From an uncultured bacterium (GTDB taxonomy: Bacteria; Bacillota_I; Bacilli_A; RF39; UBA660): a DNA stretch of 64,000 nucleotides. Made by a program: the position numbers and the translations under genes. Positions within the stretch are counted from its first letter, which is position 1. The number at the start of each line of letters is the position of its first letter. The stretch covers positions 4,194-68,193 of the forward strand of contig CAMERI010000006.1 in the NCBI GenBank assembly GCA_945935525.1. The letters are read 5' to 3'. The notes beneath the pieces were generated by a model, which did no database searches, was not told the DNA's origin, and worked only from the letters and a program-made list of their open reading frames with translations. This document shows, one piece after another, positions 1-64,000 of the stretch.

Positions 1-55
1 GTAGATGCAAGAAGGGAAAATTTATCATTAATATATACATTATTAAAATAGTATG

Positions 56-517
56 TCATAATATCACACTCCTTACAAAACCAAATATTATTCCAAAGAA
101 TACACCATATAATATAATACTTCCAGTAAGTTTAAATATTGAAGCACCTATTCCTTTTATGAATCCTTCACTTTTAGCATCCATTGCACTACTTGTCATA
201 GTATTAGCAAACCCTGTAGCTGGCACAATAAGTCCACATTTGAATATACTAAGTACTTTATCAAAAACACCAAGTCCAGTAAGAACAGAACCTATCACTA
301 TAAATGTAGAAAAAGTATAAAAACTAGCATCACTCAAAGTAATATTAAATATTTTAAAATAAAGTTCACACATAACTTCAGCTATTATACCAACTACTCC
401 ACCACTTAAAAAAGCAATCATTACATTCTTAAATACACTTTCTTTTCCTATAACACTACTAACTAACTTGTCATATTCCTTATTATTCATTTTGTCACCT
501 ACACTTATTTTTACCAT
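56..517 (-). CDS. spoVAC: SpoVAC/SpoVAEB-family sporulation membrane protein (about 4 TM)
   Basis: 153 aa hydrophobic protein. The N-terminus has a 'KEYDKLV...NVMIAFLSGGVVGIIAEV' pattern and Gly-rich TM helices typical of SpoVAC/SpoVAEB. Called from remembered family features, not from a search. Confidence 0.5.
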   Translation of the reverse strand: MVKISVGDKMNNKEYDKLVSSVIGKESVFKNVMIAFLSGGVVGIIAEVMCELYFKIFNITLSDASFYTFSTFIVIGSVLTGLGVFDKVLSIFKCGLIVPATGFANTMTSSAMDAKSEGFIKGIGASIFKLTGSIILYGVFFGIIFGFVRSVIL

Positions 518-542
518 TTTTATATTTTAAATACATAATTGT

Positions 543-571
543 TGTCAAAATGATAAAGTTATGTTAAAATT
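543..571 (+). promoter_or_regulatory. sigma-A-like promoter for the tRNA (-35 TTGTCA, 16-nt spacer, -10 TAAAAT)
   Basis: TTGTCA at 543-548 and TAAAAT at 565-570, about 12 nt upstream of tRNA position 1. Confidence 0.4.
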
Positions 572-582
572 AACATTGTTAT

Positions 583-658
583 GGCTCATTGGTGAAATGG
601 TTAACACATCGCCCTCTCAAGGCGACATTCATGGGTTCAAATCCCATATGAGTCACCA
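583..658 (+). tRNA. tRNA-Glu (anticodon CUC), CCA encoded
   Basis: Hand-folded cloverleaf. 7-bp acceptor stem (GGCTCAT/ATGAGTC with one G-U). U8, A14, GG in the D-loop, a 3-bp D-stem (typical of tRNA-Glu). Anticodon stem TCGCC/GGCGA with loop CTCTCAA (U33, anticodon CTC, A37). TTCAAAT T-loop with stem ATGGG/CCCAT. Discriminator A plus CCA. Confidence 0.6.
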
Positions 659-668
659 GTATAAAATT

Positions 669-696
669 AAGTCCCTTTATTAGGGACTTTTATTTG
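669..696 (+). terminator. rho-independent terminator after the tRNA
   Basis: AAGTCCCT-TTATT-AGGGACTT hairpin followed by TTTATTT. Confidence 0.55.
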
Positions 697-826
697 GATT
701 TAAAAAACAATAAATAATATAAATAAATTAAATGTAATCAAAGATAAAAAAATCATTTACACTCCTATTTACGCCAAACTTTATAAATATATGAAAATGT
801 TATATAATATAGATAGGTGATTAAAT

Positions 827-2161
827 ATGTGGAGATTTATTGTTATCTTATCATGTAAACTTGCTAATAAACTAAGTATACTAACTGGACATGAAGGAAG
901 TGTCATAGGAGGAAAAGTAGCTCATAAACTTGATAAAAATATTTTAAAAAAGATTAAACTACCAAAGTATGTAATTGGTATCACTGGATCAAGTGGTAAA
1001 AGTAGTTCAACAGAACTTACCTATAACATACTAACTAAAAATGGATACAACGTTGTATATAACAAAGAAGGGAGTAACACTATTAATGGTATAACTTCCC
1101 TAGTACTTAATAATTCATCACTATGTGGTAAGTTAAAAGCAGATGTTCTTCTTATGGAATTAGATGAACAATTCTTAAAATATATTTTTGAATATATTAC
1201 ACCATCTCACTTAATGATTACAAATATTACAAGAGACCAACCACCAAGAAACGCTCATCCAGAAAATATATATAATGCAATTAAAAATTCAATACCAGCC
1301 GGTACTCACCTAATACTTAATGTAGATGATCCATTCGTAAATAGAATTAGAATCAATCATAAAGGTGAAGTTACTACATATGGTATGGCACAAAACAACT
1401 ATTCAAGACCAAGTAATCTTAATAATTTAGATGCAGCTTACTGCCCTATTTGTAATTCTAAACTTGAATATGATTTCTATCACTATGGACACATTGGTTC
1501 ATACCATTGTCCTAAATATCACTTCAATCGTGGTAAACCAAACTATGAAGCAAAAGATATTGATATAGATAATGAACAAATAAAAATAAATGATAATATA
1601 GTTCATCTACCATCAAACTTCTTATATACAGTATACTTTGTAACTGGCTGTTACGCCTTAACACATGAAATAGGAATTAAAGAAGAAGATATATTAAAAG
1701 TATTAAATGATGAAAATATTAAAACCAAAAGAATGGAAATATATGACTTTGATAATAGAAAATGGCAAATGCTAGTAAGTAAGAACGAAAACAATTTAAG
1801 TTATAAACAATCCTTAGACTACATACTACATCAAGAAGGAGATAAAACTATAATATTAGGTTTTGACTCTTCAAGTAGAAGATATAAAGAAAATGATATT
1901 TCTTGGATATGGGATATAGACTTTGAATCATTAAATGACTCAAGTATTAAAAATATAATATTAATTGGTAAATTCTGTTATGATATGAAAGTTCGTATGG
2001 AATACGCAGGTATTAATGAAGATAAAATAATTTTAGTAGAAAATTTAGATAACTTAAGTGAAACAATCAAAACTAAAACAACTGGTAAAATATTCTCAAT
2101 GGTATGTTTTGATAAAGAGATACAACTTAAGAAAATTATAAAGGAGGAAAATAATGATTAA
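827..2161 (+). CDS. murT: MurT, the Mur-ligase-family subunit of the lipid II isoglutamine synthase (with GatD)
   Basis: Mur ligase P-loop 'GITGSSGKSST'. A Cys4 ribbon 'CPICNSKLEYDFYHYGHIGSYHCPKYH' matches the MurT-specific zinc ribbon. C-terminal DUF1727-like region. Overlaps the downstream GatD-like gene by 8 nt. Confidence 0.75.
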   Translation: MWRFIVILSCKLANKLSILTGHEGSVIGGKVAHKLDKNILKKIKLPKYVIGITGSSGKSSSTELTYNILTKNGYNVVYNKEGSNTINGITSLVLNNSSLCGKLKADVLLMELDEQFLKYIFEYITPSHLMITNITRDQPPRNAHPENIYNAIKNSIPAGTHLILNVDDPFVNRIRINHKGEVTTYGMAQNNYSRPSNLNNLDAAYCPICNSKLEYDFYHYGHIGSYHCPKYHFNRGKPNYEAKDIDIDNEQIKINDNIVHLPSNFLYTVYFVTGCYALTHEIGIKEEDILKVLNDENIKTKRMEIYDFDNRKWQMLVSKNENNLSYKQSLDYILHQEGDKTIILGFDSSSRRYKENDISWIWDIDFESLNDSSIKNIILIGKFCYDMKVRMEYAGINEDKIILVENLDNLSETIKTKTTGKIFSMVCFDKEIQLKKIIKEENND

Positions 2162-2882
2162 TGTATTACACTTATATTATGACCTTCTAAACCTATATGG
2201 AGAAAACGCTAATACAAGATGTATAGTTCAAGAATTAAAAAGAAGCAATATAAAAGTTAAAGTAGATTTAAAAAGTCTAAATGATAAAATTGACTTTGAG
2301 AAATATGATATTATTTATATAGGTAGTGGTTCAGAAGAATCATTAAAACTAGCCCTATCAGATATATTAAAAAGAAAAGAAGATTTAAAAAAATATATAG
2401 AATCTAATAAATATTTAGTACTTACTGGTAACTCAATGTGTATGTTTGGAAAGTATATAGATACTATAGATGAAAAATTAGACGCCTTAGATATATTTAA
2501 ATATCATACTAAATATATAACTGAATTATTACATACTAACGAAGCATCAAATCAAAGAATAGTTGGTGAAGTAAGAGGAAAATCAAAATTAATAAAAGAA
2601 GAAATAATAGGATTTCAAAATAGATGTGATTATATTTATGATGTTAAAACTCCTCTATTTGAAGTACAAGAAGCATATTCAAACGATGGAACAAACATTA
2701 AAGAAGGATTTACTTATAAAAACGTATATGCTACTCACATAATAGGTCCTCTACTTATTAGAAATCCATACTTTACTGATTATATATTAAAAAGTTTATG
2801 TAAAACTAAAAAATTAAATTATATAGTTGAAGAAACAACTTCTAAAGAAGCATATAAAAAGTACTTAGAAAATTTTAACTAA
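2154..2882 (+). CDS. gatD: GatD, the glutamine amidotransferase subunit (CobB/CobQ-like GATase) of the MurT/GatD complex
   Basis: 242 aa. N-terminal 'LHLYYDLLNLYGENANTRCIVQELK' and 'IYIGSGSEE' resemble S. aureus GatD. Translationally coupled to murT. Confidence 0.75.
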   Translation: MINVLHLYYDLLNLYGENANTRCIVQELKRSNIKVKVDLKSLNDKIDFEKYDIIYIGSGSEESLKLALSDILKRKEDLKKYIESNKYLVLTGNSMCMFGKYIDTIDEKLDALDIFKYHTKYITELLHTNEASNQRIVGEVRGKSKLIKEEIIGFQNRCDYIYDVKTPLFEVQEAYSNDGTNIKEGFTYKNVYATHIIGPLLIRNPYFTDYILKSLCKTKKLNYIVEETTSKEAYKKYLENFN

Positions 2883-2893
2883 GTACTTTTTAA

Positions 2894-3646
2894 TTATAAT
2901 ATTCTCATGTATTCTCTCCAATGTTCTTCATCTTGAATCTCACTAGCATCTCCTAAAGTATTAACTTCTTTTCCTACTCTTTCAGATAATTTCTTTTTAT
3001 ATGCTTTTAAGAATGGTAATAAATCTCCTTCTTTATATAAATCACATAATTCTTTATCTGCGTTTACAAAGTCATCAAAATATCCATCTACTAAAAATGT
3101 TTTAACAGTATACGCTAACTGACTAGCATTATCTTGATATATCTTATCATCATCATCTTCTACTATATGATAGTCATCAGTATCCACCATATAAAATCTT
3201 TCAGTAGAAGTACTAAACAATGTATTATAAGGTAAATCATCTGTTAATATACCTTTTCTTGATATCTTTCTCATATCTACTAAAGTAGTCATATACGCTC
3301 TTCTAATAGAGTCTAAATCAACTATTAAAGGGTCTAACTTATATAACGATTTACCTCTTGCTGCATGAGCAAAATATCCTACATCTCTTCCTTCTAAAGT
3401 AATAACTTCATAAGGAAATAAATATGTTGGATTTAAAGCATCAGAAAATCTTAAGAAATCTAAATCTCTATATTCAAAATGTCTATATTCTTCTAAACTA
3501 AGTGCCATATCAAATATTTTAATAACTGCTTTAGTCCTTTTATCATAATATGCACTACCTTTAGATCCAAAATTTATAAATGAACAATTTCTTTTTAGAT
3601 AATAATCTAATTCACTTTTACTTCTAAATATCATACTAACCCCCAT
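2894..3646 (-). CDS. hypothetical protein with a protein-kinase-like fold (Gly-rich loop + VAIK-like Lys + catalytic-loop/DFG-like Asp motifs)
   Basis: 'FGSKGSAYYD...KAVIKIF' looks like a GxGxxG loop plus an invariant Lys. 'ILTDDLPYN' resembles the HGDLxxxN catalytic loop. 'MVDTDDY' sits where the DFG motif would be. 250 aa. Confidence 0.35.
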   Translation of the reverse strand: MGVSMIFRSKSELDYYLKRNCSFINFGSKGSAYYDKRTKAVIKIFDMALSLEEYRHFEYRDLDFLRFSDALNPTYLFPYEVITLEGRDVGYFAHAARGKSLYKLDPLIVDLDSIRRAYMTTLVDMRKISRKGILTDDLPYNTLFSTSTERFYMVDTDDYHIVEDDDDKIYQDNASQLAYTVKTFLVDGYFDDFVNADKELCDLYKEGDLLPFLKAYKKKLSERVGKEVNTLGDASEIQDEEHWREYMRIL

Positions 3647-3687
3647 TAGTGCTCCATATTATACCACAAATTCAATAAAAAAGGAAG

Positions 3688-4551
3688 TCATTTCTTACTT
3701 CCAATTTTTTCTCCATATTTAACGTTAGTTTCAATATTCTCTAAACTATTATTATAAATATCTTCATCAATGGTTATTATATCTTTTTTAACAAGTAATA
3801 CTATAGTTGAACCACCAAACTCAAAGTATCCTTTTTCTTCACCTTTTTTAAATTTATATTCTTCATGATTATTAACTATTCTACCTACTCCTAAAGCACC
3901 TACTTCTACTTCTATAACTTTATCAAAATTATTAGTATTTAAAATAGTATATTCACGTGTATTTGTTTTATAAAAATTATAGTGTTTAAGTGCTATAGGC
4001 TGTACTGTATGAAAAATTCCATCTATATGAATATTTTTACCCTTAGTACCACTATCTATATAACAATATCTATGATAATTATCAGTAGAAAGTCTAAATA
4101 CTAAAGCATAACCACCTCTATATTCATTCATTATATCTTTATCTACTAAAGTATCTACTGAATAATAAGAATCCTTTATTTTAAGAGTTAAATCATCATT
4201 TATTTTATACACAGTAAGTTTACTATCACAAGGACTAATAAAAGCATTCTTATGTGCATTTATTGGTCTTTTAGACTCTACTACTTTACGAATAAAAAAA
4301 TCATTATAGGAAGTATATTTTTGTTTAGAATATTCATATATATTTATATCATTCTTATCAATAAACTTATCTACTCTTTTTAATGAATATTTACTATTCA
4401 TATATTTACCCATAAGATTACTAAATGTTTTACTAATAAAAGGTTTTAAAATTATTCTTCCCAGTAATGTATCATAAAAAAAATTAAGAGTTTTACTAGA
4501 CTCTATAATTATATTTTTTTTACTATTTCTATCTCTAACTATATATTTCAT
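3688..4551 (-). CDS. psd: phosphatidylserine decarboxylase proenzyme
   Basis: C-terminal 'FEFGGSTIVLL' (the LGST self-cleavage site) and 'YHRYCYIDSG' motifs. Overlaps the CDP-alcohol phosphatidyltransferase gene as an operon. Confidence 0.8.
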   Translation of the reverse strand: MKYIVRDRNSKKNIIIESSKTLNFFYDTLLGRIILKPFISKTFSNLMGKYMNSKYSLKRVDKFIDKNDINIYEYSKQKYTSYNDFFIRKVVESKRPINAHKNAFISPCDSKLTVYKINDDLTLKIKDSYYSVDTLVDKDIMNEYRGGYALVFRLSTDNYHRYCYIDSGTKGKNIHIDGIFHTVQPIALKHYNFYKTNTREYTILNTNNFDKVIEVEVGALGVGRIVNNHEEYKFKKGEEKGYFEFGGSTIVLLVKKDIITIDEDIYNNSLENIETNVKYGEKIGSKK

Positions 4552-5165
4552 ATAAACTTACCAGCTAATATTAAAAGTATTTCTATAACACCAATAATTA
4601 TAAAACCTATCATTACTTTAATACCAGGTTTTTTAATTTTAATTTTACTAACAAAAAGTACAGCTACTACAAATAATAAAACTCCATATACAAGTATAAA
4701 ATATTTACCTAAGTATTTTCTAAATATATATAAGAATGGGAATATTAACGCAGATGATGTAACTGGAAGACCTGTATATTCTTTTACTGGTGTACTACTA
4801 TTTCTAGTTATTTCAAGTACATTAAAGTATGCTAACCGTATTAATGCAGCAAGTGGATATATTATTATTAATGGTACTAAGTATGTACATTTTATACCTA
4901 AAGAATAACCTATAACAGCTGGTAAAACACCAAAACATACTAAATCAGATAAACTATCTAATTGAATACCATAATGTCTTTCTTCAATAGTTCTTTTTTT
5001 CTTTGTTCTAGCAACCTTTCCATCAAACATATCACAAAGACCTGAAAACATTAAACACATAACTGCCCAAAATGTATTTCCTGTAATTGCTAAAAATATA
5101 CCAACCATACCTGAAGAAAAACCTAAGTATGTTAATATAACTGTATAATCGTAAAACCCTATCAT
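4548..5165 (-). CDS. pssA: CDP-diacylglycerol--serine O-phosphatidyltransferase (CDP-alcohol phosphatidyltransferase family)
   Basis: 'GLCDMFDGKVAR' matches the D-G-x2-A-R CDP-OH phosphotransferase motif. Multi-TM. Coupled to psd. Confidence 0.75.
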   Translation of the reverse strand: MIGFYDYTVILTYLGFSSGMVGIFLAITGNTFWAVMCLMFSGLCDMFDGKVARTKKKRTIEERHYGIQLDSLSDLVCFGVLPAVIGYSLGIKCTYLVPLIIIYPLAALIRLAYFNVLEITRNSSTPVKEYTGLPVTSSALIFPFLYIFRKYLGKYFILVYGVLLFVVAVLFVSKIKIKKPGIKVMIGFIIIGVIEILLILAGKFI

Positions 5166-5235
5166 ATAACACCTCTATTACCATTATACAAACATTTCAC
5201 ATAAAAATCAAACTTTGAACAAACATTTACATAAA

Positions 5236-5255
5236 GAAAAAGATAACTTTCGTTA
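5236..5255 (-). terminator. rho-independent terminator downstream of the pilin-like gene
   Basis: AGATAAC-TTTCG-GTTATCT hairpin with a U-run on the minus strand. Confidence 0.45.
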
Positions 5256-5257
5256 TC

Positions 5258-6046
5258 TTAATGAACATCTATATTATCATTAGTAATCATCTTAGTTACT
5301 AATCTTCCGCCGCCTTCATCTCCATATACATCATATACACCCATTACTCTCCACATAGTTCCACCATATTTTAAGTAATTATTTGTTTCATCTCCAGCTA
5401 TTATACAAGCATTTACTCTATCACCTGAATCAGTACTTGCGATATATAATCCATCAGTTTGTTCTAATTTACCATTCTTTTTAACTAATTTAGCAAGTTT
5501 AATCGGTTTTCCATTTTCATAAATACATCCACAATAATCAGTGTCTCCAGTTCCATATTTACCAACGAACATACCAGTCATAAATCTCTTGCATACTTGT
5601 TCTACTAAAGTACCATTTGTTATAGTAGTTGTTTGTCCTTCAAATGTAGCACTAACACCAGCAGCTTCTTTCTTAATAATTACATAGTTATCATTCATAG
5701 ATTTTTTATTAACAGGATCAACTACACAACCTTTATCACTCTTATATTCTTCACTAGTTACATCTTGACATATTGAATCACTAGCATCTTTATCAGTTGA
5801 CATAAATCCTGCATTAATAAGTTCATAAACATATACTTTTACTTCACTTCTACCGTTAAATATATCAGGATTATTAGTTCCATATAACTCAGCAGCACCA
5901 ATAATTTGTTCTACTTTAGTCTTATAAACTCTTTGATTAATCTTTTTATTTATAGAAATAATACTTGGTATAGCTATTACAACAATTATAGCTATCAAAG
6001 CAATCACAACTAGCAACTCTGTTAAAGTGAAACCTTTTTTATTCAT
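5258..6046 (-). CDS. type IV prepilin-like protein (N-terminal cleavage/methylation domain), orphan
   Basis: N-terminus 'MNKKG|FTLTELLVVIALIAIIVVIAIP' is a class III signal (G-F-T-L-x-E). 262 aa with a Cys-containing globular C-terminus. Confidence 0.6.
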   Translation of the reverse strand: MNKKGFTLTELLVVIALIAIIVVIAIPSIISINKKINQRVYKTKVEQIIGAAELYGTNNPDIFNGRSEVKVYVYELINAGFMSTDKDASDSICQDVTSEEYKSDKGCVVDPVNKKSMNDNYVIIKKEAAGVSATFEGQTTTITNGTLVEQVCKRFMTGMFVGKYGTGDTDYCGCIYENGKPIKLAKLVKKNGKLEQTDGLYIASTDSGDRVNACIIAGDETNNYLKYGGTMWRVMGVYDVYGDEGGGRLVTKMITNDNIDVH

Positions 6047-6101
6047 ATTAAAAACCTCTATTCTATATATACATTATAATAGAATAAAGGTTTCTTTTCA
6101 A

Positions 6102-6704
6102 CTATTTTTCAAAATAATTTTCTATAATTTCATAAACTCTTTCTTTACCTATTTTAGTTACACTTGAGAAATTTATTATCTCATCTCCTAGCGCAGGATT
6201 TAATGTATTTTTAATTAAATCATCTTGTTTTGCTCTAAGTGATCTATTTACTTTATCATATTTAGTAGCAACTATTGTAACAGGCAAATTATAGTATTTT
6301 AAGAATTTATACATAAGTACATCATCTTCAGTTGGTTTATGTCTATAATCTACAAGTAAGAATACATGCTTTAAGTATGGTCTTTGTTTTAAGTATTCTT
6401 CTATCATTACTCCAAATTTTTCAATTTGTTTTTTACTAGTAGCTGCATATCCATATCCTGGTACATCTACTATATAGAATTCATCATTTACTTTATAAAA
6501 GTTTAATGTAGTAGTTTTACCAGGTTTAGAACTTGTTCTTGCTAAGTTTTTTCTATTTATTATAGTATTTATAAAACTACTCTTACCAACATTACTTCTT
6601 CCTAAACATAGAAACTCATTTTTCTTATCTTCAGGATATTGACTTATTCTAACAGCAATAATTGGCTCATCTACTTTAGTAACTTCCATATTATTTCTTC
6701 TCAC
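6102..6704 (-). CDS. engB: ribosome biogenesis GTP-binding protein YihA/EngB (YsxC)
   Basis: G1 'GRSNVGKSS', G3 'DVPGYG', G4 'TKYDK'. About 195 aa. Confidence 0.8.
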   Translation of the reverse strand: MRRNNMEVTKVDEPIIAVRISQYPEDKKNEFLCLGRSNVGKSSFINTIINRKNLARTSSKPGKTTTLNFYKVNDEFYIVDVPGYGYAATSKKQIEKFGVMIEEYLKQRPYLKHVFLLVDYRHKPTEDDVLMYKFLKYYNLPVTIVATKYDKVNRSLRAKQDDLIKNTLNPALGDEIINFSSVTKIGKERVYEIIENYFEK

Positions 6705-7653
6705 TTTCCATATATTCCTTACAAGCCTTTGATAAATCTTTCATTAAAGCATCAACGACTTCTTTAGAATCTGTTCTAACACCACTTGCAAATTTATGTC
6801 CACCACCATTATATTTAGCAGCAATTTCATTTATTACTGGACCTCTACTTCTAATATTAACTCTATACATATTATTTTTAGCATCATGTGATGAAAACGC
6901 CCAAACAACCACTTCATTAATATTATTAAAATCATTAATCATATTAGATGCAGCTGATATATCAGAGTTTAATGATTGTATAACATCATCCTCAAGTTCT
7001 ATAGAACCAAAACCATATTTATCAACTTTCATAGTAGATGCTATATACCCCATTAGTCTTACTTCACTAAGTGGTTTAGCATACACAAATCTATATAGTT
7101 TTTCTATATCTAATTTATATTTCTTAATGATTTCAGCAACTGACTCAAAAGTCTTATAATTTACACTAAATAAGAATCTATTTGAATCACTTACTATACC
7201 AATATATATTTTTCCAGCAATACTTTCATTCATTTTAAGTTTAGTATTATTTATAAGTTCTAAGACAAGTTCTGATGCACTACTTGCATCTTCTCTAATT
7301 AATTCTATATCACTATATTTATCTACTAATGGATGATGATCTATCTTAATAATATGTTTAAATGATAAGAAATTATCTATATCAACACGTCTATTATCAG
7401 GAGTATCAACTACTATTAATAAAGCATTTTCATAATCATAATTACTTACTTTATCTACTTTACCAAAATACTTAAATCTTGATACTGTAGTTCCAACAGC
7501 ATACACTTCCTTATTTGGAAATGTAAGTAATATAGAGTCTTTTAAAGCCATCTGACTACCAAAAGCATCAGGATCTGGCCCAATATGTCTAGCAATATAA
7601 ATCTTCTTAAACTTCTTTATTTCATTATATATTGATTTATAAATATTATTCAT
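6691..7653 (-). CDS. nrnA: DHH/DHHA1 phosphoesterase, NrnA-like bifunctional oligoribonuclease/pAp phosphatase
   Basis: DHH motif 'IKIDHHP' and DHHA1 'GGGHKFASG'. Confidence 0.7.
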   Translation of the reverse strand: MNNIYKSIYNEIKKFKKIYIARHIGPDPDAFGSQMALKDSILLTFPNKEVYAVGTTVSRFKYFGKVDKVSNYDYENALLIVVDTPDNRRVDIDNFLSFKHIIKIDHHPLVDKYSDIELIREDASSASELVLELINNTKLKMNESIAGKIYIGIVSDSNRFLFSVNYKTFESVAEIIKKYKLDIEKLYRFVYAKPLSEVRLMGYIASTMKVDKYGFGSIELEDDVIQSLNSDISAASNMINDFNNINEVVVWAFSSHDAKNNMYRVNIRSRGPVINEIAAKYNGGGHKFASGVRTDSKEVVDALMKDLSKACKEYMESEKK

Positions 7654-7666
7654 TAATTACTTCTTT

Positions 7667-8860
7667 CTATTTAACTAGATTATAAGTATCTTTTATAATC
7701 ATAATTTCTTCATTAGTTGGAAGAACTCTTACTACAACACTAGAGTCATCAGTAGAAATAATACCTTCTACCTCATCCTTGAAACTAGCAATCTTAGTAT
7801 TCTTTTCATCATCAATCTTAATTCCTAAAGCACTAAGTCTTCCTAAAATAGCTTTACGTGCATCAATACCATTTTCACCAACACCAGCAGTGAATACAAT
7901 TGAATCTACTTTTCCATCTAATTTAATATAATATTCAGCAATGTATTTAGCAATACGATCATTATACATATCAAGTGCTAATATAGCATTTTCTTCACCC
8001 TTAGCTGCAGCATCTTCAACATCTCTACAATCACTAAATCCACTAATACCAAGAAGTCCACTCTTCTTATTTAAATCATTAGTAATTTGTTCGATATCTT
8101 CTCCAGATTCTTTAGCTACATATTCTATAATTGAAGGGTCAATAGCTCCACTACGAGTACCCATCATTAATCCATCAAGAGGACTAATACCCATAGTAGT
8201 ATCATAACACTTACCTTCTTTAATAACACTAATAGAAGCTCCACTACCAATATGACAAATAATTAGATTAACATCATCTTTACCTAATTTTTCCTTCATT
8301 TTTAATGTAATATATTTATGACTAGTTCCATGGAAACCATATTTACGTACACCATATTTAGTATACCATTCCATAGGCACTGGATACATATAGTTTACTT
8401 TAGGCATAGTTTGATGGAATGCAGTATCATATACAGCAACCATAGGTACACCTGGAAGAGCCTTTTGCATAGCTTCAATACCAGCTAAATTTCCTGGATG
8501 ATGAAGAGGACCTAACTTAGTTAAAGACTTAATATCTTCAATAACTTCATCATTAATTAAAACTGAATCACAATATTTTTCACCACCATGTAAAACTCTA
8601 TGTCCTACTCCTTTAATTTCATCTAAACTTTCTACAGCTTTATATTTTAATAATTCTTCAATTAAAGCATTAGCTGCTTCAGTATGATTCTTTAAATACT
8701 TAGTTTCTTTATACTTTTTACCATTTACTTTAGTAGTCCAAAAACTATCTTTAAGACCAATCTTTTCAAAATAACCGCTAATAAGTAACTTCTCTTCAGG
8801 CATTTCAACTAATTGAAATTTTAAAGAAGAACTACCAGCATTAACACATAATATTTTCAT
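7667..8860 (-). CDS. ackA: acetate kinase
   Basis: 'MKILCVNAGSSSLKFQL' N-terminus and 'VVHLGNG'-like 'ICHIGSGASIS'. 397 aa. Confidence 0.9.
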   Translation of the reverse strand: MKILCVNAGSSSLKFQLVEMPEEKLLISGYFEKIGLKDSFWTTKVNGKKYKETKYLKNHTEAANALIEELLKYKAVESLDEIKGVGHRVLHGGEKYCDSVLINDEVIEDIKSLTKLGPLHHPGNLAGIEAMQKALPGVPMVAVYDTAFHQTMPKVNYMYPVPMEWYTKYGVRKYGFHGTSHKYITLKMKEKLGKDDVNLIICHIGSGASISVIKEGKCYDTTMGISPLDGLMMGTRSGAIDPSIIEYVAKESGEDIEQITNDLNKKSGLLGISGFSDCRDVEDAAAKGEENAILALDMYNDRIAKYIAEYYIKLDGKVDSIVFTAGVGENGIDARKAILGRLSALGIKIDDEKNTKIASFKDEVEGIISTDDSSVVVRVLPTNEEIMIIKDTYNLVK

Positions 8861-9136
8861 CTAATGTTTCCTTCTTTCTTTTCTTTTATATTATAACAAA
8901 GAATAAAAGAAAAGTGAAACATTAATTCCACTTTAAACTTTATTTTTAATTATTTTCTTATCATTATATTTCTCTAATCTATCAAATTGATATTTATAGT
9001 CACACTCATATTCTTGATTTCTACTATTCATTATTTTCATTTTATATAATAGTTTATTTTTTTTACTATAATAGTTATTTAGTATCATACTTTCCTCCAC
9101 TACATAGTATGTGAAATTTACAAAAAATAATACTTA

Positions 9137-9145
9137 TGATATAAT
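9137..9145 (+). promoter_or_regulatory. extended -10 element (TGaTATAAT) for the 9169 gene
   Basis: TGATATAAT about 24 nt upstream of the ATG. SD AAAGGGAT. Confidence 0.35.
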
Positions 9146-9168
9146 ATTTTCAAAAGAAAGGGATTAAT

Positions 9169-10023
9169 ATGAAGGGTAAAGAATCTTCTAAAAAAATTGT
9201 TATAAGAGGAGTTATAGTAGTAGTTTCTGCAATTATATTATTGATTGCTATAGACTTATTGAATGTATTAGCATTTAATGGAAAACCTATGTTTTTAATA
9301 AGTGAAAATGATACTAAACAAAGTTCTATACTTTATGATATTTATGATTGTAATGGTAAAAGAGTTTATAAATTTAAAGGAACTAAATTTAATTGTCCAG
9401 TAGAAGAAAATAAAAAAGTTATTACTATTACTGATAAAAGCGAAGGACAATATTGTGCTGATGCAATAGAATATTATTATAAAGATTATTATTTTACTTG
9501 TATTAAGAGTCAATATGTTATAGTAACTGTTAATGGTAAAGAATATACTATTAAAGAAGCATTAAATAATGGTATTGTTACTATGGATGAGTTAATAGAA
9601 ATAGGATTTAAACCACTTAAAAAGAGTGTTACTGATGATCCAAGTGATGAACCAACAACACCTACTGAACCAACTAAACCAGAAAATCCAACTACTCCAA
9701 GTGAACCAACTAAACCCGGAGAACCAACAACACCAAGTGAGCCTGCAAAACCAGTAACTCCAACAACACCAGAAAAACCATCAGATAACACAAATAAAAA
9801 GAAAATAACTATTACTGATACAAGTGCTGGTAAGAATTGTGCTCAAGCTATTGAATACTACTATAAAAGATATTACTTCAATTGTATTAAGAGTCAATAT
9901 GTTATAGTAACTGTTAATGGTAAAAAATATAATATAAAAGAAGCTTTAAATAATGGAATTGTTACAATGGATGAATTAATTGAAGCTGGGTTCAAACCTC
10001 AAACAGATGCTGTTGATAGATAG
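9169..10023 (+). CDS. membrane-anchored protein with two tandem about 70-aa domains separated by a Pro/Thr-rich linker
   Basis: N-terminal TM. 'ITITDKSEGQYCADAIEYYYKDYYFTCIKSQYVIVTVNGKEYTIKEALNNGIVTMDELIE' repeats as 'ITITDTSAGKNCAQAIEYYYKRYYFNCIKSQYVIVTVNGKKYNIKEALNNGIVTMDELIE'. The linker is 'PTEPTKPENPTTPSEPTKPGEPTTPSEPAKP'. Confidence 0.5.
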   Translation: MKGKESSKKIVIRGVIVVVSAIILLIAIDLLNVLAFNGKPMFLISENDTKQSSILYDIYDCNGKRVYKFKGTKFNCPVEENKKVITITDKSEGQYCADAIEYYYKDYYFTCIKSQYVIVTVNGKEYTIKEALNNGIVTMDELIEIGFKPLKKSVTDDPSDEPTTPTEPTKPENPTTPSEPTKPGEPTTPSEPAKPVTPTTPEKPSDNTNKKKITITDTSAGKNCAQAIEYYYKRYYFNCIKSQYVIVTVNGKKYNIKEALNNGIVTMDELIEAGFKPQTDAVDR

Positions 10024-10032
10024 ACACTAAAA

Positions 10033-10060
10033 AGCCTGGAATTTTCCAGGCTTTATTTTG
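10033..10060. terminator. bidirectional rho-independent terminator between convergent genes
   Basis: AGCCTGGAA-TT-TTCCAGGCT hairpin flanked by an A-run and a T-run. Confidence 0.6.
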
Positions 10061-11236
10061 CTATAAATATTCACTTTTTACTTCTTTTAAATCCACTACT
10101 TCTATAGTATCAACTGCTTCTTTTAATAATGGTTCAAAATCTATCTTAGCTTCTTCTTCATAAATAAATTTTAGATTTGGATTTATTACTGGATGTTTAG
10201 GAACAAACACAGTACAGCAGTCTTCATATGGAAGTATAGATGTTTCATAAGTATCTATTTTCTTAGATATTTCAATTATATCTAATTTATCAAAAGAACA
10301 TAAAGGTCTTAAGATTGGATAATTAGTAACATCATTAACAGCTACCATACTAGATAATGTTTGACTTGCTACTTGTCCTACACTCTCACCATTTATTATA
10401 GCTAAACATTTATTCTTTTTAGCTACTCTTTCAGCTATTCTATACATCATTCTTCTCATAATAGTTATTAAATATGTAGTATCAAGATTTTTATATATAG
10501 TTTCTTGTATTTTAGTAAAATTTACTACCATTAATTTACCATGAGAATTATATTTTTCTAGTTTTCTAGCGAGGTCAATTACTTTATTACGAGCTTCTAT
10601 ACTAGTATGAGGTCTACTTTCAAAGTATAAGTAATAAAGTTCTACTCCTCTTTTAATAGTCATATATCCAGCAACTGGAGAATCTATTCCACCACTTAAC
10701 ATCAAAAGTCCACGACCAAGAGTACTAACAGGATATCCTCCAAGACCTTTTATACCACTAGTATAATAATAAACTGCATTACTTCTTATTTCTATATTTA
10801 AGTAAACATCAGGATTATGAACATCTACACTACAATCAATATTCTTAAGAATATGTCCACCTACTATATTATTCATATCCATTGATTTAATTGGAAACTT
10901 CTTATCACTTCTATTAGTTACTACTTTAAAAGTTTTAAATTCTTCATTTTTCATTACTTCTAAAGAACACTTAAGTATATCTTCTTCACTAACTATTTCA
11001 CTCATATAAGCAACTACTATTTCATGAATACCAAATATATTTTTAAGAATATTAACTATTCCATCTATATCTTCAGGATTAGGAATAATAAACATTCTAT
11101 AGTAATCATCTTGTATTTCAAAACTATAATCACTTATCTTATCAAATATATTATTTTTAAGTTTATTTATAAAGAAATTTCTATTATCTTTTTTAGTAGT
11201 TAATTCACCATATTTTATTAATATTACTTTTTTCAT
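10061..11236 (-). CDS. thiI: tRNA 4-thiouridine(8) synthase ThiI (THUMP + PP-loop)
   Basis: PP-loop 'SGGIDSPVAGY'. 391 aa. Coupled to an upstream cysteine desulfurase, as in Bacillus. Confidence 0.85.
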   Translation of the reverse strand: MKKVILIKYGELTTKKDNRNFFINKLKNNIFDKISDYSFEIQDDYYRMFIIPNPEDIDGIVNILKNIFGIHEIVVAYMSEIVSEEDILKCSLEVMKNEEFKTFKVVTNRSDKKFPIKSMDMNNIVGGHILKNIDCSVDVHNPDVYLNIEIRSNAVYYYTSGIKGLGGYPVSTLGRGLLMLSGGIDSPVAGYMTIKRGVELYYLYFESRPHTSIEARNKVIDLARKLEKYNSHGKLMVVNFTKIQETIYKNLDTTYLITIMRRMMYRIAERVAKKNKCLAIINGESVGQVASQTLSSMVAVNDVTNYPILRPLCSFDKLDIIEISKKIDTYETSILPYEDCCTVFVPKHPVINPNLKFIYEEEAKIDFEPLLKEAVDTIEVVDLKEVKSEYL

Positions 11237-12357
11237 TTTAACAATAACTCATTCCATACTTTATCAAATACCTCTAAGAATTTATGTACTTCTTCCATAG
11301 TAGTCAAATGACTTAAACTTACTCTTATTGATGTAGTACTTACATCTTTATTACCATGACTTAATGCTTTTAATACAGTACTTTCTTCTAAACTAGAACA
11401 TGCTGTTGTAGTAGATACATATATTTCATATCTTTCAAGAGCATGTACAAAAGTCTCAGATTTAATCTTAAGTAAACTAAAATTAACTATTTGAGGTACA
11501 CATAAATCATTAGAATTAATTTGTATTGGATACTTAGAAAGTCCTTTCAATAATTCTGCTTTTAATTTTTCACATTTCTTTATATTAGATTCTAACTTAT
11601 CATTAATAAGTCTCATAGCCTTAGAAAATGATACTATAAGTGGTAATGCAGGAGTTCCACCTCTAAATGGACAATTCTCTGTAGTACCATATATTAATGT
11701 ATCTATTTGTAAATCACGTCTTTTATATAAAATGCCTATTCCTTTAGGAGCATATATCTTATGACTTGAAAAACTAGCTAAATCTAAATCACTTAAATAA
11801 AATCTTGTCTTACCTAAAGCTTGAGTTAAATCACTATGGAATATAACATTAGGATTCTTTTTATTAATAACTTGTCTAATAGTCTTAAGAGGTTGTTTAA
11901 ACCCAGTTTCAGAGTTAACAGCACATATACTTACAAGAATAGTATCTTCTCTTATAAGTTCTTCTAAATGTTTTAAATCTATTTGACCATTATCATTTAT
12001 ATTAACAAAATCTACTTCGTATCCTATATTACTTAAATAACCCATAACTTCTAAAACACTCTTATGTTCAAGTTTACTAGTTATAATATGTTTACCACGT
12101 TTACAATATTTAAATGCAACACCCTTAATAGCAGTAGTATTACTTTCACTAGCTCCACTAGTAAATATTAATTCCTTTGGATGACAATTAAGTATTTCAG
12201 CTATTTGATTAGTAGCTTGCATTAATAATTCTTTAGATTTAACTCCTAGAGTATGAATACTATTAGCATTTCCAATAAACTCACGAGTAACTTTGCAATA
12301 AGAATCAAGCACTCTTTCATCAACTGGTGTAGTTGCACTATAATCTAAATATATCAT
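11233..12357 (-). CDS. class V aminotransferase / cysteine desulfurase (NifS/NifZ-like, ThiI partner)
   Basis: PLP-Lys 'SFSSHKIYAPKG'. Catalytic Cys loop 'STTTACSS'. 374 aa. Confidence 0.8.
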   Translation of the reverse strand: MIYLDYSATTPVDERVLDSYCKVTREFIGNANSIHTLGVKSKELLMQATNQIAEILNCHPKELIFTSGASESNTTAIKGVAFKYCKRGKHIITSKLEHKSVLEVMGYLSNIGYEVDFVNINDNGQIDLKHLEELIREDTILVSICAVNSETGFKQPLKTIRQVINKKNPNVIFHSDLTQALGKTRFYLSDLDLASFSSHKIYAPKGIGILYKRRDLQIDTLIYGTTENCPFRGGTPALPLIVSFSKAMRLINDKLESNIKKCEKLKAELLKGLSKYPIQINSNDLCVPQIVNFSLLKIKSETFVHALERYEIYVSTTTACSSLEESTVLKALSHGNKDVSTTSIRVSLSHLTTMEEVHKFLEVFDKVWNELLLK

Positions 12358-12366
12358 ATCTTCCTC

Positions 12367-14019
12367 CTATATTTCTTGAATAACTGTTAATATCACTGGT
12401 TTACATTGAGTTTCTTTATATAAGTATTGTCCAACTATCTCACGTATTTCATTTCTTATTTTAACATAATCTGCATACTTATTAGAGAAAGTATTATTTT
12501 TAATAATCTCCATACTAAGCTTCTTAACTTCATTTATTACATCATTATTATCTTTAGAATATATAAATCCACGAGTAATTATTTCAGGCTCTATAACTAT
12601 TGATTTATCTTTCTTACTTAGTGTAGATGATATTACTACAAGTCCATTATTACTTAATAGTTCTCTATCTTTTAAGACTACATCTCCCACGTCTTCACTA
12701 AAGTTACCATCTATTAATATATCATCTACAAATACTCTTTCAAAGTTATCCTTAAGTTCACCATTTTCAAAAGTAACAACATCTCCATTTTCTTTAAGTA
12801 ATATATTTTCTTTTGGTATTCCTACACTATATGCAAGATTTCCATTTTGTACTTGATATCTATATTCACCTTTTATAGGCATATAGTATTTAGGATTAAA
12901 TAATTTAATAAGAAGCATTAAATCTTCACTAGATGCATGGTGACGTACACTCTTATCTTTAGGTATTTGTACTATATTAACACCCTTAATAGCTAAATCA
13001 TTAAGTATTCTTACAAGTAATTTTTCATAAGCATCATAACTTGGTTCAGCAAAACATACTGTATCAGTTTTTTCTAATGTAATAAATTTATCATGACCAT
13101 TTAATATTCTATTTATATTAGAATATGGTGTCTCTCTATCATTACTAATAAGTATAACTGTATTATCTTGTTTTAAATCAGTTAAATTACCTATCATATC
13201 TTCTTCTATATCTAAGTATCCATTCTTAGCACATAAAGATACTATATTATGTAACTCTTTACCCATTATTACTACTTTTCTATTCTTGCCTTTTAAAGAA
13301 TTAAATATTTCTTGCATAGTATAAATATGAAGTGGTAACACCGTAAATATAATTCTTCCTTTATTCTTATCAACAACGTTTTTAAAGAATCCCTCTAGCT
13401 TATGATTAGGACTAGTATGTCCCTTCTTTTCAGCAAACACACTTTCAGCCATTAAGCAAAGCACGCCTTGTTTACCAATATAAGCAAGTTTACCTAAATC
13501 CATGTCGTAGTAACCATTCATTGTTGGATCAATTACAAAGTCAGCCATATATATAACTGCTCCATCATCAGTATTAATTGCAAATCCTAATGTTTCTGGA
13601 CTACTATGTGTAACACTAAATGGGAATATACTTAAATTATTAGTTATATCTATCTTTCTATGTGCTTTAATAGTATGTAAATTCTTAATTTCTACTTTAT
13701 CTACTGAACATTCATATTTTATTATTTCACTTGTATAATTTGATGCATACACATTTAAATTAGGTAATGCTTTTAATAAATCAGTAAGTGCTCCCATATT
13801 CTCACGATGAGGATGGCTTATAAATAATCCAACTATTTCTTTTTCATGTTCTACTAAATATGAAAAATCAGGTATTACATAATCTACACCATACATTTTA
13901 TCAGGTGCATACTTCATACCACAATCAAAAATAAATAGATGTCCATCTACATTTACTGTATATAAATTCTTACCATTTTCGTTTAATCCACCTAAACTCA
14001 TTATATTAATTTTACTCAT
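12367..14019 (-). CDS. RNase J-family protein (metallo-beta-lactamase / beta-CASP) with degenerate metal-binding motifs (RNase J2-like)
   Basis: Aligns along its length with RNase J1 ('GLFISHPHRENMGAL' against 'GLFITHGHEDHIGGI'; 'MPIKGEYR' against 'MPIHGEYR'). Two zinc-ligand His/Asp positions are substituted. Confidence 0.65.
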   Translation of the reverse strand: MSKINIMSLGGLNENGKNLYTVNVDGHLFIFDCGMKYAPDKMYGVDYVIPDFSYLVEHEKEIVGLFISHPHRENMGALTDLLKALPNLNVYASNYTSEIIKYECSVDKVEIKNLHTIKAHRKIDITNNLSIFPFSVTHSSPETLGFAINTDDGAVIYMADFVIDPTMNGYYDMDLGKLAYIGKQGVLCLMAESVFAEKKGHTSPNHKLEGFFKNVVDKNKGRIIFTVLPLHIYTMQEIFNSLKGKNRKVVIMGKELHNIVSLCAKNGYLDIEEDMIGNLTDLKQDNTVILISNDRETPYSNINRILNGHDKFITLEKTDTVCFAEPSYDAYEKLLVRILNDLAIKGVNIVQIPKDKSVRHHASSEDLMLLIKLFNPKYYMPIKGEYRYQVQNGNLAYSVGIPKENILLKENGDVVTFENGELKDNFERVFVDDILIDGNFSEDVGDVVLKDRELLSNNGLVVISSTLSKKDKSIVIEPEIITRGFIYSKDNNDVINEVKKLSMEIIKNNTFSNKYADYVKIRNEIREIVGQYLYKETQCKPVILTVIQEI

Positions 14020-14092
14020 AATATCACTCCCTTTAAAAGTTTAAATGCTACAAAGTATTTTACCACAATTTTAAAAAAAATACTAGTATCAA

Positions 14093-15067
14093 CTAGTACT
14101 TATAATTTTTATCTAATGTTTTAGAAAACTTATCTATTAAATCATCTAAATATTCTTTTTTACGTAATTTATCTATCCATCTCTTAGGAATATTATAATA
14201 TCCATATATTATTCCAGCAATAGAGCCGGTTATAGCTCCCACTGTATCAGTATCATCTCCTAAATTTATTGATTTAACTATTGCTTCTTCATAACTATTA
14301 GTAGTTAATACTGACCATAACGATGCTTCAAGAGTACTTACTACATATCCAGAAGAACTAACTGATTCTATATTTAGTTTATCTATTTCTTTTGATAGTA
14401 CTCTATCATACTCCTCAATTATTTTTTTATTAAAGTATTTAGAAAATTTAAAATCACAAGCATCTCTATATGCAGTAAGTTTATCTTTACCACAAAGTAG
14501 TTCATGAATAAATCTATCATATATGACACAACCGAGTTTACTAATATCGTGTCCATGAGTCATAGAAGAAACATTACAAACTATTTTAACTCTTTCTTTA
14601 TCACTTACATTTAATGATTCTAAATACATAGATACAGGGGACATTCTCATAAGTGAACCATTACCATTATCATATTCACTTTTACCACCACAAATAGTCG
14701 CAGAAACTTTAGAACTACTATATTTAGATAATGCATTAGATGTAGCATTTCCTATATCAAATACTACATCAGTAGCAGTATATTTTGCATCACGAACCCA
14801 TTCTAAGAATTTATCCATAACATCTTCATAATCAAGTTTTCCTACTTCTTGTATTGAGTCCATAGTTGCTATAGTCATTGAAGTATCATCACTCCAAGTT
14901 CCTTCAGGTACATGATGAGTACCATACCCAGTCATTTCTCTTACCCATTTATCTTCATAATTATTTCTTCTTGTAAACTCTATAGGTACACCCATAGCAT
15001 CACCTATAACAAATCCATATATCATAGACTTAACTTTATTATTCATATCAAAACCTCCAGTAAACAC
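14093..15067 (-). CDS. ADP-ribosylglycohydrolase family protein
   Basis: 'GFVIGDAMGVPIEF', 'WSDDTSM' and 'GDDTDTVGAITGSIAG' are ARH/DraG-family Mg-binding motifs. Confidence 0.7.
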   Translation of the reverse strand: MFTGGFDMNNKVKSMIYGFVIGDAMGVPIEFTRRNNYEDKWVREMTGYGTHHVPEGTWSDDTSMTIATMDSIQEVGKLDYEDVMDKFLEWVRDAKYTATDVVFDIGNATSNALSKYSSSKVSATICGGKSEYDNGNGSLMRMSPVSMYLESLNVSDKERVKIVCNVSSMTHGHDISKLGCVIYDRFIHELLCGKDKLTAYRDACDFKFSKYFNKKIIEEYDRVLSKEIDKLNIESVSSSGYVVSTLEASLWSVLTTNSYEEAIVKSINLGDDTDTVGAITGSIAGIIYGYYNIPKRWIDKLRKKEYLDDLIDKFSKTLDKNYKY

Positions 15068-17739
15068 TAACTATTCTTAAGTGTAAAGTATCCAGGTAAT
15101 TCTGTACCACCATCTACTCTAGCATATGTTTTATCAACATTTGAACTATTGTATGAAGTACCAGCACCACCAACAAGTTTAGTCGAATCTTTAAACATAT
15201 CATTACCACTAGTAACTTTATCAGTAACAAATTTATCACTAACATATATAGTTTTTAAATTAATAGACTTTTCAAACATACCATACATATCAGTAACGTT
15301 ACTTGTATCAAAATTACTCAAATCTAATGATGTTGCCTCAATATATGAAAACATTAATCTCATATTAGTTACTTTCGAAGTATTAAAATTGCTTACATCT
15401 ATAATTGGCGTTTTACAGCCATAAAACATAGCACTCATATTTGTTACATTACTCGTATCAAAATTACTTACATCTAACTTATCAGTTTTAATTCTAGTAA
15501 ACATCCAATTCATATCAGTTACTTTTGAAGTATTGAAATTACTTAAATCCAAAGTGGTAACAGCAGCATCGCCAAACATATCACTCATATTAGTTACATT
15601 GCTTGTATCAAAATTACTTACATCTAGCGTTGTAGCCTTACTGTAGCGAAACATGCTAGACATATTTGTTACTTTTGAAGTATTAAAATTACTTACGTCT
15701 ATTATTGCAGCTTGAGTACCACTAAACATACCACTCATATATTTTACCTTGCTTGTATCAAAATTACTTACATTTATAACTTTAGTTTTAGAACTAGAGA
15801 ACATTCCACCCATATAAGTTACATTACTTGTATCAAAATTACTTACATCAATCGTCAAAGATATAGTTGAACAAAACATACGATCCATATCTGTAACTTT
15901 TGAAGTATCAAATTTGCTTACATCTATTATCGTGGCTTTACTATCCCAAAACATACGAGCCATATCAGTAACATTACTTGTATTAAAATTACTTACATCA
16001 ATCGTAGATGCTTGAGTACTATAAAACATACTATCCATTTTTGTAACATTACTCGTATTAAATTTGCTTACATCAATCACTGTAGCTTGACTTTGAGCAA
16101 ACATATCACTCATATCTTTTACATTGCTTGTATCAAAATTACTTAAATTCAATGTTAACACCTTACTACGTGCAAACATCCAACTCATACTAGTTACTTT
16201 ACTCGTATCAAAATTGACTAAATTCAAAGTTTTAACATTACTTCCACGAAACATATAACTCATATCAGTTACTTTACTTGTATCAAAATTACTTACATCA
16301 ATTGTTAAAGTCTGAGTATCAGCAAACATATAACTCATGTCAGTTACTTTACTTGTGTTAAAATTACTTACATCTATTATTGCAGCTTGAGTACCACTAA
16401 ACATTGATCTCATTTTCTTCACATTTTTAGTATCAAAGCCACTCACATCCAATACAATTGATTTAGTACTACCAAACATAGCATCCATATTTGTTACATT
16501 ACTTGTATTAAGATTACTTACATCTATTATTGTAGCTTGTGAATTTAGAAACATATTGCTCATATCAGTTACATTGTTTGTGTCAAAATTACTTAAATCT
16601 AAAATTGTAGCTTTTGCTGCGTAGAACATGGTATCCATATTTGTTACATTGCTTGTATCAAAACTACTTAAATTTAACGTAGTAGCACAATTGCAATAAA
16701 ACATCATATCCATATCAGTAACATTTGAGGTATCAAAAGTACTCAAATCTAATACTTCTGATGTATTTCTAGAAAACATATAAATCATATTAGTAACATT
16801 ACTTGTATCAAAAGTACTAAAATTTGGTTCTAAAACTTTACTGTTACGAAACATCCCTTCCATACTAATTACATTACTTGTATTAAAACTACTTAAATCA
16901 ATAGACGTTGCTTGGCTACCATCAAACATATATTTCATTGAAACAACAGGCTTATCATTTATATATGCACACAATTGACTCGTAACAGGATCAGTACTTG
17001 CTGTATCAGTTAATACAACTCCCCATCCATCATAAGAAGTATTTTGCCAAACTAAACCAGGATAAGTATTTTTTAATTCTTGTTTATATCTATAAGTATA
17101 TTGACCGTTAACATATTCTGCGCCCTGAGTCAATGCAGTTTCCTCTGGCAATGTACAGTATATTGAATTATCAACATACTCCTCCAAATTTATTTTTCCA
17201 CTAAATTTTTTATTTAGATTTTCATTTTGATTGTATGTTCTATTTTTAAATGTTACTGTAACATTATATACATGTGTTATTCCAGCATCTATCTCATTAT
17301 TTCGCTTTATATCCTTAACAATACTCGTTTCTGTATAAGGTACTGCTTTATAAAATGAATTGCATTCTCCTTCTTCTACCTGATTATTAGAATTATAGTT
17401 TTTATAACTTTTGCACTTCATATCTAAATGCAAATCATAATTATTAATTGTATTAATAAGATTATTCCATATAAGATTATAACTTGTCTTTTTAGTACCA
17501 ACATTACTAACAGTAAATGTTTTTGTTATAAAATCACCAGGAAGTGCATTATTCAAAGATAATAATGCACCATCTTTATATTCAAGTCTTAAGTCTCCAG
17601 TAGACATAGTTATTCCTTTAGGTTTACCATCTATTTCTAAACTAAAATAAGCATAAGTTAAACCAGTTACTCCAAGTACTAAAGTAACTGCTATCATCAT
17701 TAATAAAACCTTTATAACTAATCTACTATTCTTTATCAT
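15067..17739 (-). CDS. large surface protein with a TasA/camelysin-like (SipW-cognate) signal peptide and about 22 DUF285/BspA-type repeats
   Basis: The likely start is internal Met 'MIKNSRLVIKVLLMMIAVTLVLGVTGLTYAYFS' (the track ORF extends to 17829). 'AYFS' plus a beta-sandwich-like segment resembles the TasA N-terminus. About 24-aa repeats '(D/N)VSNF(D/N)TSNVTxMxxMF' match the DUF285 (Mycoplasma-type) repeat. Confidence 0.65.
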   Translation of the reverse strand: MIKNSRLVIKVLLMMIAVTLVLGVTGLTYAYFSLEIDGKPKGITMSTGDLRLEYKDGALLSLNNALPGDFITKTFTVSNVGTKKTSYNLIWNNLINTINNYDLHLDMKCKSYKNYNSNNQVEEGECNSFYKAVPYTETSIVKDIKRNNEIDAGITHVYNVTVTFKNRTYNQNENLNKKFSGKINLEEYVDNSIYCTLPEETALTQGAEYVNGQYTYRYKQELKNTYPGLVWQNTSYDGWGVVLTDTASTDPVTSQLCAYINDKPVVSMKYMFDGSQATSIDLSSFNTSNVISMEGMFRNSKVLEPNFSTFDTSNVTNMIYMFSRNTSEVLDLSTFDTSNVTDMDMMFYCNCATTLNLSSFDTSNVTNMDTMFYAAKATILDLSNFDTNNVTDMSNMFLNSQATIIDVSNLNTSNVTNMDAMFGSTKSIVLDVSGFDTKNVKKMRSMFSGTQAAIIDVSNFNTSKVTDMSYMFADTQTLTIDVSNFDTSKVTDMSYMFRGSNVKTLNLVNFDTSKVTSMSWMFARSKVLTLNLSNFDTSNVKDMSDMFAQSQATVIDVSKFNTSNVTKMDSMFYSTQASTIDVSNFNTSNVTDMARMFWDSKATIIDVSKFDTSKVTDMDRMFCSTISLTIDVSNFDTSNVTYMGGMFSSSKTKVINVSNFDTSKVKYMSGMFSGTQAAIIDVSNFNTSKVTNMSSMFRYSKATTLDVSNFDTSNVTNMSDMFGDAAVTTLDLSNFNTSKVTDMNWMFTRIKTDKLDVSNFDTSNVTNMSAMFYGCKTPIIDVSNFNTSKVTNMRLMFSYIEATSLDLSNFDTSNVTDMYGMFEKSINLKTIYVSDKFVTDKVTSGNDMFKDSTKLVGGAGTSYNSSNVDKTYARVDGGTELPGYFTLKNS

Positions 17740-18055
17740 CTTACATTTATTATAATATATAGAAACATTGTATTCAAGCAAAAAGATATTCATACTTAAA
17801 AAATATAAATTAACTATTCTATTTAACATAATTTTTAAATTTATTAAAAATTAAATTTTATATATTAAAATATGATTGATAATAAATTTTTTACTTAGAA
17901 AAAATAAAGTTTTCATAATGAAAAACTATCTTAAAATTAAATTTTATCCATTTGTATTACTTATCTATACATGATACTCTACATACCAAAGTACCTGGGC
18001 TAGGAATTGCCAGAGCATTTATCTCTCTTCATGGAGTTAATGGAGGCGATGTTAT

Positions 18056-18145
18056 ATGAGTAAAAAAGATTCATTAATAAATACTTTACTTGTTATTATT
18101 ATCTTACTACTTTTTATAATAATTTTATTAATTTTCTCAAATTAA
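18056..18145 (+). CDS. small hydrophobic peptide (29 aa, single TM), possibly a type I toxin-like or small membrane protein
   Basis: Strong SD GGAGG 10 nt upstream of the ATG. 'MSKKDSLINTLLVIIILLLFIIILLIFSN'. A hairpin (CCTAACT...AGTTAGG) follows immediately downstream. Confidence 0.35.
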   Translation: MSKKDSLINTLLVIIILLLFIIILLIFSN

Positions 18146-18313
18146 TAAAAATACCTAACTCACTTTGTAGTTAGGCTATAACAAAATTTTGTGATACCTA
18201 GCCTACAGGGGGCAGGTGCTTCACTAAAATAAGTTTATCATATTTTAATATATATTGTAAATAATTATCAAAATAAAAAGACTATTTCTAGTCTAAATAT
18301 TATAAGAAAAGTA

Positions 18314-18514
18314 TTAATTATTCTTAATAGTAATTAATCCTCTATCTATTTCTTCTAATGCCCTTCCAATTTCTTTTTTAGAAACATACTCACTTTCAGG
18401 CATTTGAAAATGTTTATGTTCTTTCATAACTTTGGCTCTATCAGCAGCTATATGAACTAACTTATATTTAGAGTCAACAATATTTAATAATCTGTCTATT
18501 GAAGGATATATCAC
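18314..18514 (-). CDS. rpoZ: DNA-directed RNA polymerase subunit omega
   Basis: 66 aa. 'MIYPSIDRLLNIVDSKYKLVHIAADRAK' matches the RpoZ N-terminal consensus (YPSID.LL..V.S.Y.LV..AA.RA). Confidence 0.65.
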   Translation of the reverse strand: MIYPSIDRLLNIVDSKYKLVHIAADRAKVMKEHKHFQMPESEYVSKKEIGRALEEIDRGLITIKNN

Positions 18515-18601
18515 TTTTCACCATCTCCCTACACTAATAATATAACCAATTCTAAAACTCTATACAACAAATATATACATTTTTTTACATTAGTTTTACA
18601 A

Positions 18602-19123
18602 TTAATTAAAACTTACTAAATTATATATCTTTTTAATATCATCATCATAAGACATAAGTATAGTCTTTTTACTACCATTTATATAATCTATTTCTACATT
18701 TCTAAAACAATATAATAAGTTTTCATTAGTTCTTTCTATATCTTTATTATAATCAAGTTTAGTTATATTCTTACTATCACTTATTAATGTAAAATTAAAA
18801 TCTTTTTCATCACTACTTATATCTTCATCATCAAGCATTATAAAATATAAATTATCACTGGTAAGTAGTGTTACACTAACATAATCTTCATCCATAGTAC
18901 ATCCTGGTATTATAACTAACTCTTTAGTAGTTCCTTCATAATTACTAAGATTAAATACTTTATCTTGATATGTAATTTCTATGTATTTTTCTTTTTCTTC
19001 TACTCTAAAATCACTTTTATCATCACTTATCTTAATATTCATTTTTTCTTTTCCACAAGCAGTAAGCATTATAGTTATAAGAATTAAATTAAGTATTTTT
19101 TTAATTTTCATTTGAAACTCCAC
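18602..19123 (-). CDS. lipoprotein (lipobox LTAC), hypothetical
   Basis: Signal peptide plus 'LTAC|GKEK'. 173 aa. Confidence 0.5.
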   Translation of the reverse strand: MEFQMKIKKILNLILITIMLTACGKEKMNIKISDDKSDFRVEEKEKYIEITYQDKVFNLSNYEGTTKELVIIPGCTMDEDYVSVTLLTSDNLYFIMLDDEDISSDEKDFNFTLISDSKNITKLDYNKDIERTNENLLYCFRNVEIDYINGSKKTILMSYDDDIKKIYNLVSFN

Positions 19124-19451
19124 ATTCTTCTAAATCACTATTTTTAAATGTACTTTCTGCTTCTACTTTAGTATCTTTCTTAATACACTTTCCAACTACT
19201 TCATTAATATTCATAACTATACCATCTGTACTATCAAGGATCATTTCTTTATTTTCAACCATTTCAATTGTTACCATTGTTCCATCTACAATTATATATT
19301 TAGAAACAGGTACACTAAATTTATGAGTAGTGTCATCTAATTTTTTATTATAATCTCTATATAAGTATCCTATTAATGCACCTAAAAGTACTAATACAAA
19401 TATTATAATAAATATAATAATAAAAGTTTTTCTATTCATTTTCTCTTTCAT
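19101..19451 (-). CDS. membrane-anchored hypothetical protein
   Basis: N-terminal TM 'TFIIIFIIIFVLVLLGALIGYL'. Overlaps the lipoprotein gene. Confidence 0.4.
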   Translation of the reverse strand: MKEKMNRKTFIIIFIIIFVLVLLGALIGYLYRDYNKKLDDTTHKFSVPVSKYIIVDGTMVTIEMVENKEMILDSTDGIVMNINEVVGKCIKKDTKVEAESTFKNSDLEECGVSNEN

Positions 19452-19489
19452 AAGTTAATCATATCACACTTTCTTATATATATTTTTAT

Positions 19490-21346
19490 TTATTCTTTTT
19501 CATTTACAAGTTTTCGTAAAGCATCTAATATAACTACCATAGCCCAAGTATCTTGTTTGCAATAAATTCTTAAGTTCTTTTTTGCTCTTTCTAAATCATC
19601 AGGTGTCATATCATCATATAAAGAATATGTCACTAATGCTTCAGTACCATTCTTAACTTCAAGATTCTTATATGTTAAATCACTAAGTACAGGTAAAGTT
19701 TTTTTAATAGAGTAACTTCCACTTAAGTTTTTATGATAAAAATTTACTAGTTTACATCTCTCTTCATCAAAGCCTAAATCTTCATATAAATTTTGATTAT
19801 TTTTAATAAAATATAATAAGTCAGTAGATTTTTCAACTATTTTAAGTAAATATTCTCTATATTCTGGGAATATGTGTGCTAGTTCTTTTAATCTACTTCT
19901 TTCAAAAGTAACATTTTGAGCAAACATAGTACCTTTACTAGGATCTATTCTTTTAACTATTTCTTTTACCATTTCTAATCTTTCATCATTAAGTGTTTCA
20001 GCTAGAAATACATAGTTATCTTTATCTTTATCACAAATTCCAGGTTTACGTTCTATATGCAAACTAAATTCAAAACATGATTGAGTATATGGTCTTTCAC
20101 CTTTAAATCTAGGCATTGGACATGGAAAACTTTCAAAATCTAAGTGATATATTGGATACTCTAAAGTATCAAACATAGCTTTAATCTTTTCTTTATCTAA
20201 ATATGTTTTATCATTATCATAACAATCTCTCTCAATTAACATATTAGGTTTATTATTGAGCCACTCTATAGGAACATCATCTAACTTATAATATCCATTA
20301 TTTATTAAATCATACTTATTATATTTATCTGGTCCAAGACCTATTCTATCAGTAAAACCAATATAATTAAAACTAGCATTATATTCTGGTAGATTCTTAT
20401 AACAAATACTTCTATATTTACATTCACACTTCTCTTTATATGAACAATGTACTCCTACATTACAAGGACTAGGATCAGGATTATAAATATTATTTTCAAG
20501 AGTTTTAACCATAGACTCTATAATAGGCATATATTCTTTAGTTATCTCATTCATATCAAAGAAACTAACTATATCTTCTCCATTTATTGTTCTATATATT
20601 CGCGTGTCTCCAACCATATACCCATCATATACATAATTATGATTAAGTACTGATAAATAATAATTAACATGTTTTTTAACTTTATGACTCTTTAAATCAT
20701 TCTCAATTATATATCTTTGAACAGCTAAATCAAAAACATAACGTCCCGTGTCACTATATCTATCAAATAACTTTTTATATTTTTCATTAAACTTCTTAAT
20801 TAGTTTATCACTACCACCACTAGGTTTATTAAGCCTATATATTCCATCTTCTAGTATAAACATATCTATTTTATCTTTAGAGTTTTCTCCGTACTTTAAC
20901 CCTTCTATATAGTTTCTACTAGTAGTAGATTTAACTTCTATAATATTTATTTCATCATCATTTTCATTATAAATATCTACATAACATAAATATCTTATAC
21001 CATTATGAACAAAATCAAAAGATTCTTGATTATATGTATTCTCACTATAAACAAATTTACCATTAAATATTCTTTTAGCTTTAAAAGCACTTTCAAGTTC
21101 AACTTCTTTATAATATTTCATCATTGCAGATAATTCTTTATCTTCTTTTTTAGTTAAGTCAGTTTCCCCTTCATCAGTATTTTCAAACATAGAACCTAAT
21201 AGTTCTCTATATTCTTCTTTTTCATTCTCTTTCATATATTCTTCTATAGTCATTTTAGAATCTAACTTATCTTTTCTAATATTTTCAAGAGCACTATATC
21301 TTCTGCATCTAGTATAATCTATAAAATTTGTTTTAGTAATTGCCAT
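19490..21346 (-). CDS. PD-(D/E)xK (RecB/Cas4-like) nuclease-superfamily protein with a Cys cluster (DUF2779-like)
   Basis: 'CYVDIYNENDDEINIIEVKSTT' is a D...E-V-K nuclease core. A Cys-rich segment 'CNVGVHCSYKEKCECKYRSICY' is present. 618 aa. Confidence 0.4.
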   Translation of the reverse strand: MAITKTNFIDYTRCRRYSALENIRKDKLDSKMTIEEYMKENEKEEYRELLGSMFENTDEGETDLTKKEDKELSAMMKYYKEVELESAFKAKRIFNGKFVYSENTYNQESFDFVHNGIRYLCYVDIYNENDDEINIIEVKSTTSRNYIEGLKYGENSKDKIDMFILEDGIYRLNKPSGGSDKLIKKFNEKYKKLFDRYSDTGRYVFDLAVQRYIIENDLKSHKVKKHVNYYLSVLNHNYVYDGYMVGDTRIYRTINGEDIVSFFDMNEITKEYMPIIESMVKTLENNIYNPDPSPCNVGVHCSYKEKCECKYRSICYKNLPEYNASFNYIGFTDRIGLGPDKYNKYDLINNGYYKLDDVPIEWLNNKPNMLIERDCYDNDKTYLDKEKIKAMFDTLEYPIYHLDFESFPCPMPRFKGERPYTQSCFEFSLHIERKPGICDKDKDNYVFLAETLNDERLEMVKEIVKRIDPSKGTMFAQNVTFERSRLKELAHIFPEYREYLLKIVEKSTDLLYFIKNNQNLYEDLGFDEERCKLVNFYHKNLSGSYSIKKTLPVLSDLTYKNLEVKNGTEALVTYSLYDDMTPDDLERAKKNLRIYCKQDTWAMVVILDALRKLVNEKE

Positions 21347-21371
21347 ATTTTCCTCCTAAAAGAAAAAGTGA

Positions 21372-21884
21372 TTACTCACTCTCTTCTATAAAATTTTTAC
21401 TTTTATGTGGTTCATCAAATAATAAACCAGGATATCCTTGTTGTCTTAATGCTTCATATGTCATTATAGCTACCGTATTAGATAAATTAAGTGCTCTAAC
21501 ATTATCAGTCATAGGCATTCTCATACATCTATCTATATATGGTTTTAATATATGAGGTGGTATTCCAGTACTTTCTTTACCAAAGAAGAAATAATAATTT
21601 TTATCTCTATCACTATAATCAAAACTAGTATGTGGTTTATGTCCATATCTAGTTAAGAAATAATATTCTCCTTTATTCTTTTCAAAGAATTCTTCTATAT
21701 TTTCATATACTGTATATATACATTTATCTATATAATTAACACCAGCTCTTCTAATATATTTTTCTTCAAGACTAAATCCTAAAGGTTTTATTAGATGTAA
21801 ATGACTATTAGTAGCCACACATGTTCTCATTATATTACCAGTGTTTTCTGGTATTTCTGGTTCAAATAAAACTATATTTATCAT
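21372..21884 (-). CDS. trmL: tRNA (cytidine/uridine-2'-O-)-methyltransferase TrmL (SpoU/TrmH family)
   Basis: 'FEPEIPENTGNIMRTCVATN' and 'GKESTGIP' are SPOUT motifs. 170 aa. Confidence 0.8.
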   Translation of the reverse strand: MINIVLFEPEIPENTGNIMRTCVATNSHLHLIKPLGFSLEEKYIRRAGVNYIDKCIYTVYENIEEFFEKNKGEYYFLTRYGHKPHTSFDYSDRDKNYYFFFGKESTGIPPHILKPYIDRCMRMPMTDNVRALNLSNTVAIMTYEALRQQGYPGLLFDEPHKSKNFIEESE

Positions 21885-21896
21885 AAAACTCCCCTA

Positions 21897-23123
<1,227 letters not shown>

Positions 23124-23189
23124 AAATACCTCTCCTTACGACTCATATCATAAAGTAATTATAACATAAAAGATATAAGTATACTATAC

Positions 23190-24593
23190 CTATATCTCTT
23201 CTATTTTCATAAAATTAGTTTTTTTATTTTCAGTATCATTTGGAAATCCACCAGTAACTATAATCATATCATTTTCTTCTAATTTCATAAATTCTTTTGA
23301 TTTATTTTTAGCATCTTCTATTATTCTATCAGTTGAATCATATATTTCAGTTACTACCGGATATACTCCACTATTTAGTGCTAAACTATATGCTACTTTT
23401 TCACTTGGTACTGTTGCAAGTATTAAGTTTCTTGGTCTTAAATTGCTGATTAATCTAGCACTATTTCCACTCATAGTAGCAGCAACTATTAACTTAGTAT
23501 CAAGTAAGTTAGCTGCATCAAATACACTATTTGCTATAGCTCCTGCTATATCTTTTTTAATATATTTTGCTGAGTATTTATAATCAAAATGTTTTTCTGC
23601 TTCACTACATATATTAGACATATAATTAACTGTTTCAACTGGATATTTACCAGTAGTAGTTTCTCCACTTAACATAACAGCATCTGTACCATTTATAACA
23701 GCATTAAATATATCAGATACTTCTGCTCTTGTAGGTCTAGCATTATGTTTCATACTTTCAAGCATTTCTGTAGCAACTATACAAAACTTATTTTGACGTC
23801 TACATTCATCAATAATTTCTTTTTGTAAATATGGTATTGCTTCCATAGGCGCTTCTACTCCTAAGTCACCACGAGCAACCATAATACCATCAGATACACT
23901 AACTATTTCACTTAAATTATCTATTCCAGTAGTACTTTCTATCTTACTTATTATTTTGATATCACTATTTTCTTCATCTATTATTTTTTTAGCTTCTAAC
24001 ACATCTTCCTTAGTTGACACAAATGATAACGCTAAAAAGTCTCCTTCATGATTACAAGCATATCTAATATCTTCATCATCTTCTTTTGATATAAATGGTA
24101 TGTCTAAATGTACTCCAGGAACACTAAGACTTTTCTTATTTCCAAGTACTCCTCCATTAATTATTTTACAAGTAACACCATCATCCTCCTTAGATATTAC
24201 TTCTATCTTCATAAGACCATTTTCAAGTAAAACTGTATCTCCTACTTTTAAAGAATCTATTGCCTTAGGATGATTCACAGAAAATCTCTCTTCAGTACCT
24301 AAAACATCTTCTTTAACCATTCTAATAGTCTTACCTTCAACTAATTCTATAGAATCATTTTCTAAATATCCATTTCTAAATTCAGGGCCCTTAGTATCAT
24401 ATAAAATACCTATATAAAGTCCAGTATTCTTTCTTACTTCATTTACTACTCTAACAACATTTTCTCTTTCTTCCATAGTAGCATGAGAAAAATTAATACG
24501 AGCAGTGTTCATTCCATTTAATACCATTTTAGTCATAGTTTCAGTATTACAACTAGCAGGTCCTATACTACATATTATCTTTGTCTTTTTCAT
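23190..24593 (-). CDS. pyk: pyruvate kinase
   Basis: 'MKKTKIICSIGPAS...ARINFSHA'. Start taken at the internal Met, which has the SD AAAGGGGA (the track ORF extends to 24647). Confidence 0.9.
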   Translation of the reverse strand: MKKTKIICSIGPASCNTETMTKMVLNGMNTARINFSHATMEERENVVRVVNEVRKNTGLYIGILYDTKGPEFRNGYLENDSIELVEGKTIRMVKEDVLGTEERFSVNHPKAIDSLKVGDTVLLENGLMKIEVISKEDDGVTCKIINGGVLGNKKSLSVPGVHLDIPFISKEDDEDIRYACNHEGDFLALSFVSTKEDVLEAKKIIDEENSDIKIISKIESTTGIDNLSEIVSVSDGIMVARGDLGVEAPMEAIPYLQKEIIDECRRQNKFCIVATEMLESMKHNARPTRAEVSDIFNAVINGTDAVMLSGETTTGKYPVETVNYMSNICSEAEKHFDYKYSAKYIKKDIAGAIANSVFDAANLLDTKLIVAATMSGNSARLISNLRPRNLILATVPSEKVAYSLALNSGVYPVVTEIYDSTDRIIEDAKNKSKEFMKLEENDMIIVTGGFPNDTENKKTNFMKIEEI

Positions 24594-24668
24594 ATATTCA
24601 TCCCCTTTTGTCACACATAAAAAATAAGTGCTTAGATAATATATCATAACACTTATTATTTGTAAAGA

Positions 24669-25049
24669 TTATATTTCATAATTCCATAAACCAAGTTTAC
24701 CTTTACAAGGTATTGGTTCTTCATATTTAATTATGTTTTCTAGTTTCCAAGCATATGTTTGAGCGTGATTACTTCTTCCATATATTATTGGGTCTATCTT
24801 TCTTAGTTCTTTATTAAATCCTTCATCAACAAGTATACAATCAGTAAGAGTAGCTTCTCCTATAATATATCCAGGTTTAATAGAAATATCATAATCTTTA
24901 AATCTTTCCATCATATCTTTTTCAACACTACATCCTGCATGTATAAGTATTTTACCTCTATATTTAGTTTTCCAACTACGAAATTCATATTTTTTATATT
25001 CTTCTATTATTAATGAAGCCCAAGGCTCTTTTATAGTTAACGTTTTCAT
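24669..25049 (-). CDS. ASCH-domain protein
   Basis: 'MKTLTIKEPWASLIIEEYKKYEFRSW' fits the ASC-1 homology fold pattern. Confidence 0.55.
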   Translation of the reverse strand: MKTLTIKEPWASLIIEEYKKYEFRSWKTKYRGKILIHAGCSVEKDMMERFKDYDISIKPGYIIGEATLTDCILVDEGFNKELRKIDPIIYGRSNHAQTYAWKLENIIKYEEPIPCKGKLGLWNYEI

Positions 25050-25056
25050 AATTACC

Positions 25057-25914
25057 TCACATCTTTATAATAACAACACCTAATATAATAAGTATAGATG
25101 CTATAACTTTCTGTAAAAATTTACTCTTATTATTACATATAAAGTATTCATACATAGTATTAAGTATTGATGTTAATGTAAGAAGTGGTGCAATTAAAGT
25201 AACATTTCCAAGTTGATATGAACGAACTGATGCAATCAACATCAAACACCAACAAAATGATGCTAATAAGAAATATTTTTTATCATAATAATTAAACTCA
25301 CATTTTAATTCTTTTAAACTATGTTTACCAAATATAAATATTAAAATTGATGGTGTAAAAACAGTAAGAATTGTATAAAAAGCTAAATTAAAATAATTAG
25401 AAATATTAACATTTATAAGCATTGCAACAGCAAATAAGAAATTAGATACAAAACTCATAATAAAGTATTTATTAAATTTTATTTTACCTTTATTAAAAGC
25501 AAGTAACACATTAGCAAATATTATTATAACAGAACCAATAATTTTTTTTAGTACAATTTGCTCTTTTAAAAATATAAATCCAAGTATTATTAAGAACACA
25601 GTAGATAATTGTTTTAGCATACTAAACACAGAAGGATCAAGCCCATATCTTGCTTCTATATTAAGTCTATCAGTAATAGCATATATACTCACAACTGCAA
25701 GTAATATTAAATATACATTTGTATCTGTAGGCCAAGTAAAATCAAAAAATGGTATAAAAAATAATGCAAAAAATGCAGTAAACACTTCAAGTAATATTGT
25801 TAATGCTCCAGCACTTTTCATATTACGATTTGCTTTTTTAAATGCTTGAGCAAACACAACCGCAGAGACTAAATATAACATTACCCAAAATTTCCAACTA
25901 TTTAAAATTTCCAT
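25057..25914 (-). CDS. DMT/EamA-like multi-TM membrane transporter (about 10 TM)
   Basis: Two internally repeated 5-TM halves with no soluble domains. Confidence 0.4.
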   Translation of the reverse strand: MEILNSWKFWVMLYLVSAVVFAQAFKKANRNMKSAGALTILLEVFTAFFALFFIPFFDFTWPTDTNVYLILLAVVSIYAITDRLNIEARYGLDPSVFSMLKQLSTVFLIILGFIFLKEQIVLKKIIGSVIIIFANVLLAFNKGKIKFNKYFIMSFVSNFLFAVAMLINVNISNYFNLAFYTILTVFTPSILIFIFGKHSLKELKCEFNYYDKKYFLLASFCWCLMLIASVRSYQLGNVTLIAPLLTLTSILNTMYEYFICNNKSKFLQKVIASILIILGVVIIKM

Positions 25915-25915
25915 A

Positions 25916-26266
25916 TTACTTAATTAACTCCATCTCTATACCAACTACGCCATATTTAGATTGTTCTTCACTACTATAGTATTGTTCCATATCCTTAGGA
26001 TCTGCCTTTTCATCTTCTTTGTATCCCATTGATACTTTATCGAAATGGTTATAAAGCTCTTCGAAACTAGGATATTTATGTAACCCTAGTACTTTAACCT
26101 GAATCTTTTCTCCATCACTTCTATTTTCAAAAGTAATTTTATCTCCTACATTAATCAATTGTCTTTTTTCATCATTAAGTCTTAACTCTATTGTTTTACT
26201 TCCACTTTTTATCAATTCAAATGGTTCTTTGTGTAATCTCATCATATGTTCCATACTTATCACCAT
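25916..26266 (-). CDS. ASCH-domain protein
   Basis: 'EPFELIKSGSKTIELRLNDEKR...VGD' is the ASCH signature. Confidence 0.5.
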   Translation of the reverse strand: MVISMEHMMRLHKEPFELIKSGSKTIELRLNDEKRQLINVGDKITFENRSDGEKIQVKVLGLHKYPSFEELYNHFDKVSMGYKEDEKADPKDMEQYYSSEEQSKYGVVGIEMELIK

Positions 26267-26304
26267 AAAAATTATATCAAAACAAAAGTACTATTTCTAG
26301 TACT

Positions 26305-28155
26305 TTACTTATTTACTCTTAATATTCTAAGTGCATTTAATATTGCTATTACTGAAACACCTACATCAGCAAATACTGCAGACCACATAGTAGCAATACC
26401 TAAAGCAGATAATACAAGTACAGCAATCTTAACTGTTATTGCAAATATAATATTTTCTTTTACTATTCTCATCGTTTTACGTGATATAGAAATAGCCTTG
26501 CTAATCTTAGAAATTTCATCAGTCATAATAACCACATCAGCAGCTTCAATCGCAGCATCACTTCCAAGACCACCCATCGCAACACCTATATCAGAAAGTG
26601 CAAGTACAGGAGCATCATTTATTCCATCCCCCACAAATAAAAGTTTTCCTTCTTTTGATTTTTCCAACATAAGTTTTTCAACACATTTAACTTTATCTTG
26701 AGGAAGCAATTCACTATGATATTCATCTAATTTTAACTCTTCACTAACAACTTTACTTATATCTTTTTTGTCTCCAGTGAGCATAACTAACTTTTTTACA
26801 TTATTTGCTTTTAAACCTTTAACTGCTTCATAAGAATCATCCTTTATCTTATCAGATATAACAATATAACCAAAATATTTATTATCAACTATAACGTATA
26901 CGATAGTACCTATGTCATCACATTTATCATACTTGATATTCATATCTTTCATTAGTTTATCATTGCCAACTAATACTTTTTTACCATCTACTTTAGCTTC
27001 TACACCTTTACCAGATATTTCTTTAGTATCAGTTACTTTCTTACTATCAATTTTCTTATGATATGCTTCTTTTAATGACATAGCTATTGGATGATTAGAA
27101 AAACTCTCAGCATAAGCAGCATACTTAAGTAATTCTTCATCACTCATAGATATAGCATTTATCTTTTGTACTTTAAATACTCCTTCTGTTAAAGTACCAG
27201 TTTTATCACAAACTACTATTTCTATATTAGATAGTGCTTCTAAATAGTTGCTTCCTTTTACTAATACTCCTACACTAGAAGAAGCACCTATACCACCAAA
27301 GAAACTAAGTGGAATTGATACAACTAATGCACAAGGACAAGACACTACTAAGAATGATAATGCTCTATATATCCAAGTATTAAATTCTTGATTTAAAATT
27401 ATTGGTGGAAGCACTGCAAGTACTAAAGCTATACCACATACTATAGGAGTATAATATTTAGCAAACTTAGTAATAAATGCCTCTGAATTAGATTTTCTAC
27501 TACTAGCATTCTCTACTAAATCAAGTATCTTACTAACAGTAGATTCACCAAACTTCTTAGTAACTTTTACTTTTAAAACGCTTTCATTATTAATGCATCC
27601 ACTTAATACTTCATCCCCTTTTTCTACTCTTCTAGGAACACTTTCACCAGTAAGAGCAAGCGTATTAAGCATAGAACTTCCTTCAACTATAACACCATCT
27701 AAAGGAATTTTTTCACCAGGTTTAATGAGTATTATTTCTTCTATATTAACTTCATTTGGATCAACCTTAATATGTTTATCATTTCTAATTACATTAGCAT
27801 AATCAGGTCTAATATCCATTAAACTAGCAACTGATTTTCTACTCTTATTAACAGCATAACTTTGAAATAATTCTCCCACTTGATAAAAAAGCATAACACT
27901 TACTGCTTCGGGTATATTTCCAATACATAAAGCACCTATAGTAGCAACAGACATCAAAAAGTTTTCATCAAATACTTTTCCTCTTTTAATATTTTTAAAT
28001 GCCTTTAATAAAATATCATAACCAATTATAAAATAAGCTATTATAAATATAATACTATTTATATACTTAACGTTTATATCTACTAATATAGAAAATAATA
28101 AAAGTATCCCAGATATTATAATTCTATATAGTTGTTTTTTCATCTTCTTATTCAT
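26305..28155 (-). CDS. cadA: P1B-type heavy-metal (Cd/Zn/Co/Pb) translocating ATPase lacking a fused HMA domain
   Basis: TM6 'CPC' ('VVSCPCALVV'), 'DKTGTLT' and 'GDGINDAP'. 616 aa. Confidence 0.85.
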   Translation of the reverse strand: MNKKMKKQLYRIIISGILLLFSILVDINVKYINSIIFIIAYFIIGYDILLKAFKNIKRGKVFDENFLMSVATIGALCIGNIPEAVSVMLFYQVGELFQSYAVNKSRKSVASLMDIRPDYANVIRNDKHIKVDPNEVNIEEIILIKPGEKIPLDGVIVEGSSMLNTLALTGESVPRRVEKGDEVLSGCINNESVLKVKVTKKFGESTVSKILDLVENASSRKSNSEAFITKFAKYYTPIVCGIALVLAVLPPIILNQEFNTWIYRALSFLVVSCPCALVVSIPLSFFGGIGASSSVGVLVKGSNYLEALSNIEIVVCDKTGTLTEGVFKVQKINAISMSDEELLKYAAYAESFSNHPIAMSLKEAYHKKIDSKKVTDTKEISGKGVEAKVDGKKVLVGNDKLMKDMNIKYDKCDDIGTIVYVIVDNKYFGYIVISDKIKDDSYEAVKGLKANNVKKLVMLTGDKKDISKVVSEELKLDEYHSELLPQDKVKCVEKLMLEKSKEGKLLFVGDGINDAPVLALSDIGVAMGGLGSDAAIEAADVVIMTDEISKISKAISISRKTMRIVKENIIFAITVKIAVLVLSALGIATMWSAVFADVGVSVIAILNALRILRVNK

Positions 28156-28379
28156 TATAATTCCTCAATAGTTACATCTGGTTCTTCTCTTTTTATAATC
28201 TTTTTAACTAATTTAATTGCTTGATCTATATTTTCACTTTCACAATCAAAGGATAACTTCTCAGTCATAAAACTAATACTAACATTACTAATAATATCTA
28301 TTTCACTAAGAGCACTTTCTAATTCATTAGCGCAATTAGCACAATCTAATCCTTCAATCTTAAACTTATAATTTCTCAT
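28155..28379 (-). CDS. heavy-metal-associated (HMA) domain protein, separate from the ATPase
   Basis: 'GLDCANCA' is the MxCxxC-type metal-binding motif. Its stop overlaps the ATPase start in TAATG. Confidence 0.7.
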   Translation of the reverse strand: MRNYKFKIEGLDCANCANELESALSEIDIISNVSISFMTEKLSFDCESENIDQAIKLVKKIIKREEPDVTIEEL

Positions 28380-28393
28380 TTATACCCTTCTTT

Positions 28394-28756
28394 CTAACTT
28401 CTATGTTTTATATGTTCAAGTCCAATTTCAAATAATTTAACTATATGATCATCATCTAAAGTATAATATACTTCTTTACCACTTTTTCTACATCTTACTA
28501 TTCCACTTCTTCTAAGAGTTGCTAGCTGATGAGATACAGCTGATTTTGTCATACTAAGTACATTAGCTATATCACAAACACACATTTCTCTTTCATCAAG
28601 TGCAAATAGTATTCTACATCTTGTAGTATCTCCAATTAATTTAAATAAGTCAGCAAGATTATTAAATGTATTCTCTTCTGGCATATCTTTATTAACTTCA
28701 TCTACTGCCTCTTGATGTATTATATTACAATCACATATAAATTCATTCTTAGACAT
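28394..28756 (-). CDS. cadC: ArsR/SmtB-family metalloregulator (CadC-like)
   Basis: 'TRCRILFALDEREMCVCDIANVLSMTKSAVSHQLATL' is an ArsR HTH with a metal-site Cys pair. N-terminal 'CDCN'. Start taken at 'MSKNEF', which has a GGAG SD (the track ORF extends to 28786). Confidence 0.75.
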   Translation of the reverse strand: MSKNEFICDCNIIHQEAVDEVNKDMPEENTFNNLADLFKLIGDTTRCRILFALDEREMCVCDIANVLSMTKSAVSHQLATLRRSGIVRCRKSGKEVYYTLDDDHIVKLFEIGLEHIKHRS

Positions 28757-28781
28757 ACATACTCCTTTAGTTGAATATTCT

Positions 28782-28806
28782 TTCAACTATTAACATTATA
28801 GTTGAA
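28782..28806. promoter_or_regulatory. candidate CadC operator (9-7-9 inverted repeat TTCAACTAT-N7-ATAGTTGAA)
   Basis: A perfect 9-bp inverted repeat 26-50 nt upstream of the cadC start. A further AGTTGAA/TTCAACT repeat overlaps it. Confidence 0.45.
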
Positions 28807-28859
28807 TACTCATTCATTTGTCAATACATAAAAATTATATTTACAAAAAAAGAAGTTTA

Positions 28860-29519
28860 TTACTTCTTCTTAACAACCTCATTAGTAGTTTTTACTATAG
28901 AATTACTTGGTATAACACCTCTTACCATAGTAAGTGGATAAATACTTGTATTTCCTCCTATTATAGTGCCAGGACACACTACACTATTGCATCCTATTTC
29001 TACGTTAGCTCCTACTATAGCTCCCATCTTTCTTAAATTAGTTTCTATGGATTCTACTCTTACATTCTTTTTATCACTTCTTACATTAGAAAGTATTACA
29101 CCTGCTCCAGTATGAGCATTCTCACCTACAACTGAATCTCCTACATAATTAAAGTGAGGACAATTTACTCCATCAAAAAGTATAGAATTCTTAACTTCAG
29201 TAGAGTTTCCTATAACACAATTCTTACCAATTATCACAGAACCTCTTATATAAGCATTATGTCTTATCTCGGTTCCTTCACATATTATAGTTGGTCCTTC
29301 TATATAAGCGCTAGGATTTATCTTAACACTTTTATGAACATACACGTCCTCTTTTAATTTATTATAATTTTCTCCTAAAGAAGGTATTATTTCAAGAATA
29401 TAATCTTTAATTAATGGTAATACTTCCCAAGAATTATCTACTTTTTCAAATAAATCTTTAGCTATTGTTTTTTCTAAATCAAATAATTCATCATATTTTC
29501 TAATCATACTATTCACCAT
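28860..29519 (-). CDS. left-handed beta-helix (hexapeptide-repeat) transferase-family protein
   Basis: Tandem hexapeptide repeats 'IRGSVIIGKNCVIGNSTEV...' after an N-terminal helical region of about 60 aa. Confidence 0.5.
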   Translation of the reverse strand: MVNSMIRKYDELFDLEKTIAKDLFEKVDNSWEVLPLIKDYILEIIPSLGENYNKLKEDVYVHKSVKINPSAYIEGPTIICEGTEIRHNAYIRGSVIIGKNCVIGNSTEVKNSILFDGVNCPHFNYVGDSVVGENAHTGAGVILSNVRSDKKNVRVESIETNLRKMGAIVGANVEIGCNSVVCPGTIIGGNTSIYPLTMVRGVIPSNSIVKTTNEVVKKK

Positions 29520-29556
29520 AATTATTTTATCATTATTTAAAATATTATACTATTAT

Positions 29557-30414
29557 TTATTCTTTAGTTTCTATCATAAAACTATCATCAGTATATTTGT
29601 ATGGTAATTCATTTTCTTTACTAATTATACTTATCCCTAAATTCTTTTCTAATTCATCTCTTGCAACTTTTGCTGTTCGTCCACCTATTTTAGCAATTTC
29701 TTTATTTTGTTCTAAACCAACAGGTTTACGTACTTTAACAAGTTCCCTAGTTGCTATTTCACCTAAATCAGCAAATGCAACTTCAATATCAGTCATATTA
29801 TCTCTTAATGATTCTTTTCTAAGTCCTTTAAAATCCTTATATTCACCTGCTGTCATTCCTGACCATTCTTTATAAATATCATTTGTTAATATAGCAAATT
29901 CAACCTCACTTGTAACTCCCACTTCTTTCCATACATCAGTTAATTTCTTCCTATCTTGTATTCCTTTAATTCTTTTAATAATCCATTCTTCATCATATCC
30001 TTTAGCTCGATATGTATCTATTGCTCTTTGTACTGCTATTGATGGGTCAAATACCTCATCTATTCTTTCTTTACCTAGTCTTGCTAGCCATAATTTAATA
30101 GGTTCTGCATTCTTACTTGGAATTGACTCAATTATTCTAAACATTCCTTCTATATCAACAACATCAGTTAAACGATATTTGCCATCTTGAGCCTTTAATT
30201 TCAAACCGTGACAATTTGTCACGGTTTCATTTCCTTCTTTTTTTAATCTTTGTTTTAGTTTTCTCCAATAAAGTTGCTTGTTTTTGCTTTCAGATAGAAT
30301 ACCAACTATATCAACAACACTAATATAGTATTTTTGTTCCTCCTTATTCCATACAGTTCTTATTGTTTCACTATTAAACATTTTGCTTATTAAGTGCATT
30401 TGATTCTCTTTCAT
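29557..30414 (-). CDS. DinD-like (DNA-damage-inducible protein D) / Bro-N-domain protein
   Basis: The N-terminal 'TIRTVWNKEEQKYYISVVDIVGIL' pattern is Bro-N-like. The C-terminal region resembles E. coli DinD. Weak, from memory. Confidence 0.45.
   Translation of the reverse strand: MKENQMHLISKMFNSETIRTVWNKEEQKYYISVVDIVGILSESKNKQLYWRKLKQRLKKEGNETVTNCHGLKLKAQDGKYRLTDVVDIEGMFRIIESIPSKNAEPIKLWLARLGKERIDEVFDPSIAVQRAIDTYRAKGYDEEWIIKRIKGIQDRKKLTDVWKEVGVTSEVEFAILTNDIYKEWSGMTAGEYKDFKGLRKESLRDNMTDIEVAFADLGEIATRELVKVRKPVGLEQNKEIAKIGGRTAKVARDELEKNLGISIISKENELPYKYTDDSFMIETKE
30203..30227. repeat. perfect 25-nt palindrome AAACCGTGACAA-T-TTGTCACGGTTT inside the DinD-like CDS
   Basis: Read directly from the sequence. 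It encodes 'TVTNCHG'. A related imperfect copy is at 30485-30509. Confidence 0.7.
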
Positions 30415-30704
30415 ATCTTAACCTCCTATTATTATAGTTAGCCATAAAAATCAAAAACACTTCTTTTTTATAAAATAGTTATTCAAACCGTCACAATTTT
30501 TGACCGGTTCACATCACAACTCATTTTATATAATTTAAACTAATTTAAAAGTTTATTATTTTACAAAAATTAATTGATTTTCTAATACATGAATGATAAA
30601 AAGTATCTAATGAGTGGACCTCCTGCTTTCAGGGGGTCTACTCTTTTTTCATTTATAAAGTACCAAAATAAAAAAGTTATAATTAATAACTCTTTTATCA
30701 AATA

Positions 30705-31046
30705 TTATAGGAATTTACCTGGACAACCTACATTTTCATTACATATTTCATTTTCTTCAGTACAAGTATAACAAGGACTATAAGTATGTCTATAAATATG
30801 ATGATTAATAATTCTAGTATTTACTGGACAAACATGAGGAACTTCATGAATGATTTGTCTATGAACACATCTTTCTTGAGGGCATTCATAGATTGGTTGA
30901 CATACAACTCCTGGCATAGTATTACATGAAGTAGTAGTTTCACCCATCATTTTTTCAGGAGTAACTTTTAATTCAGCACTACCTTCAACACTATAACCTT
31001 GATACATACCCATTGTATTATTCATTTTAACACTTCTCCTTTTCAT
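30705..31046 (-). CDS. CotD-like His/Cys-rich spore coat protein
   Basis: 'CQPIYECPQERCVHRQIIHEVPHVCPVNTRIINHHIYRHTYSPC' has CotD-family His/Cys periodicity. Confidence 0.4.
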   Translation of the reverse strand: MKRRSVKMNNTMGMYQGYSVEGSAELKVTPEKMMGETTTSCNTMPGVVCQPIYECPQERCVHRQIIHEVPHVCPVNTRIINHHIYRHTYSPCYTCTEENEICNENVGCPGKFL

Positions 31047-31147
31047 AGATATTTTATGTTAAAAATAAATCTATGTTTAGGCATTTAAAAAGCATCTACT
31101 TATTTTAAGATGCTACTTAATTATAACACATAAAAAAAAGTAAACAT

Positions 31148-31175
31148 ATCCCTTGTTTACTTTAATTGTAACACC
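31148..31175. terminator. bidirectional terminator between the cotD-like gene and the pilus operon
   Basis: GTAAACA-TATCCCT-TGTTTAC hairpin with flanking A-run and T-run. Confidence 0.5.
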
Positions 31176-31186
31176 ACACAGAAGTC

Positions 31187-31750
31187 TTAAATTCTATTAC
31201 ATCTAACAGTTACTCTTCTAAGTCCATCCTTAGTACAAGTATATAGTGTTAGATCAAAATCACTTTCAATCATTTCTTTAATATCAGTAGAATTAAGTTC
31301 TTCAACTACTTCTACTTGATAAGTATATTTATTATTATTAGCATCTATAAATACAACTTCATCACCTTTTTTTAACTTATATAAATATCTAAAATGAGAT
31401 TTATAAGAGTGTCCACATATAACTAAATTATTATTCTTAACTGAACCATAATATAATGCAGGTGTCTTTCTAAGTGATGAATAAGAAAACTCTTTACTGA
31501 TTGGTAAATTCAAATCTAATGATGGAATAACTATATATCCAACATATTCTAGATCATTTATAACAATCAAATTATCTTCTTTATTTTTAGATTCTTCATC
31601 TATTAGTTTATTCATAATATCATTACTTTCTCTTTTAGAATATACTTCTTCCCATTCGAAATATATAAGTAAAACTAATGAAATAGATATTAATGATAAA
31701 CCTAATATTAATATTTTTTTAGCTGTTTTGTTCATGTGATACCTTATCAT
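31187..31750 (-). CDS. small sortase-family transpeptidase
   Basis: His 'ICGHSY', Cys 'LTLYTCT' (TLxTC) and C-terminal Arg. N-terminal TM. 187 aa. Confidence 0.65.
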   Translation of the reverse strand: MIRYHMNKTAKKILILGLSLISISLVLLIYFEWEEVYSKRESNDIMNKLIDEESKNKEDNLIVINDLEYVGYIVIPSLDLNLPISKEFSYSSLRKTPALYYGSVKNNNLVICGHSYKSHFRYLYKLKKGDEVVFIDANNNKYTYQVEVVEELNSTDIKEMIESDFDLTLYTCTKDGLRRVTVRCNRI

Positions 31751-32615
31751 AAACTAAACTAATTATTACAAATAATACCCCAATCATTCCAACTAATAAT
31801 ACTATCCATAACATTTGTCCAGTTTGTACTAAACTACTAGTATTAGTAATAATAAATGAATTATCTTCTTTTTGATAAGTTACTGTATATCCCTTTGGAA
31901 CATTTTTTTCTCTTACAGTATACATATCACTCTTTTCTAAATCTATCCAAGTATATTTCCAATCGTTTTCTTTACTTAATGTTATAGTATCAATTACTTC
32001 ATCATTAAGTAATAATTCAACTGTTATACTTTTAGGTATATTTATAGTATGATTTGTATTACTTGTACTAGTATTCCAAACCTTTTTAACATCTATATTA
32101 ATTACTCTAATAATATCTGTTTTAGGAGTAGCTTCTACATCATAAACCCATTTATTATCAATAACTTTAGGAATCATTGCTAAGAATGAATCTATTTTAG
32201 AAAAACCTTCTACTTTATTAGTTTGTTTAACTAAATATAGTCCCAAGTCCAAGTCTTCATATTTAACACTACCATCACCATCAGTTACTTTAACTATTCC
32301 AGTCATATCACTAGGAATACATTTTTCTATTTCACCGCTTACAGTTGAAGATTCTAAATCTACAAGTGATACTGGACATCCTTCTAACTCTTTGACATAT
32401 TCAAATACTAGATTATGATTTTTTTCACGGGCATCAGCAACTTTATAAATAGTTAACTCTGACCCTTCAATTTTCTCATTATCATTCTTTTCATATAAAG
32501 TTATTTGAATAGACCCTTTATGATTAAAATCAACTACATTACTTGATAATGCATAAATATTATCTACACTAAACAGCATAATCAATGATAATAATAATAT
32601 TTTTATTCTTTTCAT
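31719..32615 (-). CDS. minor (basal?) pilin / CnaB-like surface protein with a non-canonical sorting signal 'LVQTG'
   Basis: Signal peptide, Ig-like segments ('VKKVWNTSTSN'), and C-terminal 'SSLVQTGQ' + hydrophobic helix + 'YDKVSHEQNS' tail. Confidence 0.5.
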   Translation of the reverse strand: MKRIKILLLSLIMLFSVDNIYALSSNVVDFNHKGSIQITLYEKNDNEKIEGSELTIYKVADAREKNHNLVFEYVKELEGCPVSLVDLESSTVSGEIEKCIPSDMTGIVKVTDGDGSVKYEDLDLGLYLVKQTNKVEGFSKIDSFLAMIPKVIDNKWVYDVEATPKTDIIRVINIDVKKVWNTSTSNTNHTINIPKSITVELLLNDEVIDTITLSKENDWKYTWIDLEKSDMYTVREKNVPKGYTVTYQKEDNSFIITNTSSLVQTGQMLWIVLLVGMIGVLFVIISLVYDKVSHEQNS

Positions 32616-33520
32616 TTTTTACCTCCATGAAAATCTCTTCCATTAGGATAAAGAAATTGTTCGTATTTATTAATATTAACTCTTTTAACAGGTTTTATTA
32701 ATATAACGATTAGTAATAAAGCTATTATTGGAAGTGCTATAATAGGCATTACTATTAATTTATTTACTTTAAATCCTTCTGTTGTTATATAATCTTTTTT
32801 ATTTTCCCCCTGTACCCTAACTCCTCTTACAAGAAGTCTATGCGTATTGATTCCATAAGGTGTACAAGTAAGTAACGTAACGTAATCATTATTTTTATCA
32901 ATCTTTAATTCTTTTCTATCATTAGGTTTTACTATTGATATTTTATCTACTTTATAAACAAGAACTTCATCTAATATAGTTATTTTAAAAGTATCCCCTA
33001 TTTCTAATTTATCTAGTTCTGTAAAAAGTTTGGCTGAAGGTAAACCTCTATGAGCAGATAATACACTATGAGTTCCATTACCACCTATTGGTAACGAAGA
33101 ACCTTCTAAATGTCCTACACTAGAATTTAACACAATTTCACTAACCGAATGATATATTGGAAGTTCAACTTTAATTTTATCTATAGTTAAATATCCCATC
33201 ATATCATCATTATTAATGTTTAAAAGATCATTATAATTTTCTAAAGTTTCATAAGTTATTAATGGTTCTTTTAACTTACTTAACTTATCATTATATTCTT
33301 TAGCATCTTTTTTAACTTTATCGAAATCTATTTTATCAGCATCTTTTAAGATATTTTCATAATTATATATAGTTCTTGATTGATTCTTTTCATTATAATA
33401 ATTACTTAATGTTGGGTAAAAAAATACTAGAAGACCTATGAAAAAAAATAATATCATAAACATCGTGATCTTATGTTCTTTCATAATTCCATATACCTTA
33501 CCCTTTCTATCAATTAACAT
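32612..33520 (-). CDS. class C (pilus-assembly) sortase
   Basis: N-terminal TM, 'LSAHRG' His, 'LLTCTPYG' Cys, 'RLLVRGVR' Arg, and a C-terminal TM anchor (the lid-containing class C architecture). Confidence 0.8.
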   Translation of the reverse strand: MLIDRKGKVYGIMKEHKITMFMILFFFIGLLVFFYPTLSNYYNEKNQSRTIYNYENILKDADKIDFDKVKKDAKEYNDKLSKLKEPLITYETLENYNDLLNINNDDMMGYLTIDKIKVELPIYHSVSEIVLNSSVGHLEGSSLPIGGNGTHSVLSAHRGLPSAKLFTELDKLEIGDTFKITILDEVLVYKVDKISIVKPNDRKELKIDKNNDYVTLLTCTPYGINTHRLLVRGVRVQGENKKDYITTEGFKVNKLIVMPIIALPIIALLLIVILIKPVKRVNINKYEQFLYPNGRDFHGGKK

Positions 33521-33586
33521 TTATTTTTGATAGTTAGGAAGATTATATTTCTTCCCAACCATCTATTTATTACTGACTATTTATTA

Positions 33587-34978
33587 TTATATATTTTCTT
33601 TATATACTCTTAATTTAGTTACTAATAATAGACCAAATCCTATTACTAAGATTGAACCTAATGTTAAGAATAATGTAGTTCCAATTCCACCTGTTTCTGG
33701 TAATTGTGAACCAGTGTAGTTTAATACTTCTGCAGTAAATCTACTAAATGTATTATTAGAACCAACTTTAGAAATAATTACTTCAACTTTGCTAGTTAAC
33801 TTATTATAACCAGTTGGAGGAGTAACTTCTTCTAAATAATATGTATCTGCATCTAATCCTTCAATTGTTGCTTCACCAGCATTAATTAAAACATCATTTT
33901 CTTCAGTAGTTACGCGATAAACATTATTTTCTATTAATTCAACATAAATTATATTATTATTTTTGTCAAATAATTTAAATGTAGCTCCTTCTAATTTAGT
34001 TTTAGTTTCTCCATCTTTTTTGATAATGTTAAACTTATAAGTATAAGTTGTAGTTTTAACTTTATCAGTTGTTTTATTTTCACCATAAGCTAAATCTAAT
34101 TCGTTTGGATTACCATTTCCTTCAACTACAGCATTTTCATTTAATGTAGCAGTATAGTATACTTCAATTTTAGTATTTTTAGGTAATGTAACGATATATG
34201 AATCTTTGAATTCTACAACAAATGTATATCCATCTTTATTAGGAGTAACTGTATAGTTAGATGCATCAACAGTAGTATCTCCAGCTTTAACTTTAACTGA
34301 ATTTGCATTGAATGTAAGTCCTGCGCTCATTGTATCACGAAGTACATATTTAGTATAACCAGCACCAGTAGTGATAGTAGCTTTGAAATCAATTGTATCA
34401 CCAATAGTAGCATCATTAGTTTTTCCATAATCACCAGTTGAATCTTCTTTAACGTCCTTATCAACTTTTGGAGTTACTGTATTTTTTTCTTCAATAACAG
34501 CATTTGGATTAGTTGTAGTTAAGTTTAATAATGAACCAGTAGTAGTATCAACTAAATAGTATCCTAAAGGTAAGCCATCAAACTTAACAGTAGTGCTAGT
34601 AGCTTTTATAGGAGCTACAGTAGTAGTAACATTGTTTGCTTTAGCCCAAGCAAGTGCTGCTTTAGAGAATTCTACTACATCTGCACCAGTTTTCCATACA
34701 TAGTATGTAGCCCCAGTACCATTACTATTTTGTGCAACTAAGTACTTTTTGCCTTCAGCACTTGTAATGAATTCTTCAAAATTAGCATTAGCTCTATAGA
34801 TATAATGATTAGCATCATTGTCATAAGTTTCTAAATCTAATATTCTATAGATTGAATAAGTTTCGTCAACTACTGCTTTATTGATAGTAATTGAACCAGT
34901 TTCGTTAGCCGCATTTACTTGTACTAATGCAAATACAAAAGCAAATAACAACCCGAATAATTTCTTAATGTTTTTCAT
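33587..34978 (-). CDS. major (backbone) pilin with LPXTG sorting signal
   Basis: Pilin-motif-like 'LPKNTK'. E-box 'YYLEEVTPPTGY'. C-terminal 'LPETGG' + TM + 'KLRVYKENI'. Confidence 0.8.
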   Translation of the reverse strand: MKNIKKLFGLLFAFVFALVQVNAANETGSITINKAVVDETYSIYRILDLETYDNDANHYIYRANANFEEFITSAEGKKYLVAQNSNGTGATYYVWKTGADVVEFSKAALAWAKANNVTTTVAPIKATSTTVKFDGLPLGYYLVDTTTGSLLNLTTTNPNAVIEEKNTVTPKVDKDVKEDSTGDYGKTNDATIGDTIDFKATITTGAGYTKYVLRDTMSAGLTFNANSVKVKAGDTTVDASNYTVTPNKDGYTFVVEFKDSYIVTLPKNTKIEVYYTATLNENAVVEGNGNPNELDLAYGENKTTDKVKTTTYTYKFNIIKKDGETKTKLEGATFKLFDKNNNIIYVELIENNVYRVTTEENDVLINAGEATIEGLDADTYYLEEVTPPTGYNKLTSKVEVIISKVGSNNTFSRFTAEVLNYTGSQLPETGGIGTTLFLTLGSILVIGFGLLLVTKLRVYKENI

Positions 34979-35008
34979 TTTCTATTTCCTTTCCTTTCAA
35001 AATAAACA

Positions 35009-37267
35009 TTAATGTTTCATAGTCAGTCTTTTATTTAAAACATTAACTGATATATAAATAATAGGGACAACTAATAATAGTGAACCTATTATTAACAAAA
35101 TTAACATACCACTACTTCCAGTAGCTGGTAACTCATACCCAGAAACATTAGTAAATTTTATTTCCATACTATCTTTCAAAGTATAAGATTCTTGCTTTTC
35201 AGCATCATATATTTTTATCACTCCACCATTAACTTGATATTTAACAATGAAGCCATTTGTATCTAATTCTTTAACTACATAAGTAATACCATATGGTAAA
35301 TCTTTAATAGTTATTTGTTCTTTATCTTTTAATTTAATAGTTGCTTTTCCATTACTAAAAGTAACATTTTCAGTTGATTCTTTATTATTAATCTTTCTTA
35401 TAACAGTATAAGTACCTTCTAAATTACTTCCTTTATATTTAGCTTCTATTTCAAAAGTAAAATTTTGATTAGTATCTACTCCCTCAACAAATTTCTTAAT
35501 TGTTAAGTTTCTCTTTTTATATGTATTTATTACTTGTCCATCTTTCAAAGGACTAGTAGTAAATCCATAACTAACTTCTACATCATTAATATCTTTACTT
35601 ATTTCATGATATTCATCAGTAGATACTTCATGTATTTTATATTTATGACCAGAAGGTATCTTGTCAAAAGTAACTTTTCCATTTGAATCTGATGTACTAG
35701 TCATTTTAAAATCACTGGCCATATGTCTTCTTTCTTTTAAACAAGGACAATCATCTGAATGATATATTTCAAACTTAGTTCCTTTTAGTGGCTTATTTCC
35801 ATAATTAGTTAATTTATCAAACTCAAGTTTACCTAAAAAAGCTTTAACTTCTGGTCTTGGAAATTCTATTGTACCAGTTCTTGAACTCTTACTTGTTTTA
35901 ACTATATAATTTAACGTAGTAACACCATTTGTTTTATATGATGTACCTTCTACAAAATTACTTAATTCATTTTCAATCCTTACTCTATACTTTAATTTAT
36001 AAGTATATGTATTACCATTAACTTCAGGTGTTGAATTCTTTAAATCCCATTTTATCTTTTCATTTGTAGTATCAAAGGATGCAGTATTTGGATAACTATT
36101 AGATTTAGTAACTGAATCACTTAAAACATTATTTTCTCCATACATACCTATAAATTCAATATTTTTAGGTTGATCGCTTGAATTCATAGGATCTTCAGTA
36201 ACCCAAGTAGCCTCAGATAAAATCATAATTTGTTCGAATATTGATTCAAAGGCTTCTGTCATGGCATTAGGATCATTAACATCATAATAATGGCCTGAAC
36301 CTATTTTATTTCTTAACCAATTTTTATATGCATCAGCACTTGAAGCATCACCTATTTCATATGTCGTTGATGACCTATCTACTACAGCATGTGAAGCATT
36401 TGCAGTTTGATCAATATACTTTTGTATTGTTTGTGCTCCGACATCTACTCCAACAGAATATATTCCAATACCACTATTTTTAATAGTAGTGGCCATTTGC
36501 CTTGCTCTTATTGCTGCTTCATCACTATAACTAGTTCCATAAGAACAAGGTTTATTTAATACTCTATCTTCAAATCTATTACCATCATAAGTATCATATC
36601 CAGTATATTCATTTTCAATATATGTTGTTGGAAATCCATCTGACAAGAATAATATATATTTTTTACTTGCAGAAGAACCATCTAACATATCTTTTGCTCT
36701 TTTAAGACCTGCTTCAATATTAGTAAATCGTTTATTATGAGCTTCTGAAACTGTTACGATATTTTCTTTTATTTCAGTTGTAATTTTGTCTTTTAGAGAT
36801 TGTTTGTTGCTTTCATTACAATTTTGTAAATTAAATATTTCATATGAATCTGAATTAAATGCAACAAATCCAAGCTTTCTATCAATACTACTATTTTGAG
36901 AACGAGCCGCAAAACTATCTATAAAACTATTACTTGCTTCTTTTGCAGCATCTAATCTCGTCTTTCCTGCACCTAGTGTTTGAGTCATAGTATTTGAAAT
37001 ATCCATAACTATTACTACTGCTAAATCAGGGTCTACTGCTATATTTTTTGTTTGAACGGTTAAAATAATATCAAAATAATTTTCTAACTCTGATGGGTAA
37101 ATATTTTTACTAACACTTACACCATCTGCTTCATTAATATTACTTCCACCTTCTTTAGTAATTTGCCTTTGATTATTATCATTTGCCTCTGCAAAAATAT
37201 TTATTATTGGATTAATAAACATTAAAAGAGCAAATAATATTGCAAATATTTTATTTATCTTTTTCAT
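35009..37267 (-). CDS. pilus tip adhesin with vWA (MIDAS) domain and CnaB-type domains, LPXTG-anchored
   Basis: 'VMDISNTM' is a MIDAS motif. The CnaB-like segment 'GTKFEIYHSDD...GKVTFDKIPSGHKYKIHEVSTDEYH' and the C-terminal 'LPATGS' sorting signal are present. Start taken at 'MKKINKIF', which has a GGGGGA SD. Confidence 0.75.
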   Translation of the reverse strand: MKKINKIFAILFALLMFINPIINIFAEANDNNQRQITKEGGSNINEADGVSVSKNIYPSELENYFDIILTVQTKNIAVDPDLAVVIVMDISNTMTQTLGAGKTRLDAAKEASNSFIDSFAARSQNSSIDRKLGFVAFNSDSYEIFNLQNCNESNKQSLKDKITTEIKENIVTVSEAHNKRFTNIEAGLKRAKDMLDGSSASKKYILFLSDGFPTTYIENEYTGYDTYDGNRFEDRVLNKPCSYGTSYSDEAAIRARQMATTIKNSGIGIYSVGVDVGAQTIQKYIDQTANASHAVVDRSSTTYEIGDASSADAYKNWLRNKIGSGHYYDVNDPNAMTEAFESIFEQIMILSEATWVTEDPMNSSDQPKNIEFIGMYGENNVLSDSVTKSNSYPNTASFDTTNEKIKWDLKNSTPEVNGNTYTYKLKYRVRIENELSNFVEGTSYKTNGVTTLNYIVKTSKSSRTGTIEFPRPEVKAFLGKLEFDKLTNYGNKPLKGTKFEIYHSDDCPCLKERRHMASDFKMTSTSDSNGKVTFDKIPSGHKYKIHEVSTDEYHEISKDINDVEVSYGFTTSPLKDGQVINTYKKRNLTIKKFVEGVDTNQNFTFEIEAKYKGSNLEGTYTVIRKINNKESTENVTFSNGKATIKLKDKEQITIKDLPYGITYVVKELDTNGFIVKYQVNGGVIKIYDAEKQESYTLKDSMEIKFTNVSGYELPATGSSGMLILLIIGSLLLVVPIIYISVNVLNKRLTMKH

Positions 37268-37296
37268 ACCATATCCCCCATATAAGAAAAATAAAA

Positions 37297-37917
37297 TTAT
37301 ATTTTTTTGATTTTCTTTATTGGCCAAACTTTAAATATAACTTTACCAATTATATTTTCTTTTGTGATTGTACCAATCATTTCACTACGTGAATCAGTTA
37401 ATACATCTCTTTCATCACTTAGTACGAATATACTATTATCACTTACTTGCACTGGATATTTAATATCACTTTCACCCTTTAAAAATTCTTTAACGTAATT
37501 TTCTTCTAATTTTTCTCCATTAACATAAACAATTCCATCTTTATCTATATTAACAAAATCACCTTGTACCCCAATTACTCTTTTCACCAATATTTTATTT
37601 CCATAATAGAATGCAACTACATCACCAGTTTTAAAGCTACTACTTTTAATAGTTAAGACTATATCTCCATCTTCTACTAAAGGTTTCATACTTGAATCAG
37701 TTATCTCTATAACTGGCATAAATAATGTAGCCCCAACTGATGCAACTGCAACTATTATTATTAACACATATATAGTACTTCTAAGTAGTCTAGAAAAACT
37801 ATGCCTATAATTTTCTCTATGTAATTCTTTTTCCAAATTTTCAACAGTTAGATCTTTATATGTAAGTTTCTTTTGTGTCTTTTTTCTTTTTTTTAACATA
37901 TCTCTAAACTTATGCAT
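37297..37917 (-). CDS. sipW: SipW-type (archaeal/ER-like) signal peptidase I
   Basis: 'DSSMKPLVEDGDIV' is the S26 catalytic Ser box. 206 aa. Located at the head of the pilus locus. Confidence 0.7.
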   Translation of the reverse strand: MHKFRDMLKKRKKTQKKLTYKDLTVENLEKELHRENYRHSFSRLLRSTIYVLIIIVAVASVGATLFMPVIEITDSSMKPLVEDGDIVLTIKSSSFKTGDVVAFYYGNKILVKRVIGVQGDFVNIDKDGIVYVNGEKLEENYVKEFLKGESDIKYPVQVSDNSIFVLSDERDVLTDSRSEMIGTITKENIIGKVIFKVWPIKKIKKI

Positions 37918-38411
37918 TATTTTTTCCTTTTATTACTGCCAGTTTTCTTTTTACTTTTTGAAGGATTTTTACCCGTAACTTTATTTACTTTAGAACTGGA
38001 ATTATTATTTGCCTTTAACAAAGCTTCTTCTTTCTTCTTATATTTTTCTTCAAGTTCTAACTCCTTCTTTTTCAACTTTTCAACTGTTTCCTTAATAAGT
38101 TTATTTCTTTGCAGCGTAGTTTCTCTTTTTAAAGATGCTTCCATTTTCTTACAATTATCTTTAATATTTTCATAATACTGATCAACAGCTTTTTGAGCAC
38201 TTTCAAATACTTCATTTAGCTTTAATGATGCCTCAGCAATTGAACCACTCTCTTTAATTTTTATTCTTTTAGAATCTAATTCATCCTGTACGCTTTTAAG
38301 TTCAAGCTCTAGCTCTTGAATTCTTTTTGCTTGTTCTAACATAAGTTCTAATAATTCTTTACGTTTTAATCTTTTTAATTCTTTTTGTTCCATAACCCAC
38401 CTATCATACAT
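37917..38411 (-). CDS. Lys/Glu-rich coiled-coil protein, hypothetical
   Basis: Continuous heptad-like 'ELKRLKRKELLELMLEQAKRIQELELELKSVQDELD'. Stop overlaps the sipW start. Confidence 0.4.
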   Translation of the reverse strand: MYDRWVMEQKELKRLKRKELLELMLEQAKRIQELELELKSVQDELDSKRIKIKESGSIAEASLKLNEVFESAQKAVDQYYENIKDNCKKMEASLKRETTLQRNKLIKETVEKLKKKELELEEKYKKKEEALLKANNNSSSKVNKVTGKNPSKSKKKTGSNKRKK

Positions 38412-38564
38412 AGAAAAAATTAATTTTTTATTAAGAAAAACATCACATATTGTTCTTTTGCAGTTCTATATACTATCACAAAAAAAATTTTTGTCAATAA
38501 TTTAATATTAAAAATATAATATTAATTAATAATATGATATGAAAATTAAATTTTACACAAAAAA

Positions 38565-38592
38565 AAGATATTACTTAAATATAATATCTTTT
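38565..38592 (-). terminator. rho-independent terminator after the PBP-like gene
   Basis: AAGATATTA...TAATATCTT hairpin plus a U-run on the minus strand. Confidence 0.45.
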
Positions 38593-38599
38593 ATAAATT

Positions 38600-39733
38600 T
38601 TATTGATTATTTTTTAAGTAATCTATAACTTCATTATAAACATCCATTCTAAGTCCTGAAGTTACACTTGTTATTTCTTGAGGAATTCCTTTAATAGTAC
38701 CACTTATCTTACTAACATCATAATTTCCTCCAGTAGTACCTACTCTAAATCCATATCTTTCCCAACTTCTTTGAGCAACTTCTTTATCATTAAATGCTTC
38801 TAATAGTTTCTTACCATTATCATCAAAAGCAGCAATGCAATGACTATTCCATATAGTTGGTGTTGGATATAATATTCTAATCTTATCTTTTACTTGATTC
38901 CATCCATCAGGATTTGCATTAGCAAAATCTATAACACTCTTTTCATAATCAACTATCATAGGTTTAGCACCCATACCAGTTTTTAAGAACATTGAGAACA
39001 AATCAGCAGGTGTATTATTCATATATCCACTCTTTAAATAGAATCCTTTTAATTTAGGAAGTGCTTCGTTAATACTAACAGAGTTAACATCTCCACCTGC
39101 CATAATAGATAGTAATAATCCATAATATGTAGCACCCGGTGAAGAAGTAACTGGGTCAGTAGATCCAATATTTACTTGACCATAAATATTAAGTCCAAGT
39201 TCATTCCATTTTTTACCTTGTAATATATAATTAATTAACTTATTCATATCAGTTATATAATAAACATCATTTTGAACAGTAACAATTTTTTCCTTAATTA
39301 AAGCATCAGTTACTTCTGCCCAACTATATATAACTATAGGTGTATTAAGAACTAAATCTCCAGCAACTACATAATCACGAGCAGCTTCTCCTGTTTTAGG
39401 ACTAGTCTTAAAGTAATCATAATATCTTTGATCAGAGAAGAACGCTAAATCATACTTACTTCCATCTTTACGTACTAAACTCTCTTTAACAGTTTTACCA
39501 TTACTCCAAGAATCTTGTACAAATTTAAATTTATACTTTTTAGCAAATATCTTATTTATTTCTTCATCAGCAAGTAAATCCTCTTTACCACCACCAACAG
39601 CTCCATATATCTCTGTTACTGAATTAGTAAAATCTCCATTCTTAATAAGAACAACTACTACTATAATTACTACTAATAGAACTGCACCTATTATTTTTGA
39701 AATCATACCTTCTTTTTTAAACATTTTTTTCAC
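38600..39733 (-). CDS. membrane-anchored periplasmic-binding-protein-like (PBP/SBP-like) protein
   Basis: N-terminal TM, then a domain that looks paralogous to the N-terminal half of the 40324-41895 protein. Confidence 0.4.
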   Translation of the reverse strand: MKKMFKKEGMISKIIGAVLLVVIIVVVVLIKNGDFTNSVTEIYGAVGGGKEDLLADEEINKIFAKKYKFKFVQDSWSNGKTVKESLVRKDGSKYDLAFFSDQRYYDYFKTSPKTGEAARDYVVAGDLVLNTPIVIYSWAEVTDALIKEKIVTVQNDVYYITDMNKLINYILQGKKWNELGLNIYGQVNIGSTDPVTSSPGATYYGLLLSIMAGGDVNSVSINEALPKLKGFYLKSGYMNNTPADLFSMFLKTGMGAKPMIVDYEKSVIDFANANPDGWNQVKDKIRILYPTPTIWNSHCIAAFDDNGKKLLEAFNDKEVAQRSWERYGFRVGTTGGNYDVSKISGTIKGIPQEITSVTSGLRMDVYNEVIDYLKNNQ

Positions 39734-40322
39734 TTCCTTTTAACTCATCTTCATCAATATCTAAATCAGATGTTCTTTCAAAGACTTTCATCTCAAAATC
39801 TAATTCTTGATCTTTAGATTTAACTATTTCTTCTAATAACCTATCACATTCATGTTCTACTTCTTTAATATACACAGACATCTTAAGTATAAGTTTATTT
39901 TCAACAAATGTTTTTTCTTTTTTACTTTCAGCTTCTATATATTTAGTAACTATTCTAGTTGTAAATGGTAAATAATAATCTAAGAAGTTATATATTTTAG
40001 TGGCATTTCTAGGTTTAGTTTCTAAATGCTTTGTTATCTTTTGTGATACATTTACTATTTTAGCAAGTTTTTCTTTTATAGTTTTATCTTTTATTTTTTC
40101 TTTATAATCATTTAGTTTTGACATTTCGAAGTTATATCTAGCTAGTGCTTCTCTATCATATACTCTTATATCTTGTGATTTAAATAAGAATATACCAGCT
40201 ATATATATAACTACTGTTAGTATTAATGCAATCCATAAATAAAAGTCCATTACCACATATAGTATTATAAATGCTATTCCAGAAGTTATAGCTGACATTA
40301 AATATCTCTTTTGTATATTCAT
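39717..40322 (-). CDS. XpaC-like (5-bromo-4-chloroindolyl phosphate hydrolysis protein family) membrane protein
   Basis: Two N-terminal TMs plus a charged helical C-terminus. About 200 aa, the same architecture as B. subtilis XpaC. Confidence 0.4.
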   Translation of the reverse strand: MNIQKRYLMSAITSGIAFIILYVVMDFYLWIALILTVVIYIAGIFLFKSQDIRVYDREALARYNFEMSKLNDYKEKIKDKTIKEKLAKIVNVSQKITKHLETKPRNATKIYNFLDYYLPFTTRIVTKYIEAESKKEKTFVENKLILKMSVYIKEVEHECDRLLEEIVKSKDQELDFEMKVFERTSDLDIDEDELKGSEKNV

Positions 40323-40323
40323 A

Positions 40324-41895
40324 TTAATTATAACTCCTTACTTCTTTAAATGCTCTTATTAAGCTTGTTCTTCCATCAAATACTTTAGCATTCGTAAGAT
40401 TAGCTATATTAGTAAGTTCTGTTTCATCACTAGCTCCAAACATAATGCTATATATTGGAATTTTTTCATCTAATATTTGATAATAATTAACTAAACTAGT
40501 ATAACTTCCTGTATTAGATAATCCATCTGTCATAAGTATTACTGATTTTGTATAATCATCATTATATTTTTTTAATTCTTTAAGTGCTTCTACTGAACAT
40601 CCATATATATTAGTTCCACCTGTAGGTCTTGCACTACTTATTTTAGTTATTAATTCTGAAGTATCATTTCCTTTAGAATACCATGTACTTCTATTTGAAG
40701 TATCAAAAGGAATAACTATTATATTATCATTCTTTGAAAATTGTAATCTTTCAGTACTAGCTTTTTCACTATCTAATATAAATTCCATAGCATCTTTAAG
40801 TTGTGTAACTCCATTACCTGACATACTACCAGAATAATCTAAACAAAATGCTACAGCAGCAGGTTTTCTAAGTTCAGCTATGTAAAGACCAATTGCTTCA
40901 TTCATAACCTTTTTAGAAGGATATTTAAGAGGTATTAAGTATTTATTAGTATCAATACCATAAGAAGTCTTAAATACATCTTTATCAGCATTAGAATTAG
41001 TTCCACCATACCAAGTTCTCTTACCAAGTTTTTCTAAATCCTTTTGAGTATCTAAACTTAATAAATATGATTGTAATATATTAAACTTATCTAACTTCTC
41101 TTGACCTCTATCAACATAAGCAAATGGACTATCATTAATAGCAACACCATCAGTAGGATATAATAAATATAATGTATCTTTTCCACTACTTTCAAGTTGT
41201 TTATTAATTCTTATCAAAGATGACTCAGTAGCTATAACAGCTTCATAATCATTACTTTTTAAAAACATATCTTCTAAGAATGAAGTACTTCCAGATACTC
41301 TTTCTACTCCACTAAATAGTGATTTTAAATTAGATATTAATGTTTCATCTTTAATCATCTCACTAGTTAATATTTCAGGACTACCAGCAAGTGAATTTAA
41401 GAATCCTAAATAAGCTGTAAGACCAGTATTAGTCTTAGTAACAGAATTCATTACATATTTAAGTTTCTTACTCTTAACAGCATTTAAAATATCACTATTT
41501 TTAATTTCATTATTAACAAAACCTAATTCTTGAGCCTTACTTTTCTTAACACCCATAACTACTGGATTAATACTAATAGATTTTGAATTAGTTACTTTAA
41601 CACCATTAAGCATATATAACCATATTGAATTACTTAACCATACCGCATCATACTTACTACTATCTTCTTCTAAAATATCTAATGCTTCTAAATCATCAGC
41701 ATACTCTATATAAACACTTATGTGTTCTTTATCACCATAACTAATTAATTCATCCATAAAATCCTTATTATCTGGGTTAGATAAAATATAAAAACTTCTC
41801 TTACCACCCTCAGAATATTCATCAAGAACAAAAGTCTTAACACATATAATTGCAAATATCATACCAACTACTACAATTAAAATTTTTTCTTTCAT
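40324..41895 (-). CDS. membrane-anchored protein with an N-terminal PBP-like domain and a C-terminal vWA domain
   Basis: MIDAS 'CLDYSGSMSG' and downstream 'TGGTNIY', 'MTDGLSN'. N-terminal TM. Confidence 0.55.
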   Translation of the reverse strand: MKEKILIVVVGMIFAIICVKTFVLDEYSEGGKRSFYILSNPDNKDFMDELISYGDKEHISVYIEYADDLEALDILEEDSSKYDAVWLSNSIWLYMLNGVKVTNSKSISINPVVMGVKKSKAQELGFVNNEIKNSDILNAVKSKKLKYVMNSVTKTNTGLTAYLGFLNSLAGSPEILTSEMIKDETLISNLKSLFSGVERVSGSTSFLEDMFLKSNDYEAVIATESSLIRINKQLESSGKDTLYLLYPTDGVAINDSPFAYVDRGQEKLDKFNILQSYLLSLDTQKDLEKLGKRTWYGGTNSNADKDVFKTSYGIDTNKYLIPLKYPSKKVMNEAIGLYIAELRKPAAVAFCLDYSGSMSGNGVTQLKDAMEFILDSEKASTERLQFSKNDNIIVIPFDTSNRSTWYSKGNDTSELITKISSARPTGGTNIYGCSVEALKELKKYNDDYTKSVILMTDGLSNTGSYTSLVNYYQILDEKIPIYSIMFGASDETELTNIANLTNAKVFDGRTSLIRAFKEVRSYN

Positions 41896-41951
41896 AAATC
41901 CAACACCTTATCTTCTTAAATTAGTATATCATAATAATTTTTATAAGTAAA

Positions 41952-42158
41952 TTATAGAACCTCTGGTTGTAAAACATTAGTAAAAAAGTTATATTCTATA
42001 TTATATGTTTTAGACCCATCTTTATATTTAAATAACACTCTATAATAATCAGTATCTTTTATATAAGAATATATATTTTTACCAAACTTTCCTTTATATA
42101 CTACTTGATTATATTTACCACAACTTATACCAGTCTTTCCATCCTGTTCTAATAACAT
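41952..42158 (-). CDS. small hypothetical protein (68 aa)
   Basis: ORF only. Confidence 0.2.
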   Translation of the reverse strand: MLLEQDGKTGISCGKYNQVVYKGKFGKNIYSYIKDTDYYRVLFKYKDGSKTYNIEYNFFTNVLQPEVL

Positions 42159-42351
42159 TTTTAATGTTTATTACAAAGTATGTAATAATTTAATACACTT
42201 TCTTCTTAAAATCAGTTACTTCATTATCACAACTATTAACAGATTTATTTTTATAACATTTATATACTTCTAAAGATTTATTTAATTCTTTAAGTGCTTC
42301 TTTTTGTGCTTTCTCATCCATACTCTTCCTACCTTAAATACATTCTACCAT

Positions 42352-42381
42352 AAAAAAAGATTATTGAATATCAATAATCTA
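42352..42381 (-). terminator. rho-independent terminator of ffh (hairpin includes the stop codon)
   Basis: AGATTATTGA-ATA-TCAATAATCT perfect 10-bp stem followed by U7 on the minus strand. Confidence 0.55.
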
Positions 42382-43674
42382 AAATTTCATATTTTTCATT
42401 TGTTTCATCATTTGTTTCATTTGATCAAATTGTTTAAGTAAACGATTTACATCTTCTACTTTTTGTCCACATCCTTTAGCTATTCTAACTTTTCTTTCAG
42501 CTTTTATTATATCTGGATTACGTCTTTCTTCAGGTGTCATAGAAAGAACTATTGCTTCAGTTCTAGCCATTATTTTAGGATCTATATTTACTTTATTAAG
42601 TCCCATTTTAGACGCTCCTGGAAGTAACTTTAATAAGTTTTCAAGTGGGCCAAGTTTCTTAATTTGTTTAGTTGTTTTTAAGAAGTCTTCAAGATCAAAT
42701 TTACCTCTTTGCATCTTTTTAGCAGTACTCATCATCTCATCTTGATCAAGTTCAGCTTCAGTCTTCTCTATTATTGAAAGTAAATCTCCCATACCAAGAA
42801 TTCTATCAGCTATACGTTCAGGATAAAATTCACTTATACCATCTAATTTTTCAGAGTCTCCAATTAATTTAATTGGTATATTAGTAAGGTGTCTAAGTGA
42901 TAAAGCAACACCACCTTTAGTGTCTCCATCCATCTTAGTAAGAACACAACCAGTAAGTTTAAGTTTCTCATTAAATCCAGTAATTACATTAATAGCATCT
43001 TGTCCCATCATAGCATCTATTACAAGTAACTCTTCATTTGGTTTAACTTCGCTTTCTATATTAACAAGTTCATCCATTAATGCTTCATCTATTTGAAGAC
43101 GTCCAGCTGTATCTATTAATATATAATCGTATCCTTTACTTTTAGCATACTCTATACCACGTTTAGATATTTCAACTGGATTTCCTTTTCCTTCTTCATA
43201 AACTTCAATATTAAGTTGCTTTCCAATATCTTTTAATTGATCTATAGCGGCAGGTCTATATACATCACATGCAATAAACATAGGTTTCTTATGATGTTTC
43301 TTACGTACCATATTTCCTATCTTACCTATAGTAGTAGTTTTACCTCCACCTTGAAGACCCACAACCATAACTATAGTTGGATTCTTATTTACTTCTAAAG
43401 GAGCACTATCTCCTCCAAGAAGATTAACAAGTTCATCTTTTAAGATCTTAACAAACATATCTCCTGGTTTAATACTTTTTCTTACTTCTTCACCAAGAGC
43501 TTTCTCTTTAACACTATCTATAAATTCACGAACTATTTTAACATTAACATCAGCTTCTAATAAACAAAGTCTAATCTCACGAGTTATATCACTAATATTA
43601 TCTTCATTTATTACACCTTTAGATTTAATATTACTAACTACTTTTTGTAATCTTTCACTCAAGTTTTCAAACAT
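42379..43674 (-). CDS. ffh: signal recognition particle protein Ffh
   Basis: 'MFENLSERLQ' N-terminus, 'GLQGGGKTTT' P-loop, Met-rich C-terminal M domain. Confidence 0.9.
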   Translation of the reverse strand: MFENLSERLQKVVSNIKSKGVINEDNISDITREIRLCLLEADVNVKIVREFIDSVKEKALGEEVRKSIKPGDMFVKILKDELVNLLGGDSAPLEVNKNPTIVMVVGLQGGGKTTTIGKIGNMVRKKHHKKPMFIACDVYRPAAIDQLKDIGKQLNIEVYEEGKGNPVEISKRGIEYAKSKGYDYILIDTAGRLQIDEALMDELVNIESEVKPNEELLVIDAMMGQDAINVITGFNEKLKLTGCVLTKMDGDTKGGVALSLRHLTNIPIKLIGDSEKLDGISEFYPERIADRILGMGDLLSIIEKTEAELDQDEMMSTAKKMQRGKFDLEDFLKTTKQIKKLGPLENLLKLLPGASKMGLNKVNIDPKIMARTEAIVLSMTPEERRNPDIIKAERKVRIAKGCGQKVEDVNRLLKQFDQMKQMMKQMKNMKF

Positions 43675-43748
43675 AAAATCTATCCTCCTGTATAAATATT
43701 ATAACAAACATTACAATCTTTATAAAGAAAAATGTGCATTTAAGCACA

Positions 43749-45017
43749 CTATTTATTTCTTTTTATAATATCATTTCTATTTTCAATAAGTTTAATAATA
43801 TTATCAATTTCTTCATTACTGCTTTTATCATTAAGTTTACTTATTAATGAACTAATATTATCTTCAATGTCTTTTACTATTTCATTACTAACTGGATCAG
43901 AGTATTTAAGTTTATCAATTAATTTATTTTTATATTCACTATTTAATTTTGATATATTATTAATTTTGAATATCATTTCATCAATAAATTTAGTTTTATT
44001 TTTTGTATTAGTATCTAATTTTTTATTTCTTTTATTAATGAACATTATTGTTACTACTGCTGTAAAATATATTAAATTGCTAAATATTGTATAAGTTTGA
44101 ATACCACTTCCAAAAGTATGGCTATGATTGTTATTATAATTCGCATAGAATGTAATTCCTAAAAATATAAATGTTAAAACATATATAGGAGTGCTTACTG
44201 CTATTTCTTCAGGAGTTCTATCTTTAACAATAAGAATTACAATAGTTGTTAAAACAAATGCTACTACCGCAGAAACTACACAGTTTATATAATTGTTATG
44301 ATTCCATGGAGTAATAAAATTATCAGATATATTATTTATTGTATCAGGCAAATAAACTTCTTTATTATGACTGCCATCAAAACTTACTGATGTTACTTTC
44401 ATGCCATTAACAGTTGTTGGAATAATTAAAGCACCACCATTACCCTTATAATGAGTTAATTCAACATTTCCATCTTTAACATTATATTCAAATGGAAATT
44501 CAATATAATTAAAATCAACAACTTCTGAATCATTTAATATATTAACATTTAATTCATTATTATTTTTAAGTTCTTCGCAATATTTACCTCTATAACAATT
44601 GATAGTAATATTTTTAAAATTCTCTACTGGTAAATAGTTTATGTTATCTGAAATATATATATTTTTAACTTTATCATTTTTAAATGAATCACTTATTGAT
44701 GTTACTTTAACTCCATCATATTCATATGGAATAACTAATGTTTCACTTAATCCTTTATATTCAGTTATTTCTAAAGTATCATTAACTTTATTATATGAAA
44801 AACTTTCTATATTTTTTGTATATTTATCTTTTTCACTATCAGCAATCTTTTCATAATCAATTCCATTCTTTTTTGCATATTCAAGAACATAATCATTATT
44901 GCTAAATTTAATTTTAATATCTCCATAATATTTTTCATTAGTAAGTGAGAATATCAAAGCAAGTGTTATTATAAATGAAATTGCTATAAAAATTATCTTT
45001 TTCTTCATATTACTCAC
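43749..45017 (-). CDS. membrane protein: BspA-type LRR ectodomain, 3 TM, cytoplasmic coiled-coil tail
   Basis: Repeats 'LVIPYEYDGVKVTSISDSF' and 'LIIPTTVNGMKVTSVSFDG' (LRR_5-like). C-terminal K/N/E-rich coiled coil. Overlaps the upstream gene by 8 nt. Confidence 0.5.
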   Translation of the reverse strand: MSNMKKKIIFIAISFIITLALIFSLTNEKYYGDIKIKFSNNDYVLEYAKKNGIDYEKIADSEKDKYTKNIESFSYNKVNDTLEITEYKGLSETLVIPYEYDGVKVTSISDSFKNDKVKNIYISDNINYLPVENFKNITINCYRGKYCEELKNNNELNVNILNDSEVVDFNYIEFPFEYNVKDGNVELTHYKGNGGALIIPTTVNGMKVTSVSFDGSHNKEVYLPDTINNISDNFITPWNHNNYINCVVSAVVAFVLTTIVILIVKDRTPEEIAVSTPIYVLTFIFLGITFYANYNNNHSHTFGSGIQTYTIFSNLIYFTAVVTIMFINKRNKKLDTNTKNKTKFIDEMIFKINNISKLNSEYKNKLIDKLKYSDPVSNEIVKDIEDNISSLISKLNDKSSNEEIDNIIKLIENRNDIIKRNK

Positions 45018-46164
45018 CTACTTTCTTACCACAATATGGACAAAATACTGCATCATTTGGTAACTTTTTGCCACAAATACTACACACACTACCAGTCATA
45101 TTATTACCACATTTAATACAAAATTTAGTACCACTAGCATTTTCATATCCACAATTACTACATATTGTTGAATTATCATTTTTAGTAAAAGCACCAACTA
45201 CATTTTTATTAACTGTATCACTTACTTTTGATGAAACACTGCTCATAACGCCAAGTCCTACTCCCATATTAGTAAATTGACCAACTGCATTATTAGAAGC
45301 CATTTTATCAAGAACGTTATATTGTCTTTCATCTTGATAACTATATCCTTCAGTTTCTCTTTTATGTGCTTTTGCTTCACTATCAATAATTGTACTTTTA
45401 GCCTTAGTTTCTTCATCAATTAATGTTACTTTTTGTCTTAATTGAGCTTCTGCTACTGCGACACTTTGTTTAAAATATAATTCTTTAAATTCAAGATATT
45501 GCTTATCATCTTCAGGTTTCATAACAGTAGTTACAAAGAACTTTTCAAGTTCAATACCAAATTCTTCAAAATCGCTAGAAAGTAGATTTTTAAGTTCTTC
45601 ACTAAACTCATTTAAATGACTATCAATTTCAAATATACTTATTTCATTTTTATTAATAATTTTAGCAATATAAGATTTAACTTTAACAAGTATAAATGAG
45701 CTAAAGAATTCATCAATATTTTCCCCGTCAAAATTATCTTTAATACCAACTAATTTTAATAATAGTTTTCTTGAATCAACTACTTTAAATCTCATTTCTC
45801 CACAAGCACCTATTTGTATAGGAAACTTATATGTAGGTTCTAAAAATTCAATTTTACTACTAGTACCCCACCTTGATGATTTAATAGACTTATCTATAAA
45901 GTATACTTCACAATGAAATGGACTTTTACCACCTGTTGGTAAATTAATTAAATTTCTAAGTAGTGGTATGTTATTTGTTTCAAGGGTATATCTACCTGAA
46001 CCAAATAAATCTAATGCTTTTCCATCCTTATAAAGTATAGCTTCCTGTGATTCATGTACAATTAGTTGACTACTTGTATTAAAATCAGTTTTAGGATACT
46101 TCCATACAATATTTTCATCATCTTTCTCTTTCTTTATTATTTCAAATAAAGCCATAATATTCAC
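45010..46164 (-). CDS. YdjI-like SPFH/Band-7-family protein with two C-terminal zinc ribbons
   Basis: 'FHCEVYFIDKSIKSSRWGTSSKIEF' resembles the YdjI core. C-terminus 'CSNCGYEN...CIKCGNN...CSICGKK...CPYCGKK'. Confidence 0.5.
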   Translation of the reverse strand: MNIMALFEIIKKEKDDENIVWKYPKTDFNTSSQLIVHESQEAILYKDGKALDLFGSGRYTLETNNIPLLRNLINLPTGGKSPFHCEVYFIDKSIKSSRWGTSSKIEFLEPTYKFPIQIGACGEMRFKVVDSRKLLLKLVGIKDNFDGENIDEFFSSFILVKVKSYIAKIINKNEISIFEIDSHLNEFSEELKNLLSSDFEEFGIELEKFFVTTVMKPEDDKQYLEFKELYFKQSVAVAEAQLRQKVTLIDEETKAKSTIIDSEAKAHKRETEGYSYQDERQYNVLDKMASNNAVGQFTNMGVGLGVMSSVSSKVSDTVNKNVVGAFTKNDNSTICSNCGYENASGTKFCIKCGNNMTGSVCSICGKKLPNDAVFCPYCGKKVGE

Positions 46165-46179
46165 CTTTCCTTTTCTATA

Positions 46180-48015
46180 TTATTCCTTCTCTAATACTTC
46201 AACATAATCTTTATTATCAAATTTACCACATATCCAGCCATTAACTTTAAATCCTGTTTCTATATTATACCAGATTTCACATAATCCATCTGAACCATTT
46301 CTACTATCAAGAACATCATATATTTCATCTTTTCTAACAATTCCTTTTTCATAACTATAAACATCATCATCATTTCTTATATTAATATAATCAGCAATTA
46401 CTTTAATTTGATCTATTGATGTATTTCTATCATTTGATTGAGTAGGAAGTGGTGAAGTATTTATAATAACACTAATTATTCCTATTATAAATGTTAATAT
46501 GTAGAAGAATGTATTTAATATTTTTTTATCTTTTGGTATATAGTTTTCAGTAAACTCTTTATTGTTTTTTAATATTTCTTCTTTTTCTTCTTTAGTAACA
46601 ATAAGTGGTACTTCTTTAATTTCCCAAGAAGGCTTCATAAGTAATAGTGCAATATTAAGTAAAATTATAATATATGTAATAAATGTAGCTGCATTACCAA
46701 AGTTATGAAGTTTTAAAATAAATAATAATTCTAAAAACACATTAACTATATACATATATTTAGATATTTTATTTGATTTTCTACTAGCAAATCCTAGAAA
46801 AAATGCAATCGCAGTAATTATACCAACTAAGAATTGATATGAAAAAAAATTTTTATCTTCACTAGCTATACCAAAAGTTTCTCCTAAATAATTATAATAG
46901 CCACGGCCGCACAAACATATCATATATACAGCCATCATAGCAGATAACACAAATGTAATTACGATATATGAAGTTGAACACTTATTTCTTTTTTCTATAA
47001 CATCATATCTTTTAGATAATTCTTCTTGTTTTTCTCTTTCCTCTTCAAGCATCATTTGTTTGAATTTCTGATACATATCACTATCTATATCAGTAGATTT
47101 TTTATTAATGATTTTTCCTACTGCTGTAATTAAATCTTGCATAGAACCAACTTTATCTATGCATAGTGCTTGTAACATTGAAAACTCTTCTGGTAATTCA
47201 TAAGCATCCATCTTACTATAAACTGGAATCAATACTTTTTTCTTTTTATTTTTTATTAAGTCTAAGTATCTACTCCATTCATTTTTAACCCATACTGAAT
47301 TTAAATTATCAGCATTAGTGCCTACTACTAACATAATTTTTGAACTATTAAGTGCTGAAAAGATATATGGTTCATATTCTTCACCAAGTTTATCAGCAAG
47401 AGTAATTCTAGCAAAGAAAACTTTATAATTTAAATCAGTTAATTTATTATATATATCCTGAGCAATAACACTATCGGGAGTTCTATCTCCATTTTTATCT
47501 CCTTCTTTATAACAAATAAAGATATCATAATCTTCTTCATTATTAGAAATTTCAAGTGCTTTCTTTTGAATATTACTAATAGTTTTTGCTTCTTCTTTAT
47601 ATATTTTTAAAGCATCTCCATAGGCTTTGCTAATTATTATTTTATAATCAGGATCAGTTAAAACAGATTCATACTTTGTTCTATGACAAGTAATCATTTT
47701 CTTTTTAGTTTTTGGATCATCTACATATTCAACACCATATCTACAAAGTATTAGTCCCCAATGAGCTTCTAACTGATTTTCATCTATTTCAAGTATAGTT
47801 TCATATACACCATATGCTTTATCAAATTCATTTGATAGTCTTAAATTATTAGCCCTATTATATAAATTTAAAAGTTTTTCATTATCAACACTTGGTAGAG
47901 TCATAGTGCTTTTACAATATAAACATTTACCTATATTACTACCTTCAACTACTTCTATATCTCCACCACACATCTTACATTTAAAAACCATTGTTACTGC
48001 CTCCATGCTAAACAT
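46180..48015 (-). CDS. Zn-ribbon / TPR-like / TIR-domain / 4-TM / SH3b-like protein
   Basis: N-terminal 'CKMCGG...CLYCK'. TIR blocks 'YDIFICYKEGD', 'LTDLNYKVFFAR', 'IFSALNSSKIMLVVGT' and 'SVWVKNEWSRY'. Four hydrophobic helices. The C-terminal 'IWYNIETGFKVNGWICGKF' is SH3b-like. Confidence 0.6.
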   Translation of the reverse strand: MFSMEAVTMVFKCKMCGGDIEVVEGSNIGKCLYCKSTMTLPSVDNEKLLNLYNRANNLRLSNEFDKAYGVYETILEIDENQLEAHWGLILCRYGVEYVDDPKTKKKMITCHRTKYESVLTDPDYKIIISKAYGDALKIYKEEAKTISNIQKKALEISNNEEDYDIFICYKEGDKNGDRTPDSVIAQDIYNKLTDLNYKVFFARITLADKLGEEYEPYIFSALNSSKIMLVVGTNADNLNSVWVKNEWSRYLDLIKNKKKKVLIPVYSKMDAYELPEEFSMLQALCIDKVGSMQDLITAVGKIINKKSTDIDSDMYQKFKQMMLEEEREKQEELSKRYDVIEKRNKCSTSYIVITFVLSAMMAVYMICLCGRGYYNYLGETFGIASEDKNFFSYQFLVGIITAIAFFLGFASRKSNKISKYMYIVNVFLELLFILKLHNFGNAATFITYIIILLNIALLLMKPSWEIKEVPLIVTKEEKEEILKNNKEFTENYIPKDKKILNTFFYILTFIIGIISVIINTSPLPTQSNDRNTSIDQIKVIADYINIRNDDDVYSYEKGIVRKDEIYDVLDSRNGSDGLCEIWYNIETGFKVNGWICGKFDNKDYVEVLEKE

Positions 48016-48165
48016 ATTTTATCATAGATATATTTATACTTCAATTATAACCAAATAAATTTAGAAATAAAATATTTTTACATTAAAAAGAAAATAAAAT
48101 ACTTTTAGCTTATTCAGGTAATATCCAAAAATAGATTACAATTTTCATTAATAATTTATCGCATA

Positions 48166-48194
48166 ATAAAAAAGAAAACGCATTAAGCATTTTC
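48166..48194 (-). terminator. possible terminator at the rpoC 3' end
   Basis: Imperfect GAAAA(C/T)GC stem overlapping the stop codon, with a U-rich tail. Weak. Confidence 0.3.
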
Positions 48195-51100
48195 TTCTTC
48201 GTCACTTTCTTTTTCCACTTCAGCCATAGCACCTACAACTTCTTCATTTTTATCATCAGATAAGAATTTTTCTTCTAACACTTCAGCAGCATCATCATCT
48301 AAAAGTTCATTCTTTAAAATAACTTCAATATTATTGTATTGTTTAGCACCTGTACCAGCAGGAATTAATTTACCTAAGATAACGTTTTCTTTAAGTCCAT
48401 GTAACATATCCATCTTACCACGAGTAGCAGCATCTGTTAAGATTCTTGTAGTTTCTTGGAATGATGCAGCTGATAAGAATGAATCAGTTTCTAATGAAGC
48501 TTTAGTTATACCTAACATAATTGGTTTTCCAGTAGCTGGAACTCCACCTGATAGGATAACTGGTTTATTGATTTCAGCGAATTCTCTTAGAGGAACTGTA
48601 AGTCCTTCAATTAAGTTTGTATCTCCTGGATCAACAACTTTAATCTTAGTAATCATTCTTCTAACAACTGTTTCAACGTGTTTATCTGAAACATCAACAC
48701 CTTGACTCTTATAAACTTTTTGAATTTCTTTTAAGATGTATCCTTGTACTGTAGTTGGGTCAGTAACAGCAAGTAATTCTTTTGGAGAAATACTTCCTTC
48801 TGTTAATGGATCTCCAGCATTTACAACGTCACCCTTTTCAACTCTAAGTTTAGCATTGTATTGAGTAACATGTTCACGAGTTTCAACATCGTTAGTAATA
48901 TATATTTTAAATCTATTGTTCTTATCATCAGTAATCTTAGTAATCTTACCACTGATTTCAGCTATAGTAGCTTTAGCTTTAGGAATACGTGCTTCGAAAA
49001 GTTCTTCAACTCTTGGAAGACCTTGAGTGATATCTGCAGCTGATGCAACACCACCTGTATGGAATGTACGCATTGTTAATTGTGTACCTGGCTCACCTAT
49101 AGATTGAGCAGCCATAATACCAGTAGCTTCACCTACTTCTACTAAGTTACCAGTAGCAAGGTTAAGTCCATAACATTTTTGACATACACCATTAGTACAC
49201 TTACAAGTAAGTACACTTCTGATTTCCATTTTAGTAATTCCAGCTTTTTCTATCTTATCAGCAATCTTTTCAGTAATTAAAGCTCCTTTATCAACTAATA
49301 CTTCTTTAGTTTCAGGATTTAATACTTTTTGATTTGAGAAACGACCTGTTATTCTATCTTTAAAGCTTTCAATAACAGCTCCACTCTTTTCATCAGTGAA
49401 TGCTTCAACTTCAATACCTTGAATAGTTCCACAATCTTCTTCACGTACAATTATATCTTGTACTACATCAACTAAACGTCTTGTTAAGTAACCTGCATCT
49501 GCAGTCTTAAGAGCTGTATCGGCAGTTCCTTTTCTAGATCCGTGTGTTGATAAGAAGAATTCTTGAACGTCTAATCCTTCACGGAATGAAGCTAAGATTG
49601 GAATTTCTACTTGACCACCATCTGGTTTAGCCATAATACCACGCATACCAGCAAGTTGTCCTAATTGGTTTGCAGAACCTCTGGCTCCAGAGTTAATAAT
49701 CATAGATAATGGATTTTCTACATCTTGTTTTAGTAATTCACCTAATTTACCTTGAACATTATTTGTAGCATCTGTCCATAATTTAATAACTTTATTATGT
49801 CTTTCTTCATCAGTTATAAGACCACGTTTAAATTGCTTATTGATTTTTTCAATAGTTGCATTAGTTTCAGCTATAATAGTTTCTTTTTCATGGTTAACTG
49901 GTATATCAGAAAGTGAAATTGTTATACCAGATTTAGTACTATATTTAAATCCTAAATCCTTTAATTTATCTAAGAAAATTGATGTTTCAGTAGTTTTATA
50001 TCTCTTAAATATTTGAGCAATTATTTTTCCTAAATCTTTTTTAATTAAAGCAGGAATTAATGGTAATTTAGCAACTTCTTCTGGAAGATTCTTACCTTTT
50101 TCAATAAAGAATTTATCCGGAGTCATAACTTCGATATTTTCTTTACTACCTTCATTAATATAAGGATAAGTATCTGGGAATATTTCATTGAATATTATTT
50201 TACCAGCAGTTGTTACTATATATTTATCTTTTTGCTCATCTGTCCAAACTTTATGTTTAAATTCCTTAGTTGGAATACATACTCTAGTATGAAGAGTAAT
50301 ATCACGTCTTTCATAAGCCATTAATACTTCATTTGGATCTTTATAAGCTTTACCTTCATTAGGTTCACCAGCTAATTCTAATGTTAAATAATAGTTACCT
50401 AATACCATATCTTGAGATGGTGTAACGATTGGTTTTCCATCTTTAGGATCAAGAATGTTATTAGCACCTAACATTAATAATCTTGCTTCAGCTTGTGCTT
50501 CTTCGCTAATAGGAATATGAATAGCCATTTGATCACCATCGAAGTCAGCATTGAATCCACTACAAACTAGTGGGTGTAATCTTAATGCTTTACCACTAAC
50601 AAGAACTGGTTCAAATGCTTGAATAGAAAGTCTATGTAGTGTTGGAGCACGGTTTAATAATACTGGATGTTCACGAATAACATCTTCTACTACATCCCAT
50701 ACTCTTTCATCTTGCACATCTATTATCTTCTTAGCAGCTTTAATATTGTGAGCTATTCCTCTTTCAACTAATTGTTGCATAACATATGGTTTGAATAATT
50801 CAAGAGCCATATCTTTAGGTACACCACATTGATACATTTTAAGACTAGGTCCTACTACGATAACTGAACGACCACTATAGTCAACACGTTTACCTAATAG
50901 GTTTTGTCTAAATCTACCTTGTTTACCTTTTAACATTGATGATAATGACTTAAGTGGTCTATTTCCTACACCAGAAACACTTCTACCACGTCTTCCATTA
51001 TCAATTAAAGCATCTACTGCTTCTTGAAGCATACGTTTTTCATTTTGAACAATGATTGTTGGAGCTTCAAGTTCTAATAATTTTTTAAGACGATTATTTC

Positions 51101-51890
51101 TATTAATAATTCTTCTATATAAATCATTTAAATCTGAAGTAGCAAATCTTCCACCTGGAAGTTGAATCATAGGTCTTAGATCTGGTGGTATTACTGGAAG
51201 TACATCAAGTATCATCCATTCAGGTCTTTGACCACTTTCAAGGAATGAATTTAAACAGTCAAGTCTCTTAACTAATCTAATTTTCTTTTGTCCTTGAGCT
51301 TTTTCTACTTCTTTCTTTAATTCTTCTACTTCTTTTTCAAGATCAACTTCAGTAAGTAATTGTTTAATTGCTTCAGCACCCATACCTACTTTGAATTCAT
51401 CACCATATTTTTCATAATATGCTCTGTATTCTTTATCAGATAATGTTTGCTTTTTAGCAAGAGGTGCAATTCCTGGATCAAGTACTATATAACTAACAAA
51501 ATATAATACTTCTTCAAGTTCACGAGGACTAATATCAAGTACAAGTCCAATTTTAGGAGGTACACCTTTTGCATACCAAATGTGGCTAACAGGACTAGCA
51601 AGTTCAATATGTCCCATTCTTTCTCTACGTACTTTAGAACGTGTTACTTCTACACCACATCTATCACAAATAACGTTTTTGTATCTTAATCTTTTGTATT
51701 TTTTACAACTACATTCAAAGTCTTTAGTTGGACCAAATATCTTTTCACAAAAAAGTCCATCTCTCTCAGGGTTTAAAGTTCTGTAGTTAATAGTTTCAGG
51801 TTTCTTAACTTCACCATAAGACCATTCACGAATCTTTTCAGGAGAAGCAATACCAATACGAATTCCATCAAATTCATTAACTTCCATCAT
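48183..51890 (-). CDS. rpoC: DNA-directed RNA polymerase subunit beta'
   Basis: 'NADFDGDQM' catalytic motif. Zn fingers '[20 protein letters not shown]'. 1235 aa. Confidence 0.95.
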
Positions 51891-54800
51891 TATTCTTCAC
51901 CCCTTTCATAAGCATCATCTTGAAAGTCATCAAGACCATACTCTTCTTCATACTCAAGATCTTCATCAGTTGGTTCTAAATCTTCTTCATCCTCTTCATC
52001 TTGAACATCTTCATAATCAGATTTATCTGAATTATCACTTTCAGTATCTTCTACTTTACTAATTTCTTCGATTGATACTGGAGTGTCTTCTTTATCTTCA
52101 TCATCTTCAAGTTCTTTAACATCTTTTAGTGATCCATCTTTATTAACTATTTGAATATCTAAACCTAATGCTTGGAATTCTTTAATTAATACTCTAAATG
52201 ATTCTGGAACACCTGGTGTTGGAATTGGTTTACCTTTAACTAATGCTTCATATACTCTAACTCTTCCAACTACATCATCTGATTTAATTGTAAGAACTTC
52301 TTGTAAGATATGAGCAGCACCATAAGCATATAATGCCCAAACTTCCATTTCTCCGAATCTTTGACCACCAAATTGAGCTTTACCACCTAAAGGTTGTTGT
52401 GTAACCATACTATAAGGTCCTGTAGCACGAGCATGAATCTTATCATCAACCATATGTACAAGTCTTATCATATACATGACACCAACAGATACTCTCTTAT
52501 CGAATCTTTCACCTGTACGTCCATCATATAACCAAGTCTTATAGTCAGGGTCAAGTCCAGCTTCCGCTACTTCTTCTTGAATATCTTTTTCAGTAGCACT
52601 ATCGAATATTGGTGTAGCATAATGAACACCCAATTTCTTACCAGCCATACCTAAGTGTAACTCTAAGATTTGCCCTAAGTTCATACGAGAAGGAACACCT
52701 AATGGATTTAAGATTACATCTACTGGAGTACCATCTGGTAAATATGGCATATCTTCTGAAGGAAGAATTAATGAACAAACGCCCTTATTTCCGTGACGTC
52801 CAGCCATCTTATCTCCAACTTGAATCTTTCTCTTCTTAACTATATATACACGAACTACTTTTGAAACTCCAGCAGGAAGTTCATCAGAGTTTTCTTTAGT
52901 GAATATTTGTACGTCATGTACAATTCCTGAACATCCATGACTAACACGAAGTGATGTATCACGAACTTCACGAGTCTTTTCACCAAATATTGCATGTAAT
53001 AATTTTTCTTCACTTGATAATTCTTGCATTCCTTTAGGAGTAACTTTACCAACAAGAATATCATTTTCTTTTATTTCAGTACCAATTCTTACTATACCAT
53101 TTTCATCTAAATTCTTACGAGCATCTTCACTAATATTTGGAATATCTCTTGTGAATTCTTCTGGTCCAAGTTTAGTATCACGGCACTCTATTTCTTTCAT
53201 TTCAATGTGAATTGATGTAAGAACATCATCACGAACTATTCTTTCATTTAGAATAACTGCATCTTCATAGTTATAACCATTATAAGTCATGAATGCTACA
53301 ACTAAGTTTTTACCTAAGCCTATTTCTCCTTTATCAGTAGAAGGTCCATCAGCAATTATTTCTCCTTTATGAACTTGTTCACCTTTCTTAACAATTGGTC
53401 TTTGATTATAACAAGTTTCATTATTACTTCTTTGATAACTAACTAGTTCATAAGTATGTTTTTCTTCTAAACCTTTAACTATGATCTTTTTAGCATCAAC
53501 GTATTCTACTACACCATCTAAGTCACATACTACTGAGCAACCAGAATCACGAGCTATAGCAGCTTCTACTCCAGTTCCTACAATAGGAGCTTCTGTAATC
53601 ATTAGTGGTACAGCTTGTCTTTGCATGTTTGCACCCATTAGTGTACGGTTAGCATCATCATGTTCCATAAATGGAATCATACTTGTTGTAACAGATACAA
53701 TTTGTGATGGTGAAACATCTATATAATCTACCTTCTCACGAGGAACGATCATATTATCTTTATTATATCTAACTGGAACTGTCTCTGAAGCAATATATCC
53801 ATTGTCATCTACATCAATTGTAGCTTGACTAATGTAGTAATCTTCTTCTTCATCAGCAGTCATATATACTATTTCATCAGTTATTTTATTATCAACAACT
53901 TTTCTATATGGAGTCATTATAAATCCATATTCATTAATTCTAGCATAACTAGCAAGTGATGTAATAAGTCCAATATTTTGACCTTCTGGTGTCTCGATAG
54001 GACAAATTCTACCATAGTGAGATGGGTTAACATCACGAACTTCCATACCAGCTCTATCTCTTGATAAACCACCTGGACCTAAAGCACTAAGTCTACGTTT
54101 ATCATTTAATTCTGATAATGGGTTTATTTGATCCATGAATTTAGATAGTTGACTGCTACCAAAGAATTCTTTTAAAGAAGCAGTAACTGGTCTAATATTA
54201 ATTAATGATTTTGGAGTAACAGCATCAATCTCTTGAGTAGACATCTTATCTCTAATTTGTCTTTCCATACGTGCAATACCAATTCTAAATTGATTTTGAA
54301 TTAATTCTCCAACTTGTCTTACACGTCTATTTCCTAAGTGATCTATTTCATCATACTTACCAATACCATATAATAAACATATATAATATGATAATGATGC
54401 ATAAACATCAGATATAGTTAATCTCTTAGTATCAATAGTTTGATCATTACCTATAATCTTAATAACTTTTTCATCTTCATCATTAGAATATACAAGAACT
54501 TCTTGAATTTTATTGTATGTATCTAATTCTTCATTGATAGTTACTTCTTTTACTCCATATCCATTTTCAAAATATGGTTTAATAGTTTCAAGAACATCTT
54601 TAGTAATTAATGTTCCTTTTTTAACAATAACTTCTCCATCGATTTTTATATCTTGAGCTATTTTAGCATTTAGAAGTCTATCTAATACATTAAGTTTTTT
54701 ATTAAATTTATATCTACCAACTTTACCTAGATCATATCTAAATTTATCAAAGAATCTAACGATTAATTGGTTTTTAGCTGAATCTAATGTAGCTGGTTCA

Positions 54801-55528
54801 CCTGGTCTTAATTTTTCATATATTTCTATTAATGCTTCATCAGTATTCTTAGTAGAATCTTTTTCTAAAGTATTAATTAAATATTCATCTTGACCAAATA
54901 ATTCAAGTATTTCATCGTCACTTGAAAGACCTAAAGCTCTTAATAATGTGGTAACAGGAACTTTACGAGTTCTATCTATTCTTACATATAAGATTCCTCT
55001 AGCATCAAGTTCATATTCAAGCCAAGTACCTTTATTAGGTCTTACTTCACTTGTAATGATATTTCTACCACTCTTATCCACTTCATTCTTGTAATAACAA
55101 GATGGTCCCATAACAAGTTGTGAGTTGATAACTCTCTCAGCTCCATTAATTATAAATGAACCAGTATCAGTCATTAAAGGCACATCACCTAAGAATACTT
55201 CTTGTTCCTTAACTTCACCAGTTTCATTAATAAATAATCTAGCTTTTACTTTTAAAGGTGCAGAATATGTAACTTTTCTTTCACGACTCTCTTTAACAGA
55301 ATATTTAGGCTCATCAAAATAATAATCACCAAATTCTAGTGATAATGAACCAGAAAAACTTTCAACAGGAAAAATATCCTCAAATACTTCCTTGATTCCT
55401 TCCTTTAAAAATAAGTCAAATGAACTTTTCTGAATTTCTAATAAATTAGAAAGTCCTAGCGTACTACGCTTTGTTGAGAAACTTCTTCTTTCTCTATGGT
55501 CACCAAATTTTACTATTTTGTATGCCAC
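51890..55528 (-). CDS. rpoB: DNA-directed RNA polymerase subunit beta, with an about 75-aa acidic C-terminal tail
   Basis: Conserved rpoB blocks ('[12 protein letters not shown]', 'RHGNKGV'). The C-terminus is D/E-rich. Confidence 0.95.
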
Positions 55529-55663
55529 TTTTTCACCCCAATCCTAAATTTTTAAAGAACACAAATTTTAAAAATAAAACAAATGTACTGCAATATAAAA
55601 TTTTACCACACACTATTTCAATAAGTCAATTACTTTTTATGAAAAATGTCAAGTAAATTTATA

Positions 55664-56251
55664 TTATTTTACTTTAAATATAAAGTAGCCTTTATCTTTG
55701 TTAATTATTTCTACTTTTCTTTGTTCTTCAAGAATCTTCTTTATTGATAAAGCACCTTGATCTTTACGAATAACGAAATATAATGTTCCGTCTACATCTA
55801 AATGATCAAAAGCACCTTCTAATATCTCTAATAATTTAGTTTTACCTACTCTAATTGGTGGATTAGTAATAATTACATTGTATTTATTTTTAATATTTGA
55901 GTATGCATCACTTATAAATGCACTTCCATTAAACTTAGGATAACGTTTAATATTTCTATTTGTTAAATGAACAGCTCTTTTATTAACATCAACCATATCT
56001 ACATATGAATCCGTAAGAACACTTACTACTATTCCTATGAATCCATAGCCGCAACCTACATCTAATACATTTACGTTAGTTATATTTTCTTTTAGATATG
56101 TTTCTAATAATAATTTGCTTCCATAATCGACATTCTTTTTACTAAACACACCATTATCGCTATAAAACGTGAAAAAAGAAGAATCATATTTATAACTTAA
56201 TTCTCTAATTTCACTCTTTAAGTTCATATCATTTTCAAAATAATGACTCAT
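55664..56251 (-). CDS. class I SAM-dependent methyltransferase (RsmC/YbxB-like) between rplL and rpoB
   Basis: 'VLDVGCGYG' is motif I. 'NPPIRVGK' is the NPPY-type motif IV. Same position as B. subtilis ybxB. Confidence 0.7.
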   Translation of the reverse strand: MSHYFENDMNLKSEIRELSYKYDSSFFTFYSDNGVFSKKNVDYGSKLLLETYLKENITNVNVLDVGCGYGFIGIVVSVLTDSYVDMVDVNKRAVHLTNRNIKRYPKFNGSAFISDAYSNIKNKYNVIITNPPIRVGKTKLLEILEGAFDHLDVDGTLYFVIRKDQGALSIKKILEEQRKVEIINKDKGYFIFKVK

Positions 56252-56274
56252 ATAATTCTCCTTCTCTTATATAC

Positions 56275-56297
56275 GCAAAAAAGCCTTTATACAAGGC
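56275..56297 (-). terminator. rho-independent terminator after rplL
   Basis: AGCCTT-TATAC-AAGGCT hairpin plus U6 on the minus strand. Confidence 0.5.
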
Positions 56298-56308
56298 TCA
56301 TAGTTAAA

Positions 56309-56680
56309 TTAAGCTAATTCTACAGTAGCGCCAGCTTCTTCTAATTTAGCTTTTAATTCTTCAGCTTCACTAGCAGGAATTCCTTCTTTAACATTTCCAC
56401 CAGCATCAGCGATATCTTTAGCTTCTTTAAGACCTAATCCAGTAACTTCTCTAATTACTTTAATAACTTGTAATTTTTGAGCACCAGCAGCTTTTAATAC
56501 TACAGTCTTAACTCCACTTCCTGCATTGTCCTCTTCAGCAGCAGCTGGAGCAGCAGCAACAGCAACAGCACTAGGATCAACACCAAATTCTTCTTTCATC
56601 ATATCAACTAATTCTTTAACTTCAAGAATAGTTTTTTCTTTTAAAGCTTCAATAATATCTTTGTTTTCAATCTTTGCCAT
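56309..56680 (-). CDS. rplL: 50S ribosomal protein L7/L12
   Basis: 'EKTEFDV'-like N-terminus, Ala-rich hinge '[11 protein letters not shown]', C-terminal '[18 protein letters not shown]'. Confidence 0.9.
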
Positions 56681-56681
56681 A

Positions 56682-57185
56682 TTAATTATTTCCTCCTTCT
56701 TCTAACTTTTCAGCATATAGATTTAATCCAATACTTAAATTTCTTACATGTTCCATTAAACCACCAGCAAACATTGTAAGTAATCCTTCCATACTTGGAA
56801 TAGTTGCATATTCAGCAATAACTTTACTATCAGCAAATTCTGAATCAATATATCCCACTCTAACTTCAAGAGCTGGATGTTCTTTAGCAAACTTACTAAC
56901 AACTTTGATTGGTTCGATAATAGAATCAGCAAAAAGATAAGCATTAGGTCCTTCCATGTAATCATTTAATTTAATATTCTTTTTAGTTAACGCTAAATTC
57001 ATAAGAGTATTTTTATAAATTTTTACATCAGAATTAACTTCTCTTAAACTTCTTCTTAACTCTGCAAATTCACTAACTGTTAAACCTTGATAATTTAATA
57101 ACAAGAATGTTTTAGAATTATCTAATTTTTCAGTTATTTCTTTTACAACAGCTTCTTTTTGTTTAAGTATCTCTTTACTTGCCAT
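56682..57185 (-). CDS. rplJ: 50S ribosomal protein L10
   Basis: L10 family. Start taken at 'MASKEIL', which has the SD AAAGGAGA (the track ORF starts 5 codons earlier, inside the leader). Confidence 0.9.
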
Positions 57186-57373
57186 ATAGTCTCCTTTCAT
57201 AAATTAAAAAGTTTCCTCATGACAAGGAAACTCGTAATAATCGTCATTATTCATTGTTTCCTCGGTAAGATTTACTTCTGTACTTACTGTCTTTGGTCAC
57301 TTCACGAATTTGATTATACAATATTATTTTTAAAATGTAAACCCCTATTTCTAAGATTTTTTAACTTTTATAG
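57186..57373 (-). promoter_or_regulatory. rplJ (L10) leader with attenuator-type hairpin (GTTTCCT-CATGACA-AGGAAAC + U-run) just before the SD
   Basis: A 7-bp perfect stem at 57211-57231 followed by UUUUUAAUUU on the minus strand. Same position as L10 autoregulatory leaders. Confidence 0.45.
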
Positions 57374-59152
57374 TTATTTAGTATAAATAACATATGGATT
57401 ACTAGCACTACCATTACCTTCACTATAACCAGCATCATATCTAAGTGTAATCATAGGCTTAACATAAGATTCTACACTTGGTGGAAGTCCATTTGTTAAA
57501 TAGTATCCATTAGGTGCTTGAAAGTTATTTGAATTATATAAATTTCCAACTACTACTTCAGAAGATGTGAAATATCGCAATGGTGATATAGTATAAAAGC
57601 CTGATGTATTAGGAGATGTGGCATTACTTTTTTTAAGCAAATGTAATTCAGAAAGACTAACTAAACCAACAGGATATTTTAATTTGGCTTTATCATTACT
57701 AACGCAAAATCTATCTGTAATATTTTTGCAGTATAATTCATCATTAAGATTATAATTTTTAAATTTTATAGTTTCATATCCCATACCATATCCAGTAACA
57801 TTATTTGTAGAAGCCCAGTTACCATAATCAATAACACTTCTATCATTACAATATACACTATCTTCCAAATATTTAGCAAAATCTAACATGTTTTTTTCAA
57901 ACCAATCTTCTATATATGTTTTAATTATTGAATTATCTTTATTAACATTATCATTATTAATCATAGAATTTAATGCATCCTCAACACTATTTCCATTTTT
58001 CAAAACTATATAATATATATGATAATCATCACCATCATATCTAAGACCCGTTATATAATATATTTCACCATTTTTACAAACATCTGAGTTACTAAAACAA
58101 GTATAATGTCTATTTGCAATAGATGAAGGAGATACATTAGAAATTTCTTTTATATCATTTTTTAAATAATAATTTCCATTTTTATATTCAAAACCATTAG
58201 AATATTTATAAGTATAAGTTTTTAAATTTCCACCAGATGAAATAAAAGTCATCTCTTTATAATTAGTTTTATATTTTTTTGTTTCATTTTTATTATACAT
58301 ATAGCCAACATAACCAATAGAATCATAACCATCATTAAATTTTGATTTTCCAATTGAACGAATAACAGTATCATTGTAACATTGTTTTTTACCATCAACA
58401 ACGTTTGGCTCACCATTATATAATAATCTAACTCCACCCATATCAGTAGTTCTTATTATTTGCCAGCAATAATTTCCAAATAACACATTATTTTTATTTA
58501 GTATTTTTTTAACATCATCATTTGTTTCAGCTCTATAATAATATATATCTTTATCTCCTGCTATATTAAGTGAGTCCCTATGAGTACCACTGTATTTTTT
58601 TACTAGACCATCATTCATTTCTTCATCTTTTAAAACATCATAAAGTGATGAATAAGAAGAACCACATATTTTTTCATCATCATTACATTTACAATATTCT
58701 TTAAAATCATAATCATCATCAGTCACATATTCATAATTATTGTCTTTATCTTTTCCACAGAATAAAAATGCTTTAGGATTTTCATAAGTACCTAATTCGC
58801 TATCATAATAGTATGTAACATATCCTTTACAATCAGAACCTTTATATTTAATAGTACCTATATATTTATCAGAACTATTTTGAAGATCTTGAAGACAAAC
58901 TGTTTTTTTATCATTTACAGGAGTACTATAACTTTCTGGACATATCTTAGTTTGGTCAATTGAAGAATTACAATAATCTTCAACAAAAAGATTAGCTGCA
59001 TCTTTTACTTGTACTTCTTGAATATGCATGCTTTTAATAACGCCTTCATTATAAATTTTTAATGCTGCAGGTACAGCAATCAATGTTAATAAAGCAATTA
59101 TAGCAATAACAGCTAATAATTCTATTAATGTAAAACCATTTTTATTTTTCAT
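57374..59152 (-). CDS. large type IV prepilin-like protein (592 aa) with N-terminal cleavage/methylation domain
   Basis: 'MKNKNG|FTLIELLAVIAIIALLTLIAVPA' class III signal. Long Cys/Tyr/Asn-rich C-terminal domain. Confidence 0.55.
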   Translation of the reverse strand: MKNKNGFTLIELLAVIAIIALLTLIAVPAALKIYNEGVIKSMHIQEVQVKDAANLFVEDYCNSSIDQTKICPESYSTPVNDKKTVCLQDLQNSSDKYIGTIKYKGSDCKGYVTYYYDSELGTYENPKAFLFCGKDKDNNYEYVTDDDYDFKEYCKCNDDEKICGSSYSSLYDVLKDEEMNDGLVKKYSGTHRDSLNIAGDKDIYYYRAETNDDVKKILNKNNVLFGNYCWQIIRTTDMGGVRLLYNGEPNVVDGKKQCYNDTVIRSIGKSKFNDGYDSIGYVGYMYNKNETKKYKTNYKEMTFISSGGNLKTYTYKYSNGFEYKNGNYYLKNDIKEISNVSPSSIANRHYTCFSNSDVCKNGEIYYITGLRYDGDDYHIYYIVLKNGNSVEDALNSMINNDNVNKDNSIIKTYIEDWFEKNMLDFAKYLEDSVYCNDRSVIDYGNWASTNNVTGYGMGYETIKFKNYNLNDELYCKNITDRFCVSNDKAKLKYPVGLVSLSELHLLKKSNATSPNTSGFYTISPLRYFTSSEVVVGNLYNSNNFQAPNGYYLTNGLPPSVESYVKPMITLRYDAGYSEGNGSASNPYVIYTK

Positions 59153-59218
59153 ATCTTCACCTATTATAAGTATAACACAATAAAATTATATTACAATTAA
59201 AAAAGTAAAGATTATTCT

Positions 59219-60601
59219 TTACTTTTTAGCAATTATAACTTCTATCTTAGTAGTTCTAGATGAATAAGATAATTTCAAGTCGCTTCCTGTTACCATTACT
59301 GGTACTTCATATGTACCTGGCTCTAAATCTGATAAGTCAACATATGCTTTAATATCTTTAGAATCTAATTTATCTAGTACTGATTTAACACCTTTTACTA
59401 CAACATCTACTTTAGTATCACTTGCATTTTTAGCAAGAGGTTTGTACTTATTTGTATCTAAGTGTTCAAATACTATTGGTATATCTTTAAATTCTTTAGA
59501 TGTCTCACCTTCCATTTTAACTTTAATAGTTATTGCTGTATCAGACATTGATCTAACACCTGTAGGTTTAACTATTGTTTCTTGGAACGTCTTATCTTTA
59601 CTAAGTCCATTTACATCTATTTCTACTTCAATTTCACTAATATCTTTAAGTACATCTTCTTCACCATATAATGTAATATTATTTACATTTGATGTAATTG
59701 AACTAATAGCACTACCACTAGCGACATCTCCAACTGGAACAACTTTAACTGGAACTGTCTTACTTGGACTAGATATTTCTACAGTAGCAGTAATTGTACC
59801 TGGAACTATTTCTATATCTTTAATTTCAGTACCTTTTTCATCATATGCTATTAACTTAACATTTTCTAAAGTATATGTTCCAGCACTATTAGCATTTAAT
59901 GCATTTACATCAACTAATGCTTTAACACTTGCAACCTTCTCTAGTTTTTCTTTATATGATTTAATAATTACTTCATCTCTATCAAGTTTAATAGAACTAA
60001 TTACTAATGTACTACCAAGTTTATCTTTATTTAATATATCTGTTGTAACTGTACGAGAAGCACTAACCTTAGGATATATAACTATTGTAGCTCTTGATGG
60101 GTCTACTTTATAATCTAATGATTTAATTGGATTATTATATTTAATATTTACTTTATGAGTACCAGCAGATAATCCTGTTAAATCTAAACTTAATTTATGA
60201 TCTCCAAGTTGTTCTGCTAAGTATAAATCGCTCTTTCTACCCATAAGAACTATATCAGCAGTTTCAGGTATACCTTCTACTACATATGCTTCTTCATTAT
60301 ATTCTGCAACAACCGGTTGATTTGATAAAACTATTGCTTCCGTTTCAACTAAATTAATAACTTTTCTATCAACTGCAAAGAATGCAGCAAACGCACATAT
60401 AAGTGATACATATATAAGAGTATTTGGTTTATTTAAGAACTTATCTAAATTACCATTTTTACTACTTAACTTATCACCTACAAAATAAACTGCTTTAGAT
60501 ATAGGTGTTACTAATATTACATCTATTATTCTATATAATACTTTAAAGACCTTAGCGAAGAATTTACCTATTTTCTTAAATATTTTTTTCATTATCTTCA
60601 C
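59219..60601 (-). CDS. cdaR: YbbR-domain protein CdaR (regulator of diadenylate cyclase)
   Basis: N-terminal TM plus repeated YbbR-like beta domains. Overlaps the DAC gene, as in cdaA-cdaR operons. Confidence 0.7.
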   Translation of the reverse strand: MKIMKKIFKKIGKFFAKVFKVLYRIIDVILVTPISKAVYFVGDKLSSKNGNLDKFLNKPNTLIYVSLICAFAAFFAVDRKVINLVETEAIVLSNQPVVAEYNEEAYVVEGIPETADIVLMGRKSDLYLAEQLGDHKLSLDLTGLSAGTHKVNIKYNNPIKSLDYKVDPSRATIVIYPKVSASRTVTTDILNKDKLGSTLVISSIKLDRDEVIIKSYKEKLEKVASVKALVDVNALNANSAGTYTLENVKLIAYDEKGTEIKDIEIVPGTITATVEISSPSKTVPVKVVPVGDVASGSAISSITSNVNNITLYGEEDVLKDISEIEVEIDVNGLSKDKTFQETIVKPTGVRSMSDTAITIKVKMEGETSKEFKDIPIVFEHLDTNKYKPLAKNASDTKVDVVVKGVKSVLDKLDSKDIKAYVDLSDLEPGTYEVPVMVTGSDLKLSYSSRTTKIEVIIAKK

Positions 60602-61406
60602 CTTCGCTTTCTACTGTATCAGCTTCATAGAATGTTTCTTTCTTAGGTTGTAATTCTTCTAATAATAACATTCTAGCATCATCTAAAGATAAATTATAAT
60701 TTAAGTCACTTTGTATAGCTATTGATATTCTACCAGTCTCTTCACTAACTACTACTGAAATACAATCTGATATTTCACTAATTCCAAGAGCTGCTCTATG
60801 ACGAGTGCCAAGTCTCTTAGATATGTTTGGATTTGAACTAGTTGGGAATACACTACCTGCACAAGTTATCTTATCACCTTGAATTATAACACCACCATCA
60901 TGAAGTGGATTATTCTTCCAGAATATTGATATTAATAACTCACTAGTTATATCAGCATATAACTTAGTAGCAGGTTCTATATATTGAGCTAAACTATAAT
61001 CTCTTTCTATTACTATTAAAGCTCCAATCTTATTCTTCTTTAAATAATCAAGAGCATTTATAATCTCATATACTACTTTTTCTCTCTCATCAACAGTAAG
61101 ATTTTTATGTCTTCCTAATAATTGGCTTCTTCCTATACTTTCAAGAGCGTTTCTAATCTCAGGTTGAAATATAATTATCAAAGCAAGAGGTCCCCAAGAA
61201 ATAACATATTCTAAAATAATACCTACAGTATTTAAATTTAAAACTCCACTTAAGAATTTTAATAATACTATAATTATTACTCCTTTAAATATTAATGTTA
61301 ATTTAAAATTATTTCTAGAATATTTAAGTAATTCATAAAACATAAACCAAACTACCATAATATCTAGAACTTTAGCAGCAATTTTTAATATTGTTGTATA
61401 TATCAT
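60576..61406 (-). CDS. cdaA: membrane diadenylate cyclase CdaA (DisA_N/DAC domain)
   Basis: 3 N-terminal TMs. DAC motifs 'PLHDGGVII' (DGA-like) and 'GTRHRAALG' (RHR). Confidence 0.85.
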   Translation of the reverse strand: MIYTTILKIAAKVLDIMVVWFMFYELLKYSRNNFKLTLIFKGVIIIVLLKFLSGVLNLNTVGIILEYVISWGPLALIIIFQPEIRNALESIGRSQLLGRHKNLTVDEREKVVYEIINALDYLKKNKIGALIVIERDYSLAQYIEPATKLYADITSELLISIFWKNNPLHDGGVIIQGDKITCAGSVFPTSSNPNISKRLGTRHRAALGISEISDCISVVVSEETGRISIAIQSDLNYNLSLDDARMLLLEELQPKKETFYEADTVESEGEDNEKNI

Positions 61407-61521
61407 TTGATACCTCCATCTTCTATTAAAATATTATACACTAATTATTAATCTATTTCCATATATTTAAAATATGTTTACAAAATAAATCATTTATTAT
61501 ATTTTATGTTAAACTATAAAT

Positions 61522-62046
61522 ATGAATAAGAACGAATTAAGAAAATTTTATAAAATTGTTAGAAAAAATATACAAAATAAAGAAGAACAAAACTCTATAA
61601 TTTTAAATAAAGTTATTGCAAATAAAAAAGTATTAGATAGTTCTACTCTATTAATATATGTATCCTTTAATGATGAAGTAGATACTATAAATATAATAAA
61701 GTATTTTCTAGGTAAAAAGAAAATTGCTGTACCAAAAATAGAAGATAATACTATGAATTTCTATTATATAAATAGTTTAAATGATTTAAAACCTGGATAC
61801 TTTAATATATTAGAACCTGCTACTAATTTAAAAGTAGAAACTTTTACTAACACTACTTGTATAGTACCAGCTATATGTTATGACTCTAATAATTATAGAG
61901 TTGGATATGGTAAAGGCTTCTATGATAAATTTTTAGCAAATAAAAATATTTATACTATAGGTATCTCATACAAAGAAACTCTTATCAATAAGATACCAAT
62001 AGATAAATATGATATTAATTTAAATGAAGTTATAAGTCCATTTTAA
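61522..62046 (+). CDS. 5-formyltetrahydrofolate cyclo-ligase
   Basis: 'VGYGKGFYDKFL' is the MTHFS signature. 174 aa. Confidence 0.8.
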   Translation: MNKNELRKFYKIVRKNIQNKEEQNSIILNKVIANKKVLDSSTLLIYVSFNDEVDTINIIKYFLGKKKIAVPKIEDNTMNFYYINSLNDLKPGYFNILEPATNLKVETFTNTTCIVPAICYDSNNYRVGYGKGFYDKFLANKNIYTIGISYKETLINKIPIDKYDINLNEVISPF

Positions 62047-63544
62047 CTACAACTATATCTTTATATATAAATATTCCACTTTTATCAGGATATTCTTTAG
62101 CACTTTCTAGCAACTTTAAGATTTCTTCTTCATCATCCTCACTAACTTCTGCATCCACTACATCAACACCAAGTAAATTAAAAGCAGCAATAGTATCTTC
62201 ATTAATCTTTAAGAAAGTCCAGTTAACACCTTGTTCACTATAATATGTCTTACTAGAAAATGGATTTTCAAATAATAACTTTTCATTATCTTTTCTATAT
62301 AAATAATATTTTTTAGGATATTCTAAATCACTATAACCATCTAACTCTTCTATTCTTATTTGAAGTCTATTTAAATACTGAAAACTCGCTTCAGTAGATT
62401 GTTTGGCCATAACAAATGATTTATTAGCACTTACCATCATGCCAAAAGATATAACTACTAAAACAACAATCATAGTATTACTAAAATACCTTCTAAATTT
62501 AACCTTTTTAATAACATCAAAATTATTAAGTAATAGAGATACACCAACTGCATAAAACACAGAATATGCCATTAAAGTAATTGTATGATAAAACTGATAT
62601 GGTTTTAAAAAGCAAAATATTCTTGGTGAAAATATAAGTACTATTATAAGAATTATATATAAAAACATATTCTTAGTATTATATTTTAATAATGTAATAA
62701 ACACTCCAATAAACATAACTATCTTAAGTAATAAATGTATACTATCAGGAAACATTGCTCCAAAAGATGTATTTAACAAAGTACGAAGATATCCTTTAAT
62801 TAAATCAATATTATAATTTATACTAAACATTTGGTCAGCAAATTGATAACTATTCATTTCAATATTAAATATATATGTAGATAGTTTAACACCTAATATA
62901 TAAATAACTACTCCTATAAAACCATATAATACATATTTAAATATATCTTTAAATAGTTTCTTACTATCATCAAAGTTAAGGATTAATGTTCCTACACAAA
63001 GAACTATTATTAATGGTAAGAACGATTGATATATAGATGTACAAAAACCAATTAATAAAGATGATAACAATAGTTTAAACTTATTATTAGAATATTTAAG
63101 TATATAAACAGACAATATAGATAATAAATACCCTATACCTATAGAAAACTGCCATGGTAAATATGTATATGCTATTACATTAGTTGGAAAAGCCATCATA
63201 ACAGTACTAACTAATATAGTATGACTATCCTTTTTAATATTAAATATTTTACCAAGTAATACACCACTTATAGAAAACAATATACCATTCATTATTAAAG
63301 CTAAAAATGGAACTGGATAATAATTAAATATAAGTCCTATAATAGCCCAACCCCATCTTCCAACTGAAAGATATAATTTATAATCAGATAACTTATTAAG
63401 AATAACATAATCATCTATACCATCTATATTAATAATAGAATTTGTACCAGCAAATCCATAAGTAACAATAAATATAACAAATAAAATTACTAATACTCTT
63501 TTATTATCTCTTAAAAACTTTTCTATTTTTTTCATATTAATCAC
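62030..63544 (-). CDS. polytopic integral membrane protein (GT-C/YfhO-like?), hypothetical
   Basis: More than 10 predicted TMs in the N-terminal two-thirds, with a hydrophilic C-terminal domain. Confidence 0.35.
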   Translation of the reverse strand: MINMKKIEKFLRDNKRVLVILFVIFIVTYGFAGTNSIINIDGIDDYVILNKLSDYKLYLSVGRWGWAIIGLIFNYYPVPFLALIMNGILFSISGVLLGKIFNIKKDSHTILVSTVMMAFPTNVIAYTYLPWQFSIGIGYLLSILSVYILKYSNNKFKLLLSSLLIGFCTSIYQSFLPLIIVLCVGTLILNFDDSKKLFKDIFKYVLYGFIGVVIYILGVKLSTYIFNIEMNSYQFADQMFSINYNIDLIKGYLRTLLNTSFGAMFPDSIHLLLKIVMFIGVFITLLKYNTKNMFLYIILIIVLIFSPRIFCFLKPYQFYHTITLMAYSVFYAVGVSLLLNNFDVIKKVKFRRYFSNTMIVVLVVISFGMMVSANKSFVMAKQSTEASFQYLNRLQIRIEELDGYSDLEYPKKYYLYRKDNEKLLFENPFSSKTYYSEQGVNWTFLKINEDTIAAFNLLGVDVVDAEVSEDDEEEILKLLESAKEYPDKSGIFIYKDIVVVKMDL

Positions 63545-63568
63545 ATCTAAAGTATAAAAGAATTACAT

Positions 63569-63592
63569 AAAAAAAGCAACTAAGTTGCTTTC
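63569..63592. terminator. bidirectional hairpin terminator
   Basis: AAAGCAAC-TAA-GTTGCTTT with flanking A-run and T-run. Confidence 0.45.
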
Positions 63593-64000
63593 TTATTTTG
63601 TACTAATAGTTTAATAGCAGGTTTCTCTTTACCATCAATAATCACATCATAAAAAGTTGGAGTACATATTAAATTCATACCAAGTGGTGCAACAAAACCT
63701 CTCGTTACTCTTGAAAAGAAGAAATAACTCTTTCAAAGGTAAACTATATTATTATATTAACTATAAAGTTAGATTGTTAGCTGATTCTTTGATATTAAAG
63801 GATATCATGATGAAGATTATGAACACCTAGATAACTACTAATATTATAGGTAATTGTTTCTTCATATGTATCATTTTTAATTTTTATGCTACATATTGTT
63901 TTATTATTAAAGATATTTTTTGTTTAGCTTTTGTAGTAGCAGTTACTTTAACATCAGTGGTTACCTTACTAATAGCACCAGTTGATTCTACGATACTGTC

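Follow-up and report, generated by a model that had tools for sequence, protein, structure and literature searches.

The locus between rpoC and ffh in the window (the whole 64,000-nucleotide stretch of DNA analysed here, from an uncultured bacterium) raises the question of whether three adjacent genes form one system and what the TIR domain encoded by the first of them does. An earlier note, made from the letters of the sequence, had read them as a three-gene operon and a candidate TIR-based envelope-stress or antiphage module. All three ORFs were found, tightly packed, on the minus strand (g1, 46180-48015; g2, 45010-46164; g3, 43749-45017), but their likely starts are slightly downstream: ATG 47991 for g1, downstream of GGAGG (603 aa, supported by database protein P0001 of 603 aa and 100% identity), ATG 46155 for g2, and ATG 45008 for g3 (419 aa, the length of database homologues). 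The gaps then come to 24 nt between g1 and g2 and 1 nt between g2 and g3, and the packing is still tight. The block sits between the following elements.

48163..48205, minus strand: hairpin over the rpoC stop codon (RNA fold dG -16.8 kcal/mol, z -4.26)
48016..48044, minus strand: promoter-like site (TTGAAG, 17-nt spacer, TAAAAT, with TG), 25 nt 5' of the g1 start
43731..43750, minus strand: terminator-like hairpin and T-run ahead of ffh, directly 3' of the g3 stop (7-bp stem, then TTTCTTTATA)

The hairpin at the rpoC stop, uncalled by a simple terminator scan, was equalled in folding by only 1 of 200 shuffles and is likely a terminator or attenuator parting rpoBC from the module. The promoter-like site is weak evidence only for a g1 promoter, as such matches occur at chance level in the AT-rich DNA here (78 observed, 76.8 expected). 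Because hairpins lie at the rpoC stop and after g3, g1-g2-g3 looks like its own transcription unit, and the proposed operon stands as an operon-like unit.

The first gene encodes a membrane protein with the following parts.

46180..47991, minus strand: g1, zinc-ribbon / helical (TPR-like) / TIR / 5-TM / SH3b-like membrane protein, 603 aa (profile, fold matches, AF2)
47899..47991, minus strand: g1 N-terminal zinc ribbon, aa 1-31, CxxC...CxxC (invariant Cys, beta-strand model)
47110..47523, minus strand: g1 TIR domain, aa 157-294 (Pfam TIR_2, E 3.7e-10, above the Pfam cut-off)
46459..46974, minus strand: g1 membrane region with 5 predicted TM helices (hydropathy scan, AF2 helices, positive-inside pattern)
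46192..46410, minus strand: SH3b-like beta domain at the g1 C-terminus, aa 528-600, predicted extracellular (Foldseek; SH3_3 on an orthologue)

Profile searches and the AF2 model of g1 (mean pLDDT 82) bore out the zinc ribbon, the TIR domain and the SH3b-like C-terminus that had been proposed. The ribbon was modelled as a beta ribbon, and its C5, C8, C23 and C26 were invariant across 67 diverse homologues. The TIR domain matched the TIR folds of MAL, AbTir, RPS4 and SPARTA in Foldseek (TMt 0.6-0.7 for 5uzb, 7uxu and 4c6r), and the Glu of its WxxxE motif (W234/E238, Glu codon at 47278-47280) aligned with the Glu of TcpB/BtpA. Moreover, W234, N237, E238 and W239 were invariant in the g1 family, as were the zinc-ribbon cysteines and the TIR core, and all 67 family representatives scanned had the TIR with its invariant residues. 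In NADase TIR domains (AbTir, BtpA, SARM1), W and E residues of the WxxxE type form the catalytic signature. For the C-terminus, Foldseek retrieved the cell-wall-binding SH3b domains of 4krt, 4r0k and 9kz1, and orthologue P0123 had a precomputed Pfam SH3_3 match. The proposed TPR-like segment is helical and TPR-like, but its TPR match is sub-threshold (E 0.019). Five TM helices were predicted (aa 340-361, 380-402, 404-428, 433-451, 492-511) and not four as claimed, which places the SH3b domain extracellularly; the predicted topology has the N-terminus inside and the C-terminus outside.

The second gene encodes a soluble protein.

45010..46155, minus strand: g2, soluble SPFH (Band_7_1) + coiled-coil/linker + C-terminal double zinc ribbon, 381 aa (Pfam)
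about 45490-46107, minus strand: g2 SPFH domain (Band_7_1, E 2e-38)
about 45028-45162, minus strand: g2 DZR (DZR, E 1.7e-10; Zn_Ribbon_1, E 5e-13)

The Band_7_1, DZR and Zn_Ribbon matches all exceed the Pfam cut-offs, and a hydropathy scan of g2 showed no TM segment. The description of g2 as a YdjI-like Band-7 protein with a C-terminal double ribbon holds at the level of architecture, and the shared Pfam architecture suggests homology to YdjI.

The third gene encodes a second membrane protein.

43749..45008, minus strand: g3, membrane protein, 419 aa (hydropathy, structure model, fold search)
44349-44915, minus strand: g3 beta-rich, weakly TpLRR-like ectodomain, aa 32-220
43995-44303, minus strand: g3 three TM helices beyond TM1, aa 236-338
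43755-43991, minus strand: g3 cytoplasmic helical domain, aa 340-418
43887..43904, minus strand: K-Y-S-D-P-V-S motif in the cytoplasmic part of g3, aa 369-374, the family's signature (family alignment)

The TM total of g3 is four and not three as described earlier (an N-terminal anchor, TM1, plus three, with the ectodomain inserted between), and the LRR assignment of the ectodomain is weak. No Pfam or NCBIfam family matched g3, and its cytoplasmic helical domain had no Pfam match. The conserved core of the family, which the earlier note had missed, is a 230-aa 4-TM/YSDPxS protein, with the ectodomain outside the core. The motif has the form YSDP(V/M)S in the family, with D371 invariant and P372 nearly so in 43 members, and S370, D371, P372 and S374 almost invariant in alignment A4.

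Searches with g1 gave 6,674 clusters at 50% identity, 3,804 of them with E<1e-30. Nearly all of the matches listed were confined to aa 3-300, with 50-60% identity, in proteins of 420 to 1,643 aa. The g1 family has a conserved N-terminal part of ~300 aa (about 3,800 clusters), 50-60% identical even across bacterial classes, and highly variable C-termini, often in tandem arrays, which had also been missed; the outer domains of paralogues were LRR_5, LRR_8 or DUF6273. One third of the representatives had no TM segment, and therefore the label "membrane receptor" is not valid for the whole family.

The three genes co-occur well beyond this genome, as had been proposed. In a set of 80 loci at species level, no neighbour families were conserved other than Band_7_1-DZR (in 52-55) and the g3 family (in 48-51), and the g2 and g3 homologues were adjacent in that order, beside 1-5 tandem TIR paralogues. 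When 32 TIR-family loci with ample flanks were considered, a g2 homologue was present in 25 and both partners in 22; about one quarter had no scaffold pair nearby, so many TIR paralogues may function on their own or away from the pair. Among the metagenome loci fetched via the g3 family (80), 51/52 had an adjacent g2 homologue and 21/26 the TIR module. Independent gene calls with precomputed Pfam gave the same set in order: Band_7_1(+DZR), an unannotated 233-aa protein, and TIR_2(+TPR, DUF6273). TIR-less variant loci retained a protein headed by zinc ribbon and TPR at the same position, which indicates the head as a docking element. No conserved pspA was found nearby across 160 loci, in line with its reported absence from the window, and we found no TIR-SPFH pairing described in the searchable literature or in PADLOC, NCBIfam or Pfam. 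We could not find the module described, and g1-g2-g3 appears to be one copy of a widespread chromosomal module in gut Firmicutes. The earlier interpretation was thus supported in part: it was right about the operon-like unit and the co-occurrence and largely right about the domains, whereas its antiphage reading gained no direct support and its LRR assignment is weak.

The order rpoC-module-ffh was identical in four related species genomes. The cytoplasmic parts (zinc ribbon, TIR and SPFH) had 97-100% identity between these species, and the TM and ectodomain parts were more divergent, with g3 at 70-72% in three of the four species and 97% in the closest (L001), and the SH3b of g1 at 84-85%. 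Among 50,697 phage and 72,556 plasmid records there were no relatives, and the 2.9 million viral contigs of IMG/VR contained just two. Serine recombinases were seen near some related loci, and at a few related loci small HEPN-like ORFs adjoin TIR genes (Rx4H motif in 7/36 module-adjacent small ORFs versus 6/192 background ORFs).

In B. subtilis, the membrane proteins YdjG (with an N-terminal zinc ribbon) and YdjH recruit YdjI (Band-7 and zinc ribbon) (PMC8581546; PMC11237479), and SamI was inferred to restrain the signalling of its membrane partners (bioRxiv 10.64898/2026.02.06.704340). The same preprint cites eukaryotic SPFH proteins (flotillins) as modulators of TLR signalling. Our best reading, with a probability of about one half and drawn from the operon anatomy, the domain layout, the conservation and co-occurrence of the families, their housekeeping-like synteny and this analogy, is that g1, g2 and g3 form one membrane-associated, SPFH-scaffolded envelope-surveillance complex with TIR output, kin in logic to YdjGHI/SamGHI. 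In this complex g2 would be the soluble, oligomeric SPFH scaffold with C-terminal zinc ribbons, and g3 its obligate partner in the membrane, contacting it by the helical YSDP(V/M)S domain in the cytoplasm and presumably an anchor as YdjH/SamH is for YdjI/SamI. g1 would be the client receptor, with the SH3b-like domain toward the cell wall and the TIR beneath the membrane, where its zinc-ribbon/TPR-like head may dock on the scaffold. The scaffold would set the packing density of the TIR domains and keep them inactive at rest, comparable to the brake role of SamI. The ectodomains or TM regions of g1 and g3 could sense a disturbed wall or membrane, whether a phage, an agent active on the cell wall or physical damage is the cause, and allow TIR self-association, followed by NAD+ cleavage or an ADP-ribose-derived signal that would slow or stop the cell. 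Such release of the TIR domains would make the module a device for envelope surveillance or stress signalling whose output is the TIR. Against this reading stand the family TIR domain that showed no NADase product in vitro (below), the TIR-family loci with no scaffold pair nearby and the representatives that lack a TM segment.

A role against phages is possible, but a dedicated abortive-infection system, in which the variable C-termini sense phage particles or envelope damage caused by phages, the TIR depletes NAD+ on a platform formed by the SPFH pair, and the infected cell dies or arrests, seems unlikely to us. The invariant catalytic-type WxxxE, the tandem arrays of 2-5 paralogues with variable C-termini, the C-terminal DUF6273 (tied in the literature to phage receptor-binding proteins that are targets of diversity-generating retroelements), the HEPN-like ORFs with their Rx4H enrichment, and the serine recombinases all point that way, as does a weak match of PADLOC PDC-S66 to the TIR of g1 (aa 137-274 in the numbering of the 611-aa ORF, E 9.3e-6). 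However, the PADLOC and NCBIfam defence models gave no significant match for the module (ThcB4, 18 bits against a cut-off of 220), PADLOC matched neither g2 nor g3, and no ThsA-like or other effector gene was conserved nearby in related loci. The fixed rpoC-ffh site with nearly identical cytoplasmic domains, the missing phage and plasmid copies, and the inactivity in vitro of the one family TIR assayed also argue against it, and 50-60% identity across classes would be unusual among defence TIR domains.

It is improbable that the TIR is a non-enzymatic interaction module, as in TLR adaptors, on a structural or assembly platform at the membrane, for instance one organising the machinery of secretion, surface proteins or the cell wall. 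SPFH proteins generally act as scaffolds (bioRxiv 10.64898/2026.02.06.704340), conservation is strong and housekeeping-like, and TIR-less variants with the zinc-ribbon/TPR head occupy the g1 slot, so the platform functions with non-TIR clients. Further, two constructs of the isolated Eubacterium eligens TIR (EUBELI_RS07950/C4Z355) gave no NADase product in vitro (Weagley 2022, Table S2). However, this protein, the sole g1-family TIR assayed in the literature, is off consensus at several otherwise invariant positions. W234/E238 and the surrounding residues, the signature of NADases, are invariant across thousands of clusters, and many TIR NADases are inactive without oligomerisation. A PspA-less copy of the Bacillus YdjGHI/SamGHI operon with an incidental TIR fusion would explain the architecture of g2, the zinc-ribbon opening of g1 and the three-gene layout with two membrane proteins, but is very improbable, since g1 is no homologue of YdjG (it has no NTF2/YpeB-like domain) and g3 none of YdjH (it has no TPM domain), no pspA is conserved nearby in 160 loci, and the TIR recurs too widely to be incidental (67/67 representatives, with invariant residues, and 21/26 g3-fetched loci).

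Compared with known systems, the module resembles PADLOC PDC-S66 in the TIR domain only, at a low score, with g2 and g3 unmatched. With Thoeris, TIR-STING, SPARTA and TIR-NLR it shares a TIR_2-type domain with a catalytic-type Glu and a fold like those of AbTir and SPARTA; unlike them, it has no ThsA, STING, Argonaute or NTPase partner, fails the curated models, is chromosomal, syntenic and highly conserved, and has a membrane-embedded TIR protein paired with an SPFH scaffold. The likeness to Toll-like receptors is one of analogy (a predicted outer ligand-binding domain, SH3b in g1, then TM and a cytoplasmic TIR), homology being seen for the TIR fold only: the domains come in the opposite order, the TIR lying N-terminally in g1, zinc-ribbon and TPR elements and several TM helices are added, and adaptor and kinase partners are absent. 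From pspA-ydjGHI (samGHI) the module differs in having no pspA, in g1 (TIR, TPR-like head and SH3b, whereas YdjG has a second zinc ribbon and an NTF2-like domain), in g3 (a 4-TM/YSDPxS protein, not the TPM-domain protein YdjH), and in a client gene often multiplied in tandem with variable C-termini. Both encode a soluble Band-7/SPFH protein that ends in a zinc ribbon (YdjI/SamI; g2) together with two membrane proteins, one of them headed by a zinc ribbon (YdjG; g1), and what is reported or inferred for YdjI/SamI we propose for g2: recruitment by the membrane partners, which the SPFH protein would in turn restrain.

A functional three-part module very likely exists in the genes g1, g2 and g3, which lie between rpoC and ffh on the minus strand of the window, and in their relatives in other genomes: a zinc-ribbon/TPR-like/TIR membrane protein (g1), an SPFH protein with a double zinc ribbon (g2) and a membrane protein of the four-TM family with a YSDP(V/M)S motif (g3). 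The window has a GC content of about 26%, and its closest relatives are human-gut MAGs labelled 'uncultured Clostridium sp.', 'uncultured Bacilli bacterium' or 'Mycoplasmatota bacterium'. The minus-strand order is the L10 leader, two ORFs that are presumably rplJ and rplL, a methyltransferase gene, rpoB, rpoC, g1-g2-g3 and ffh. The three ORFs claimed after rpoC by the earlier note are all present where it placed them, but their starts probably lie slightly downstream of those proposed, as judged from the ribosome-binding sites (RBSs) and the lengths of database homologues; the packing is still tight, with gaps of 24 nt (g1-g2) and 1 nt (g2-g3) in place of the 15-nt gap and 8-nt overlap first reported.

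46180-47991, minus strand: g1, 603 aa, start from RBS and homologue length
45010-46155, minus strand: g2, 381 aa, start from RBS and homologue length
43749-45008, minus strand: g3, 419 aa, start from RBS and homologue length
57195-57314, minus strand: L10 leader (Rfam), just 5' of ORF 56682-57200 (rplJ by position)
583-655, plus strand: a single tRNA

The L10 leader and the tRNA are ordinary and both confirm the ribosomal-protein/rpoBC setting. A stable hairpin covers the rpoC stop codon (dG -16.8 kcal/mol, z -4.3) and a hairpin with a T-run follows 3' of g3, and from these two hairpins the trio looks like a separate transcription unit; a promoter-like match 5' of g1 was no better than chance in such AT-rich DNA. 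An effect of an alternative genetic code on the ORFs was rejected, the stops being TAA, TAA and TAG and rpoB and rpoC being intact under table 11.

Three overlapping or abutting genes 3' of ffh (38600-41895, minus strand), syntenic in the related loci L001-L003 and L058, may constitute a second membrane-stress-type cluster.

40324-41895, minus strand: VWA-domain protein, first of the cluster downstream of ffh
39717-40322, minus strand: XpaC-like 'Halogen_Hydrol' membrane protein, same cluster
38600-39733, minus strand: 377-aa protein with no Pfam match, same cluster

Between the VWA gene and ffh is a 483-nt gap (41896-42378) with no long ORF and no Rfam family at the gathering threshold. Sortase-type pilus genes lie at 35009-37917 (minus strand), where a type I signal peptidase gene is followed by one for a 772-aa tip-pilin-like protein (VWA_2, GBS104-like Ig, SpaA, DUF7601). 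Although one related MAG is labelled 'Mycoplasmatota', these genes suggest that the organism is Gram-positive and has a wall. Another protein, of 592 aa (57374-59152, minus strand), is unusually long for a pseudopilin; apart from a prepilin-type methylation motif at its N-terminus (N_methyl) it matches nothing in Pfam.

The TIR domain claimed for g1 was confirmed by a TIR_2 match over the Pfam threshold (E 3.7e-10) and by a TIR fold in the AlphaFold2 model (pLDDT 82), in which a zinc ribbon (aa 1-31), TPR-like helices, a beta hairpin and more helices (aa 38-150), the TIR fold (aa 157-294), five TM helices and a C-terminal beta domain (aa 528-600) follow one another. Thus g1 is a membrane protein as proposed, but with five TM helices, not four. 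Foldseek matched the TIR region to the TIR domains of MAL, AbTir, RPS4, MyD88 and SPARTA, and the C-terminal domain to endolysin SH3b cell-wall-binding domains (4krt, 9kz1) and to 4r0k; one g1 orthologue also has a Pfam SH3_3 match. From the five TM helices and the positive-inside pattern, the zinc-ribbon/TIR part is predicted to lie in the cytoplasm and the SH3b domain outside the cell. The nearest solved structure by sequence is the TIR domain of Brucella TcpB/BtpA, where SVWVKNEW of g1 aligns with SKQWPAREL and E238 falls on the catalytic Glu; g1 has the conserved Glu in the alphaC WxxxE context of NADase TIR domains.

The second protein, g2, is soluble and has a Band_7_1 domain (PF13421, E 2e-38) and a C-terminal double zinc ribbon; its proposed resemblance to B. 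subtilis YdjI holds at the level of architecture (Band-7, C-terminal zinc ribbon), the comparison being with the published description of YdjI. In the g3 model (pLDDT 82) a TM anchor at the N-terminus precedes a beta-rich ectodomain, which is followed by three TM helices and a helical domain in the cytoplasm. This agrees with the membrane protein with an ectodomain described earlier, except that there are four TM helices, not three; the LRR call was supported weakly, and g3 belongs to no family in Pfam, NCBIfam, PADLOC or PHROGs. No solved structure is related by sequence to the g2 SPFH domain or to the g3 family, and the S20 matches are generic helical ones. A protein search for the g3 family, limited by word preselection, gave only 89 matches, every one unnamed and without a Pfam domain. 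The Clostridia members are typically proteins of 230 aa that combine four TM helices with a helical domain in the cytoplasm, and this domain in the family is marked by (K/R)YSDP(V/M)S and, at the C-terminus, by an RNxxCKxxK-type tail; in g3 the two read KYSDPVS (aa 369-374) and NRNDIIKRNK, and D371 and R411 are invariant among 43 family members. The ectodomain is inserted between TM1 and TM2 in the clade of the window and in a few Clostridia members.

A search with g1 and one with profile A1 returned almost entirely sequences of >92% identity, and the diversity came from a representative search and a species-level genome scan. Relatives of g1 fall into 6,674 clusters in an exhaustive search of 1.84 billion representative proteins, and 3,804 of these clusters have E<1e-30. 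Full-length matches to g1 are limited to about six representatives; the remaining matches listed cover aa 3-300 only, at 50-60% identity, in proteins of 420-1,643 aa. In 67 diverse family proteins there is no variation in the zinc-ribbon cysteines, the TIR core or W234/N237/E238/W239, and g1, with 46-61% identity to diverse representatives over aa 1-300, has every invariant residue. TPR repeats are found in the C-terminal parts of 46 of these 67 representatives, followed in the family by DUF6273, LRR_5, LRR_8, SH3_3, RCC1 or ankyrin domains, and hydrophobic segments among 150 representatives number one in 57, two or more in 43 and none in 50. The DUF6273 tail occurs in 10/67 representatives and also in the related locus L165 (8739-11327), in which a reverse-transcriptase gene (RVT_1) lies about 2.7 kb from the DUF6273-tailed TIR gene; published papers link DUF6273 to phage receptor-binding proteins hypermutated by diversity-generating retroelements.

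We then compared 80 loci obtained via g1 from species-representative genomes, spanning Oscillospiraceae, Acutalibacteraceae, Ruminococcus, Lachnospiraceae, Christensenellales, Blautia, Solobacterium and uncultured Bacilli, with all ORFs clustered. Three families only are conserved: the TIR family in 76/80 loci (1-5 tandem copies), the Band_7_1-DZR family in 52/80 by clustering and 55/80 by tblastn, and the g3 family in 48-51 of 80. The Band_7_1-DZR gene and the g3-family gene, in that order, nearly always adjoin, with the TIR genes before or after the pair; where flanks were ample (n=32), 25 loci have a g2 homologue and 22 both partners. The reciprocal test, with 80 metagenome loci obtained via the g3 family, gave an adjoining same-strand g2 homologue in 51 of the 52 loci with enough upstream sequence, and the TIR module in 21 of the 26 loci with at least 4 kb on both sides. 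Moreover, independent gene calls with precomputed Pfam annotation list Band_7_1(+DZR), an unannotated 233-aa protein and TIR_2(+TPR, DUF6273) in that order. The trio therefore co-occurs widely outside its source genome, which the earlier note had asked to be checked, and the window trio itself has every part of the module as defined from these 160 loci, namely the TIR head protein, the Band_7_1-DZR/g3 pair and the g3 core.

Among the five TIR-less exceptions, four (L094, L099, L104, L156) have a match to a zinc-ribbon, TPR and coiled-coil protein without TIR 0-0.5 kb after the g3-family gene, and the fifth (L102) matches the head of this protein alone. The full-length form with a long coiled coil is seen in L104 (10718-12103), L092, L094, L098, L099 and L156, head-only matches in L100, L102, L019, L030, L032 and L063, and non-TIR genes with the zinc-ribbon/TPR head occur inside TIR-containing loci too. 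The g2-g3 pairing looks obligate, and proteins headed by the zinc ribbon and TPR, mostly TIR-bearing, often accompany the pair; the element common to these proteins is this head and not the TIR domain.

No fourth conserved gene was found in the related loci, the small ORFs beside the module forming no family, and no PspA, ThsA-like effector, kinase or protease is conserved near them; the rest of the neighbourhood consists of generic genes (ABC transporters, a surface deacetylase, UvrD, serine recombinases). A divergent small HTH_3 (Xre-type) gene, which could be a local regulator, stands just 5' of the Band_7_1 gene in L018, L026, L076 and L165 (6365-6694). HEPN-like small ORFs stand beside TIR genes in L022 (9475-9984), L078 (9450-9953), L024 (4066-4680 and 7198-7779), L043 (9408-9860) and L163 (11857-12288); a pEK499_p136 HEPN match is barely at threshold and those of the other HEPN-like ORFs are below it, and the Rx4H motif is present in 7/36 module-adjacent small ORFs vs 6/192 background ORFs. 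The window has neither an HTH_3 gene beside the module nor a HEPN-like small ORF.

The rpoC-ffh slot holds the module in four related species. A functional meaning of the position beside rpoC was rejected, because the synteny extends only within a genus-level group and L004-L013 hold the module in other contexts. Across the four related species identity is 97-100% in the zinc-ribbon head, TIR and SPFH parts, 83-92% in the TM region of g1 and 84-85% in its SH3b domain, whereas g3 is 70-72% identical in three of them (TM2-4 39-57%) and 97% in the closest, L001. A set of 50,697 phage and 72,556 plasmid records contained no relative of g1, 2.9 million viral contigs contained only two, and neither g1 nor g3 has a PHROG match. 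The pattern is that of a chromosomal function which is conserved, its cytoplasmic core being constrained while the part that faces the envelope evolves faster, and is not what would be expected of a mobile, patchy defence island. Features that recall conflict systems are the tandem arrays of paralogues whose tails are diversified, the DUF6273 tails and the HEPN-like ORFs seen occasionally.

Self-association switches on TIR NADase or signalling activity, and TIR domains in isolation are often inactive unless they oligomerise. We propose, with a probability of about 0.5, that an SPFH platform controls TIR self-association for an envelope-triggered NAD+ or nucleotide output: g3 would tether a g2 oligomer beneath the membrane, the zinc-ribbon/TPR head of g1 would dock onto this platform, which would govern TIR self-association, and envelope disturbance, sensed via the SH3b, LRR-like and TM parts, would free or concentrate the TIR domains, giving NAD+ cleavage or a nucleotide signal. 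The TIR domain may instead have a non-enzymatic role: in isolation, the TIR domain of E. eligens EUBELI_RS07950/C4Z355 gave no NADase product in two in-vitro constructs (Weagley et al. 2022, PMC9092222 supplement), although several positions that are otherwise invariant in the family deviate from the consensus in this protein. Gut-metagenome members of the g1 TIR family are labelled 'Inactive' (PMC9092222, Tables S1/S2) because the nearest assayed domain is that single, divergent one, and the NADase status of the family therefore hangs on one atypical construct.

A broader reading, which we hold only tentatively and consider rather unlikely, is that gut Firmicutes have a widespread, innate-immunity-like repertoire of TIR receptors, with a shared zinc-ribbon/TPR/TIR head, diversified SH3b, LRR, DUF6273, RCC1 or ankyrin tails, and one SPFH cage and four-TM anchor gating TIR/NAD+ signalling. 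The receptors would be transmembrane or soluble sensors, and the SPFH assembly would gate TIR oligomerisation on envelope attack, phage or otherwise. If true, the module would be the functional equivalent, in a prokaryote, of Toll-like receptor signalling organised by flotillins, and would represent a new class of immune or surveillance systems in bacteria.

TIR domains are central to animal, plant and bacterial immunity, and most of the bacterial TIR systems so far described are, to our knowledge, soluble and work with a dedicated effector; SPFH proteins scaffold membranes in all kinds of organisms, and we know of few bacterial clients for them. The TIR-SPFH module, with about 3,800 sequence clusters and often several diversified receptor paralogues in a locus, is carried by major gut clades (Oscillospiraceae, Lachnospiraceae, Ruminococcus, Blautia, uncultured Bacilli); through it a bacterial SPFH scaffold would gain a defined client and output, it would represent a new mode of membrane-based TIR regulation, and it places many 230-aa membrane proteins now called 'hypothetical' in a context. 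Since gnotobiotic mice and children have both yielded TIR products of gut bacteria (PMC9092222), it is of importance whether so abundant a TIR family is enzymatically active.

No description of a TIR-SPFH pairing was found in the literature searched, including a TIR survey and PSP comparative-genomics papers. The earlier proposal of a novel TIR-based envelope-stress or antiphage module thus stands as regards a real, conserved and apparently undescribed module, but its antiphage part gained no support from the search for known TIR-defence partner genes or from the curated models. Only the TIR domain is common to the module and Thoeris or other TIR defence systems: no ThsA-type effector (SIR2, Macro, SLOG/TM) is present in the window operon or conserved in the 80 loci, and the module fails the curated TIR-defence models of PADLOC and NCBIfam, the best Thoeris model on g1 being ThcB4 (18 bits vs a cut-off of 220, with TIR_2 present) and PADLOC PDC-S66 giving a partial match to the TIR region only (23 bits), short of full length. 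The topology of g1 resembles that of Toll-like receptors by analogy only.

Previous studies showed that B. subtilis YdjI/SamI is a soluble SPFH-zinc-ribbon protein recruited by YdjG, which begins with a zinc ribbon, and YdjH (PMC8581546, PMC11237479), and a 2026 preprint concluded indirectly that SamI restrains signalling of its membrane partners (bioRxiv 10.64898/2026.02.06.704340). The YdjI-type Band-7 domain with a C-terminal zinc ribbon is found in g2. The trio differs from YdjGHI in that it has no pspA and is flanked by rpoC and ffh; the absence of pspA reported for the window was borne out, and none is conserved in the related loci. YdjG has two zinc ribbons, an NTF2/YpeB-like domain and a TM segment, whereas g1 has one zinc ribbon, TIR, five TM helices and SH3b, with no NTF2-like domain in its model; YdjH has a TPM domain, whereas g3 and its family have no TPM_phosphatase or other Pfam match. 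The module is therefore not a member of YdjGHI/SamGHI, yet its proposed working is most like the sensor-plus-SPFH-brake arrangement of that system.

Follow-up and report, generated by a model that had tools for sequence, protein, structure and literature searches.

Between rpoC and ffh, in the 64,000-nucleotide stretch of DNA analysed here (the window), lies a tight operon of three genes, referred to here as A, B and C, for which the source databases hold no names. We give roughly even odds (a probability of about 0.5) to the reading that A is the receptor and enzyme subunit of a three-gene membrane system, in which an SPFH protein serves as the hub and a cue from the envelope is converted into a TIR output. 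The system is conserved and widespread, and apparently new: no description of it was found in the literature searched on SPFH with TIR, on flotillin with TIR and NADase, and on DUF6273.

Organization of the operon

Gene A (positions 46180–47991, minus strand), delimited by its reading frame, the lengths of its homologues and a Shine–Dalgarno sequence, encodes a 603-residue protein composed of a Zn ribbon, a TPR-like region, a TIR domain, five transmembrane helices and an SH3b domain. The initial annotation took the gene as the whole open frame 46180–48015; that frame exists on the minus strand, but its 611 residues are a mechanical reading, and the product begins at M9 (ATG at 47991), because a GGAGG (48000–48004, minus strand, read directly from the sequence) stands 8 nt 5′ of this ATG and the homologues are 603–607 residues long. 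Residues are numbered below on the 603-residue product unless stated otherwise. Within the 191-nt gap after rpoC falls a weak candidate promoter (48016–48044, minus strand; TTGAAG, a 17-nt spacer and TAAAAT, with a TG), from a consensus scan in which the count of such sites in this AT-rich DNA does not exceed the shuffled expectation.

Starting 24 nt past the stop of A is gene B (45010–46155, minus strand), identified by Pfam and its translation as a 381-residue SPFH protein (Band_7_1, E = 2e-38; DZR, E = 1.7e-10; also Zn_Ribbon_1). It contains a Gly/Ser-rich stretch and ends in a double Zn ribbon, and its translation, having no hydrophobic segment, is that of a cytosolic protein. Compared by description, this architecture (a soluble Band_7_1 protein with a Zn finger at the C terminus) is of the YdjI type. 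Gene C (43749–45008, minus strand), delineated by alignment A5 and an iterative HMM, starts 1 nt past the stop of B and encodes a 419-residue protein with four transmembrane helices. Inserted between its helices TM1 and TM2 is an extracellular region of ~220 residues with two BspA-LRR-like repeats, and at its end is a cytoplasmic helical tail in which the motif KYSDPVS is invariant (YSDP domain); a core version of ~230 residues adjoins B in most loci, as found by iterative HMM. No Pfam, PADLOC or PDB match was found for C, and among solved structures neither B nor C has a relative by sequence. Immediately past the stop of C, a scan places a terminator-like hairpin with a T-run (43731–43750, minus strand), one of three such sites against 0.5 expected. 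With gaps of 24 nt and 1 nt, A–B–C is a co-transcribed tight operon headed by A.

The cytoplasmic head of A

At the N terminus of A is a Zn ribbon (47893–47991, minus strand), modelled by AF2 as three short strands, in which all four cysteines of the CxxC..CxxC pattern (C5, C8, C23 and C26) are invariant across 59 family members; the zinc ribbon proposed in the initial annotation is thereby borne out. Following it is a helical region (47539–47892, minus strand; Pfam, family profile and AF2 secondary structure) made up of a TPR-like hairpin at about residues 44–80, a conserved β-hairpin (YGVEYVDDP...TCHR) and a long helix, with W78, G86, Y89 and D92 invariant among the 59 relatives. The TPR-like label given earlier is apt for one hairpin: the TPR_2/TPR_1 matches of A are weak (15.5 bits against a cut-off of 27), Pfam found no array of at least three hairpins above cut-off, and the family profile aligns with a single repeat unit of consensus TPR proteins.

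The remainder of the head is the TIR domain (47104–47538, minus strand), recognized by Pfam as TIR_2 (PF13676; E = 3.7e-10, 40.8 bits against a cut-off of 28) in A and in all 59 relatives, as well as by its flavodoxin-like fold. An AF2 model and a structural search of the TIR and C-terminal domains, both suggested in the initial annotation, recovered the TIR fold and an SH3b fold. The model is MSA-based (pLDDT 82), a single-sequence version having been discarded at pLDDT 37. Its Foldseek matches include L7, RPS4, SARM1 and AbTir, all with probability 1.0 (for AbTir, TM 0.73 and r.m.s.d. 3.8), and also the TIR domains of MyD88, MAL and TRAM. The TIR alignment was built on a single-sequence phmmer match to TcpB together with Foldseek; the family profile run against PDB sequences matched TPR designs and no TIR chains.

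The catalytic-type glutamate anticipated earlier is present and invariant in 59 of 59 relatives, but it is not where it had been placed. The segment DKLGEEYEPYIF (47359–47394, minus strand), which had been put forward as the site, aligns to the BtpA sequence KVGDSLRRKI and is the BB-loop region, with G203, E207 and P208 invariant. The glutamate, E238 (E246 of the 611-residue frame), lies instead in the WxxxE motif WVKNE (47278–47292, minus strand; from translation and alignment to WPARE of BtpA/TcpB), which aligns to W213/E217 of BtpA. In BtpA these residues are catalytic, and the NAD pocket is walled on one side by the BB-loop (PMC7188309). With its intact WxxxE motif, the TIR domain of A is predicted to be of the NAD-cleaving type.

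The TIR domain might instead serve solely for assembly through homotypic or heterotypic contacts, like those of animal TLR adaptors, and organize a membrane complex with the SPFH protein while the glutamate is structural. The matches to MyD88, MAL and TRAM would fit such a role, and in BtpA the E217A mutant retains the ability to form ordered assemblies (PMC7188309). We nevertheless consider it improbable, for the W and E of WxxxE and the Gly and Pro of the BB-loop are kept over thousands of divergent sequences, and the nearest bacterial and plant matches by structure (AbTir, L7, RPS4, SARM1 and SPARTA) cleave NAD.

The membrane segment and SH3b tail

Connecting the head to the membrane is a charged helical linker with a short strand before TM1 (46975–47103, minus strand; helix 304–326 and strand 329–338 in the AF2 model). 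Five transmembrane helices follow (46456–46974, minus strand; hydropathy, AF2 and positive-inside statistics), spanning residues 340–362, 382–402, 404–430, 437–451 and 494–512, with a K-rich cytoplasmic loop between TM4 and TM5. The initial annotation had counted four. Hydropathy and the AF2 model (pLDDT 82) both give five, as do the hydrophobic segments of 15 of 15 orthologues and paralogues; four helices would leave TIR and SH3b on one side of the membrane, in conflict with the opposite-side arrangement that the same annotation proposed. That arrangement holds with five. Across the 15 homologues the density of K+R is 0.20, 0.45 and 0.26 in the segments predicted inside and 0.06 and 0.09 in the outside loops, so the helix count and the positive-inside pattern together give a predicted topology with the TIR domain cytoplasmic and the SH3b domain extracytoplasmic.

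The extracytoplasmic domain (46183–46455, minus strand; residues 513–603) was correctly described as SH3b-like. Its structural matches are the SH3b domains of phiSM101 endolysin, PlySb and BT_1314 (4krt_B, r.m.s.d. 2.5 over 77 columns; 9kz1; 4r0k; Foldseek). In Pfam, SH3_3 (PF08239) finds no match in A itself at E ≤ 1, and it does match two aligned orthologues (P0124 and P0125) as well as 8 of the 59 relatives.

Family conservation and partner genes

Proteins with the head of A form a large family (3,807 clusters at 50% identity, E ≤ 1e-30), concentrated in gut Firmicutes, including uncultured Bacilli with small genomes. The Zn-ribbon/TIR head measures 300–301 residues without indels and is 55–60% identical, and SH3b is just one of many interchangeable tails that it carries, the others being TPR, DUF6273, LRR_5/8, RCC1, Sel1 and MORN. 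Rates of substitution divide the proteins in the same way, with dN/dS of 0.04–0.12 for the head and 0.03–0.08 for the SPFH protein, and 0.5–1.3 for the transmembrane and SH3b parts. No clear positive selection was seen, values of about 1.3–1.4 being confined to short segments of low divergence.

Tails of the SH3b, LRR, DUF6273 and RCC1 types are typical of Firmicute surface proteins, and strains differ most in the extracellular parts, as would suit a protein that adheres to host or neighbouring cells with the head incidental. We rate this as very improbable: the family is defined by its cytoplasmic head, which is better conserved than any other part, and about a third of family representatives bear TPR tails with no hydrophobic segment at the threshold used.

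The order A–B–C is kept in orthologues at 45–51% identity despite unrelated flanks (an HTH gene with HAD and PPDK genes; a relaxase/MobC pair; a second TIR paralogue with a deacetylase), and likewise in all genome loci anchored on the third gene that have enough flank. Among head-containing metagenome loci that retain 3 kb or more of flank on each side, 22 of 26 have an SPFH homologue within 4 kb of the head, and the two genes share a strand in 48 of 48 cases. B is always followed directly by C, in the patterns ABC, BCA, ABCA, AABC and BCAAAA, so that one to four copies of A with differing tails stand beside a single B–C pair, all on one strand.

These arrangements bear on the earlier view of A as a self-contained sensor-effector, a single polypeptide that couples a wall signal sensed by SH3b to a TIR NADase without partners. 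Sensor, transmembrane and enzyme parts are indeed joined in one chain, with the opposite-side topology that such coupling requires. Yet nearly all loci with sufficient flank encode a B–C pair immediately downstream of A or next to it, a single pair is shared among several paralogues of A, and the conserved, indel-free N-terminal 150 residues would be left without a role; the self-contained reading passes over these partners, and action without them has little likelihood.

Genomic context

Lineages have exchanged the cassette, which in one locus (L010) adjoins a relaxase, and the nearest neighbours of cassettes include DISARM DrmB, AbiEii, PDC-S31, PDC-S04, WYL and mad8. Cassette exchange, the relaxase and the defence-gene neighbours count in favour of a role in conflict. 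Many nearest neighbours match PADLOC models, as does a distal control (at least 4.5 kb away), partly through generic MTase and UvrD models, and we make no quantitative claim of defence-island enrichment. A itself matches only PDC-S66 in PADLOC, weakly and through its TIR domain (E = 9e-6); B and C match no PADLOC model, and the versions of the genes in locus L037 have no significant match.

Membership of Thoeris was rejected, since A has for neighbours an SPFH protein with a Zn ribbon and a protein with four transmembrane helices, SIR2, SLOG and Macro gave no matches, and the link is limited to a ThcB4 match far below cut-off (E = 9e-4). No SIR2, SLOG, Macro, CARF or SAVED effector for a TIR-made signal was recognized in B or C. 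Two assignments of inserted genes were also set aside: a 374-residue gene in L037 as SIR2-like, which neither Pfam nor PADLOC supports, and a gene of 154–223 residues as HEPN, for which the match to Csx1/Csm6 is weak (E = 0.002).

The window operon sits among core genes (rpoBC, ffh and signal peptidase) in a genome of about 1.5 Mb. This housekeeping setting counts against a defence role, as does the very strong purifying selection on the head and B, which is unusual for defence genes. In Bacillus subtilis, the membrane proteins YdjG and YdjH anchor the SPFH protein YdjI, and the three are linked to envelope stress and peptidoglycan synthesis. By that precedent, and given the YdjI-type architecture of B, A–B–C could be a Psp/YdjGHI-like module for envelope stress or cell-wall homeostasis, its SPFH hub and membrane partners monitoring membrane or peptidoglycan and its TIR domain producing a signal or adjusting NAD for physiology rather than immunity. 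The core-gene setting in a small genome, the constraint on head and B, and the cell-wall-binding fold of SH3b all agree with this. Set against it are the mobility of the cassette and its place beside a relaxase, the frequency of defence genes nearby, and the absence of an adjacent pspA; in addition, the occurrence of as many as four A paralogues in tandem, their tails diversifying, suits recognition of varied ligands better than a single homeostatic cue. On balance we regard the homeostatic role as unlikely.

Proposed role of the A–B–C system

Most likely, in our reading, A–B–C is a membrane surveillance system with a TIR enzymatic output, possibly directed against phage. Gene order is what suggests that the three products interact physically. 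C, and perhaps also A, may anchor the SPFH assembly at the membrane as YdjG and YdjH do for YdjI, and the nearly invariant head of A would dock on this shared hub. The invariance of the head and its lack of indels, the low dN/dS of head and SPFH protein, and the varied tails are what point to such a hub logic. The variable tail, here an SH3b on the cell wall, would sense a cue associated with the envelope; the cue could alter self-association of the TIR domains, leading to cleavage of NAD+ or to an NAD-derived signal in the cytoplasm. The outcome might be an anti-phage response of the abortive-infection type or surveillance of envelope damage.

A broader proposal, which we put forward as possible though somewhat short of likely, is that A–B–C represents a large class, so far undescribed, of TIR systems that are embedded in Firmicute membranes and act in immunity or surveillance, with Toll-like-receptor-like arrays, interchangeable sensor tails and a catalytic head plugged through its Zn-ribbon/TPR part into a shared SPFH (flotillin-like) hub. 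If so, it would be a bacterial counterpart of TIR receptors that signal from membrane microdomains. To our knowledge, the bacterial TIR systems described so far are cytosolic sensors or effectors. With a transmembrane family, TIR biology would reach the cell envelope: recognition domains that vary rapidly would face outward, the catalytic head would be strictly conserved, and an SPFH protein would be the obligate partner. SPFH/flotillin-like proteins would also gain a role in a conflict or surveillance system. Given the size of the family in gut Firmicutes, it could be a major unrecognized determinant of phage–host or envelope-stress biology in the microbiome.

Comparison with known systems

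Like BtpA/TcpB, AbTir, Thoeris ThsB and SPARTA TIR-APAZ, A has the TIR fold, TIR_2, WxxxE and a BB-loop; it differs from them in that its TIR domain is set between a Zn-ribbon/TPR-like N-terminal domain and a polytopic membrane segment that leads to an outside domain, and in having SPFH and 4-TM proteins as partners in place of ThsA, Argonaute or another known partner. In the small operons of membrane-associated TIR defence systems such as Rst_2TM_1TM_TIR, and of the PADLOC candidate PDC-S66, membrane proteins are also encoded with a TIR protein; there, however, TIR and transmembrane parts are on separate proteins, whereas A joins the two, and outside its TIR domain A matches no PADLOC model.

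The SH3b domain shares its fold with the wall-binding SH3b domains of phage endolysins and lysostaphin-type enzymes; these belong to peptidoglycan hydrolases, whereas that of A, in sequence too divergent for Pfam SH3_3, is carried by a signalling-type membrane protein.

The PspA–YdjGHI (SamGHI) envelope-stress module of B. subtilis, likened by description, also includes a Band-7/SPFH protein that is soluble, contains a low-complexity stretch and ends in a Zn finger, and both YdjGHI and A–B–C combine an SPFH gene with two membrane-protein genes, one of whose products starts with a Zn ribbon. They differ in gene order and in the TIR domain carried by the Zn-ribbon membrane protein of A–B–C, and a pspA-type gene is absent from the flanks of the operon, both in the window and in orthologous loci.

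With Toll-like and IL-1 receptors, the A family has in common an extracellular ligand-binding domain (LRR in some relatives of A), a membrane span and a cytoplasmic TIR domain, as well as paralogue arrays with varied ectodomains. In A, however, the polarity is inverted, the TIR domain being N-terminal, catalytic-type residues are kept, and the membrane is crossed by five helices; the resemblance is therefore presented as an analogy, with no sign that the architecture as a whole is of common descent.

The A gene and its operon

The open reading frame delimited in the initial annotation (46180–48015, minus strand, 611 aa) is present in the window, but its product, here A, begins at the annotated M9 and has 603 residues (46180–47991), since relatives are 603–607 aa long and a Shine-Dalgarno-like GGAGG lies 8 nt 5′ of the ATG at 47991, with no such site before the ATG at 48015. 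Starting 24 nt past A is B (45010–46155, minus strand), which comprises an SPFH domain (Band_7_1, E = 2e-38) and a C-terminal double Zn ribbon and has no hydrophobic segment. C (43749–45008, minus strand) starts 1 nt past B and consists of an N-terminal TM helix, an extracellular stretch of ~220 residues that includes two BspA-LRR-like repeats, three further TM helices and a helical cytoplasmic tail with an invariant KYSDPVS motif. Directly 3′ of C is a terminator-like hairpin, and A sits in an operon with B and C. None of the three belongs to a PADLOC system or has a name in the source databases, and B and C have no relatives among solved structures by sequence search.

G+C content is ~26% all along the window. 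A lies downstream of rpoB–rpoC and upstream of ffh, VWA, signal-peptidase and LPXTG-pilin genes. The region 3′ of ffh (33587–41895) holds genes for VWA and XpaC-like (PF10112) proteins, two genes of unassigned family and one for a signal peptidase, together with a SpaA-type pilus locus that includes an LPXTG anchor. By this gene content the source organism has a cell wall, although related MAGs carry the labels Mycoplasmatota or Tenericutes.

Domains and predicted topology of A

Single-sequence structure prediction of A (pLDDT 37) was not usable, and the AF2 model described here (pLDDT 82) was obtained from a 46-row alignment (A4) of orthologues and trimmed N-terminal modules. Its N-terminal part comprises three short strands about two CxxC pairs, three helices, a β-hairpin and a long helix; next come an alternating β/α domain and a long, charged helix, then five long helices that are hydrophobic, and at the C terminus a β-rich domain. 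The central domain scores 40.8 bits against Pfam TIR_2 (cut-off 28) and resembles the TIR structures of L7, Roq1, RPS4, SARM1, AbTir (TM 0.73, r.m.s.d. 3.8), SPARTA and MyD88 (Foldseek against the PDB). By the same search, the C-terminal domain resembles SH3b cell-wall-binding domains (phiSM101 endolysin, 4krt_B; PlySb, 9kz1; BT_1314, 4r0k); Pfam SH3_3 is matched by orthologues aligned across this domain, with no SH3_3 match in A itself. TPR matches of A in Pfam are weak only, and at residues 44–80 the family profile fits one repeat unit of consensus TPR proteins, so that the TPR-like element is a single hairpin.

Hydropathy of A gives four strong segments and one weaker; all five exceed the threshold in several orthologues and are hydrophobic in 15 of 15 orthologues and paralogues (mean Kyte-Doolittle 0.9–2.9, at least 1.1 except for one segment). 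Across the same 15 proteins, K+R density alternates between 0.20 before TM1 (predicted inside), 0.06 in loop 1 (outside), 0.45 in loop 2 (inside), 0.09 in loop 3 (outside) and 0.26 in loop 4 (inside). Five helices with this alternation predict an N-in/C-out protein with a cytoplasmic TIR domain and SH3b outside. The initial annotation had likewise placed TIR and SH3b on opposite sides, but with four TM helices, a number that would bring them to the same side; of its architecture, the Zn ribbon and the TIR and SH3b folds are retained, the TPR is reduced to one hairpin and the helix count is replaced.

A candidate catalytic glutamate

In BtpA (TcpB), W213 and E217 form a WxxxE motif of which E217 is the essential catalytic residue, and the BB-loop walls the NAD pocket on its other side (PMC7188309). 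Aligned with the KQWPAREL segment of this protein by phmmer is SVWVKNEW of A, which places a putative catalytic-type WxxxE motif, WVKNE, at 47278–47292 (minus strand). All 59 diverse relatives compared have its glutamate, and at least 90% keep its tryptophan. The catalytic glutamate had earlier been sought in DKLGEEYEPYIF, a segment that instead aligns with the BtpA BB-loop and is thus expected to line the pocket without supplying that residue.

Apparent exchange and variation of the cassette

In four related loci (L001, L013, L016 and L031), nucleotide identity to the window is 87–89% for rpoC and ffh, 97–99% for the head of A (the N-terminal ~300 aa, comprising Zn ribbon, TPR-like element and TIR) and 96–99% for B. 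As head and B are more alike than the flanking genes, species-level lineages seem recently to have exchanged the A–B–C cassette without a change of its chromosomal site. C is only 81–83% identical in DNA and 69–72% in protein to its counterparts in L013, L014, L016 and L031; L014 shows this divergence of C although its flanking rpoC and ffh match those of the window at 97%, and its C has a cytoplasmic tail near-identical to that of the window. The dS of 0.37–1.08 in the extracellular and TM2–4 parts of C, against ~0.1 for A and B, indicates a mosaic, hypervariable allele. The predicted cytoplasmic machinery is frozen and the putative membrane and outside parts vary, with dN/dS of 0.04–0.12 for the head, 0.03–0.08 for SPFH and 0.5–1.3 for the TM and SH3b parts of A.

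Orthologues of A with 45–51% identity are followed by B and C at four loci with unrelated flanks: L006 has a further TIR paralogue and a deacetylase there, L008 an HTH regulator with HAD and PPDK, and L010 MobC with relaxase; the fourth is L011. The L010 cassette (347–5944), with a shortened C (286–290 aa), is directly 3′ of MobC and relaxase and so apparently on a mobilisable element. Another locus, L005, has two A paralogues and then a truncated B.

A genome scan anchored on C yielded 17 loci in MAGs named uncultured Clostridium sp., Bacilli, Mycoplasmatota or Tenericutes, whose chromosomes measure ~1.5 Mb. In 14 of the 17, B and then C follow one to three A genes; L018 and L020, where the contig ends in the tail of A, keep B–C, L023 begins inside C, and L027 is rearranged to B–C–A–A. 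L028 has a 148-aa C-like fragment alone (8007–8453), possibly the remnant of a lost cassette: neither A nor B lies within 8 kb of it on a complete 1.54-Mb MAG chromosome.

One head, many tails

At E ≤ 0.001, exhaustive search with A gave 6,676 cluster representatives (3,807 at E ≤ 1e-30), nearly all matching query residues 10–305 alone, at 45–60% identity. Their full lengths run from 420 to 1,640 aa, and the head is 300–301 aa in nearly all sequences, hence essentially indel-free. Tails, the variable remainder, carry TPR (39 of 59 relatives), DUF6273 (15), SH3_3 (8), LRR_5 (6), LRR_8 (6) and RCC1 (5), as well as Sel1, MORN or FNIP repeats. About a third of the representatives lack any hydrophobic segment that exceeds the threshold used, about a third have one and the remainder several.

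Heads occur at 79 metagenome loci. Of the 26 loci flanked by 3 kb or more on each side, 22 have an SPFH homologue (34–55% identity) within 4 kb of the head. The two share a strand in 48 of 48 cases, and directly 3′ of B in most loci is a ~230-aa protein with four TM helices and a YSDP tail, found with an iterated HMM seeded from the C-terminal half of C. Gene orders are ABC (27), BCA (13), ABCA (7), AABC (5), BCAA (4) and BCAAAA (2); each cassette has, without exception, a single B–C pair and one to four A genes. The canonical form is shown by L037, from a higher-G+C Firmicute: an SPFH protein that has four Zn ribbons, a C of 234 aa and then an 882-aa ZnR-TIR-TPR-TM-DUF6273 protein, none of them in a PADLOC system. 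Inserted between C and A at this locus is a gene of 374 aa that matches no family (8871–9995), and 3′ of A is a DUF2971/PDC-S31 candidate-defence gene (12733–13617).

Twelve loci (for example, L074, 888–2030) encode, within or adjoining cassettes, proteins whose N-terminal Zn ribbon and TPR are A-like and lead, with no TIR, into a coiled coil, which suggests that the Zn-ribbon/TPR unit can work apart from the TIR domain. At seven loci (for example, L080, 2946–3410) the cassettes contain a 111–223-aa protein (mostly 154–223) with an Rx4H-like motif and a weak match to Csx1/Csm6 HEPN (E = 0.002). Among 2.9 million viral contigs, just two bear a head (L108 and L109, IMG/VR); both have an SPFH gene close by and may be prophage-adjacent or misbinned host DNA.

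Genomic neighbours

Among 141 nearest or inserted cassette neighbours at 73 loci, PADLOC models match DISARM DrmB (5, E down to 2e-78), PDC-S31 (4), AbiEii, PDC-S04, WYL, mad8, HerA, Cas3c, PDC-S02 and DpdF; Pfam gives resolvase, transposase, Fic and DUF6076, together with housekeeping genes. As a distal control also gave PADLOC matches, partly to generic models, location of the cassettes in defence islands is no more than suggested. DrmB (PADLOC E = 2e-74; L097, 8265–9854) is directly 5′ of the cassette in L097, L091, L093, L101 and related loci, with methyltransferase, mad3/mad8 and UvrD-like matches further out. At the cassette 5′ edge of 20 loci (for example, L069, 6398–6682) is a ~94-aa ribbon-helix-helix-like ORF with no Pfam match, often 3′ of a DUF6076 gene (6 loci), which may be a dedicated regulator.

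Model and comparison with known systems

TIR domains with a WxxxE-type glutamate, on self-association, cleave NAD+ or make NAD-derived signals, and SPFH proteins are membrane-associated oligomeric scaffolds. The predicted topology, the catalytic-type motif, the operon, the family-wide co-occurrence and the pairing of one hub with many receptors are our observations; beyond them, we propose that C would anchor B, that the invariant head of every A paralogue would dock onto this B–C hub, that the variable tail (here SH3b on peptidoglycan) would sense an envelope-associated cue, and that TIR activity would be the cytoplasmic output. The purpose could be abortive-infection-type phage defence or envelope-stress signalling. 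We give this overall model, with defence or surveillance as the favoured role, a probability of about one half.

B resembles Bacillus subtilis YdjI, a soluble SPFH protein with a C-terminal Zn finger that is recruited by the membrane proteins YdjG (with an N-terminal Zn ribbon) and YdjH; B likewise combines SPFH with a C-terminal Zn ribbon and no hydrophobic segment. No description of the system was returned by full-text literature searches that paired SPFH with TIR or with anti-phage defence, combined flotillin, TIR and NADase, or used DUF6273. The TIR, SPFH and SH3b parts are known; what appears new among TIR-based systems is their combination, a family of transmembrane TIR receptors that share a conserved Zn-ribbon/TPR head and go with an obligate SPFH/4-TM hub.
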